64,000 bases of DNA from Botryllus schlosseri (GCA_051294905.1 CM119371.1:24306001-24370000); one strand, 5' to 3'. Numbered from the stretch's first letter, positions 1 through 64,000 are shown. Numbers and translations: made by a program. Notes: generated from the sequence alone by a model not told the origin.

Positions 1-1
1 G

Positions 2-1339
2 GTGGGCAGTACGAACACAGAAGCTTTGGGAAATGGGCGTGGCGTAACACCAAGTGAAAAAAGGAAACCAGCAAACAACCGCTCGACACCGTCTCCGGCT
101 TGGGAAATGCTAACGACTGCCACTGAAGCAATGTCGTTACCAAGGTTCCCGTCCGCGCACCAGGAAGTCATGAGAAGGGGGAAGGAATTGGCGAGCCAAA
201 ACAAATCGGCGGAGGCGATAATTACCAGAAGAATGACTCACGAGACCACCACGCAAACGAAAATAACCGACCAAAGGTTAGTAGAGACTGATTGGTCCGG
301 CTTTGCAGGAACTACGGTTTCCTACCAGGTTTCCTCCGATCGACATGTAGACGGTAAAACAACACCCGAAGCGAGTAGAACTACCTATGTAACGACTAGC
401 CCTCTCCCTAACACTACCGAAACGAGCGAGACTCCAAAGGATCAGGAGGACGCCGTCGTCCCTTTGGTGACCGTTGAACGGCTGACAACAACAGTATCAA
501 AGACTACAGCGCCGAGACACCTACCATCCCAAACTCTAGGATGGCGGATGAAAACGACGCTGGTGCAAGTTAGACGATCACAATTGGTAGCTGATAAAGA
601 GGGGCGGTATAAAACTGTTAAACGAACTGATGTGCTTCATGGGAAGCAACAGTTGCCAACTAGCGCGCGAAACCTACCCGAAGAAACGACGAAAATCAGT
701 GGTGGGGTGTCCACAACAACGCGTGTGAACCCGGTTACCCCTACAGACGTTCTGCAGGACTCCAGAGGTGATGACGGGACCGACATCAGAACGAACTACC
801 AAAACTCAGACCACAACCGAAAGGTAAGTACCGAAACAACTGTTTTGTATTTAACAGGAGACGACAAAGATGACTCGTCCCCGAGGAGGGTCGAACTAAG
901 GAATACTACCTTGGAGTCAACGATGGCTGACGCATCACCGCAGCCTGGGCCGAAAAATCAAAGGTTGGGAACACCCGCGCCTGAATATTCCCGATTATCA
1001 AGAACCACCGTGCGGGAGACAACCACAGATTTCGTTGACTACAACTATACTCGATGGCTGCACGAACTGGTGATGATGGAAGGTGGATATAAGGTAAGAG
1101 AATTATCCTTGATCGATAGGATTATTATGGAAGGTGCGAAACTGATACCTATCGTGGAACCAGTGGTTGTAATAATGGTGGTAACAGGGTTGGTTGCTCT
1201 GTCGATAGTGTTATGGGTAGGTTGTATAAAGTGTCGTCGACGTAGAACCTTGAATCTTCTGAGGAACACGAGGAGACGTAACGGAACAAGTCAATGGATG
1301 GCGATAAGAGTAATACGGAGCACAACGGAGAATGAATAA
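2..1339 (+). CDS. Thr/Ser-rich mucin-like type I membrane protein, env-like ORF of a putative LTR retroelement; 5' end outside the window
   Basis: 445 open codons with no introns; Thr-rich; N-glycosylation sequons (NRS, NKS, NTT, NYT); hydrophobic segment VVVIMVVTGLVALSIVLWVGCI followed by KCRRRR; paralog at 34057-35106 sits behind Gypsy-like pol motifs. Confidence 0.7.
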   Translation: MGSTNTEALGNGRGVTPSEKRKPANNRSTPSPAWEMLTTATEAMSLPRFPSAHQEVMRRGKELASQNKSAEAIITRRMTHETTTQTKITDQRLVETDWSGFAGTTVSYQVSSDRHVDGKTTPEASRTTYVTTSPLPNTTETSETPKDQEDAVVPLVTVERLTTTVSKTTAPRHLPSQTLGWRMKTTLVQVRRSQLVADKEGRYKTVKRTDVLHGKQQLPTSARNLPEETTKISGGVSTTTRVNPVTPTDVLQDSRGDDGTDIRTNYQNSDHNRKVSTETTVLYLTGDDKDDSSPRRVELRNTTLESTMADASPQPGPKNQRLGTPAPEYSRLSRTTVRETTTDFVDYNYTRWLHELVMMEGGYKVRELSLIDRIIMEGAKLIPIVEPVVVIMVVTGLVALSIVLWVGCIKCRRRRTLNLLRNTRRRNGTSQWMAIRVIRSTTENE

Positions 1340-1812
1340 ATCCGAAGGTAAGAATTGGTGTTTAAGATTTAGATGTAAATACGGGATTTTCATAGTTTGT
1401 TGTATGGAAGTACTGAAGCGTAACGTTATAATTTTTGGCAAATCGTTAAGAAAAATGGTGATAGGTATCATGCGTACAAAACAAATCCATTGGCGCATAG
1501 TTTATGATGAGTCCCAAGCATTCCGTATTTCACGTAATGGGCGTGAACAAAAAAAACTGTGAGTCATGATAAGATAGCTATGTAACGAAGCATAAATCAA
1601 TAGCAGTGCATCGTTTATAATAGATATCAAGTGAATTATTTTACGTAATGGGTGTAAACGGAAAAAACTGAAACCTCGTAACTAGAAATATGCTGAGTCA
1701 TGAAATATTAATTCGAGAGAATTATAAAAGAAAAAGGTTAACGTGTAGAAGTGCTTAGTCAATAAAGTGATCACCATAACCGGATAATGTTGGTGTATTG
1801 TGCACTAGTTCC
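500..1812 (+). repeat. Dispersed repeat homologous to ~34265-35466 (env-like ORF plus 3' flank)
   Basis: Co-linear similarity from ACTACAGCG through GTGCACTAGTTCC in both copies. Confidence 0.9.
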
Positions 1813-1992
1813 AAACTATTAGCCATACTCGTTGAACATGCGAGATTACGAAAGAGCGAATATATATAATGATGATCATATATATCAGAAGAAAACAAAA
1901 CTGTTCGACCTTAGAGCAACAACACGAATATACAAAACCGGTGACATCCTCACGCAATAAAACGAAGGGAGAACATTGTTTTCTAATGGATC

Positions 1993-2252
1993 GAACGAAG
2001 CTACCGCATGAGATCGAACAAAACCGGATAGGAATTCATCGTGATTGAATGTACCGACAAAGTCATCCTTTCTACGTATTTTAGTCATACCCGCGAGAGA
2101 TAGAAAATTTGCATTATTAGGTTAACTACCGGATATAACGAAGCCTAATGCATGAGATGGAACAACACCGAGTATGAATTTATTCTGATTGAATATAGCC
2201 ACAAGACCATCCTACTACGTATTTTAGACATTCCCTCGACACTTAGAAAATC
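1993..2252. repeat. Diverged tandem duplication, period ~144 bp
   Basis: AACGAAGC..GCATGAGAT.GAACAA.ACCG..TGATTGAAT..CTACGTATTTTAG..TAGAAAAT occurs at ~1993-2110 and ~2138-2252. Confidence 0.75.
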
Positions 2253-2743
2253 AGAACCTAATCGAGATGATCCCGGATGATCCTTTTACGGATTTGTGTT
2301 TGTTGGGAAGCGACGTCCAACATTGCAAGACCCTCTCCCAATAGTTTTCGTTGGCCTACAAAACGCTATACACTCGTCGCGGAGTTGGAGTATGATTCCA
2401 CAGCCACCAAGTACAAATCAAGTCAAGAAACTCAGGTTCATCGGCCAACACAGAAACAAGATGAAGTTGTCGAGTTTTCATGGCCCGTCTGCGTTGCCGT
2501 TTATTACGCAACAGCAATTTATATAGAGCAATGAGCAACACTTATCAAGCTACCATCCATCTGAGTTGAAAACAACTGTTGTTAATTCACTGCATCACTC
2601 ATCGCAATCCTTATACTGCACCAGGCCTATGGTGCCCCTTTATTGGCCATTATAACGCTCAGCCGTAACACAACGCAGTCTGTTATCAACGCTGGGAACA
2701 CCTCGGCGAGGTGATTTCATAACAGCGCTACCTTACGAGGAAC

Positions 2744-2930
2744 GTCGTTCAGACTTCACGATAATCCCGAGAAAAACCGACTGGTGTGAACGCACAATCG
2801 CGAAAATTGCGGACTGGTTTGAACGCTCACATATCTGGGAAAATTCTGAGGATTTTTGTCCCGATATGAACGCAGTAAGTTCTGAGAACATTTCTCGGAA
2901 TATTATCAGAATTCATGTCTGAACGCACCC
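2744..2930. mobile_element. Short PIF/Harbinger-like MITE, degenerate
   Basis: CGTTCAGAC ... GTCTGAACGCACCC inverted ends with internal TGAACGC repeats. Confidence 0.5.
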
Positions 2931-4552
2931 CAAGTCGTTTCGACACCTTCCTATCTTTCATTGTGTCGCTGTCTGGTGGTGTATCGAAATGATGAAATTA
3001 TTAGCGATAAATTGAATTGAATTGAACGTTACAGAAGTTCCTTCTTTTAGCGCCAGGTTTCCTTTACTAGTTTAGATACAACCAAATAGCACGCCTGATT
3101 GCGCTTGGGTCACAACCCTTCTCCATTAATTTGACCAAAGCGATTTGTGCCAATATTTGGGCTGGCTTCCCAACCGCGAAATTTGATAAAACCCGGGTCA
3201 ATCGAAAGATAATGCGGTTATTGTTTCGGAATTGCAGGCTATTCATTGCTCATAGTTCTCGCAGCCCCAAAATCATAATCGGTGCGACGTACAACACGCC
3301 TCGAAGAAGCATTGCTCTATTGATGACGATTTTTGATATATTTTATCGCTTATATACGGGCGTCAAGTCCGGGAGCGATGCCGATGTGGTATCCTTGTCT
3401 TGCAAGGTTCGCACATTGTCCGCAACAGGGATTACCGTGAATTTTTCAGCTTTCCCGGCTATTTATCGAGATCATTCATTCTAGATATTTATAACATTCT
3501 CAAGTTATGATGTCGATTGAGTTAGCTTTGAAATGAAGCAAGAATTAGTGATGATTAAGGACGAACACGAGATGTGCCGGTAGCGCATTGCTCATTGCCG
3601 TGCAACCGAGTAAACCACTTCCTCTTGCAGGATTCCTTCACACTACAAAATTAGAAACTTATTTTCCATGACCACGAGCACAATATAATTTATAATTCCA
3701 CAATTTGCAACGCTGTAGCTTCTGATGGGTATGTGTTTTTTTTTCCAAAATTCGTGGTCGTGCGATAAATCGTCTTTGGTCAAATGGAGAAGATATTGTG
3801 AGCCTGGCGATTGGCGTATGTCTACTATATACGCCAGTGTAGGGCACAATGGTGAAGTCCTCTTTACAACTCCACTTTAATTTAGCAGTGTTTTCGCACT
3901 TCGTTTCGGCCCCTAAGTAATTTTATAATTAGATGTTGAGAATCATACCGTTTCGTGATAATTTCGAGATCGGAGATCTTCAAACAGCTAGAACAATGAT
4001 CCTTAGTATGTTCCACGGAACACAAGGAGTTACGCGAGCCAGTTTCGGAGGTTCCCTGAAGATCAAGAGTCAGACTCAATTCGTACATATAATTTGCGAT
4101 AATCATATGTTGCCGGTAATTTGGCCCGAACAGTAGTCGCATTCCGACAGTTGTGGTTTCGGGTATATCGAGTGTAATGGTGTACGCAGAAGCAGTTGGG
4201 GTTCAAAATCGATACCTCGTCCTAATGAAATGTGAATTGTCTTCCCAATATTGATAATCTCACTTGCAATTACAAAAATGGTGTCATTATGTTTCGTTTC
4301 AACTGAACATGACACTTACCAAGGTTATCGTATTGTGTGAAAATTATATTTTAACCAGATAACAACTGCAGTCGACATCTTATCTTTCGACTGCGGTCGG
4401 GACATTGTGGAGTACCTTCCCATTCATATAGAATCGGTTGTTCGGACTATCTAATTTGCGACGAATGCAGCGTGATCGACACAGTTAATAAGCACTTGGT
4501 TGAAAACGAGCATTAAATATGTCTTCCACGTGTCTTTTTGAATACCTTATTG

Positions 4553-5479
4553 CAGTGGTCGGGAACCTATGGCTCGCGAGCCATATACTGCTCTTTTGGG
4601 TATAAGATATGGCTCTTTGCCAAATATTAAATTTTTTACTGAATTGATCAATATTGAAGCAACTGGTTGATAAATTTTCATCACGGCCTGATTAATTATT
4701 CTCATGGCAGTATAAACATGTCTTTGAGAGGTAAAGACAATGCCGTCTTCATATTTAGGGGCTCGGTCCCCTCTTTTCAAAATCATAAAATTTAAGTTAC
4801 TGTCACGCCGGTGGTCAATACCACTGGCGAATTCTATGTACTCGACTTTAAATCTTGAATTGTGCGAGACGTTGATTAATCCAAGGGCATAGCAGACATG
4901 GTAACGCCCATTTCAAAACGCAGTTTTAAAATACACATTGTCTTCCTGACCGACGGCGCGAGATGAACTGCCGTGGACGTGACAATAAGAATTATAAACT
5001 CGAATTACAAACAACGCCATAGCTATCCACGTTCTTGATTGGTAAGTAGCTCTGTAGTACCGGCGATAAAATGTATGCATGCAGCGCAACGTTATGTTAC
5101 CGACGAATACCTTGACAATTGAGATCGATAAGTATTTAAATTTTCGGAATCACTGTGACAGTTACAATCGATTAATATGAGTTACAATAAATTATATGCT
5201 ACTTACGATTAATTGCGTTGTCAACCGTGAGGCTTGGACCGTCTGTGCCCTATCTCACGTTTCGAGCTTTATTTTCCAGCTATATATACCAGTTTTTACA
5301 GAGAAAATAGGGCGCTCACGAGGAATCTCATCTAGTGAGTTAGAATTACTGATACCATGACGTGACGAATTTTCAATTGTGACGTAACAGTCGATTGGCA
5401 TATATGACTCCTTGGGAGTTGAGATCGAAAAAAATACGGCCAATATGGCTCTTCGGACAAAAAAGGTTCTCGACCACTG
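4553..5479. mobile_element. Non-autonomous hAT (Charlie/Buster-type) element
   Basis: Ends CAGTGGTCGGGAACCT / AGGTTCTCGACCACTG; perfect 8-bp TSD CCTTATTG (4545-4552, 5480-5487). Confidence 0.9.
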
Positions 5480-8400
5480 CCTTATTGGAATGAGCTACCT
5501 ATCCCGCCAGCCGTACGCCACCTATACTTTCGTTATGGGGATTGCCGACCGCCGCTGCTCAGATCGAAAGAAGTTCAGTTAGTTACCGCTTGATTTAAAT
5601 TACGTCAAGACCGTGGGACAAAATGGCATAAATGGCGATAAACAACACTTCAGTTTCCAATAATATTTATTGCTTCTCATCTCTTAACGCTCTTTTGGTG
5701 TACAGGCTATTTGTGCAATAATAATATATAGTAGGTAGTATGGTAGATTTTTGTATTTATGACTCCGCAAAATTTGGGGATCCGCTGACGTTGAAAACTC
5801 GCGTAGGTGTTCTACGGGTTGTTAAGGGTTAAGACCCACTGAGCTAGAAATATGTCGTAATCCACTAATATTATAGCGCAAACTCATCGGTTGCAGTGCT
5901 CAAAATCGGGGAGTATGAATGAACTAGTTTGTTCTCCACGACGTGGATAAAATGAAATTCATTTTATATCGATTATACAGAATCACCATTATTACTGCGA
6001 TTTGCATTTGTTCAATATGCATTTATATTCTCTTGCAGCAACATGATGTACCATTTGACCATTCGTGCGTCACGGCTTGTTGCTTGACGTAAAGAGTGCT
6101 GTTATATGTGAAATCGTATTTACGACAGTACGCTTTTGATTCGGCTAATATCATTGCTGAACAGTTTAGTTCATGGATGGTGATTTCATATCTCGTGCCA
6201 TCTCTTCGACAACAACTACATATAAATCAACTTGCTTCACTGTATTCAATCGTATATATTTTCATTGATAACTTCATGTATTTGTTAGTTTTGAAAGCCT
6301 CGAGAACATATACCGGAATTACCTTTCCGTGCATTGTATATTCCATGATAGGATTTTGTTTTCGTGTGATTCTACAGATACAACGTATACAATTTCCGGA
6401 CGGAAGTAACGTTTACAAGCGTGCGTCAATGCGGAACTGAATTCGAAACTTTGATGATATCAAGATTAAAAGAGGGCGAAGTACCAATAATTCATCGATG
6501 CCAAATCAACACATGGGACGGAAATTTCAGACTTGGAAAATTTACGAAATGTGTGAAACTAAATGCCACGATGTAATTCCGAAAATCAGGAAAGGAAGAT
6601 GCGTTGCGGTTTTAAGCACTTTATCTTTACCTTTAACATTTTTGAAATTATTATTGAACGATTTTCACGAATTCTAGTTTCCAAAAAGTCACTTAAACTG
6701 AAGTCAAACTGGTGGGGAATGTTTTTCAATCAATATTACGAGATAGTATTTGTGGGAAGGTACATGGAGAATCATCACATCTCTGCAATGTTAGAAATCC
6801 ATGTATAATCAATTACTATGGAGCCAAAACGGCCAAAACCGATGTTCATATTTTTGAATAGAACGTTACGAAATCGTGGGTCGAAAATAAATGAAGTCCC
6901 GTAGAAATGACGTCGCGAAAGTTGCAAATTAGATTATTGTGGAAGCGATTTATCATCAGCAACAAATATTTGTGTGTATTTTGAGAAATGCATGGTAGCA
7001 TATAATTGTAGTATGGTAGTGTTTATGAATTGCCGTTTCATGAATTAGTTTGAAATTTACTCACAGAATTCGCTTGATTTTTAAAGTAGTCTTCCGTACT
7101 GATTAACTTACTGTTCTGACATCGATTCATGATCTCTTTTCGTATAGTAAATTACTAAACAAACATCTCTGTAATCACGTGATGGTTTCACTGTCGTCGC
7201 CAAAGTATAGTCAGAGATTATCGGATCGCATAGGATTTATTGTGCATGTTGGATTAGACTAAATGACAAATATTTTGGTATTTACTCTCTTTTGAGATCT
7301 CCACATTTTAGTTGATATGCATGTAAAATTTGACCTATCCTGCTGTCGTCGTCACATTTAATACTATTATATAATACCGGAATAATCACGGGGGGTATAT
7401 GCAAAATTACATCAATAAATGCTAAAATCCTTTATTTGAAGAACGATAAATACTAAAAACTGAACTGATTGAAATGGGATTACGTAGTGAGTTTCCGAAT
7501 CTATATTGAGATGTTCAGTACAGCCGTTTAATTAATCAGTGTGTATTGATCAATAAATGTTTAATCACCAACGCGATGACTCTTTGAACTATATTTCCAG
7601 GATTCAGGTTAGGCATACAACCATAAGGCTTTCATTTACTTATCCAACATTATAGCATACTGCGATTCGAAAGTACAGCTAGGCCTATACCAGGTGAACC
7701 AGAATTATTTACAAGTATTTCCGAAATGCCAAACGTAATATCTGCAATTGTGGATGTGCCGGGCGGCTTGCTTTCAATCATATTAAACAGTTAAATGAAG
7801 GGGAAAGTGGCGATCCTGTCTCATACCATATTTTACGGGAGTGGCCAAACTGAAGCTCGCCAAGTTCCCGCGTCTCATTAAGTCTTTGATTGCGACTATT
7901 GAATGATTAGACACACCTGCAATTAGAATCGATGTATATTGATTTCGATTATGAAGCAGCACATATCTCAGGCTTTGATTTGGGCTTCCAATAACCATTA
8001 TCTACTCAGGGTTCATATTTGGCGATGCAACAGACACCACGGAATAATCGCGATTTAGAGTCAGATTTCTATTTTTAGACAGCTTCATTATCGGGTACTG
8101 TTAAAGTACCGACCTGATAACATCGTGTGATGGTCCTTTAAGCTTGCGGGGTTGCTGGGAAAGTTATCGTAGTGGTTGCATCCAACGCTAGGTACACAAG
8201 CGTGCCTATGGTTAAATTCCGCGACAGAGTTTAATCTGGGCTCTTGATCCCCCGTCTCGCCGAACTAACCCAGTGTAAGACCATATATCATATACCATAT
8301 TCTACTTTAAAAAAGAAACGATTGTAAAGTGACGGAAAGGAGATCAACATTAACATGAAATACTGTGACTTCGGGCACCAGGCCGAAATGGGTGCCAATT

Positions 8401-8581
8401 AAGAAACCGTAACTGGTCGTTTCAGCATCGTCCTATCTGTTTGTTGCGTCGCATTGTGTTGGTTGGTTGGTTTTGAGGTACTCATAGTTTTTGTCGACTA
8501 CTGCGGTCATTCACACCAGGCCAATATTTTCAATTTTTATTCCGTAATTGCTGACTGATATATACGGCTTATATAGGCTTT

Positions 8582-9881
8582 AACATACGTGAGCAAGTAT
8601 CTACCAAGCTCCTGAATGTCCATAATGGATTTCAACCATCCCGCGGGCTGTACAACAGAGCATATCCTGGCACTGCGCACAATCATTGGCACCTGCCGCT
8701 CACACAAAAAGAATGTTGTGGCTGTCTTTGTTGACTTTGCAAAAGCCTTCGACTCGGTCTCGCTCCCAGCATGGCGAATATCCTCAGATTCTATGGAATT
8801 CCTGAGGTGATAAGGAACGCCATTATGGCCATCTACATTGACACACGAGCGCGAGTCCGAACAGATGACGGTCCAAGCGGAGATTTTACCACTTCGGCCG
8901 ACGCACTTCAAGGTGACACCTTGGCACCATTCTTGTTCGTGACAATCCGTGACTTCGTGCTACGAACGGCTTTCCCGGACAACTCGGACCTCTTTGAATG
9001 GCGGCCACGGCAAGGAACGCGTAGGCGTACGACTCGCGAGGCTATCCACGTAGGTATTCTCGCCTACTCAGACGACCTCGCCTTGATTGCCCCGAATACC
9101 GCATCGGCACAGCGCCTCATCAACCAACTAGAGGCCGCCGCTGCTCTTATTGACCTCCAGATTAATGCCAAGAAGTCTGAGGTTCTGGCCATACCAGCTC
9201 TGTCGGAGAACGCGACACCAATTCAATTGGGAGAAGTCAGGCTCAAGAATGTCAAGATTTTATATACCTCGGTATTGACGTCACGGACTCTGGAAAAGCA
9301 CTGAAGGCGGGGCGAGCAAAGGCCTTGGGTGCGGAAAGACGGCTATATTGCCTCTTCCACGCAAGTGCCTCACCCCAGCTCAAGACCCGCATTTTCTCTG
9401 ACACTGTCGAGCAGGTTCTTCTCTACGGAATAGAAGCACTCACGCTGACAGAAAAGCTGGCTAAGACTCTAAACGCCAACTACGATGCACTCCTCCGCTA
9501 CGCACTCGGCATCCACCACCCGGAGCACATATCCACCAATGCACTGTGCAAACTTACAAAAACAGTCCCATGCCGTTTGCTGGCTGCTGAACGACGCTTC
9601 CGCCTAATCGGTCATCTAGTGCGGCATCAAGACGATCAACCAGCCGCCGCCATCATCAACCACATTCCGACGGAGCCAGACGCAGAGGTGGCTGGAATAG
9701 AAGCACATGGCGCTCGACAATAGAGACCCAGCTAGTGCAACGCGGACTTTCGCTCGAAGACGCCCACGACCACCCACGATGTAGGCGCTTAACAAGGGCC
9801 CAAAACGGATTATCTTGATGTTCTTTTGTTTCCTGTTTTCTTTTGGCCTTTTATTTACTTATTTAATTGAAAGTCGTTATA
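8582..9881 (+). mobile_element. 5'-truncated RTE-clade (RTE-X-like) non-LTR retrotransposon
   Basis: 12-bp TSD TATATAGGCTTT (8570-8581, 9882-9893); RT motifs inside. Confidence 0.85.
8616..9723 (+). pseudogene. Frameshifted LINE reverse transcriptase
   Basis: TTEHILALR, FVDFAKAFDSV, LQGDTLAPFLF, LAYSDDLALI, LQINAKKS, VLLYGIE and LIGHLVR spread over three ORF pieces. Confidence 0.9.
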
Positions 9882-10569
9882 TATATAGGCTTTTTGTAAT
9901 ATACCGCTTACGTGGGTCAGGTGGCGAGGAGGAGCCTAGATAATCCTCCAACACTTAGGAATCGGACTACTGAAGTCGACCACATTCGGGCTCGGACCAG
10001 CTACTCCTGGTGTTACAGCCGCGGATTATACCACTGCGCTATCTCCCTACAATCGCATTGTGTCTTTTGTATCGCATTGTACATTGTGTGTGCCTCGATC
10101 GGATCGATATTTATAATCCGACGGATATTATAACTCTACAGTGTTGACGATTCTATATTAATCAACTCCAAAACTGAATATCATGATGTGTCTTTATTTT
10201 ATTGCCAGCACACGACATAAGGTCGATAGCCACTGCATTTCACTAAAATGAGGCGGAGGACATTTATCGCAACTATATTGCAATACTGGCTGAATCCATG
10301 ATTCCATTTTTTTTAAATCGAATCCATGATTGCACTCGCGTTATATAGCTTGACCTGTTAGGCACTGCCGATTTTCAGGTTTTGAATGCTATTTCTGGGT
10401 GGTTCCATTGCCTTGATGTAAGTTCAATGTATATTAGAAGAATTAGCAGGACTGTAGCTTTCAAATAAGATCAACTTTTTTTATTTTGAGCGCTAGAGTC
10501 GTGATCTATGGGATTAGCAATTTAATTACCGTTTAATGCTATGAACAAATCTAAAGACCATCGAATCAC

Positions 10570-10908
10570 TCGTCTGGCCAAGACCAATAATGCGTAAGCT
10601 TATATTCCTTTGCAAGCCCTAGTCGAGATTGTTGGCAACGCCGCGAAGGAAATTGATTTTCTGGGATTACTCCAGTTGATACATTTGGTAACGTTTAATA
10701 AGTCAGCATGTTCCTCAGCATTGTAGCATAATGTTGCCCAAGTCGCCGTCTTAGTTATCTTCTATATCAATTCACTGAAAGGTAGTGTTGTAATTAGCAA
10801 TATGGCGTCATGTGACGTCACATGTTCACGTTCGCATTCACACAGAACCTTTTAAAAAGGTTCGCGTTCCCACGAACCTGAACCTTTTAGGGGTTCGCAT
10901 CACCCCTA
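10570..10908. mobile_element. Partial copy (one end) of the TAGGG/GGTTCAC hAT MITE family
   Basis: Similar to ~16020-16391; ends GGTTCGCATCACCCCTA. Confidence 0.7.
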
Positions 10909-12697
10909 GGCACTAATATCTTGAAATCGTAAAATGAAGTCGCATTGAATCGCGCGTATAGCGAGAAGGGAATTCCAAGATCAATTAAATCTCTCAAAGA
11001 ATAACAAACCTCTCAAAAATTTGGGAGTCAATTTGTAAATTCAAATTTCATGTCGACGGCTACCAACACAGACTAATTGAATTTGGGCCGCAGGTTGCTC
11101 ACTTAAGCAAATCAAACGATATCATATTTGTATAGCGAAAGTGTATATAACCCTCACCCCTTCCTACCGAAGACCAACAACAACTTATTGCATGTAATCA
11201 GAGCATCTACAGTTGTTTGTATCCTTTCCGACCCAACGGAGCGCACTAGATGTGGAAAGTAGTTTCAGGCACCCGTTCACGTCGATTACTGACAGTTGTA
11301 GGATCTGAACCGCTGATGACTAAAATACGGTTACCAACCAACCTGCGTCATGACGCTGTTCATCAGTGGCGGCTCGTCACAAGATAAGGTAGTGGGGAAA
11401 GGGCTAACAACTCCGTGCTGGAAAGCGTGCGAAATTTTCCGGTAAAATGACGACACAATACCATATTCCTACAAACAAATGTCATTTCATGATGGTCATT
11501 CGACTCACCAATATCATTGACTTTTCACCTTGGCGCCGTGATATGAGAGTACCCCATGTTACTATCGCGGTGTCGAATTGATCGCGTAAAATGCTATCAA
11601 TCGAAGTCATTTACCTAATTGATTGAAAATCACCCCATATTGAGAGAACCTCATTGTCAAAGTGGCAACGATAAGAGACATTTCACGTAAATTCAATAAA
11701 TTTCATCGTATCAATCACATTAGAAATAACACGCAGATTCTTATATACCCGATCAATGCGCCAACAAACAAATACGAAATTATGTTGGTCAGGCTGCCAC
11801 ATGATTTTCACTGCACCAGCAATTGAATTTCACTACCCTCTATCAATGCACACATGAACAATTTAGCGTTATTTCGCCAATTCTTATCACTGCTTTAGAT
11901 AACTATGCCCAGATTTATTTCCAACTAGAGACGCTGATTGTGTTTGCTGCGGTGTCGAATAAACGACGACAGTAAAACAAAAATATAGTGTCCCGATATC
12001 CTCGGTATCCGTTTCTCATTCAATACCTCATCCGCGTCAGCGGTGTCTTACAAAAGAGATCGAAATAAGCAAGTCCATGTCGGAAGATGTAAAGAGAGAT
12101 CATTCCAGCAAAGAAAACTCTAATTCAAATTCGACGATACGGAAAGCACCGCCTAAACAGGACGAAAAAGAAAAATGTGTCGGTGGAACGCAAATCAAAT
12201 CAACCTCCTCAACTACGAAAGGCGGGAATAAAAAGACGGCAAAAATCGATTTGGGCGCAGGATTGTTTAAAACGCAGCATACACCCGCAACAAAGGAGTT
12301 CCGCTGCTTAACAGTAAAATTGCACAAGTCTGTTGTGCAGAGATCAAAATTCGGAAAACGCAGCAAGTCCGAGTCGGAAGATGTAAAGATCAATGATCAT
12401 AGAAAAGTAAACTATGATTCAGATTGCAAGATACGCAGATCACCGTCAAACCAGGACGAAGAATAATGTGCATCAGTCGAAATCGATGTTCTACGAGCGT
12501 CAGCGCTGCCACATGTTCCGCAGGAGTCGTATTTTCAGTTGCGATGGTTGCAGGAAAGGTTGTCTCGGGTTAGCAGCCTCGACACGATGTTGAGGATATC
12601 TAAAATGATTATGACATCCACCAACAACACGGTATCAAAATGCTCCAATAATACGTTTACATGTGGTGTTTTATCTTTTGAACTTTGTGATCTAGAC

Positions 12698-13354
12698 CTT
12701 CTCAACCTTTTACACCCCACGGACCGGTAAAATTTCAAAAAATATATGGCGGACCGGTTGTCCATCAAAAATTGAAATCAAAGCAAAATGTCTATTATGA
12801 AACCGTTTTCGTACGTATGGTACCAGAGCAGTGGTTCTCAAACTTCTTTAGACTCATTTATGATAGTGAAAAAATTCGCTCCCCCTTTTCGTCATATCAC
12901 AAAATGCAACTGGAATACTTGCAATCCGAGGCATGGTTATGACCGTTGATGAGAGAATTATAAAATATGAAATTAAGACTATACACAGAGTAATACCAAT
13001 GAATTGGTGGGAATCGCGCGGAGCAGGCTAAAAGTAATCGCATTTCCGATTCAGTTAATGAAACCTTTTGTTTTAGTTCACACATTAGTATTCAAACTAG
13101 GTTTTATGTTTTAAATTCCAGGCTACTTTTCACGGGCCAGTCAGAATCGTATCGCAGGCCGCACATTGCTCAGGTTTGCGTTAAATCGAACATGCTTCCA
13201 GGCCTAATGTTACCTCGCGAAGTTCTTATCATGTTTAAATTTAATGCTTTATTCATTTCATCAATTGACAAGCCTTCAACATTTTGAATCTTGAAATGAA
13301 ATACGTGGTGGACAGGCAGCGAAGTCGTCGCGGACCGGCGGTTGAGAACCACTG
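12698..13354. mobile_element. hAT (Charlie-type) MITE with a nested fragment starting at 12829
   Basis: TTCTCAACC ... GGTTGAGAACCACTG with a damaged left end; flanks ATCTAGAC / ATCTAGAG. Confidence 0.65.
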
Positions 13355-14839
13355 ATCTAGAGGGTGCTACGATCGAACGCATCAAATACGTGTAAAAAAC
13401 GGATAAACTTTCTGCTTAATATATCCGTAATGAAAACAACTATGCCACGTTAAGAAACCAAATTCAAATTTTTTGTAGTACAACGTCCACTGAATAGTTT
13501 TAATTCGGGATTCATGACATATTACGACTATCTAATTGGCGATTCAAAATAGTTTCATCCTCATCTAAATGCACACGTAAAGCCGTGAATTTCCAACCCA
13601 ATCGTCAGTCTATATGAAAGTATTTTATGGTGCTGACCAGACATGGGGTGATTACTTCATGAATGTAATCGATTGCGATTACGATTACTTCTGAATGACG
13701 CGATTACGATTACGATTACAGCAAAATCAGGAAGTAGTCGATTACGATTACGATTACATTCGAAAAGTAATCACGATTACCCACGATTACATTTATTTTG
13801 CATCTTAGAAGCTATGTTGGAAGACAATATATGGATTGCGCTGAAGAGGCCTAATGTAATGAGATAACGAACTCCCTTTAAAAAAGATGCGTCATTCGTT
13901 TGTTACGTCATAATGTATCCATTGCCCATTTTCATAGAGGTCAATTTATCGCGCCCAACGATTTGCATTCTTGCCAGGGCCATAACTGCCGCACCCCAAA
14001 TTTCCCAATAGGATGGAGAAAGAGATCGAATGGGACTCAAAAAGTATTTCGCAAACCAACATAAGTTATAGAGTATTTTCGAGAGATCTAATTAACTTGA
14101 AAATCCTCTCTAGATCAATGATTGCCAACCGCGGGTCCGAGAGCTGCATGCGGCTCTCAGCTAGCCAACTTGCGGCTCCCCTTGACGTTGGAAATCCGAC
14201 AAAAATATTAAAAAATCAATCTATAACAAAAAAAATTGATATTCAAAAATTTCACGTGCTTTGGTTGGAATCTGGAGTTTATAATTTAGGTGAAGACCAA
14301 TTCCTTTGGTGTCGAGTAGCGATTCTCTACTCAGCAACGATTTCGTTACTCAACTCACGTCAAAAAGTATGCTCGCACTCAAATGCGTCTGGATCGGCAC
14401 TCAAATTTAAGTCTGCTCATCACCAGACTTAATTAAGTGCAGGTAGTGTTACAACATGTTTTACAACGCTATCTAACCAGCAAACCAATGGATTATTTGA
14501 CTTGATTGTTAAGTTCAACGGCCGCATTGAATGAATGCTTTTTAACCATGATGAAATGTTTTCAAGTCATATTGCAGTTAATGTGGCCACTGACCCTATA
14601 GTAATTTACAACTTGAGTTGCTAGACATGCAGTCAGATATAAAGACATGACAATTTGTTTATGCGTCTCACGAAAAGTTTTTCTTTTAGTCTGCTACGTT
14701 TGAGCCACTACAATATCTTTTGATTATATAACAAACTGGAGGTCACGAATTAAGAACATACACTAAAGTAATTATAACAAGAAACCAGAGGTCATAATTA
14801 TGAATTACTTTGCCCCAGCTCTACAGGTAGGTAATTGTG

Positions 14840-15010
14840 TGGAGGTTTATCTAGGCTCTTCCTCGCCGCCTCGCCGCGGTGTCTTACAACATGCTTAGAA
14901 GTCGGCCGTGCTACAAGTTGGCAGATAAGGAATCGAAAATACATAAAATCGGCCTGGTGTAAATGTCTGTGGTAGTCGACAAACACCATGATTACCTCAA
15001 ACAAATAAAG
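14840..15010 (+). mobile_element. tRNA-derived SINE, 3' part
   Basis: GGTTTATCTAGGCT..GCGGTGTCTTACAA..GGCCTGGTGTAAATG..GTAGTCGACAAACACCATGATTACC. Confidence 0.75.
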
Positions 15011-15406
15011 TCTACAGGTATATCTGACCATCGCGGACTGAGATAGGATCAAAAATTAAATGTAATATATTGCAATTACTAAATTTCTTGACGAAATTCA
15101 GTCTTCAACTTGAGATTACCACCCTACGGGGGCCAAAGACCAACGTTTGGACTGGGGGACGAATTGCTGTTTTGGTCCTGGTTCCAGCTACAACCCACGC
15201 TAACGTGAAATATAAGCCCATGGCCATGGCGGCAGGTCCCTATGTTGAATAAAGAATTATGAAATAACGATAGGCGCCCGTTTCAAGTAGAATCATATGA
15301 GAATAAGACGAAGCGAACATAAAATTTTGCCTTCAACTTAATACAGATATTGTACTGCAAGCTGCCGTTACGGGAAATGGCAAAACGGCTCGCTTATGAT
15401 ATATAT

Positions 15407-16391
15407 TAGGGATGGTGTGACGTGAGGTTCACGTTCGCGTACTGTGTGTGAACCTCAGAAATTTAGAGGTTCGCGGTCACAAACGAACCTTGGTAGGTTC
15501 TGCACTGTGAACATTTTTCAGATATTATAATTTTCACGTCATTATAACATCTTTGGTTGAAATTTATTACATTTCAACTACGGACCACTCTATGCAGGGC
15601 GCTGGCAGCATAAAAATCAACATTAAACGAGCATGCACCTTGACAATCTCAAAAATTTTACTTGCTTCGTTACAAAAGTTTGCTCGAAATATCCAACTTT
15701 CCGTTTGTGAATACTTAGTTACTCTCTGCTGTGAGCTTGACCCGCAATCGTACAACATCTAGCTAGAGCGAAATACACTACATGTAGGTAGTCAGCAAAT
15801 GATCCTTAACCACTCAATCAATGAAATTGATACCGTTGTCTGATGTAAAAAATCTAGCAAGCGATTTGTTATGTTTATTGTATCATAGAAACCAAATCCT
15901 TGCGATTGAGGTGTGGCTACTGCTGTATAACTTGTCAATGGAGTAATATCGGTAGCAAATATCGAAAACCGTTTTACACTCAGCTCAATATCAACGTAGC
16001 AACACTCAGACGCCGAATACATTGTCCGGTCTGGCCTAGACCAGGCGTAAGCTTATATTCCCTTGCAAGTCCTCGTCGAAATTGTTGGCAAAGCGACGGA
16101 AGATATTGATGTTATGGGGTTATTATATCATTTGATTGCCCAGTCGATACATTTGGCGACGTTTAAAAAGTCAGTATGTACAGCATTGTGGCATTATGTG
16201 GCCCGAGTCGTCGCTAGGTATCGTGTATAGTAGGCCTACAATAATATATCACTTCACTGAAATGTAGAATTCGAATTAGCAATATGACGTCACGTGACGT
16301 CACGAGGTTCACGTTCACGTTCACACAGTACCTTTCAAAAAGGTTCGCGTTCACACGAACCTGAACCATTCAGAGGTTCACACCATCCCTA
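15407..16391. mobile_element. hAT MITE
   Basis: 14-bp TIR TAGGGATGGTGTGA / TCACACCATCCCTA in an (AT)n target; GGTTCAC/GAACC subterminal motifs. Confidence 0.85.
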
Positions 16392-17610
16392 AATATATAT
16401 CACCAGCTGTTGATTTTTACTGTTTCGTTGTGGAGACCGCAATGTTTTATTTGACGAGTACAAAATTTCAAATCTTTGTCCGGTGTACGTACGTACTGGA
16501 TAGGCCTACTGCTCGCCAAGCAGCAACGGTCAAACTGCGTTTAACTAAGCATAAGCATAACCATACATCAACACATAAGTTACTATTTTAAACTATAGTC
16601 AGAGCGGAGATAAATGATACTGCTGCGAGGTAGGGGCGTGTGGAAAGCGTTGATAACCTGATATACAGCACGACGGGTGTTCTTACAATCAGACTAATGG
16701 ACGACGTAGGTACATCGAATATCTATTATACTGTGGATACTTCTTACACAATGACGCGCAAAGCTAATAGGCTGCTTCTGACGTAATAATGAGCAGTGGC
16801 GTTCGAAAATCAGACATTTGTGCTGTCACGAACCTGGTATAACATCTTTTCCTTATTCACGAATGTTCAGTTTATGTCATAGTCCTCGTACAAATAAAAA
16901 GTAATCGTTCTTTCACAGAGAAATCGATTAGATATGGGAAGTAGTCGATTACGACTACGATTACTTCGGAATTTTTTCGAATGTAATCGATTGCGATTAC
17001 GATTACTTGAAAACGCTGTAATCGTCGTAATCGATTACGATTACTAATCACGATTACCCCATGTCTGGTGCTGACCCGATACGTATGCGGGATATTTAAC
17101 CATGACAAACATGCATCATGGTCCGGTTTTATTGCAAACAGTTCACAATGGGGACTGGGTATTTTCCGGTCCTTCAAAACTGTCTGATTTGTGTTTTAAC
17201 ATACTTTTACTCTTTCGTTGTATAGTTACTGTGATACCATAACTTTACTCTGCTTTACAAGAGCCATCGTAAACCCTATGCTAATTCTGCCGTTTCCATG
17301 ACATGCATTTTCCTGTTCGATTACATATTGTGTCTTGTTTATATTACTTGATCTGTCTGGCATTTTACATCTGAATACAATTCTTTCACGTACAATTTGT
17401 TTCAATAGAGTCGCATATAAAAGATGTTCGCATAATTTTGTGTCCATGTTATTTAGAGTTTAGCTTGTACGGTCAGTTGCGTCTGTCAGGTAGAGATTTC
17501 GTCGAAGATATAGTCAGCGTTGGTACTACAATAGAATTCGTCTTGATGCCGTAAACGTGTACACTTAATAGTAATAGAACTAGCGATATTGAAGTGGATA
17601 TTGCCTACAA

Positions 17611-18135
17611 CAGGGGTCAGCAAGATTTTCGCAACCAAGGGCTACTTCTTGGATACTGATTGAAGCGACGGGCTACCATTTACTCCCGTCGTTTACCCGT
17701 ACTAGACCCAATTTCCTTGATATTCGTAATATTGGGCACGAATCACGTTGTGGTAAAACTTCTTAATTCAAAACATCTCATTTCAACTAGCTAGCCACCA
17801 AGATTTTTTAAAGAAATCATGAATTACGTCGCACCATGTTTGTATAAATTATACAACAACAGTCAAATCAAATTTTAAAATAAATCATGTCACACTTTAT
17901 ACTGGACATCATGTTATCTATATCAGTCACTGGGATGCCTGGAATTGTAAGCTATTAACTGGTGCACTGAACTCCGGTATTCAACTTGACACTGCAACTC
18001 TGGGTGAATGTTCCAGATTTGCATTAGTGAGGCGTTTTCTGTGTTTCTTTTTGTTGAAGGTCATTTCCGAAAAGGCTGATTCACAACGGTAAGTTGAACC
18101 AAACACGGTTGAAACCTTCATAGCTGCTGCTGTAC
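17611..18135 (-). mobile_element. End of a Charlie/Buster-type hAT with transposase C-terminal relic
   Basis: Terminus CAGGGGTCAGCAA; minus strand ~18130-17925 reads MKVSTVFGSTYRCESAFSEMTFNKKKHRKRLT. Confidence 0.75.
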
Positions 18136-19324
18136 TTTTCCGTGTCAACAATAGAGGCCGACCGATTATCGACCTGACCGATTATCGAGGCCGATATTTG
18201 GAACTTTTCCAATTATCGATATCGGTCTAGAAGGCGATCTCACCAAGCCTCACACTGTTCGCAAGCCGGAATAAGATTTTAAGTATTCCAAAAAAACTTT
18301 TAATGTCTTAATATAAACACGGTGATTGAAGAGATTGTTTGGAATTATTATGAAAAAATATATTATTGTGTTTTGATAATTTACTGTCATTTTCTCATTA
18401 CCTAATATCCACTGAGCAATATTTATTAACTATGTAATTCACAGCTTTCAATTTGCAAATTAAATTAATACGCTGGAGAATATAGCCGAACCTTTTGACT
18501 CAGCAAGACCTTTTTGACTAATCGACCCGTTATCAAGATTATCTTTGTCAGCGTCCCTGAATGCTATAGCCGTAGGTCGGGGTTCACCCACTTTTTTGAA
18601 CACAAGAGCTACTTTTTCGGAAATGATTAATGCGAAGAGCTATACAGGTTACCAGCGCTAGGTTGAATTTTTTCACTTATGTAGCTAGGATTGCACGCGG
18701 TACTAAAATGGGCAGGGATAATACGATCCAAGATATAGTGATCAAATTGATCAGAAATACATACAGCATATGGTGCAGACAGAAGCAATCAAGGGGATTT
18801 TGTCTCTGTCCACTTCTGCGATAGGACGATGTGACATCATATGTGCTGATCATGTCATAGAAACCCGATGACGTAACCTCACTCCTGACCTATCTCCTCC
18901 CTTTTCCCACATTTCGTACCTAGCAGAAGTTACTCATAGTCCTGTATTGTATGACTAAATGCCGGTTTATTTCTATATTGAAGCGCCTCAATTTCACCGC
19001 CCTCAAGCAGTTTTATAAGTATAACTTAAAGTTACTTGCTATTAATACAAATAATACACGCCTACGATTTTCTTTAATTAATGCGACAGTAAATGGTACT
19101 GCTATCAGGGCTCGTGAATAAATTTGCTATAGCTTTGCTAAATTCCGTAGTGTCCCATAGGACGGCATCATCAGTTATTTATAGCCTACATAGCAAGTAG
19201 GCTTACAAATGCTGTAAATTTGCGGTCGCAAATCCTTTCCATAAGGAAATCATGCCAGACTCCATCATATCGCTTCGAATACAACTAATACCTGGAGATA
19301 ACCGCCGCGCGCCTACACCTAGAG

Positions 19325-19590
19325 TTTGTTTGTTTTTGGGGTATTCATGGTGTTTGTCGACTACTATGGTCATTTACACCAGGCCGATATTCTTCTTATT
19401 TCCGTAACTGCCGACTTATAACACGGCCCACCTCTAGGCTTTTTGTAAGACACCGCTGACGCGGATGACGTGGCGAGGAGGAGCCTAGGTAAACCTCAAA
19501 CACTTAGGTATCGGAATTCGGAAGTCGACCTCGGTCGGACTCGAACCCGCATCCATTGGTGTTGCACCTACAGTGATTACTAGTTCCGGT
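19325..19590 (-). mobile_element. tRNA-derived SINE
   Basis: B-box GGTTCGAGTCC on the minus strand, family body, (CAAA)n tail. Confidence 0.8.
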
Positions 19591-20401
19591 CATGGCGATT
19601 TCTAATGGCAGCGCAATCTGGTCATTAGTGCAGCAAACGTGCGGTTGCATTGCTGTCTGGCGATTGATGGCATTTATTGTTATTATTCGACTACAACGGT
19701 CTTTCTCGTCGAATCGTCTGCAGATAACAATCGAACAGTTTACGAATTTGATCTGTTCATGTTTTATTCTTCGAACATTGAAGTGCATTAACTCGCAAAT
19801 AAGATTCCGCGCAACACTTCAAACGATGAAATGCCACATATAGACCTGCGATATTTCACCAAACGAAATTTAAATTTCAACCGTCACAAGATCTACCACA
19901 TTCAAAAAACGGCAATGTTCATTGTTCATTCATCTTTCGACGCAAACATTCGACGTAAAAGTTTCAAAATATGATTGGCATGTTTTTCGGCGCATTGTGA
20001 TAGGCGTTCCACTGTCTTTTCGGATGCAGTCATCCTTGAGCACAATGCATCTATGTCGTTTTCTATGTCTCGGACTTCGTCGTCTGCAACGTAATATTAT
20101 GAGCATAGTTTTCGTGTAAATGGCAGAATAACAACAATAAATGTGACATGCTCTATCTTTACACTAGCGCTTTTCGGACCGTTTACAAAAAAGTCCCCAT
20201 TGTAGTAAACGCGCCTTGCCCTTCCATCCCGGACAAAAAGTTGTTTCGTTTCGTTTCTCATAGCCTTTTTTATATTGAACCAATTCACAAGCAGCACCAT
20301 ACACATTATTTTGATGATCAATCTGATGAAATTCCAGGACAGAAACAAATGAATAATAAAATGCATTTAACCCAATTTATCGTACTTCGAGGTGGGTGAA
20401 G

Positions 20402-21339
20402 TACTGCGTTTCCATGCACGGCCGACTCTCTCTTTTTCGAGCTACTCGGCCGACGAGCGAGAAAATTTTTGTTACGCAGCACACCCACGTCGGCTTGGCC
20501 GTTCGGCCATGCTTACGCGATAACTTCGATCTGCTGATTGCTATTTGTTACGTAGGCCTACAACACACTTTTCGTATCAAATTAACCATGGCTGGCACTC
20601 CGAACAGATCTTGGATGCATTGCGAAACCGGGAATTTAATTATGATTGCAACGGAAGTTAGCTTTACCGGTACTACTGCGAATCGCCTCTACGCTTCCGA
20701 AATCTTCTTAGTGTTCACTGATCAGTTTACCTACGCTGCTGCCACAATTCGAGGGTTCGTTTTCTGTTGCATGGGTAAAAACCACGGTCTGACCACAGGG
20801 TCGGTGAGCTTACAAACTTATTTACAGTCCTCTGCTAGGCAAGTCATCGACAAGACACTCGGAGCCCATCTCTGAATCATGACGATGAAACAGTAGTACC
20901 GGTAGACTAGACAACGAGTTATTATCATGTGTTCAAAATTATCGGACCACGATATCCCATATCTGTATCGCCCAACTACTAAGACATGCCACTTAATTTT
21001 CATCTTTTTGCCGTCTTATTTTATCTTCTGATAGTTTTAATTAGGTGGTTCATGACCATTATGTTACGAGTTCAATTTAGGCCTACATGTTCCAAGTCAA
21101 AGCGGGTTTGGTTGAATGACCGCTACAAGCTGTCCCGGCGCATTCCTATCGAGTCATTTTATCGCAATCTTGTGATGTGGTGAAATAATTACTGAATAAG
21201 TAAGCCAAAAACGTCATCGCGAACGCTTCGGCCGCCTAGCTCGGCCAAGTCACGGTGGGATTACGCCTGGTCATGGAAACACGGGCGACATGTACAACGC
21301 ATGCGTCGTGGCCCTTCGGTCGTGCGTGGAAACGAAGTA
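20402..21339. mobile_element. Non-autonomous PIF/Harbinger-like element with a possible MADF relic
   Basis: Inverted ends TACTGCGTTTCCATGCACGGCCG / CGGTCGTGCGTGGAAACGAAGTA; minus strand ~20810-20735 reads PTLWSDRGFYPCNRKRTLELWQQ. Confidence 0.6.
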
Positions 21340-21570
21340 ATAGAGTGCATGCATACTTACCCTAAAGCAGACTTGGACAACTAGATCATTCTAGTTGCCT
21401 AATTTCCCTAATTTAGATCGAAATGTCCGTAATCTAATTTTAATCTAATTTTGGTACAAGTATACTAAGAACCCTACTCTACACGAAGAACACTGTTTGA
21501 AATTCGAGAGAATGGTTGTAAAAGAAGTGCATTATGACGAAGCATATAATTTATTGAAGTTTATTTGAAC

Positions 21571-21744
21571 TTATATGGAACAGGTGAACTTAACCCCACC
21601 AAAAATTGACGTGTAAGCGTAAAGAAAATGGTAGAATTGTAGTGTAGAGTAATCTGAACTTGAGGGTATTAATGTGGTGTACGTGTAAAAAGGATAATTG
21701 CTGGGAACAACCATAAATTGACAGAAGAATAATTCGTCGGCCAT
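21571..21744 (-). CDS. Candidate 57-aa aromatic-rich small ORF
   Basis: aaaATGG start context; MADELFFCQFMVVPSNYPFYTYTTLIPSSSDYSTLQFYHFLYAYTSIFGGVKFTCSI*; two AATAAA right after the stop. Confidence 0.25.
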   Translation of the reverse strand: MADELFFCQFMVVPSNYPFYTYTTLIPSSSDYSTLQFYHFLYAYTSIFGGVKFTCSI

Positions 21745-24700
21745 TTTGAATGAGTCGAAATATGAAATCGACGCCGCGGCTATAATCAGCGAACTGCGGC
21801 AACATTTTTAAATCTGGCCCGATAGAGTGAATATATCCGTTAAAGCTTGATGCGATGCGAATTCAGGAAGTTATAAGGAGTCGAATTTCATAATCTTTGC
21901 CATACGCTAAACTCGATACCAAAGAGATGCGATTATAATAAAGTACCTAGCCGGCCAAAGGCTCGTCACCAATGTTCCCTATAATTTTTCACGAGCCTGC
22001 GCAAATACGCCAACTCACTGCGCAGGCCCTTGGACAGCAGTGCGCAACCAGCCCCTAGAGAGTGATAAACAGAACTTCTGGGGGACTTCGCCCGCAAGAC
22101 TCACCTCAGGCTACACGCTTTTCACCGCTACTAATCAACTATGTCTGGTCTTCGTTTAGTGGGCGTTCCGACTAAACGCGCGAAGCGCCGAAAAATTTCT
22201 ATAGCTTAGGATCAAAACAGCCAATATCATCGGGAATTGCGTATATTGCTATCAATTTTAATCCGTTCTATGCTCACGTAATCACATTTACAGGTAAAGC
22301 TGATCGAGTGAGATGTGTTGGAAAAGGTAGGATCCCTAAATATAATAAATATCCTCGGGCGTACCCGTTGGCATAATGACTTCTTTACATCATGCTATTT
22401 TGTGACCTCCTATCTGATATGCCAAAAGATATTGAAATATGGACACAAGTAATTTTGATTCCACTATGACGATATGGTGACATATTGTGGGTTTACTACA
22501 AGACAGACATACATGCACGAGAACGCACTTGAAACCAAAACATGCGATCGATATAGGCCTACCGCGGTAAAACACTGATGTGACGTCTTAATACCGGCAA
22601 TGCGCTCGTCACTATCAAGACATACAGTCAGATATAATGATACGGATATTCAAGTCTGATTGAAAACGGGAACAAGATCAGTGACCTTATCGACAGAGGA
22701 TACCCGTTCAAACGGATCGAATAAAATCACAAATTTGTGCTGCTTAGAAGCTGATCTAATGCAACGCCGTACAGTGCTGCATTCCCCGATCAACGTTGGC
22801 AAAGGAATGAATATCTTCAACAATATTGGTGCTTGTACTTGCATGTTCTGCATATTGTACGATATCACCATAACGTGGTCAGATTCGCCCGATGGAAGTG
22901 ATGACTTCGAAAATTCGCGGCATGTAATTTTACAGTAAATCTTACAATATATTCATGCTACGCGGAGAAGAATATTCATTAGTTTCCCGCAGTTAATTTC
23001 GAGCTAGCCCATTGTTATTTATAACTTTGTTAAGCCATGTTATTTCGCCATTTCCACTAAGGATTGCGCTATTGATATGATGTCAGACAGTATCGCTGGA
23101 TTGAATGTTATGAAGCTTGCGTTGTACGCAACAAAATGGGCGGTCTATATCTACGTTACAGGGAACGGGTGCGAGTGCTAGATCAAGCCCATGTAATACC
23201 TGTACGGCCAGGGCCGGATCAAACTGGTACTGCACCCGGTCCAGGCTGGCTTATATCATAAAAATGGACCACTGATCACGCAACGGTCAATCTCACCGAC
23301 CCCAAATTAAAATGAGACAAAACGGCGTCATTATCAATAAAGTGCGAGTCGTGGTTTGATTATCACGCTTAGATTGGGTGCGCGATCTTCGAATTCTCTG
23401 TCGTATTGGAGGTGGGCTCCATTGCATGAATATCAGCTGATCTTCAGAAGTACTGACGTACAAATTAGCACGATCAAAGCCGCATACTGAGAATTATCAA
23501 GGATTAATTATGTGTGCGAAATAGGCCGTTGAGTTCTGATGTGCGTAAGCTTAGCTGGTTTGCTGGTCGGTTGCGTAACATGAAATAATGAGATTACCAT
23601 ATGGATAGGCCGCATAGTGGAAACCCGCGTGAACGTATCACTTTCCATGAAAACTCGACGACTATGCGGCCGACATAAGTATACAAGCGAAGATGTATCT
23701 GACGTGATACTGTACCTATACCAAAGTAATGAGACCTGTAGTTGTACTTTGTTGACCCTTTTAGAACACTGCATCTTTGCGAATATTCGGCGAAAGAAAA
23801 TATAAAGTTAATTCACAGCCGGCCAGGATTCGCCACCAAGACGATTGCAATCCAGGCTTTTAGTTACGCGGTAATTACAATACGGGTGTATCAAACAGCT
23901 ACGGCCCATGAGAACTACGCATAGCCTAAGAATTGCGCTGCGGCAGCAAGAAAATACACGACCTTTAGGATTGCTGTTGAAATTAGTCCAATAAATTCGC
24001 CTCAGGAAAATCAACGATTATTCGGAATTCTAGACTCGCACTAAATTCAGGTGATCAACGCCGTCGGTATATGATGCCGCATCTGTTTAACGCAACGCGC
24101 AAGAATATAGGTATTCTGATTTCACCTGTACATGGGAGATGTTCTAACGTAGGGGTGTGCAGCGATCGGGTGCGTATCTATGTGACAAAGGTCTTGCGAA
24201 ACTAACCCGTTCCACGCTGGGACACATGAAGACATTAAATTTTGTCCGACATACAGCTAGGGAAAGTCCGGTGCCAACAAGATCGGTGACGATAAAACCT
24301 CTGCCAAAATGACCGTCGCTGGTTGACTAAAACCTTCGACATTGCTATGTCCAATCGTCGGAATGCTCGGCGTGGGATTGGCTGTCGCGCGAATCCTGCG
24401 TTTGTTCAAGTAGTTTGAATTCAAGTAGAATAGCGGAGCGGACTGTTTCAGGCTAGGCGGCTTCACGGGTCGAATTTCAAACCGTCGGGATTCGCAATTC
24501 TGGGGAAATGAGATCGTGACAGTAGCGAGGATGCGCCATATGGTCACTGTATAATGAAACCCGCATGAACTCGCTGCGGCTTCCTGACTGAGCGCTTCGA
24601 GGACGGTCGTCCTAAGGTAACTGGAATATAATCCCGTACGGCCGAAATGATTTTATAATGGACTATATTGTATTAGTTCATTCCTTCGAGGCAAATCAAA

Positions 24701-26075
24701 AGGAATGTACCCCTTGCTTCAGTAACCAGAAAATGTCAACTGTAAGGCGATACTGTTCATCATGAAAACTGGGATGTTTCGTAAAACTGGGACGAATGCA
24801 AGTAATCTGATCTTAGCATTGCAACATTGATCTGACGTGAACCTTGGGCGCCGTTAGTGGTGCGAGCGAACAATCTCAAATGACATGATTTACGAATGGC
24901 GCTCGGTTCAGTTATACCCTGAGAATAGTGTAAGGAAAGACCCAGTTGTAGATAAACGATCCATGGGCTGGTTAGGCTTCAATGTAACGTTAAAAGAAGC
25001 CAATTGTTAAGATGTATGCTGTAGATTTGCATACCATGATCCAGTTTGTAATAAGCTCGGTTGCACTTTGTATGCGCATAGTGAAGCAACAGCGCCCGCT
25101 GGCGGCCTAAAGAAATAGGGGTGTTTTGATAAAAAGGGGGGCTAAATATGAATCTCAAAGTCGGCGCTTCAGCCGATTATGGGTCGACGGAGCTTAAGAC
25201 GTAAAGGGTATGCCTCTGGTGCCTAGAAAATACTCTGAGATCTCGGAGTTTTGGCTACGCTTCGCATGGGAATCCGAATTGAAGGATCCTTGTTGTTAGA
25301 CATTGTGGTGTGTGGGTTGCTGAGTAAGCTTGCGAAAGAAAACCTAAATAGGATACCTACTTTACAACCAAAAAGTAAAGTATTTCCCTGAGCGGGGAGA
25401 GGGTGATTGCAGCGAGCAAGGTACTGCACTGCAAGGCATTGTATTGACGCAAAACCAAAATGGCGGCCGCCTTTTCAAAAAAAAAGGGGACCGAAACTCC
25501 CGGACCATCAAATTGCGCACGAGTCATGGCTCGTGGTCATTAATAAAGCCGAAAACAGACCAGATCGCGCACGTAGTCAGGATACTCAATAGCTTTGGAG
25601 CAAAAGAACAATTGGTCAATGGTCCCAGCTAGAACACGAATAATTACTCATAAAAAATGTAGAAAGAAAATTACTTGCCACGAGCTAGGCCCGAAATTAA
25701 CTACCAGCTATTAAGTAGAGGAAGCCTTGTTTATTCTTTGAATCAGAAACCCATATAATCGGCCGCACAACACAGCCTAATTCAGTCCAATTCGGACTCC
25801 AACACGAAGCGGAGGAATTGAAGCTCAGACAGACCGCATCTACGCACGGACGAGGCTGGCATTGTTGCACCGAGGTTACGTCATCGAAGATCAGAGCGTA
25901 TGTAAATTTAAGTTTATTCAGTATTTGATTCAAGATAAATGACCAATTAATTTGTCCAACACCCAGTTGGCAAAGTGTAGGGACTTTGCATCATCATGCA
26001 ATCATGCATACTTCGAAAATTCAATTTGGCTTAAATGATGACTTGACGGTACTTGGCTGGGCTCGGGTCGAAATG

Positions 26076-26259
26076 TGTAATGTCTCAAGGGGACTCGTGA
26101 CTCGAAGGTAGTGGTTTGATCTCCACACTGTTCTGAGGTCACAAGAGTTTATGGTTATAGCTATTCTGGAACACAGTGCAACTGTATAAAAAGTGATAGT
26201 CGTTTTGAATTCAAATAAAGGAAACGCTGAAAGACAGAGAGGGTCCGAATTATATGACA
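26076..26259 (+). mobile_element. Possible solo LTR
   Basis: TGTAATGT...ATATGACA termini, internal TATAAAAA then AATAAA, flanks AATG / ATTG. Confidence 0.3.
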
Positions 26260-26300
26260 ATTGCTAAATAAAAGAAAAACTGACTTATGGATGATATCAG

Positions 26301-27558
26301 CAGAGGTGGCCAAAGTAGTCAAGAAAGCTACTTAAGAAGAAGTAGGAGTAGCGACGGAAAAATCTACTCAAGTACAAGTAGAAGTACTTCTTCAATAAGC
26401 CACCTAAAACTACTTGAAGTAGAAGTAGAATTAACTGACTTTATATCTACTCAAGTAAGTAAGTAGTTTTGAAAACAGTCTTAATTCGTTCGCATGGACT
26501 GTCAAAAGCTGCGAATTGAGCTATGCGGCCCGTGCAGGGAGCTTGATTCGTATTGATGCATCCCAGGAGGTATCAACTTTCGACATAATAACTATTGTTT
26601 CGCATCATGGGATGCAAATTATAGTACTGATATGAAAATGCGATACTTATCTTTTGTTTACTAGAGCATCCCGTTTTTAGAGAATATCATGGGATGGCGC
26701 CCTACCCCATATTATAAGGCCCCAAGTTTAGGCGAAGAGCAATACGTAGAAAATGTATCGGATATGGTTACATCACCTTGCGTGATTATTATACGTTAAT
26801 AACAAATATTGTGGATCGCGAAAGTTATGTTTAGTGTCGGCTAGTTTTATTTTCGGAAAATAGAGGCATTACTACACATGTGTTTATGCTTTAGCATCTA
26901 TGAAAGTAAAAGTATGATGCTCACAATTAAAATGAAATACAAATACCACTTCTAAAAAGCGGATAATATATTTCCTGTATTTTGTCCACAAAGCTTAAAA
27001 GGTCATCTGCTAAAACAGGTGTAACGTTCAAAAAAGCTGGATTTTTCAGATTATCAAGACACGTAAGGGGCTGCTAGATTACAATATGATAGGTAATTGC
27101 TAGATTGCGAAACGGTAGTTTCAAATGTTGTGGTGGGCCATATTTACTGTGATGAAATATTTGATAAGGACGACAATGCGGTGTGAGAGGAACCAAGCAA
27201 TCCGGTACCTAAATTACATTCACTGATACTTTCATGAAAACATATTTGTGACTCCATTACTACTATGCGCGAAGCGCAATAAAATTCCTGGGCTTTACTT
27301 GACTCTTATGAATATTAAATGTTGGTACTCCATGAAAACAGCCGCGGAATTCCTCAAGTTATCGTTCGTATTGGGGAATTAGACTACTTCTACTTGACAA
27401 ACTGAAAATAGCGAAAATTAAGTAAGTAGATCACAAAATATTACGAAGTAGAAGTAGAAGTAGAGAAAATCAGATCTACTTGAATAAGTACCAGAAGTAG
27501 AGGAAAACTACTTGAGTAATTCCAAAAAGTAGAAGTACTTCGTTACTGACCACCTCTC
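26301..27558. mobile_element. Old hAT MITE with (AGTAGA)n subterminal arrays
   Basis: CAGAGGTGGCCA / TGACCACCTCTC; flanks GATATCAG / GCTTTCAG (6/8). Confidence 0.75.
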
Positions 27559-28483
27559 GCTTTCAGACATATTCGGTTGTAATTCGAATGGGTGATGACA
27601 TATGAAATCCTTCGCGAATATTGCCGTTTGTTCTCAAACATGTGCGGTGCATAGTCCTAGTCGCCATGGATGAAACAAAGAAGGCTACACTATATTAATA
27701 CGTTTTATCAATAGTATTCAAAACGGATCATGCTTAACGGTATTGATCCATATCTGCAGAAACCCGCTCGAATAATCAATACGAAAGGTATGTAATTCAT
27801 TTACGCGAAAATTCGAGTGGGACAGTTAGTATAGTTTAATTAAAGTCCAGAGATACTAATGTCTAGAGATATAAAAGCAGGAAATGACGAGTGCTTATGC
27901 CGCGTTTAGTCAATTAGTTTTAATAATATTTTAATCATTTCAAAACAACACGAAACTGCGATCCAGGGCAGTCGTACTAACTATCCTGTCGCGTGTAGTA
28001 ATTGGCTGCGACAGATTTGGCGAGATGAAAGTGTCTATAGTTGAAAGTGAGCCTGACTCCAGTCAAGATTTGAATATGCCGAAAAACACTCTATTATTTC
28101 GTGTAAGCTTACATGGGCCGAGCTAGGACCAAGAATTAGTGAGGATGAAAAATAATCACTAGCAGCGATAAAGTTTCCGTAGGGTATGTTGCGGCGTTGT
28201 AAATGTGTAGTATCGCAGTGCGTCAATAAATATGTGCCGTTCGCTGTGCATATTCATGCCGACAATAAGGCGGGTGCCTTTGTACCTAGATATTCCATGG
28301 TTTTGTCAGCATTTTAGAGCATTCTTGTTTAGTGTTTTTGAGGACAATTTACCTCGCTGACGTAAGATGAAACGCACTAACTCAAAAATAGCTTCAGAAA
28401 TATACCCACTTGTCGCATTAAGTAATAACAAGGACAAAGTCAAATTGGATTTATTATTGGTACTGCTAGCAGGCGATTCGAAC

Positions 28484-28678
28484 CAGGCTTGGACAACTAA
28501 ATAATTCTAGTCGTCTAATCTCACGAAATAGAGCGAAATGCCAGTAATATAATTCTAATCTAATTTGAAAAAGCTGCGTAGCTCTAATTCTAATTTTAAC
28601 ATAATTTGGAAAAAGCTGTGTAGCTCTAAATCTCATCTAATTCGGAAAAGCTGAAAATTTTCTAGTTGTCTGGGTCTG
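28484..28678. mobile_element. 195-bp hAT-type MITE, same family as the split element
   Basis: CAGGCTTGGACAACTA / TAGTTGTCTGGGTCTG; flanks ATTCGAAC / ACTCGAAA; internal CTAATT repeats. Confidence 0.8.
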
Positions 28679-28800
28679 ACTCGAAATGAAAATATATTTA
28701 CCTATATCTGAACGTCACAAGCGCTACTATTCCGGCAAGGTCAACACACTCAATACCATTCTGATCAGGACGTCAATGCCCCTGTGGAGACGCTGTAAAT

Positions 28801-29955
28801 CAGAGGTCTCAAACACGCGGCCCGCGGGCCGCATGCGGCCCGCCAGATCATTTTGTGCGGCCCGCGACGGCATTTAAGATTTTCATTAATTTTACAATAT
28901 ATAAGTGCCACATATATCTTTTCAAGTTTTAAAGTGAAAATTCGCTCTTTAATTTCTCCGAAAGCTTGAAACTATTCAACAATTTTCACTATTTGCGCCC
29001 ATGCAGTAGAAGATTCACTATTTCGCCACATTGCCAGTTCATGATGATAAACCCTGACCCTTAGACGATAGTCGTTTACAGCACTATGCTTATAGACGAT
29101 TCGTGGCTGAAATTTGTGAGTAGACTTGGACGCGACCTTTATTAGAATTACTCGGACTCGGGCTGACTCGATGGCCAAATTAAAATGACCCGGGTGGACA
29201 CGGAGTCGTGGGAATAGTAATAGATCAGAAGGTCGCAGCGAGGTATTTCGCTTACTAAGCAAGCAACCACTGGCAATCTATTAGTTACATCTTGGGTCGC
29301 TAAACCATGTTATTATAAGGCCACTTAAATGTACTGAGTGCCGTATAGCGTTACGCTCCAACGATGTAACAACAATGGTTGTTCGGCGTTCCGGCATTTC
29401 TATAACTATGACACATTCATTAATATATTTATAATGTTATTTTTCCGCTCTAATATTCGAAGGTAATTGACCATGAGCTTAATAACCCACTTATCAGGAG
29501 TATACCCGAATATTGGATTGGGCTACATTGCTAAACCCCACATGCTGTGATATCAGATCGATCTCTATTATTAATCTGTTTGATTCACAATATTCATTGT
29601 AGCTGCAAAATTATAACGTGATAGCTTTTATGATAGCATTGTATATTTTTCCGCTCACATGGCGTCTATATCTTAAAATTAATATATATCAAGTACAACA
29701 ACACTTCTATTCAAATAGTTATAAATGTATGATTTTTTTCATGCCAGGCCTAAATTGATACAAGAGTAAATAACATTTTTATGATGTGTGTTGAATGTCA
29801 GAGTGCTGTATCGGCACACATTCAATAGGAAAATTTCATCCCGTCAACTAAGGCCTACTTGGAAAGACATGGAATACCCTTATTGATGCTGCGGCCCGCG
29901 GCGTCGTAAAAACTGGGAAAATGGCCCGCGAGCTCATTTGAGTTTGAGACCTCTG
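28801..29955. mobile_element. Non-autonomous hAT (Charlie-type)
   Basis: TIR CAGAGGTCTCAAAC / GTTTGAGACCTCTG; GCGGCCCG motifs; perfect TSD CTGTAAAT. Confidence 0.92.
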
Positions 29956-32461
29956 CTGTAAATGGTCACGGAGCAGCGAGTCAGTTCGTTGGCTACTGTG
30001 TCCCTTTTGTGTTGTCATGTATATCGGGGCCTTGTGTCGAGTTTACGTCCTAGCGCTGAAGCGCCAGTATAGTTGCCGGCTATCTAATCGCAAACAACAA
30101 TGTCAACGGATTTCAAATTGCTACATCGATACCTTTGGTGCTAGACCTTGGAGAAGATCGATTAATATTCCAAAATTTTAGGGCTACTATTGTGATTAAT
30201 AAACATCGATACCTTGGTCACTAACTAGGATTAATAAAGAAGTATAATGTAACCGGAATTACTAGGCCTATAACATTAGGAATACTTCAGGCCAGTACTG
30301 CTAATATAAAGACCTTAGAAAAGTAACCCATGGTTGAACTTATCCACACATTCGTTTTTCGAAACTGATGTGTCGATGATGGAAAATGACACTAGCCCAA
30401 AACCCGCTTTGTCCGCGTATTCACTTTACGAAGTGAATGCGCCTGACGAACGCCATTTTGTCGCATTGCAATCATTACGTGTAAGAACTATGAAAGTTTA
30501 CTGTATTGGCAAAAATCAATCTGCAAAAGGGTTTTTCATGTGAGGGTTTACTATGACGTATTATTGCAACGTGACGCCTATCTTTCTTATATTGTTCAAG
30601 TACTGCATTTACCTAATCTTTGACATCTACCATCATATTGCTTTAAGATGACGCTAACATGTCTTAGATATAGGTATAAGTTATGAACATTTAATATGAG
30701 AATAGTTGGTTGTTACTGCAGTAATTTAACAGCGAGTACTACAACTGTAGGTATTAATAAGGCGTCATAACTGACCCCGCCCCTATACTAGTATCAGGAC
30801 CCTTCACCCCAACGGGACAAAAGTTTGAAAATTTGATGTGTAATGGACCATAGGACAATAAAAACATGGGTATTTAAAGACCTCTCGGGGTAAGGCATTG
30901 GAGCATATGTGAGTTCGAAATTCGCGATAAGCGTAGTCTATTGCCTATGAAGCACGATATATACGAATTAATAAAAAAGCTTAAGCACACCAATACTGGA
31001 AATTAAGGAATATAGCATGATTACAATTGGGATATTGGTTCACATATGACTATTATAAGTGAGATGGTATCATTTTGTGCTTATCTGGGACTGTGTCGTA
31101 TGCATGTTAAGTGTTAGCTATACCATCAGTTTGCTTTACCAAAAATGGCGCCACCATTTTTTCATGTATGCGAGCTTTTACAGTGAGCCGAAGTATGACT
31201 GATATATGTATGCATATCTATGCCATGTATGATGTCCACATGAATTGTACACTCAGTTGTAGTATCCAACTATTGCATATAAAGACGACATCGGTACGTC
31301 CGCTAGTTTCGGCGAACTTGTGACTCTATGCCAATGTAAATCCGCCAGTCTGAAACAGAGCCCCAAACGAAGCATCCAGTAGCAGACTATATCCAAAAAA
31401 CCGGACATTGACGGAGGCATTGCGGAAGGGTTTGACGTCTTTTGAGATTGAAGGGTGATGTTCCGATGTCCCTCTGAAAAATCTTGACATGCTATTGATT
31501 GGATCGGCTGCTTGCTGTAGTTGCAAAGTACACAGAAATAAAGCAGTGCGATGAAATGGGAGCGACTGCTAACCGAAATTGCAATGTATACATAAATGAA
31601 AAAGCTCGATTAAATTTGCTGGAATCGCTCCATAAAGCCGATGAGCTAAAATGGAAAGAGCCAAGAACATAGAGGTATTGCATTCGGAATATCGTTACAA
31701 CGAAACCTCAACAAACCCCGCGTTCTGTTGGACTTGGAATGCCCGATCTCCGAATCGACAGCACGCAAGTAGGCTACTTGATGACCCTAAGTAGTAACGA
31801 CTCAAACAAGGGGTCGGTTCCTGGACTAATTGCGGTTTGATATCTGCATCTGGAAGATTAGGGAACTCTTATAAACAAGGTGGTCGGCAAATTGGTCAAC
31901 TTGAACTCTGTGTGGTATTGTTTTTTGTGGCATCGATTGGCATATTTCTTGTATATTATATGCATGTATATTGTCGGCAGGAAATACCGTCACATTTATG
32001 GTGTAAACACACCTTGGAGTATTGAACTGTTATTAATCGTGCATAGATATGAATAGGTTAAATCTTGACCCGTGTTGTGATTGACGTATGTTCCGTGTGC
32101 CAACTTAACCGAGTTTTACTAAGATACTTCATTGCTGTCGGCATGATAATTATTGGAGTATGTTGGTTGAATTAAGCCAAGGGGCTTGTCTATTGTATGA
32201 ATAGTTTGAGCCGCTGGACCTTCCGAGGTCACTGCTTCGTTCGATCAATCTACAACCAAGGCTTCAATCAACGTCGACAAAACCGGGTTGTATAAGGGGT
32301 GTGGAAAAATGTGGAAAAGCCAGGAGATGGGGTTGAGCTCTGTGAAGTAAATCGAACCAAGTGTGGAATACTTGCATGGCAAGCGCCATGAAGCTACACT
32401 ATAATCAAATGGAGGCACCAACTGAACTTCTTCCAGGGCTGAACGTCATTTCTTGGCAATT

Positions 32462-34260
32462 TCAGTGGACGGGGGAGAGTCTGAAGACGAACACATCGAT
32501 TACCTCCTTACTATCTGCGAACGCCAATCTATGAAAAGAAAAGATCGTCGAAGGATCACAACTGGGGTTTTCTGCGCCGACACGGGAAGCGTCCTCAAAT
32601 TGAAAAACGTCGTAGAAACCTAATACCCGCCAAGCTGGGAGGAGCGGCAACCTATAGACATGAAACTACGTAATATAGGTGACTCCTCCCACGTTGACTC
32701 CTTAGTAATAATCAATTTCAACGGACTATCGGCTCCATTCGCGATCGAGAAAGGAGACCTCTCGATATTGTAGGTCTAAAATGGATTGATCATGTACAAC
32801 AATTACCAAACATAGCGACTGAATTTGAATCTCCGCCTAATGCAAACGAAGAGTTGTCTTTAGTAACGCTTCATGACGGGATCTCGTGTGATCAACGGGA
32901 CGGAACCAAAGTCGGAATCAGTCTTCGCGACACTGTAACCGATGATGGGTTGATGGAAGCTGCAAATCAGATAAGCGTCGAGCCGGCACGTTGTCTGTGT
33001 CGCCGCAGGCCGTTGCCGCTGGCGCAAGTGTCGAGATGGTAATCACCACTGGCGCGAAATGTGTCGAGTCAGGAATCCCTGCTGGCACCAATCATCAATA
33101 CGCCGATCTTACGATGGCAACTGTCTTACCTTCTTTCCCAAAAGGTCAAAAATATGGGAAATCCCTAGTGTTGGGTCAGGTAGCCCCTGCTGGCACTAGT
33201 CGAGAAAGTGTCGGGTCAGTTAGCACTGCTGGCACTAACTAAAGATGTGTCGAGTCAGGAATCCCTGCTGGCACCATTAATGAAGACGTCGAGCGCGGAA
33301 TCCCGGCTGGCGTAAATAAGGACCTGCACGAGAAAACTGGTCCTAAATGCTCTCGTGGATGCACTTGTCCGAATAACTGTAATGATTCGGCCCATAGATG
33401 CATGACGACAGCCACAGTTATGAGTAATTTCCCAAACAAAGCAGCTGTTACCGGCTAACCGGACACATGTCCGGTCATGACCGGCAAGGAGTCTGGGGAT
33501 TTTAAGATGCACGTCTCCCCAGAAACGGGCCCCGGTGGCGACCGAATCCGCCGGCGTGACGGTAGGCGTGGGCACACGCCGAGATCAGAGGTCAGATTGA
33601 ATAGGTTGGGAATCCCCGCTGACAACGAAGAGCCTCGCCCTCTCTCCACCAACACCAAAACCCCGTTCATCACGAGATTCGCACTGGGCCAATAACTGGC
33701 CCAATTACTATGTAGCCTAACCTTACGACAAGACACCAGTCCCAGCGTGTAGATGGAACTCGAAAGTCTCTGTGCACAATCGGTAGCACTGGCGAAACTG
33801 TCATACAAACCTCCTGACTTTTGACTGGCCTAGAAAATATCGCCGTTCCTGAAGGAGTCTTGACAGCCGTTTATAATCCATTTGCTTCCGAACTTGATAG
33901 CCTGCGGGGCCACCTCAGCGCCCCCCAATCCATGAAATACCAATGCGACATCGAACGTAAGGACCCATCGACTAAGCCTTTCGTTTCTGGCCCTTATAAC
34001 CTGACGCGGGAGGGCCAGGCGAAGGCACTAAAGGAAGCAATAGATAATACCTGATTTTGGTATTATTGAACAAGGTTTTGCCGAATGAAAATTGGCTATT
34101 TGTGTTGTTCCTGAGGAAACGAATGAAAGACTACAAGACAAGGCGAGTCGCACTCGATAGTAGCAAGACGGACGTCAGAGGTAAACCCCCATCCCAAGAA
34201 GTGTACATGATCGCTTACTACAGTCCGACGTGGGTAACTCCTGCGGCGAAAGACTATGAT
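32462..34260 (+). pseudogene. Decayed, internally deleted Ty3/Gypsy-like pol (dUTPase-like relic, repetitive spacer, RT N-terminus, RNase H motif)
   Basis: KDPSTKPFVSGPYNL..ALKEAID/(fs)DFGIIEQGFAE*KLAICVVP resembles the Gypsy RT start; MIAYYSPTWVTPAAKDY resembles RNase H IAYYS..TPAExNY; several stops and frameshifts. Confidence 0.6.
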
Positions 34261-35106
34261 CCAAGCACTACAGCGCTGAAACAACTGCCACCCCTAACAA
34301 TACAAGGGCGGATGAAAGCGAGGCTGGTGCAAGTAAGACGATCGAAATCGATGGCTAACAAGAAGGGGGAGTATAAAACTGTCAAACCAACTGATGCGAC
34401 TTATGGGAAGCAACAGTTGCAAACTCTTCGCGCGCGAAACCAAACCGACGGAATGACGAAAATCATTGGTGAAACACCTACAACGACGCGAGTGCATCCG
34501 GTCACCACTGCGAAGGCTCTGCAGAACTCCACGGAAGACGGCAGGACCGACATCGGAGCGGATTACCAAAACCCGGATCACAACCGCAAGGTAAGTACCG
34601 AAACAACTGTTTTGTATTTAACAGGAGACGACAAAGACGACTCGTCCTCGAAGAGTGTCGAACTAATGAATATTACCTTGGAGTCAACGATGGCTAACAC
34701 ATCGCCGCAGCCCGGGAAGAAAACCCGAAGTTTGGGAACACCCGCTCCTGAGTATTCCCGAATATCAAGAACCACCGTGGGGAAGACAACCACAAGTTTC
34801 GTTGACTACAACTATACTTGGTGGCTGCACGAACTGGTGATGATGGAAGGTGGATATAAGGTAAGAGAATTATCCTTGATCGATAGGATTATTATGGAAG
34901 GTGCGAATCTGATACCTATCGTGGAACCAGTGGTTGTAATAATGGTGGTAACAGGGTTGGTTGCTCTGTTGATTGTGTTATGGGTAGGTTGTATAAGGTG
35001 TCGTCGACGTAGAACCTCAAGTCGTATGAGGAACACGAGGAGACGAAACGGAACAAGTCAATGGATGGCGATAAGAGTAATACGGAACACAACGGAGAAT
35101 GACTAA
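34057..35106 (+). CDS. Second env-like mucin-TM ORF, fused in frame to an RNase H-like fragment
   Basis: 349 open codons; from ~34265 homologous to 2-1339, including the TM and CRRRR tail. Confidence 0.6.
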   Translation: MVLLNKVLPNENWLFVLFLRKRMKDYKTRRVALDSSKTDVRGKPPSQEVYMIAYYSPTWVTPAAKDYDPSTTALKQLPPLTIQGRMKARLVQVRRSKSMANKKGEYKTVKPTDATYGKQQLQTLRARNQTDGMTKIIGETPTTTRVHPVTTAKALQNSTEDGRTDIGADYQNPDHNRKVSTETTVLYLTGDDKDDSSSKSVELMNITLESTMANTSPQPGKKTRSLGTPAPEYSRISRTTVGKTTTSFVDYNYTWWLHELVMMEGGYKVRELSLIDRIIMEGANLIPIVEPVVVIMVVTGLVALLIVLWVGCIRCRRRRTSSRMRNTRRRNGTSQWMAIRVIRNTTEND

Positions 35107-35574
35107 ATCTGAAGGTAAGAATGGGTGTTTGAGATTTGGAGATAAATACGTGATTTTCATAGTTTGTTTTATGGAAGAAGTGAAGTGTGGTGTGATAAAT
35201 TTGGTAATTTTAGAAGTAACATTGCGATAGGTATAAGGCGTACAAAAATAAACCGGCGGCGCATCGTATGTAATAAGTATCTAATGAAGTATTTTACGTA
35301 ATGGACGTAAACGGAAAAAACTGAAACCTCGTAACTAGAAATCTGGTGAGTCATGAAATATCAATTCGAGAGAATTATAAAAGAAAAAAAGGTGACGTGT
35401 AAAAGTACTTAGTCAATAAAATGATCACCATGAACGGGTAATGTTGGTGTATAGTGCACTAGTTCCCTAATTTTTATAAGCTGGAAATTCTCTAGTTGTC
35501 CAAGTCTGCCCTAAAGTACTTTGCACTTCACAAAACCAAAGATGATTAGTAAGTAGTTCAGCGATAGAAAGAGT

Positions 35575-35856
35575 TTAATCGAAGTGAAAGCGATCCCAAA
35601 CTATAATCCCTTTAGTAAAGTGTGAGAGCAGGAACACTGCATTTGAGTAGTCCGAAAAAGTATAAGTGCCGTGTTGATGACGAGTCGTGCCAATGTCGAC
35701 GAATGACGTCACAACTCGACCGTTGTAGGATTGCGACGGTCTGAAGTTTCCGCCGAAAATATTCTCATCTACCATTGTGTCCAAGCAATTTTCGGAATCA
35801 CCAAATGCGCTGTCGTGTTCGGATTCGACCGATTTGATTTGTTGAAAGGCGTGCAG
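35575..35856 (-). CDS. Alpha-CA terminal exon
   Basis: ttttttcag|LHAFQQIK...GGNFRPSQSYNGRVVTSF...FHFD*. Confidence 0.85.
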   Translation of the reverse strand: MHAFQQIKSVESEHDSAFGDSENCLDTMVDENIFGGNFRPSQSYNGRVVTSFVDIGTTRHQHGTYTFSDYSNAVFLLSHFTKGIIVWDRFHFD

Positions 35857-36053
35857 CTGAAAAAAGCGGTATGAATATATCTACGAATGTCAAGACTACC
35901 AAAATATGGCTGTTTGGGAACGGGAAGAAACTCCTTAGACATATTTTGTGCGGTGCTGAGATATATGAGTGGTTTAACATGGATAAAGTTACATATATAT
36001 GGTTTTAAATGAAAGCTATGTAAGCCTACATCTACATGCGTATACCAACTTAA

Positions 36054-38477
36054 CCCTAGACTGCTCAGGTGGAATATCGTTACACGATCGCTCTGGTGGG
36101 GTCGATTAGACCCCATCAGTTAATATGCTTTTTGTCTTACCAATTTCGCTATACAGCTGTCTAATAACCTCTTGCATGACGTTATGACAATGTATCTTCC
36201 CTTTTTGAACCCTACTGTTTACCCATTTAAAAGTTCCCGCTGAGGCGTAACACCAATACGCAAATGGCGATATGGGGTCAAACACCCCCCCACCAATTAA
36301 TTATAATAACAAAGAAATAACAACAATACAATGCAACAATACAACAGAGTAACAACGACAACAACAAAGTAGATTCAATCCGAATCCTCCGGCTATATGC
36401 ACTCTTGACATGTCACTATTTTCACAGAGTGTGCTTGGCAGATAAATTCCCCACATTTTCCACATTTCTCGGTTGTTCTCTCGTCTTGTGCTCCACCGCA
36501 AAGACAGCATCTGCCACGTGCAGCTTTGGAGAGCTTTGCTGGTGGCATTTTACTGTCTTCTCCCGGAAAAATTCTTTTAGACGCGAGTCTTGTGCGGACG
36601 CGCAAGTGAGTATTTGATTGCCTGGACACTGCATTTTTCATTGTTAGGGCCAGTGCAATTTCCATTACAAATCCTTTGTGTGTTTGTTTCTTCGCGCGGT
36701 TACCTTTTCTAGCCAGCAAAGATAATATAAAGCCGTTGCATGCAGACAAGTTTATCGATCCAAAGAATATCGTCAGGGGCCAGCGCCGACTATAGCTAAA
36801 ACAGGAGCAGTTTGCCACCATTCTGTCTGCCACGTCGACGCCACCTTTGGTGTGATTATAAAATGTTATTATATCTGATTTCCGGGCGTCACCAGAGCTT
36901 TCATCAATTTTATCATCGTGATGCTGGCTGCTCAACATGGTAAGAATTTTCTTTGAGCCTTTGCCCTTTGGAAGATATGACAGCGGTGTCATATCTTTTT
37001 GAAATCCAAAAATGCTGCTGTACACCTCCCTCCCCTGCTTAGAAATGAACGTAGGAGGTATCTCACTCTTGTTCTTTCGAAGGGTGCCAACTGCATTCAG
37101 TTTATGGTCGTGAAGCAATGACGTCACCAAAGGTATACTGGTGTACCAGTTATCGAATGTGATGTTTCGGCCAGATCCTGGTATATTAGACACCAGCCGT
37201 GTCACTACTTCTTTGGCCGAGTTGTCGACTTTGTACGGCCCTTCCGGTTGAGTCCCGCAATAAATTTCGAAATTGTGGGTGTAGTGAGTATTTTCATCAC
37301 ACAAGGCATGTAATTTAATGCCATATTTTGCCGGTTTGTTTCGAATATACTGTCGGAAAGAACAACGTCCTCGAAACCCCCAAAGCTTTTCGTCAACTGT
37401 CACAAATTCAGACAACACGTAATTTTTCTTGAAGGTGTCCAATATCATATCCGATATTGTTCGAATTTTCGTCAATTTGTCATTTGTTCTATCTTCGCGT
37501 GTGGTAATGTCATCAAATCGAAGACATCGCAAAATGAATCGGAATTTTACGCATGAGTTGCTACCTTGAAGATTTCAAGTCCTGTGCCGTCATCGGCCCA
37601 AAACTCATCAAGTGCCAATTTTGAGCTTTTATGAACCCCAGCCAGAAGAAGAAGACCAATGAAAGCTTCCATCTCCGCCGAATTAGTTGGCCCTACCCTG
37701 TACTTCTCTTTGTAGTCTTGGGATTTTTCATGTATCTTCTTGTTTGTAAATTCAACAAGTAAATCTATCACTTGTGGTGTAAAGAAGAGCTTCCAATATT
37801 CAATGCAGTTATCAGCTTCTATTGCGGACCCAGTGAGACCCGGTGAAAACTTGATCATATTCGCTGCACTTCTTTGACTAGCAGTCGGAGCAGTCTTTCT
37901 CCAAAACGTGGTACCGTCTTTTCCTAACCACCCATCACTGACAGCTGCACCTTCAGGATTTTCTTGATCATCTTGCTCTTCGTCTGAGAGTTCTCAGAAA
38001 CTGCAAGGTCAGGAATATACTCTTCTTCGTCTCCTTCACTGCCGGACGATATCGTTTCGGTAATTTGAGCTAACACCTCTTCTGCCGTAAGCCTGAGCAT
38101 TATTTCCGCACTCAATCCAGATAAAACTGACTTCCTCTGACCAACAAAGAGATCTGAAAGCTTGCCCTCCTGCCTCGTTGACTGCAAGTGACAGAAACAA
38201 TGCCAAAGAGCAACAAACAGTCGAAATCCATCCGATCATAATGAGGAGATAATTACTTAGTATGCCCACTATACCTGCAAAATCTGACCCATGACCAATC
38301 AATAGCTCATTGCGGCGAGGTATTAGCGATAATCAGCTAATGTTTTATTCCGAATGATAGTATATAACACCATTAAGGATTACATGTCTGGTAAGAACAA
38401 TCCGACCGCACATAAAAATATGGCTCACATTTTTGCTCGCATGGGGTCTTTGGGACCCCAACCTGAGCAGTCTAGGG
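36054..38477 (-). mobile_element. Full-length piggyBac transposon (2424 bp) in the last CA intron
   Basis: Perfect 17-bp TIR CCCTAGACTGCTCAGGT; TTAA at 36050-36053 and 38478-38481. Confidence 0.97.
36393..38100 (-). pseudogene. piggyBac transposase with two frameshifts (~37985, ~37550)
   Basis: TVDE, KPAKYG, FDNWYTS, VGTLRKNK, YNHTKGGVDVAD, RRWP, C-terminal Cys-rich domain, acidic N-terminus. Confidence 0.93.
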
Positions 38478-38804
38478 TTAACCTTGCATAATAGCGCGAT
38501 GTGCGGAAATTCAACTTATACTATAAAGCATGAGTATTCATCGATATTGAGATGATCGAAATGGACTACAATTGCTTTCCAATGAAATAGCGATATGCGA
38601 TAATGGGAAGAGGATATTATACTTTAAAACTACGGTTCAAACTACAGTTCTAGTCGCATATTACACTACTTACTGTCAAAATAATATTGTAAACCAATGT
38701 GGGCTAAAATTCCAATTTCAACAACGCAATTACTTTTTAATCCGTCAGTGTGCGATGAAATTGTATTACCAAAAACTCATTCTACTACCACGTCTGCAAC
38801 GGAT

Positions 38805-39008
38805 GTGGCAAGATAGCGTAGACCTACAACACCAATGGGTTGTGAATTGGAGTCCTACCTAAGTGTTGTAGGTTTACCTATTGGCTTCTGCTCGCCGCAT
38901 CATCCGTGTAAGCGGTGTCTTATAAAAGCCGTAATAAGAATGAGGAAAATTGGCCTGGTGCAAATGACCGTAAGAGTTGTTAAACACCATGAATACCACA
39001 AAAAAAAC
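38805..39008 (+). mobile_element. tRNA-derived SINE, internally deleted
   Basis: GCGGTGTCTTATAAAAGCC, GGCCTGGTGCAAATGACCG, AAACACCATGAATACC. Confidence 0.7.
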
Positions 39009-39070
39009 GACTGCAACGAGATTTAGGCTGAAATTTATGTTTGCTATAGGCGACTTTTCGCTCTCATTAC

Positions 39071-39228
39071 CTGATCTCGTGATATCAGAATCGGTTGGGC
39101 CAATACCGTCCACACTACTGTTTCATAGCATGGCGGTGTTGTCAACGATCTAAAATATCTGTAGTATGTTTCGGAATCGGGTAATAAATTCTGTAGCGCA
39201 GGTCCGTCGGCAATTGCAGCTGTGGAAT
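39071..39228 (-). CDS. Alpha-CA exon (SLTTPPC)
   Basis: ag|..LQNLLPDSETYYRYFRSLTTPPCYETVVWTVLAQPILISRDQ|gtaatg. Confidence 0.92.
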
Positions 39229-40051
39229 CTAATCGGAGAAGAAAATTGCTAAGTTTATTTCCGCAATGAATAGGCCTACATGAAGTAATATGAGTGCGAC
39301 CTCACAAATTCCATTTCTTCTAATTATTATATTTCTTATTCACAGTAAAACTCGTAAATACACAAATATTCCGGGGAGCAACCGGCCCACAAAGCAAAAT
39401 GGCGAGATTGATGTAAATTTTTATCATTTCAATAATACAGTCCTAATGCTATTCCTATGCAATATATGAAGACTGAAGAGGTCAGATTACAGAAATGCGG
39501 TAGATTAAGAATTGGCAAGGGTTGCAGATGTGAATATGACTGAAAATGAAGTCATCATTACAAAAATGATGCTGTGATTTTCGAGTACACGTGTAATTTA
39601 GTCCTGTGGTGCATTCAATGTCTTCGGAAGAATATGTACAGTGCCCAATAAAGTGATATTTTGGATCATGTCGAATCGAACTTTTCCAATATTCTTTTTA
39701 TTAACGATATTATTACTATTAGTATTTTTTTAGTATTTATTAGTATTTTTTATTTTTTTAGTATAGTTTTTTATTACCTTCTGTTATAAGTTATTTCAGA
39801 ACATAATTTAGCTTCCACCATACGGTTCCAAAAAATATATCACATGAAATCAATAACCCGGCAACAGGGACAACCATTTATATAATGAGGGGGTGTCAAA
39901 TAGTCAGAATAGTGGAAGCCGACTTGTGCGTTTCAAATGTTTGTCAGCGAGTAAACGGAAGATATTGCCATACATTATTTTCTTTACATACCGAATACAA
40001 TAAAACAGAGATGAGATGCATATATATACAATACAAAATTACATCTCCGAC

Positions 40052-40213
40052 CTGCTTTAGTCAGCTTTTTAACGCTATCTAATATCCTCTGAATTGCGAA
40101 GTTCGTGGAATCCCCTATATCGAGAAACACGCCGAGTATACTGCAAGGCCGTCAGTCATATTCTTCACCTGCTCCACGGCATCGTATGGCTCTTTAATGT
40201 GAACAATATGCAT
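40052..40213 (-). CDS. Alpha-CA exon (third Zn-ligand His) with a 2-bp insertion
   Basis: cag|MHIVHIKEPYDAVEQVKNMTDGLAV(+TA)LGVFLDIGDSTNFAIQRILDSVKKLTKA|gt. Confidence 0.9.
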
Positions 40214-40580
40214 CTGAAAAATTCCACATAATTTTAAAATCATAGTTAGAGCCCGACCGATTATCGGCTCGCCGATAATATCGAGTCGATATCACGCTTG
40301 GAGAGAAATATCGGTATCGGCCGTTGAAGGTAAAAAAATATCGGCCATTTTCGTGACGTCACAACATGGTGGCAGGGAGTCAGAGAATTCGATAGAAGAC
40401 GTGGGGATGGTAAATTATAAAAAATAAATGGCCATGCTGCACATAGTGCATACTCCATACAGGCAGTACGCGTGCCTATCGGAAAAATATTACGGATTAC
40501 TAACCACCGTTATGCCTCACTGACTTTGTGGGAATCCCCCTGCAGTAATCGATCACCAAAGACAGAGAGCAGCTAGGTGG

Positions 40581-43500
40581 ATAGACACTTACGTGACCTT
40601 TGACACGAACCAATCAGGTTGCAGCAGGATGTAAACAAAGAACCAGGCCGGGCAAGCTTACTATGATCGCTTATGGAAAAAGGTTGAAAAATGAAGGTTT
40701 TTCGCAAAATTACATTGAATTGGGAATAGCTGGCCTTGGTGAACGGTAATAACGTAGAGCTAGTATGTATTTGCAGTGTTCTAACTAATAATAAACATGA
40801 ATGGTGGCAAGCACTCATCAGCATGGTATGTCCAAATGAATGGATTTCTGACAACTTTTCGGATGAAGCAACTATTGCTGTATTATCCTTAGTCCTTAGT
40901 CGTATACTATTGGATTGTCGTACCGAATAGCCATAGATTAATCTTGAGTCAGGATATGTGGGGTATTCATTATGTGGGCTTGGCGTTATATGCGTTCTAT
41001 TTATGGAATCGTATAGAGTACAGTCTACAGTCTGCATCATTATCTAGCAAATAACTGTTACACTGAACACTTGTCTGCATATTCAATGATCAGCAATATG
41101 ATATATGTTAGGCAACATGATCCGTTCCCAGCTGAAATCGTCATTTTTTGTTCTAGCTCATTTCTTGAATCAATCAGGACAAATGCCGGATAACCACTAT
41201 GCTAATAGCCTGTGTAACTTGGAGATCGCTACCCAGAGCGTTCCTGGTGTGCGCTTGTACCTTTCCCAGAGCCAATAACATGCATTGAAGAATGTAAAAT
41301 CTGGATAAATTAAGGCATGTGGACTTCCTTGTAGTCATCTGAATTCTCATTTTATTATTAAAATGACATATCTATTATTGTACCAAAAATATTGAATCGT
41401 GACATAATTTAGATGAAACAATTCTGTGTTTCAAAATGAGTCCAATCTGAAATGCAGTCACACTTGATGCCACAATCGACTTGGTGTGTGTCTCGTTTTA
41501 TTCCACTCCAGTTTTGTTGCTTGATGGTGTGTAATGTAATGGATTGAAATTGTTGAGAGCAATATATTCAATAATGAGATGAATAGTTGAAATTGGTAGC
41601 GGTGATACGTTGCATGAGTCGAACGAGTATGCCTTGATAGGTGCCTGCACAGCAGTGTTGCTCTGTAAAATAAACATATTATATATTTTGTGCAGGTTTG
41701 ATGGATATCTTTTATGAAGCTGCAGAAAGAGGAAGTCGATGGATAAAACGCAAGAAAATCAAATTTCTGGAAGAAGTAGAAGCACAAAACAGGAAACTCG
41801 TCCAGGAAAATTACAAATTGAAGGGCAATTATTGCTAGTGAAGTTCAGTTCTCAGAGGAGCATCATAATGTCAAAAGATGCTGAGAAGCTGAAATTTTAT
41901 GCTAGACTACATTAAATTCTTTCTGAATTGCCCGACTTATCCCACTGACGTCAAATTTATAGTATTGCTGTAAGCATAGTATTAAACCATTGGGTCAACC
42001 GTATGTAACTGCTTCATTAAATTTCGATTTGGCCAGGTAGATATGTGGTTCTTAAAAAGGCACCATTTGCATTCATTCATGATTTCTCAAAACTAGAATG
42101 ATTATTGACTGTCAATAAATCACATATCACTTTGAAAGGATTGATGGATTGTGGTGCACTTACTTTTGTGCAGGAACTGTTCACAGGGACCATTTCAGAT
42201 CGAAATATTAGTGAAATATGTGGATTCGACAAGAAATGTGAGAAAATGATGGAGTTCAGCTATGGTGAACCAGGAAATGCTATCATGACAGAAAAGGGAT
42301 TCACCATTAGTTCTGAAATCAAGAAATTGAATCTAGATTTAAATATTCCTGCACGTGATTTGGCACACCGTCAAATGCCACAACAAGAAAGATGGCGAGA
42401 CAACGTATTCATATTGAACAGCTGATCGGAAGAATCAAGTATAAAATTTTGTCTGGTGTCATACTATGCAGCATTCTGTATCAACTAACCAAATATGGAC
42501 TAATTGCTTACTCTAATTCAAGATTGAAAATTACAAATGACTGACGCAACATATTCGGCAATTGTGCAAATTCAGTTCCATTGTGAATATCGTAATGCCT
42601 AATAGCATGCTACGGATCGTAATTGCGCAGTGCCATGGTCAATGTGTACTGCATGTCTATTCATACTATATTCCAGTGGTGTGCATTGAAGCTCATTTAG
42701 ATGCCCAATTTGTTGAATGAACAATTCTCCAGGTGAAAATGTTCTAGGACTATTTGTGTTTGGTGGAATGTTTTAAACTGAAGATACCAGATACACCAAG
42801 ATCTACCTTGAGGCAGGAGTTGATCGGTTGCGAGTACGGTTGAGAGATTGCTTGTCAATCACGATCGAGCTCACTGATGCTGATGCTGATGCAAATCACA
42901 AGGTAGTCCTTGTAGCTTCAGGTGCTGTATTGTCTTAATCAATGCATATGCATGAGAGCATATATCAGAACCTAATGTGAAAATAAATCATAGTTACAAT
43001 ATCTATTGCAGGAGTTTTTGAAAAAATGTATTTTTCCTTACTTACCCTGTCTTACAAGTGCAAGACGAATCGATAATTGATTTTCTGAGAACGTGTATTT
43101 CCATTGAGTGTGATATCTCACTTTTCCGCAAGTTGCGATAACATTGGCTGTTCACTAGAATATTGCTTCCACAATGAGAGGATTGTCTCCTCAATCTTTG
43201 TCCCTAAGTCGTGTACGTAGCGCTCCATGAAATACTTCGTAGCTTTCTCCGCGGTGTTAGAAGAAGATGCTGTTCCACTCAAATCCAGAAATTCGATAGA
43301 ATCTCCGTAGCTTTCAAGTTTCATATTCAATACACCAAAATTGTGATGTGTGGCAGCAGCTGTATTTTATAGCATATATTTCTGAACATGAGATATGCTT
43401 GAAAATTTCGCTCGAGACCGGGAGCCTATGAAATCGTCAAAATATGCATTACCACAATCCTATAGTATAGTATACAACGATCGTCGTAATGCCTAGTTTG

Positions 43501-44086
43501 TGTTCCTGTAGCCAGTGTAATTGTTTTATCTCGTCTATTCAGGTTACCTACTGTGATCCCACTTAGTTTTTCATCTGTTTCTGATACATTGCGTATATGT
43601 TATATTTTTTGCTTGCAAATGTGTTATATTATGTGATAAGTTTCATATTACAACCATCCTTTCAGGCTGTAGCTGACTTGATGATCTCCCGATCCCTTCG
43701 CTACAGCCTGGTTCTGAATTATACATACTTTGCTTTGTATTTATCTATATGTGTATTATCAATGTTCAATTGTTCATGGACCGAATAAATTCTCTGTCTC
43801 TCTCTCCGAAAAGTTGTCAAAAATCTATGCATTTGGACACAGCACGCTGATGCGTACTTAACACCATTCATGTTCATGCTACACTAAAAGCTGCAACTAC
43901 ATACTAGCTCTACGCTATTACTATTCATTAAGGCCAGTCATCCCCAATTCAACGCAAATTTACTTAAAACCTTCATTTTTCAACCTTTTTCCATAAGAGC
44001 TCATAGTAAGCTTGCCCGGCCTTGTTCTTTGTTTACATCCTGCTGCAACCTGATTGGTTCGTGTCAAAGGTCACGTAAGTGTCTAT
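40581..44086 (+). mobile_element. PIF/Harbinger (ISL2EU-like) element with ~290-bp TIRs, nested in the hAT
   Basis: ATAGACACTTACGTGACCTTTGACACGAACCAATCAGG.. mirrored at ~43803-44086; flanked by TGG/TGG, or AT/AT if the ends are AGACAC/GTGTCT. Confidence 0.85.
42105..42470 (+). pseudogene. DDE_Tnp_4 (ISL2EU/Harbinger-type) transposase relic
   Basis: HITLKGL..GALTFV.ELFTGTISD..GNAIMTEKGFTI..LNIP, then RIHIEQLIGRIK in a shifted frame. Confidence 0.8.
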
Positions 44087-45258
44087 TGGATAGTTTTCTG
44101 CAGAAGATTTCAATCAGTAAGAGAAATGAGAACATCAATCATGCTGGACTGACCCTCGTCATGATAGAGAAAAGCGTCTCGTCGAAACATTTCTCGGAAG
44201 ATAGTGCTATTGGTTCGGTACCAATAGAGCTACCAGCAATGTATGAAGTCGTCTGACTGAGGCCTTCGGGGCCACCATGATAGGAAATATGCGAGCATAG
44301 AGGGCAAGAAAATCAAGCAAACGTGGAGTAAAGCCAATAATTGATACGAAAATTTTTAATTCCATGATGACATAGGCCAATTCTGACAAAAGAGCGTAAA
44401 ATAATTCTGACAAAAGAGCGTAAAATATTGATCAATTGATTGTTTGAATGCTGGTCATGGTCAAGGCCCAAGGGGGATGGGTGGAGCAGTTGCATACGTG
44501 GACAATTTCAGTCGTTTTGCACATTCTCTTCATCTATTTGTTAACGCTGTGCTGAAGGCTCCACTGGAGCCGCTCCAGGTGCACTGCCAGAAGAATATCA
44601 ATAATAATATCAATATTTGGTGAAACCATTGAAGAAAAGATCCCCTGCAAGGGAGCGGTGGAACCGAAATGAAGAAAGATTTCCAATTCTTGCTGTGCCA
44701 CTAACTATGGTACCAAGTGAAAGACTGCTCACTATATTTAGTTCTTTATACATCATTTATGGAAGACCACAGAAGTTCATTCCTTGGAGAAAGAGCCGAG
44801 AAATTGTGCTTCGTGAACTGTAATCTGCAACTGCTGGATTGGTGCTTTTGATATATTTTTATAGCCTCTAGATCATTTATTTCAAGTTCAAGCATATCAA
44901 TGGCTGTAAAGTTGTTGAAATAAATGCTCTGAGTTGTTAAAATTGGGCCTTGAGCTAGATTCCATATCTTTTGAATATCGGCTGAATATATCGGGGTTAT
45001 CGGTGGAGGTACTGGATATCGGTCTTATCGGTATCGGCTCAGAAATCCAATATCGGTCGGGCTCTAATCATAGTAACATAAACACACATAAAATTTGCTA
45101 CATCAATTGTTAAAATAAATGAATGACGCTCATAGTAATTTAGTGATTCGAAAATTTAAGATGCATTTCTGCTAATATGATTTATAATTAATAAAAACAT
45201 TCGTCGAAACAATGGAGAGGTTTGTATTCCAAGTCAGGGTTGACGCAAACACATATAC

Positions 45259-45416
45259 CTCGATCGGGTAATGCTTTCCATTGACCCTATGCTCCGACCC
45301 TTCCACGGTACCCGGGAGGGGCCAGTGAAAATGCAATTGCAACGCGCGGTATCGCTTGGATCCAAATCCTCCGCCGGTAAGTATGTATCTTTTCCCAGGT
45401 GGAAAATTGAGTTGTA
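45259..45416 (-). CDS. Alpha-CA exon (first two Zn-ligand His)
   Basis: cag|VQLNFPPGKRYILTGGGFGSKRYRALQLHFHWPLPGTVEGSEHRVNGKHYPIE|gtatat. Confidence 0.95.
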
Positions 45417-45949
45417 CTGAAGCAAAAAATAGTACATGCTTTTTGATGAGAAAAATTTCATGTGAAGTTTGATGTGAATATCAGGCAAGCAAATAATGTT
45501 TTATTCGGAAAGTATTCGTGTAACATATGTAGCCACATGTCGGACACGAGTAGAATTTCAGAGGTGAGCATCGGGGTTATGACTAAAAAAAAATTTGCCT
45601 GTAGCAGTAATTGATGAACATTTTGGTATAAATTAATAAAATCATAATCATTTTGTTCAAATCGAAAAAAATGTCCCGCACAAACTAACATCAATTTTCG
45701 ACACTGGTCCAAATACGGAAAAAAATTAAAATTCAAAGATAATCTTTGCTACAAATTTAATCTTCAAATATATGTCCTTTTACACTTATTGTAAAGTTCA
45801 GTCATCAATTTGACCTCCCTTTCTGTTATTATGTTAGTGCCAGGGACATCTACGACGGACATATCCGACTTTCAATGGGGTTTTGGGGCACTTTATCGCT
45901 GCAGGACATTCGACCGCAAAGATAGCAGCATATGATCTTTGGTGTATTC

Positions 45950-46350
45950 TAGAGCCCAACCGATATTCGATTTTTGGGTCGATACCGATAAAACCAATAT
46001 CTCACACCTTAGCCGATAACCCCAATACATTCAGCCGATATTTAAAAGAAGTTGGATGTATACATAAGCACATTTTCAAATCTTCAGAGGGCATTTATTT
46101 GAACATCTTTACAGCCATTGTTATACTTGAACATGAAATGAACTAGAAAGGCTGCATCTGGGCACCTGTAAAGTGTAAGCTATATGAAAAGTATCAATAT
46201 TCTCAGTCTAGCGATCAAAGATTATAGTTTTTTGGCTTCCTTCCGCCATGTTGTGACGTCACACGCAAATTGCCGTTAATTTTTCAACTCCAATGGCCGA
46301 TACCGATTATTCTTTCAAAGTGAGATATCGTCTCGACATTATCGACTCTA
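45950..46350. mobile_element. 401-bp MITE related to the 40247-45066 hAT
   Basis: TAGAGCCCAACCGAT ... ATCGACTCTA; flanks GTGTATTC / GTATATTC. Confidence 0.8.
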
Positions 46351-48486
46351 GTATATTCCATACTTAGACATCTGGTTAGAATACCAGTCTTCCTGACACG
46401 TATTTGCGATAAATAAGCATCTCCAGAGTTATTCTCTATCTGGGGAAGTGGAAGTACGCAACGCAACCCTTGAGCACCCTCTCGCATTGCGTAGAGATGG
46501 AAGTTTATGCCATTTGATCATTGGTAATCTATACTATTTCTTTGAAAGAACGGCATGTTCTGCACATGCCATGGATAAACTTAAATTCATCCCTACATCC
46601 TCGGTTTTCTAATATTTTCATCTGAAATTCGTGCTTGGTGGATTGCACCTAGTTTTCGTAGTGTTTTACCACATCATCTCCAAATTTGTAGCTGAGAGTT
46701 GGATTTCTTGAAGACGTTGGATCGAAGAACTCTAATATATGCTTTAAGAATCGATAATATGATGTTAGCAAGGGATATGAAAACCCATGCTCATCATTGC
46801 ATTTCGCAGTTTCGAAAGAACGCCATTCTGCCGTCCAGTATCAACAGATGCTACGGTGTCACATATGATATATGAGATTTTCAAATTTTCCTGTACATCA
46901 TATTCTTCTAAGCGGTTTTCTAGACCGCTGAAAATACCTAGAGTTGTTCTACTTTCGCCTTTTCGAACACCCAGTTTGATTTGTGCCAGACAAATTGAAA
47001 TTATACGATATATACAGTCTACATCTAAAATCGGAATTAATAATTATTTATTAAATATTTAATATTGACTGTAAACAAGAACACGATAGGAATAATTCAA
47101 TCTGGGCGATCAAAAAGTACCAAAGTACTATCTTAAATCTTCGCAATTGGAATTGGGTCAGTTAAATTCAGATCAGTCGATAAATAAATTATATAGTCTG
47201 TATGTACAAAAGAAAGCCTATATCCTCCATACGGTGAAAACTGGAAAAATTTTGTGCGGGAGGTTTTTGTTCAAACATTCTTAACTTTTGTGAGTTTTGA
47301 AATCAGGACACAAAAGCTCATCATTTCGTGACTACAGGACACACAAAATTTTGAATTTTTTTTTTCTAGTCATAACCCTAGTGAGCATAGGCTTCCTGAC
47401 ACGTTGTCTATGACCTATATCGCTTTGGATGGGTGTGATATAAATCCTCAAATACCAAATTCACTAAACCCTGGTACTAACAGTAGAAGATATATGTGAT
47501 GGTGATGGATTCATGTAGCTGTCGTTTAATATTAGCTCTATTATATATCCTGGCCGCGGAAATGTGGAGTAAATGTAAAACTATTACATTACCCAGCACT
47601 TTGCCTCTAAACTAGAGCAACAAGATCTAGTGATCAAAGAATAAAATAAATATTATTGTGTTCGCACTGCTATATATGATTACTGTTAGGGGTATGGTTT
47701 TAGCGGTTTGTAACTGTAATCAATGGTACAATAATGGTATTTTTACCAATTTCATTGTTCTGGAATAAAGTTGTTGCTATAATAAAGACCCAATGAAACG
47801 TCTTATATATGTTGTATATTAACTTCATAATGAAGCATCCAAGGAAAGACTGGGATATGGGTTATAATGTAACATTTGGGTATCATTTCACAGATCCTGC
47901 CTACAAGCGATAGTGAAGTGTCAATACGACCAGCGACCCGATTTGATTTCGACGTGGCTTGTTTTAAAGAGAACTCATACGGTGAATTTTGATTGAACAG
48001 ATGCACATGTAAAATGTATCATAATACCAAAGCATAGCAGTACCAGTACGGAAGCATAGCAACTACCTTGGCTATTTATACGAAGACAGCATATTTTATT
48101 CGTGCGAAATAAGATATTAAAAGAAATAAAATCAATCACACAAATCGATCCATTGACGACGGGCGCAACTATCAAAAGGTATCATACCTTTGTTGGTGTT
48201 CTTAGTTAAAAGTCAGCATCAACAATACAGTCAGTAAATATACGTCTACTTGCTCGTTTTTTTTGGAATGACGCTTAACGACATGCCGTAGTACCAGCAA
48301 GCGGCCAACAGTTATGAACGAGATCTCACCGACAGCGTGATAAATATCATGGGCATGCAGCTCCTCTGGGTTTTAATTTACACCAAGACTCTATATTTCA
48401 GGTGAATGGAGTGAATGAGTAGGTCACGACAAATCTGGGGGTTAATTAAACCAACAAAAAGGTTGAAGAACACTGATATCGAATAC

Positions 48487-48657
48487 CTGAATGGCCATTG
48501 TTGACTACTGATCCGCCGGTTAATGACTGTTCATAGCCTTTTAACCGCAACAACTTTAGAGATGGATCGACCGGTACATTTTTCGTTACTATATCAATTG
48601 GAGACTGATGCTGTCCTCCACACTGAGGATAATCGTGAAACCATTCCGAAGGCGTTA
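48487..48657 (-). CDS. Alpha-CA exon (QSPIDI, NNGHS)
   Basis: tag|TPSEWFHDYPQCGGQHQSPIDIVTKNVPVDPSLKLLRLKGYEQSLTGGSVVNNGHS|gt. Confidence 0.95.
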
Positions 48658-48716
48658 CTAAATGTATGGCATAGTATAAAAACTTTTGTTTGCATAAATC
48701 GATTTCGTGTACTCAC

Positions 48717-48773
48717 GCTCTTCGCCATGGTAGGTCCATTTGCTGCCGATTGCCAGCAGTTGCAGGAAAAGAA
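48717..48773 (-). CDS. Alpha-CA 5' exon (WTY); 5' boundary uncertain, ATG exon not found
   Basis: ttttag|LFLQLLAIGSKWTYHGEE|gtgagt followed by a 59-bp intron. Confidence 0.7.
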
Positions 48774-49418
48774 CTAAAATAGGAACGTGCTAGCAAATAA
48801 TAATGGAAAATATGGACATGTTGATAATGAACAAAGCAGTCGAAACACCATGAATAGGCCTACTTGAAAAAGTACGGTAAGTCACTGTATCCTGGTACAG
48901 AGCTATCAACAAAATGAGCCTCAATTTTCAATTTGTACGTTTGAAGATCTTGAAGAGAATCAAGTTATGGCTTTTAATCAATCAGCCAAAATAACATTTG
49001 AATTGGTTCATTTTAGCTTAGACTCTATTACATTTTAGGAGCGCATTTAAGTGAAGGGCGTTCGCAGACTATTGCGAGAAGAACGTGAATAGTAACAAAA
49101 TCGCACTTCCACGCACAGGAAACGATCATAATGATTAAACTAGATATTTGCCTAAGAGTTTGCCAGAATATACTCAATGCAGAACCGAACAAAATAAACA
49201 CTTGCACAGTATTGCATCTGCTTTTAAAGATTTCCAAACGAGCAAAAGTCGATAATGAAGAATATCACTAACCAAAACGGCTTTAGCGATGGCAACTATT
49301 GGCAACAGCATTCTATCGAGGGAAATTCAGCTAATATGAATGGGCTGGGCATATTGCCTCGTCGTGCAATGGCCCAAACACTGTCAAGACCGATAGACGC
49401 TCAGGAAACGGCTTAGGG

Positions 49419-49646
49419 CGGTGGCTCCCAACCTTTTTCGACTCATCGCCCCTTTTCAAGGTCAACGCCGATCATCGCCAAAAATTTTGTGAACCGAAAA
49501 ATGGGCATACAAACTGTAATCACCGGCGGGTTGACTAAAAAAGAGTCAACTTTTCGGCTCGATGTTGAATTCTACACTTTTCAACAAAAAAATAGTCATT
49601 TCTCCGACTTGACTCCTGGCCATATCGCCCACGTTGGGAACCACTG
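49419..49646. mobile_element. hAT MITE
   Basis: CGGTGGCTCCCAAC / GTTGGGAACCACTG; flanks GCTTAGGG / GCTTTGGG. Confidence 0.8.
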
Positions 49647-50242
49647 GCTTTGGGCGTCATAAAATCAAGCTTTATGTGGAGTTGGTCATTCATCTATAGT
49701 TACGTCTCTCACTAGCCCCAATATCGATTCCATAGTCGCTGAAAAGCGTTGCCAGATATCGTGCACAGCTCAGACTTCAGAATAAAATGAAATTTATATC
49801 ATGATTTTTGTAGTATTTGTATTCCCTTGATAAATTATTATTTCTTTTGTGGGAACTATATGCACATCGTCTGTAAGATAACACTGCGCTGTATTAACAT
49901 GAAGTTTCAAATTGTGGTTTCTAAGTTGTGTAGCTTATGTTACATCGATATTGAATTCATGCGGCCCGCGACCGCTACGAAATTTATAAAGTGGCCCGCG
50001 ACCCTTTTTGAGTTGGAGACCCCTGGAATAGATCGTATTTATTGAATGTATTTTAACAGCAGCAATGTCATTTCAAAGCCAATCTCGTCGATAATAACGA
50101 AGACAATATGGATTTGAGAACAGCATCGTCATACAGGCGCCGACATTACTACAACACACGGTGCAAGATTTCAAGGCGTTCAATAAGCCAGGTAACCAAA
50201 ATTTACCAAGTAATATATTCATTTCATCTTTAGTGTTGAGTA

Positions 50243-50513
50243 GGTAGCAAGATGGCGTAGTGGCATAATCCACAGCTACAACACCAGTGGGTTGTGGGCT
50301 CGAGTCTGACCTAGGTCGCATCAAGAATTCCTACCTAACTGGTGAAGGTTTATCCAGGCTTCTCGTCATTTCATCTGTATAAGATAAGCGGTGCCTTACA
50401 GAAGCCTAAAAGTGTGCCGTGCTACAAGTCGGCGGTTACGGAATCAAAAATAAGAAATATAGGCCTGGCGTAAATGACCGTTGTAGTCGACAAACACCAT
50501 GATTACCGCAAAC
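50243..50513 (+). mobile_element. Near full-length tRNA-derived SINE
   Basis: A-box TGGCGTAGTGG, B-box-like GGCTCGAGTC, family body and 3' end. Confidence 0.8.
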
Positions 50514-52017
50514 TACATTAGGATTGAGGAGATCGTAAATGCCGATAAAGCCAAGTCTTCTCGCTTCGACGAACTTACGCGTAAGCTCCACTCTAGCACG
50601 CTGCGCGCACACGTATTTAATGCATATAGTCACTAAAATTTGACGTTGTAAGCAAGTAGTGGGGAATATCGGCATACTGGGGCAGCGGGTCACATTATCA
50701 TGGAAGCCGGGAAACTGTCCCCGTGGGCCGGACAAAACTTCGTGAAGGGCCGGAGCCGCGGTCCGTATGTTCTCTGTCACTGGTATATATAGACTACCGA
50801 TGTAGTATAAGTTTAAAGTTTCCGTCATGATTCAAGGCAAGTGAAACCATTTCCTAATTTATATTTGGTTTACTAAACAGTGGAGTAGTGAGGCTATTCT
50901 GCTCAACATACCCCACGTGATGCATTATTCGCAGTCAGTGACGAAGCATAATATTCGCAGCATCAGAAATCTTGTCTGCTTCATAAACTGTCGCAATACA
51001 AGAGGGAATTGTGATGTTGTGTAATCAATCATTTGACTAAGTTGTACATTGCGCATATAGACCAGAGAAGAACAACATATATTGCCCTCACCCAGTATCC
51101 GATCTGTGACAAAATTTTATACGCCACAGAACGAATCCCAGTTTCCCAACCTGAGGAAAGATAGTTATGAAACCACTCGTTCTCTTCCAGTCTACATATA
51201 CATTTGCGAGCACACATTTTCGACCATGAAAATTAACCAGACAAGCCTGCGTTTATAATCACGTGTAGTCATTACTAAGGGTTGCTACATCCGACATGCA
51301 GCCCGAGCTCAAAGAACTTGTTGGCAACTTTTATCGACCATATACGTGTGATTGACGTATCGGAAGCACCAAAATCGGAGCTGAAAACAGAATACAGGAC
51401 TATTCCATCCAACCAAAAACACATATAGTGCACCCAAGTGTCAGTTTATGCGATATGTAGGATAGGATGATTCGCAAAAACTACTTCACGCGCGCAAGCA
51501 AACGATATCACGTAAGAAGGCTACACAACTTTCTATGGCTATACCTACACTAGACACTGTTACGTGGGGCAGGAAGTATATCGAAATCCATGCACAATAT
51601 GTCAATAATAACTCAAACCCGCGTTTCTGTTCTGTCAACGGGCAGACCTCGACGTAGAAAGGCGACAGACCTGTATGCACGTAGCTGCCATCTATACTTC
51701 AATTCTTGCTCCGTGTTTCGAGTCCAGTCGGACTAACTAGATGGCTGAAGTGTCCGGGTTTATATATATTATATATATAAACAAACAGAAGTTTCCTGCA
51801 TAACAGTCTTTTACCAATACCCACGCTCCGTCCATCCGTGGTGCGTGACTGGTTACTTTTCACTTTGTTTTAATTAAATGTCCATGCGTGTTTTACCGTT
51901 ACTCAGTTGATTATTATTTACTTCGTGTCCGCCAACTGTTTTGCGCGTGAATATTCCGTGAATAGGAATGCTTGAAGTTTTCGCGTGCATGTCGTTCTCG
52001 ATACAATGTGTCATGAT

Positions 52018-52872
52018 TAGGGCGATTTTTTTTGACATGTCAAAAAAAGTCAAAATTAGGTCAAAATTGTAACGTTAGGTCAAAATTTGTCAAAATTGTT
52101 TACAAAGTCAAACATTTTTTGACGTCTGCATTTCGTTTGTATCGTAGATTTTGCGCTGTCGGTGAACTTATTATTTGATATCTTACAGCTTGAAGCCTAC
52201 TTCATAGGCCTACCGTTGTAAAGGACCATCGTCTGCTCATTGTGAATCATAAACGGTCAAATGAAACAAATAGTGACATGGCTTTATGGTCAACGTACCG
52301 CAATATCCTAGCTGAAGCAAGACTGCTTCGACATTGCATGGTTCTAATATCAAGAAGCGTAAGCTGAAAAATTGTGATATAGACAACATTGTCAGAATGA
52401 AGCAACACGGTTTGTCACCAGCAGTGTGCACACAACTTCAGTGTTGTCAACCAACAAATGCTGCTGTTGAACGTTCTTTCTTCGTTCTTGGCAAGCTACG
52501 TAGTAAGGACAGACACTTTCTACCCGAGAATGCAGGAAAGGATCTTTCGTTGTACTACAACAAATTTTAATTCTTTCCACCAGAATACGTAATGTAACTA
52601 CTGGAATTCTTCATAGGGCCAGATTTCGGTAAAATACTAGTTTTTCATGTAAAATTTGTCAGTTTTTGAGCCAAAAACTTTGTAAGGACAGACGGTTCCA
52701 ACCAGAAATGAAGATAAGTAGTACAATTTTAACATTATATGCGAAAACACCTAATTTGCATACGTGAGGTCAAAATTTGGTCAAATTTCAGTTTTTTTAG
52801 GTCAAAAAAGTCAAAATTTAGATTTTTTAGGTCAAAATCTTCCGCTTTTTAGGTAAAAAAAAAATCGCCCTA
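52018..52872 (+). mobile_element. Deleted hAT element with transposase C-terminal relic
   Basis: TIR TAGGGCGATTTTTTTT / AAAAAAAATCGCCCTA; perfect TSD GTCATGAT; (GTCAAAA)n arrays; CQPTNAAVERSF..LGKL..KDRHF at ~52440-52520. Confidence 0.9.
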
Positions 52873-53376
52873 GTCATGATATTCTTCATTATCGACTTCT
52901 GAAGCTTGGCTCGTTTGGAAATCTTTAAAAGCAGATGCAATACTGTGCAACTGTTTATTTTGTTCGGTTCTGCATTGAGTATATTCTGGCAAACTCTTAG
53001 GCAAAGATCTAGTTTAATCATTATGATCGTTTCCGGTGCGCAGGAGTGCGAATTTGTCACAATTCACGTTCTTCTCGCAATAGTCTGCGAACACCGTTCA
53101 CTTAAATTCGTTCCTAAAATATAATATAGTGTGAAATAAACAAATTCAAATGTTATTTTAGCTGATTGATAAAAAGTCGTATTGTGGTGATTCTCTTCAA
53201 GATCTTCAAAAGCATAAATTGAAAATTCAGGATCATTTTGTTGATAGCTCTGTACCAGGATACAGTGACTTACCGTACTTTTTCAAGTAAACCTATTCAT
53301 GGTGTTTCGACTGCTTTATTCATTATCAACATGTCCATATTTTTCCTAATGATTTGCTAGCACGTTTCTATTTTAG

Positions 53377-53665
53377 TTCTTTACCTGCAACTGCTGCGGC
53401 AATCGGCAGGAAATGAACCTACAATGGCGAAGAGCGTGAGTACACGAAATCGATTTATGTAAACAAAAGTTTTTATAATATGTCATACATTTAGTAACGC
53501 CTTCGGAATGGTATCACGATAATCCCCAGTGTGGAGGACAGCATCAGTCTCCAGTTGATATAGTAACGAAAAATGTACCGGTCGATCCATCTCTAAAGTT
53601 GTTGCGGCTGAAAGGCTATGAACAGTCATTAACCGGCGGATCAGTAGTCAACAATGGCCATTCAG
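53377..53665 (+). pseudogene. Partial duplicated alpha-CA (two exons, 53377-53435 and 53495-53665)
   Basis: Second exon differs at 6 of 171 nt from 48487-48657; Trp codon of WTY is TGA (53414-53416); 2-nt indel; no downstream exons recognised. Confidence 0.85.
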
Positions 53666-54083
53666 GTATTCGATATCAGTGTTCTTCAACCTTTTTATTG
53701 ATTTAATGAACCCCTAGATTTGTCGTGACCGACTCGTTCACTCCATTCGCCTGCAATATAGACTCTCGGTTTAAATTAAAACCCAGTGGAGCTGCATGCC
53801 CATGAGGTTTATCACGCTGTCGGTGAGATCTCGTTGATAACTATTGGCCGCTTGCTAGTATACTACGGCATGTCGTTAAGCGTCATTCCAATAAAACGAG
53901 CAACTAGACCTATTTACTGACTGTTTTTTTGATGCCGACTTTTAACTAAGAACTCAAACTAAAGTATGATACATTTCGATAGTTGCGCCCGTCGTCAATG
54001 GATCGATTTGTGTGATTGATTTTATTTCTTTTAATATCTGATTTCGCACGAATAAAATATGCTGTCGTCGTATAAATACTAAG

Positions 54084-54220
54084 TAGGGATGATGCGAACC
54101 TCTGAAAGGTTCAGGTTCGTGTGAACGCGAACATTTTTGAAAGGTTCTGTGTGAACACGAATGTGAACCTCATGACGTCATATTGCTAAGTTCAACCCTA
54201 CATTTCAGTGGAGTGATAGC
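54084..54220. mobile_element. One end of the TAGGGATG hAT MITE family
   Basis: Reverse-complement match to ~16255-16391; no partner end or TSD found. Confidence 0.75.
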
Positions 54221-55036
54221 CTAAATGATATACATTAAACTTTCATCAGGGTAATGCAACCACACCGAAATAGCCTTCAAAATCTGAAAATCGGCATTTG
54301 TTCTAAAGCTAAGCATTCGCAACTACGTAAGGCTATTTCGGGGTGGTTCCATTGCCTTGATGAAAGTTTAATGTATACTATCAGAATCAGCGCGACTGTA
54401 GCTTTCAGAAAGATCAACTTTATTTAATTTGAGCGTTAGGATCGTCATCTATGGGATTAGCAATTATGTTGCCGCTTCATGCTATGAAGCGACAACAAAT
54501 CTGCCACTCGGTGGAGTCGGAGTCTCCAAATTATTTTAGCACTCTTGGAGTCGGAGTTCGAGTCGATGGTGAAATGTACCGACTCCACAGCCCTGGTTCA
54601 AAGAACTTGACCACAACTTTGGTCGAGCAGAGATCCCATTGATTTCAACGGCTCTTGAAGTATATAACGGTAATAAACTCATTAAATATTGTTTTTGGCC
54701 TCCATGCATTCAATTACAAATTCACATTACATACGATTTTAAAGGTATATAAAACATTGCATTGGTAGGTAAAACTTGTATAAGTGAATGAATACACGAA
54801 TAATGTATCAATTTATGAATCTGGCAAGTACTTCATCTTATCCGGCCAGCCGATTGAATAAGTTGTCCGCCCCTGGTTTACAATAACATTAGCTGGAAAG
54901 ACGACGATATTTTGGTTGTGAATAATATGAAGATTTGCTTCTATCACCAATATAGACTTATACAGTGATATCGCGGCACCTTCTCACAGGGAAAAATAGT
55001 TCGCGGCACACAAGCACATCGAGTATATACCCCGAC

Positions 55037-55195
55037 TGGCGAGTTTGTCGTAGTGGTTCACTGCATAGTCACAACACCAACGGGTTGCGATTCGAGTCCG
55101 ACATAGGTTGACTCGAGAATTCCTTTCTAAGTGTTGGAAGTTTACCTAGGCTTGTCCTCGCCATCCGATCTGTGTAAGCGCGGTTCTAAACAAAA
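55037..55195 (+). mobile_element. tRNA-derived SINE, 5' part
   Basis: TGTCGTAGTGG, GATTCGAGTCC, family body. Confidence 0.7.
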
Positions 55196-55675
55196 TATTA
55201 AACGAAAGTGAGTTGTGCTATAGATTGGCATCTCGGGAATCAGATAACTACGATGTTTCCTGGTCGAGGGAACGATGCGAGTAATATTATTCATGAAATT
55301 GCGATGAACTAATCCACACAGAATGACGGAGCCGGGCGTATTTTGCGATTTACTCAAATAATTCCCATTCACATCAATCGAGCTCGCCAGACTTTTTGTA
55401 TCAGTATCAGATTTTCAAGAATGTCATCATTTCAAAACACCTCAAGACTGCCATACCATGGAAAGTTAGGACGGCGTGGACTGTGGATACTACTTTGAGT
55501 AGGCTAGTCTTTGAAATCAATGTAGTCAAACCGATACACTAAACCGCAACCGAAAATTTATATCCCATCATAATGATCTCCACGCTGCAGAATATATACT
55601 GGATTTAATTTGTATTTGCTTTTGAATAAAACTGTTTGTCTGTTGGACTGCAAACGATATGGAGTGTCAACCCAT

Positions 55676-58396
55676 GTGTGCCGAGCGGATCGACAAATTC
55701 TCTGGTCCGGCTCCGATCCGGCTATCCAATTCACTGGTCCGGCTTCGATCCAGCTCCGGCCGTATCAGGAAAAACAACGAGCCGGAAGTGTTATGTTCTT
55801 GATCTTGTTTCAACAATAACTCATACGGCGAGGTTGCAATATGAAATCAGTATATTATCAGCGGAATAACTTTAAGACAGGCGACACGATCCAGAGTGCA
55901 GTTAAACGAAAGACCAGTAAATGACAGAACATAGGGTATAAATACAACGCAAGGCACACGAGGAAATAATGATTGGCGCCAATTACTAGTCCTATGCAAA
56001 ACAGAGTTAACGATACCAACGTAAATACATGAACATAACAGAAATCCGGCCCAACACGGCAGTGATGAGCGGAGTCTGCTTTTCGAGACTCCGAGTCCCT
56101 CCGACAACTTTGGTCTTTGAGGCAAAGTCCCTCCGACTCCGGGGATCTCAATCCCAGACTCCGAGATAACCCGAAGAATCTTGTCCAGTCTCTGAAACAT
56201 ATTCAGACCATTGTCGAAGAATCCCAATCGATGCTTTCGATAGCCTGTCTGATATTCATACCAGTTTTTTAGTATCCGTGAATTGCCGAACAGTCGCAAC
56301 ATTACTTCTGAGAGTCAAGTTCTCTCCAACAAAATGGACAGTCAAGCTAATAGAACTGCGACCCTTTAGATCGGTCCACATATCTGTGGTGATGCCATCC
56401 AGCCAGCCCATAACACTTGATAGCAACTCTTAGTTCCTCTGACCGCTTCTGCTTCAAATATAAAGCCTCCTCATCCAACTTACGTTTCACCGTAAATCTG
56501 GATGGCAAAACGACTTCTGCACAACACCACGGCAAACCGGCACTTCTTCGGTATTCTCCACCCGGCGATCAGTGTTCCCCATGATCACCTTCTCCTTTGA
56601 TTTCTTGCTTACTTTTTTGTTGGAAGAAAGGAACTTTCTTCAACTGCGATCGATTCTTCTTACACACTTCGATATGTCTTCGAAGATGCGACGTACCACT
56701 TGTCAACTTGTGATGCTTTAGCTGAACATTGCAATTTTGACATCTCGCAAACCCAGTATACTGGCCGTTATTATGATGCAGCATCAGAGTGAAATCCTTC
56801 CACACGTCACTCTTTTTCTGCGTCTTTGTGAGTAACCCACTTGACGTCGACGGAGGAAGACCAGTCAGTTCGAACTAACTACCACTAACACCACTGAAAT
56901 CGACGATCACATCACAGGTTTTAGTAGATTAAGTTCCGCATCGCCATGAAACAGTTGATGGAACTGCACTGCACTAAACATACATGATGCATCACTGACG
57001 CACCGATCGTCGCTCCTTGGAGTTGACTAAATGACTAGTGACTTCCAATTTTGAAGCTGATACATGATACCTGGAATTTGGAGTCTGAGACAGACCAGCA
57101 GCAGAAACTTGATTGCGGTGCTGATTTTTCTTATCCCATCAAAGTCATTTCTCAATCAAACCAAACATTACATGACGAAAATTCAGAAGAGTTCTGGATG
57201 ACTGACTACGTCAATCATTGAAGGAAGCGTAGTTGAGTTGATGCGAGCAGAGTAGACGGTTGTAGTTATTTAGTGTGGCTGTTCAGAAATGCAATCATTA
57301 AATCATGTAACACATTGCATAAGTTATTATTGTTTCCATCCAGATACTTGCTTGTTGTATGTATATTTCTCACAGATATAAAGGTAATATTGATGTAACA
57401 CTTATTATCGATATCTCTCACAGCAAATTGCAAGTACGATGAAAGTTGCGAAAAGTTATCACAAAAGTGGTATCGGATATTATCTTGTTTCAACTGATAC
57501 CAACGTTGGGAATACATTTTCACAAAATGGACCTATTACTATGTTGAATGTCATCAGGATAATGGAATATATTCCGTTATGATCATGAACTTGCTGGAAG
57601 AATCAGGGTAGCTAAAGGCTGTACCATAGGGAAGCCCCGCTGTATGTTGCTGATTGTAAATGTTTCGCACAATTACTGGGGTAGCATGAAAATTAGTCAC
57701 GAAACAAATACGCAAGGAGGAATGTAATGTGACTATAGAAGACTGCAATGACAGCAACGTGGAAGATTCTGGAGATCTTATCTCATAATATGGTGACATT
57801 CAGCAGTGGATTCAAAGACGGCATCTCAAGGCAGGGAGAAAATGATGCACTGCGAATGATATTGGGTGCCTTCAAGTTTGTGAACTACAGACACTGCTCA
57901 ACGGAAATGCCATGCTAGATCACTAGGTTACTCTCCAGTCCCAAATTGCAGTGCAGATGGCTGATTTTTATGCACTTGGCAATCATTTTTGCATGTTTCC
58001 CGTCATATTACAACTTTACAAGGTGTCAACTGCCTGTGTTTTGGTTTGTAATCAATAGTGTCTTCTGGTCAAAGCTATCGAAAGATAAGAAACTTACAAT
58101 GCTCCGTAAAACTCCGGAAAAATATCTGTTGTAAACTCCGACTCCACTCCGGGTATCACAAAATTGGCAAAACTCCGCTCCGGATCCACTCCGACTCCGC
58201 TCCGGTGCTCATCACTGCAACACGGTACGGTGGTTCCATGAATTTATAAATATGGCTCGTTTATTTTCGCACTGGCTTGACGGCTACTTCGTGTGGTTCG
58301 TTGGTAGGTATTTAGTTACAAACGTCAGTCTTATCCATACCGATTCATGCCTTATCAAAAAAGTACTGATCCGGCTCCTGTCCATGCTCCGCACTA
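55676..58396. mobile_element. hAT-type MITE with (GATCCG) motifs, hosting a nested hAT
   Basis: GTGCCGAGC / GCTCCGCACTA ends; perfect TSD CAACCCAT. Confidence 0.7.
56060..58217. mobile_element. Defective hAT element containing a BED zinc-finger relic
   Basis: TIR CAGTGATGAGC / GCTCATCACTG; perfect TSD CAACACGG; (ACTCCG)n; minus strand KSDVWKDF..ARCQNC..SGTSHLRRHIEVC at ~56820-56660. Confidence 0.88.
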
Positions 58397-59880
58397 CAAC
58401 CCATACGGCGCTAGGTGGCAATATTACCAAGAGTCGTCAAACCTGTGATTGCCTCCATTGTCGGCATATTTTAGTCGCTAGTGGGCAACAATGTTTCGAT
58501 GCGTCAATATACAAATGCATGCCATAGCTGGATAAGCGATAAAATGTCGGGAATTTGACTGTACTGTGCTTTGGCAAAACACGATACCAGCACGACAAGA
58601 GCTGGATCTGGGTTGGTTCTTAATAGTCTCAATTATGGCTATAGTTTGTGTACGCCATCCACTCTTCATTATCCTGACAAGATCATCGGGTCTGTGGATG
58701 TTGAGCTGGCTCGGTTGTAAGTGCAAGTCAATATTATACACCTGAATAGTATCATAGGAACAGCCGGGCCCTTATTGGTTCAGTTGTATATTGACGCTAT
58801 GTACCGCCAAGACTCTTTCCAAATCAATAATAGTAATCTTACTTAGTTCTTACTCGTAAGTGGTTATATCTCCCTTGTATATTACAAGTTGTATCGTACC
58901 CCTGCATCGATTGAATCACCGAAGTACGTGATAGAAAAGTGACAAATACCGCAAAATATATCCATGCCACACGTTGAATGGAATATTAGTTCATATGGAA
59001 GTACAGTATTTAAACTAGTCAGGGCAAGCAGCGCAGCAAAACAAGTAACGCATCACCCAAACCATGGAACATTGCACACATTGCTGCGCGTGCTCCATAT
59101 TTTATTGCTGCAAGATACATCTGTTATACGCATTCGTTGTTAAGTAGTCACCGCCAGCCGTCTATGTCATTCGCAGACGCGAAATTAGTCCCATCTCGGT
59201 TCGAGCCATCAGGTTGATATTGCATCCAGATTCAAGCTGGAGAACGAGTGCAAATGCTATAGGCTACCATTGGTTAGTCAACTCATCCTCCTCTCCGTTT
59301 TAATTAAGATATATTTTCCATAAAGTACACATTGATTTGATTTGTGAAGAGTCGAAATACACAAGAAATTTCTACTGAATGTATACTATATAACCAGCCC
59401 TCAAGATTACTTAACCTCGATCTGACATAGCAACCTCGGCTATCAACAAATATGTGTCATTCATGCTCATTACTGGTCGTTCTATAATATTCTTGATTTA
59501 TTTCCGCCCAGTGTGAATGCCTTTTATTTACATCGTCTATCGGCTCGGGTGAGTGTCTAATTTAAAAGACTACTCCAAGTCGTTTCGATACGTTTTTATT
59601 GTATCGCAGTATTGTGATGTTTTTAAATTATGATATTAATAATGAACGGATCCTCATACTGAAAAAACCACACCCACTGAATTCGAGCAGGTTTTGGGTC
59701 ACATTCCTTCGCAGAATAATCTCAACACCGACAAAAAATAAATATAGTACTATACAGACAACTATCTATCCTGGAATAAAATTGAGCATCAAAAACTCGT
59801 TTCACAATCCGTTTTCAAGGGATCTGTTTGAAATATACCACTCACAAAAATATTTTTTCGATTGTTAGATCTCATACCGG

Positions 59881-60300
59881 TAGTGTTACCATATTTTGGA
59901 AATCTGAAAAGAGGACCAACTTTTCAGAATTTCCAGACTTGCAAAATCGGAGGAGAATTCTCAACAAATGGTGAATTTTTCCCACTTTGTGGTCGGTTGA
60001 CTAAATAAAAGGTCAACTTTCCCGCTCAGCGCCCCAAATACAGTATTTTCCTACACATTGTCAGGTGGCAGTAACTAAAAAAAGGTCAACTTCCAACTCA
60101 GCTCCCGAAATACCCGTCGGAGCGTCCCCTCGTTGCTGGTTTACGGCATCTCAGTCGAATTTAGCTATGAATATGACTAACATTTTCAATAAAGAGGACA
60201 TAATCTCAAAAAAGAGGACAAAAGGGCGTTCTCCGAGGACACTTCCAAAAAGTCAAAAAGGAGGACAAATTCTCTTAAAAGAGGACGTATGGTAACCCTA
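59881..60300. mobile_element. hAT MITE (TAGGGTTACCAT type)
   Basis: TAGTGTTACCATA / TATGGTAACCCTA; AAAAGAGGAC motifs; flanks CATACCGG / AATAACGG. Confidence 0.75.
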
Positions 60301-63300
60301 AATAACGGTGTCAAACGCATAGGTGAATCTCTATTGGGATCATATGTCCGTTACTTTTTTGTTCGGACAATTCGGTATTGGATCTGTTTACCGGTATATT
60401 TCATCATCACTAAGTAAGAACATTTAATTTCATATTGCCAAGACAATTTTAATCAAGTATCGAAAACAATCCTGTTACGTGTGTTGTGTTTCAGATTGAT
60501 ATATCTATCAGCCGTTGTAGTCCTGTCAGTAAGTGCATGAATTCTACCAAATGCGTAATATGTATTCTGCAATGAATCACGTCGAGCAAGCTGATATACA
60601 ATGGTTGCACAAACAGTGGCCTTGAAATATATTTACCAACCTGTTATTGAAGGTATATTCTGACACTCACAGTAACTCACAAGCGTAGGGTCCGATGAAA
60701 AGGATCATAATATTAGGTCACATTGAACAAAGACGCAGGTATCTATTAGTTGCGTGTTACTGTTCAGTCGCGTCCTACTTATTGTTTTCATTACTGAAGT
60801 GTCGTTGGTATAAGGTTCTTTAATCTTGATTGTCTATGGGCGTCTTGTTGAGATGTGTTTGTTTTCGGTGTTGATTAAACACCACAATGAAGTAGCCTAC
60901 TTAGGACTAACACACCGTGATGATGAAATGAGCCATCCTTCTGTTCAATCATTCCAGTCGTTGGTTTATAGTATTCTCCATAAGAGCATTCATAAATGAA
61001 GTGAGCTTCTGCTGTGGCGAACTGAACAATGACGGTTAGCACAGCCGAACGGTTTCTATTCCAATGCGGCATAGATGGTCGTTCTAAATCAGCGGTGGGC
61101 AATTATTTTTCTCCGCGGCAGAAAATACGTTGGCGGGCCGAGTCAAAATTCTTAGCTGTATTCTCCAGCATATTAATTTGTATTTCTAATTTGAAAGCAA
61201 TGAATTACACTGTTAATAAATGCTGCTCAGTGGATATCTGTTGATATTAGGGAATGAGAAGGTGACGGTTATTTACCGAAAAATAATATTTAATTGCCGT
61301 CATATTTTGCTACAATTTTAAACATGATACATTTTAAACTCTCTTTAAACCACTATCCGCGTATTTCTATCAATACATTATAATATATGTGGGATACTTC
61401 AGAGTTTATTGTCTTGGTCGCTGCCTTCCGAGCAAACGCAGCTTTGCGAAATAGCCTTGTTGCTGAGCGAAGCTTGTTGGTTTTCTGAAATTTGCCCTCC
61501 CTTGACCAAATGTGTGGCTTCGTGTTTTTGTAATAGAACCGACTTAAATAAACACAGCGACTTGCTCGGTCCTAACTACTAAAAAAGTTTGGTTACCCCT
61601 GATTTCAGTAAACAAACATATATTGCTCCAAATCTTCTTTGAATTTCAGCTTTTGGCTTCCTATTTTTAACATGCCCCTTTGTACTTTATGGGTAGTGAT
61701 GAGTCATAGTAATCACGGGCATTGATTGATTTGTTTTACGAATTAGGGATTTGGAAAGGTATCACGTAACAATTTAAAACACACACTGTGTTATTCGTAA
61801 TGTGACAATGGCAACAAGGACGGGTTGGTGACTACTTGTGTCTTTAATTGTTACGGCAAAATTTGCTACATTGACTTTATTTAGAATCTGAATTACGCAT
61901 GCGAGGTGGGTAGGTTTCGTAATCTCGGTATCATAATGATCGGACTTAAAAGCAAACGAATTCCCAGTTTGGTTTATACAGCCCATTGTTTTAGTCCGCG
62001 GCTTCACGCGGCAACATTAAGACAGTTTACGTTTTGAATTCCAAGCAACCTTTCGCGGGCCGCTCAGAATAGCTTTGCTTAAACATGGAACTAGGGTAAT
62101 GCACTGCTACAGACATAATATGGCATTATGCTGGCTGTAGTTATACTATGCAACTGTGAGCATTGATTTGTTTATGTAGCTTACCCATGTTTGTTTACAG
62201 TTGTTATATAATTACCCATGTCCGGTAAATACAGAGAATGCTATCACCAAGAGTGGAAATTACCGAGAAAGACATGACCGAAGATGGACAATACGGAGAA
62301 TGCTATTACCGATTAAGGCACGGCCTGGAACGATCATTACCGGGAAAATAATAAAATATTCAATTGCATTTAAAATGATTATATTCAGATCGTTTAAGAG
62401 ACGCGATGCATGGTCATCGGTCAGTGATGTCAGGCGTTGTTTCCCCACGTCGTTATTGCGCAAATATGATGGGAGCCTAATTCATTTGCCTGAATATTGG
62501 AGCAGGTCGATCAGTAACAAAATATAAGTATCAGTAACGCCAAGCATCTGTTATTCTTCCAAACGAACTGATTCATCCCAATATTATCACGATATAACAT
62601 ATTGCGCCTTAGATATATTATTAACCGTGAAATCGGGCTCGGACTAGTATGATATCTAGACGAGATCGATGAGATTTCATCCTTCGTTGTTTTTGTATGT
62701 ATCCTTCGTTTTAAGTGCGGTCCGTATTTAAAGGCGCAAAACCAGTTACGTACGACACTGGACAAATATTTTTTTATTATAACTGGGTTATGTATATCCG
62801 CACGCATCAGTTAATACGAGAAAACACTGACATCATGTCTGGGGTGTGTTCGGATTGTGTTGTCACTCGGACATCGCGTCTGGGATATGTTGGAGCTGCG
62901 ACTGACGGTATTGTGAATATAAAGACTGTCTTATTGCGAACATGAGACTGTTCTTATTTTGAACAAAACTATCTTTAATTTGTGAAAATAGTCGAACCAA
63001 CCCTGTCGGCAAAAACTACGATCAAAAATAAATAAAAATAACCTACAGTTACAGAAATAAGTCTTATTATAATCGCAATTATAGAACGGTATATTCCTAT
63101 AGAGTCGTGTTAGGACGTTTACATGCTTCATTCAAAGATAGTAGTTCGAAACATGGGGCTCATTTGCGTTTATTCTGGGCTTCGAGAAGATGTTGAACGA
63201 AATCAGCTTCCAAAATAGTGCGTGATTAAGTCTGGGAAAAGGTTCCGACCTTTTATTAGTAATCAGCTTATCAGATTTTGAGCAGGGCTACGGAATACTT

Positions 63301-64000
63301 TCAAATTGGAAATGAAGATGCGACCATAAAACGTTGGAAAACACTGGATGCGCGGTGTTTATATAGCTCAGTGGTGCGCACCGGCATTAGACTGGTAAAT
63401 AATTTAATCAGTGTGACATGCTCATGACTTAACGATGTACATTGTACAATTATGCTCCCTGTATTTTCGACGTCTTCCTTCTCCACCAGCTCTACCGGTA
63501 ACTCTGATCATGTGGGAGAAGAGAGGATCAAAATTATATAGTGACGTCATATTGATCGACAATGCGCTCATACCTCATTTTGAAATCCGTTAGTGGGCGC
63601 TAAAGAGCGTCAGGAATTTGGGCCACAAAATATGGTAACCCTAACTTAGTAGAACATTGTGGTTCCGGAATTGTTATTTACGGGATGTGATAAGGAGGAA
63701 AATCATTGAAGATGTGCTGGACTTCAATTCAATCAATTATAGGGTCCATTTCTCCAGTGCATAGTATGCCATGGTATGGAAGTATACTATGGTATGAAAC
63801 GTAATTTATGTGTGGGATATGGCATCGTATGGTTTGGTATGGAGATTTTCAAGCATCGCCTTCCATAGTCATATACTTTGACCGGTTTTCCACGACCATG
63901 ACAAAGATCTTTATTTCGAACTTTTCAAATCCATTACATGCCTCACAAAGTCGTTAATGGTCAGGTTTCAAGTATTATATCACATTATTATTGCAATTAT

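Follow-up and report, generated by a model that had tools for sequence, protein, structure and literature searches.

Two open reading frames in the window (the whole 64,000-nucleotide stretch of DNA analysed here) encode related, Thr-rich membrane proteins, and each frame stops 130-470 bases short of the right end of a mobile element. Our favoured reading, to which we assign a probability of roughly 0.55, is that they represent the last gene of a large multi-copy element inserted in the manner of Merlin/IS1595 transposons, and that this gene most likely specifies the attachment-type surface protein of a retrovirus-like element. The observations behind it are a long frame with a distant homologue, and a repeated element that has defined ends and a target duplication and lacks LTRs.

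ORF1 (2..1339, + strand) has 445 codons with its 5' end open at the window edge, and consists of a Thr-rich stalk, juxtamembrane helices, one transmembrane (TM) helix and a basic tail. ORF2 (34048..35106, + strand) has 352 codons counted stop to stop, with a TTG at 34057 and its first ATG at residue 26. Thr accounts for 15.3% of the residues in ORF1 and 11.9% in ORF2, N-x-S/T sequons number 6 and 7 (5 of them ahead of the TM in each), and each frame holds a single hydrophobic helix (Kyte-Doolittle 19-mer 2.89 in ORF1 and 3.13 in ORF2) directly followed by C-I-K/R-C-R-R-R-R; in ORF1 the helix (residues 388-406) and the CxxCRRRR motif (residues 408-415) lie at 1163..1246 on the + strand. An earlier note on this DNA had described two copies of a Thr-rich frame with sequons, one C-terminal TM and a CxxCRRRR tail, sharing several hundred bp of 3' flank, and these features are confirmed here. 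The common DNA spans 498-1812 and 34262-35466 (84% and 89% identity in two BLAST pieces), includes the last ~281 codons (74% amino-acid identity), and ends at the identical base, 1812 in copy 1 and 35466 in copy 2. The claim of two copies holds for this shared part but not for the first ~70 codons of ORF2, which show no relation to ORF1 and contain an RNase H-like motif in frame (34153-34257). Copy 2 does lie 3' of pol-like debris, as the note had it; however, because the RNase H-like motif is fused in frame into ORF2, copy 2 is not a separate gene following RNase H. Contigs from two runs span the junction between the unrelated front and the shared gene (X7, 34054-34446, 11 differences; X9, 34147-34434, 5 differences, depth 82), and the fused form is thus not private to this locus.

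The 3' flank of copy 1 (1340..1812, + strand) carries an AATAAA at 1761 and an internal duplication of about 111 bp (1526-1559 resembles 1637-1670), which appears as a gap of 110 bases in the flank alignment; that of copy 2 (35107..35466, + strand) ends with the right terminal repeat (35447-35466) and has its AATAAA at 35415. The AATAAA lies 45-50 bases inside the right end in both copies. The two copies are 70-80% identical in the stalk; over the juxtamembrane-TM DNA (1031-1250 against 34.8-35.0 kb) identity climbs to 97-99%, whichever codon position is counted, before dropping to 65% in the 3' flank; recent recombination, an overlapping signal or an RNA structure could possibly produce such a peak.

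A 280-codon frame appeared in 0 of 1000 order-0 and 0 of 1000 order-2 random sequences, and in a neutral simulation with the 112 observed changes, 280 codons were left without a stop in 1.6% of 5000 trials. The glycoprotein frame is open in both copies, and the element's other frames have decayed to at most 131 codons. In a HMMER search of 1.84 billion proteins with ORF2 as the query, two matches were found. One of them, P0001, is a 427-aa protein from one short Logan contig that matches ORF2 residues 105-334 (E = 1.5e-4, 28% identity) with the same frame and layout, namely stalk, juxtamembrane motif, TM and Cys-basic tail. The other, P0002, was dropped as a homologue, being a repeat protein with only 34 residues matched. 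The similarity to P0001 beats 2000 of 2000 shuffles in the stalk, 2000 of 2000 in the juxtamembrane region and 1970 of 2000 in the TM-tail, P0001 having itself been selected by the search, so that the shuffles are not independent; in the same kind of test the first 165 residues of ORF1 show no similarity to P0001. A homologue search with ORF1 gave no match among 6429 candidates, and a profile built from ORF1, ORF2 and P0001 recovered P0001 alone among 7999 candidates. Moreover, no named homologue was found among 1.84 or 5.8 billion proteins, no locus among viral contigs and no exact match among metagenome contigs. The long frames together with one distant homologue argue for a protein gene. 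Substitutions between the copies at the three codon positions number 36, 35 and 41 (of about 281 each) and dN/dS is 0.80, other frames being not higher; this even spread and the ratio thus give no protein-level purifying signal. We take the pattern to mean a genuine gene whose stalk evolves fast under low constraint, which is not proof of present function.

The expressed product may differ from the long frame, if micro-introns at three conserved donor-like motifs gave rise to a secreted, anchor-less protein or to a non-coding RNA and the TM frame were the unspliced form. AGGTAAG occurs at 822, 1092, 1346, 34589, 34859 and 35113, three times per copy and nowhere else on the + strand of the window, where 0.23 would be expected per 1812 bases, although this count was made after the fact; YAG acceptors follow 34, 26 and 48 bases after the donors in both copies, and past the donors the copies agree in 91-99% of bases at every codon position. 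We consider this quite unlikely, since the long frame stays similar to P0001 across both of the first two candidate introns, none of the 15 joints listed (247 further ones exist) lies within the ORF at the very low RNA depth available, and an intron of 26-34 bases would be very short by the standard of most animals. The three ORF bins have depths of 1.5/0.2, 0/0 and 3.5/2.0 in bulk RNA run X24, of which about 6 in 100 were read and 96% of the placed reads match only partly; these depths do not establish expression and count against the favoured reading. Among the indexed runs, no RNA run is listed as containing the sequence.

The protein looks like a disordered stalk with an anchor, and unlike an F- or gB-type fusogen. 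An AlphaFold model built with three sequences has a mean pLDDT of 36.5, with the TM helix as the sole confident part and no folded ectodomain in the visible part, and neither a structured Cys-rich ectodomain nor a fusion peptide is present in the visible 445 residues, in line with the earlier remark that no fusion-protein motifs could be recognised there. These residues of ORF1 contain just 2 Cys, both C-terminal to the TM, and no signal peptide is visible, the N-terminus lying beyond the window. The product would be a glycoprotein that crosses the membrane once: a long, disordered stalk open to O- and N-glycosylation leads through a conserved juxtamembrane helix pair to the TM anchor, and the Cys/basic tail behind it bears a Cys pair that is probably acylated. 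A Pfam search gave no env match and no sequence similarity to mucin-like viral attachment glycoproteins, only weak matches to MLANA (E = 0.36) and TMEM154 (E = 0.38). In the Atlas, the top match is an unnamed 439-aa cluster of 53 members without taxa (0.92 and 0.90; of low recognition value), and the named neighbours are host single-pass proteins (neurexin/syndecan, 0.87-0.88; TMEM154, 0.84-0.85). Pneumovirus G and the filovirus GP mucin domain are Thr/Ser/Pro-rich, disordered, glycosylated stalks with a single TM anchor that evolve fast beside a separate or linked fusion machine. The ORF1/ORF2 protein resembles these in general description and differs in that its anchor is C-terminal.

A 14,014-bp insertion occupies 21453-35466, and copy 2 forms its right end. 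To the left of the insertion lies one half of a host MITE (21365..21452, + strand), which aligns to 28481-28566 of an intact sibling and ends in the left target duplication, the 8 bases CTAATTTT at 21445-21452; to the right lie the second CTAATTTT (35467-35474) and the other half of the split MITE (35467..35515, + strand), which aligns to 28637-28686. Because the flanks are abutting halves of one MITE plus an 8-bp duplication, the 14,014-bp unit was inserted into the MITE, and contigs from two runs join the MITE parts (joints 28571-28574 to 35484-35485). Comparing the left terminal repeat (21453..21472, + strand) with the right end gives 10 agreements in 14 bases and 13 in 20. On its - strand the right end reads GG..., the shared DNA ending in CC, and both ends carry a palindromic hexamer at an equal position. 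In copy 1 the right terminal repeat (1793..1812, - strand) also starts with GG on the - strand, and no similarity to copy 2 extends past its last base. Six sites in 1-35000 match the right end at 13 or more of 20 bases, and the CTAATTTT 8-mer stands directly ahead of 21453 alone, about 0.06 sites with both 8-mer and GG being expected by chance. The host MITE carries several CTAATTT units, which makes an apparent duplication likelier by chance, and the duplication can be tested in one of the two copies (copy 2); under a Merlin-type reading, the left GG end of copy 1 would be preceded by AAACTATT. A motif of 23-26 bases is also found twice in one orientation, once about 50 bases in from the left end (21501-21526) and once 80-100 bases in from the right end (35363-35385), and is possibly a transposase or promoter site. 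Two other element types were considered and rejected: a Helitron 3' end (CTAG plus hairpin), since the similarity runs 4 bases beyond CTAG and a duplication brackets the element, and a DIRS-type overlap, since the other frames contain 8-28 stops over the shared part.

The earlier note tied the gene to an env-bearing, Ty3/Gypsy-like element, naming errantiviruses and Tor as known cases and Gypsy-like RT/RNase H motifs ahead of the second copy. An LTR-bounded element of this type is not supported, and the motifs do not establish a Gypsy affinity. This reading would make the gene the env-like third ORF of a Ty3/Gypsy LTR retrotransposon whose LTRs were lost or lie outside the window, the TIR-like ends being a coincidence or a later wrapping. 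In its favour is the order of motifs on one strand ahead of the TM ORF, which by eye we take to be protease-like, RT N-terminus-like and RNase H-like (+ strand, 32.5-34.3 kb). They lie largely in a broken, GC-richer, gag/pro/RT-like stretch (32480..34110, + strand) with 39-bp repeats at 33059-33331 and the RT N-terminus-like motif near 33920-34110. Against Pfam the motifs gave no match at E<=10 in any of the 6 frames, against the PDB only unrelated matches (E>=0.38), and against the protein database none. Similarly, tblastn and HMM searches that used 4 full-length pol proteins (taken from 11 viral loci) or small profiles gave nothing significant, and a first Gypsy motif scan gave no locus. With profiles made from 66 RT, 32 RNase H and 18 protease segments of Gypsy loci, the scores are 37.3 for the RT N-terminus (null maxima 35.3-48.9), 32.0 for RNase H (34.8-47.5) and 24.8 for protease (38.5-46.5), so that none exceeds what chance gives. 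The one pointer in favour of the motifs is that the six best of 5100 tiles in the RT N-terminus HMM all fall at 33.45-34.05 kb, at E values of 0.88-18 that are not significant; the RT core and integrase are absent from copy 2. Moreover, there is no LTR pair, self-BLAST of 21453-35466 giving just a 48-bp internal repeat, and in self-comparison the 3' flank of copy 2 has no copy upstream of the pol-like stretch. LTRs end in CA and Ty3/Gypsy target duplications measure 4-6 bp, whereas the shared DNA ends in CC and an 8-bp duplication brackets the 14 kb.

Gypsy-type elements do have very varied third ORFs, and, in the accessible text of PMC5408684 and PMC11952523, bdelloid TM ORF3 and Drosophila sORF2 are retroelement-borne proteins that, like the protein here, have a TM and no viral homology; these are short (about 220 aa in bdelloids) and lie in LTR elements, whereas the ORF1 protein exceeds 445 aa and lies between inverted ends. 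Errantiviruses and other env-bearing Ty3/Gypsy elements also place the gene of a TM glycoprotein 3' of pol-like sequence in animal genomes, but, as far as the accessible text of PMC13524379 describes them, their Env is of a structured F or gB type, which the ORF protein is not, and they carry LTRs and an integrase. The main text of that paper contains no occurrence of 'mucin', 'attachment' or 'Merlin'. Kuafuorterviruses and Troyka are likewise divergent invertebrate reverse-transcribing elements once misfiled as Gypsy, but they have LTRs and integrase, measure 5-6 kb and have no env described (PMC11673190). The Gypsy third-ORF reading is very unlikely and for copy 2 largely refuted. What remains of the earlier assignment, and agrees with our data, is an intronless-looking membrane-protein gene on a repeated mobile element.

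The ends point instead to a Merlin/IS1595-type insertion: both start 5'-GG as inverted repeats, and copy 2 has a target duplication in the 8-9 bp range. The same two features define Merlin in the accessible text of PMC8101967, according to which Merlin inverted ends measure 24-462 bp and are imperfect in some families, and a few Repbase entries exceed 10 kb; the inverted match of the present element (10 of 14 or 13 of 20 bases) is shorter and poorer, and a membrane-glycoprotein gene and pol-like debris are not listed for Merlins in that text. None of the 11 accessible supplements of the same paper is a terminal-sequence table. In copy 2 no DDE_Tnp_IS1595 transposase was found. The decayed left arm (21473..26300), whose longest stop-free frame has 131 codons, gave no Merlin transposase with Pfam, with HMM and tblastn searches from 10 loci or with profiles from 3 and 7 loci, and our own transposase profiles reached a best local score of 36 against null maxima of 39-56. 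Since no transposase was found, membership in Merlin is read from the ends, and such a lack is expected in a non-autonomous copy. Two stretches of the arm that resembled transposase motifs by eye (22.3-22.9 kb and 24.0-24.5 kb) were rejected, and a fusogen was also sought there with no Pfam or PDB match. In contigs filed as bacterial genomes (L128, L129, L130, L132 and L135), the transposase pieces are by eye nearer to animal Merlin than to the IS1595 proteins of L131, L133 and L134, and the bins concerned possibly hold host DNA.

Between the left arm and the pol-like stretch, small repeats are nested at 26330..29955, including the intact MITE (28481-28686) and a repeat of very high copy number near 26330-27560. 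A further one, at 28801-29955, is a presumably hAT-like element of 1.15 kb that is non-coding, has inverted ends of 14 bp and shows the 8-bp duplication CTGTAAAT. The nested repeats are followed by a broken frame (31798..32200, + strand) with two hydrophobic segments (31906 and 32113), which has no family match and is possibly a decayed membrane-protein gene. RNA depth in X24 is 6-13 at 31082-32337; over 31082-32650, which covers this frame, it is 3-13 per direction and higher than in the rest of the element's unique part.

It could also be that the unit is an ordinary non-autonomous DNA transposon, of Merlin type or another type with 8-bp target duplications (which are a mark of hAT and P elements as well), with a host mucin-like membrane-protein gene or exon captured in Pack style and perhaps some retrotransposon scraps, and no viral role. 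The ends and the duplication are the only firmly tested features of the element, the inner retroviral motifs are not significant, dN/dS is near 0.8, and the named Atlas neighbours and the weak Pfam matches (MLANA, TMEM154) are host single-pass proteins. These matches, however, are below the thresholds for a lead and reflect a generic TM with a basic stop-transfer, and a host origin has yielded no named homologue in either protein collection. Moreover, the frame is open in two copies while the rest of the element has decayed, and an exon of more than 1.3 kb that runs into a poly(A) signal so near the element end fits the element's own gene. We regard capture of a host gene as unlikely.

The element belongs to a repeated family of tens to hundreds of copies. 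In DNA run X1, covered from 27000 rightward, summed contig depth (which is not itself a copy number) is 7,671-19,827 over 30140-35477 and 15,799-18,444 in 27628-28255, whereas 35792-36105 has 487 and a flank contig with no differences has 10.3. Organisms B-D contribute small shares that are possibly carry-over, and no second host is claimed.

Returning to the attachment-protein reading, we infer a retroviral origin of the inner debris, a transposase, an attachment role and any particle as follows. A Merlin/IS1595-type DDE transposase, rather than an LTR integrase, would insert the element, as its short imperfect GG...CC ends and 8-bp duplication suggest. Copy 2 would be a decayed, internally deleted, non-autonomous unit in which a deletion fused the gene, from its middle onward, to the RNase H-like remnant, and copy 1 would be the right end of a diverged relative. 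Such a unit may be a defective derivative of a larger gag-pol element, moved in trans by a Merlin-type transposase; the parent would replicate by reverse transcription and bud with host membrane, the protein would putatively serve attachment and not fusion, and a separate fusogen and the cut-and-paste transposase would be supplied by intact relatives. The full form of this proposal we hold only tentatively, at somewhat less than even odds: the gene would encode a mucin-like glycoprotein dedicated to attachment, and its owner would be an enveloped element that reverse-transcribes, lacks LTRs and integrase and relies on a Merlin/IS1595 transposase for entry into the genome, with attachment and fusion split between proteins and with defective copies that keep the gene open after the loss of gag-pol and spread to tens or hundreds.

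By analogy, the closest concept is Teratorn, a piggyBac transposon fused to an alloherpesvirus (41-182 kb), which in the accessible text of PMC10175614 and PMC6431247 gives a precedent for virus genes, an envelope glycoprotein included, between the inverted ends of a cut-and-paste transposon; it differs in being derived from a DNA virus and in using a piggyBac transposase, and the word Merlin does not occur in either review. If our proposal is true, the element would be a retroviral counterpart of Teratorn, and its stalk-like attachment protein a second kind of envelope gene beside the F- or gB-type fusogens of described invertebrate retroelement Envs. In the literature we found neither an element joining Merlin-type ends to retroviral genes nor a mucin-like Env of an invertebrate retroelement, either of which subscription journals, Repbase reports or bioRxiv supplements may contain, and an orphan surface-glycoprotein gene as the cargo of a large Merlin-type insertion was not found described for Merlin transposons. 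If the proposal holds, the present locus would provide exact ends and an empty-site control for one more family. It would also raise the question of why a defective, amplified subfamily keeps this frame while the rest decays, for which a helper function, receptor interference or recent recombination could be considered.

Taken as a whole, the window is animal-type DNA rich in repeats; it holds carbonic anhydrase exons and several remnants of transposons, and no tRNA gene. A broken remnant of a non-LTR-type reverse transcriptase lies at 8735-9723 (+ strand; RVT_1, E = 1.2e-6), and a piggyBac-type transposase in two frames lies at 36393-37993 (- strand; PF13843, E = 1.9e-52 and 3.2e-10). Eukaryotic carbonic anhydrase exons are found at 39047-39301, 45175-45480 and 48449-48712 (- strand) and at 53479-53703 (+ strand); between them are a DDE_Tnp_4 remnant at 42102-42422 (+ strand, E = 4.5e-6) and a weak hAT dimerisation match at 43121-43366 (- strand, E = 0.011). 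One carbonic anhydrase exon is doubled by a 1.2-kb inverted duplication, the two arms of which (48073-49267 and 52877-54078) are 91% identical.
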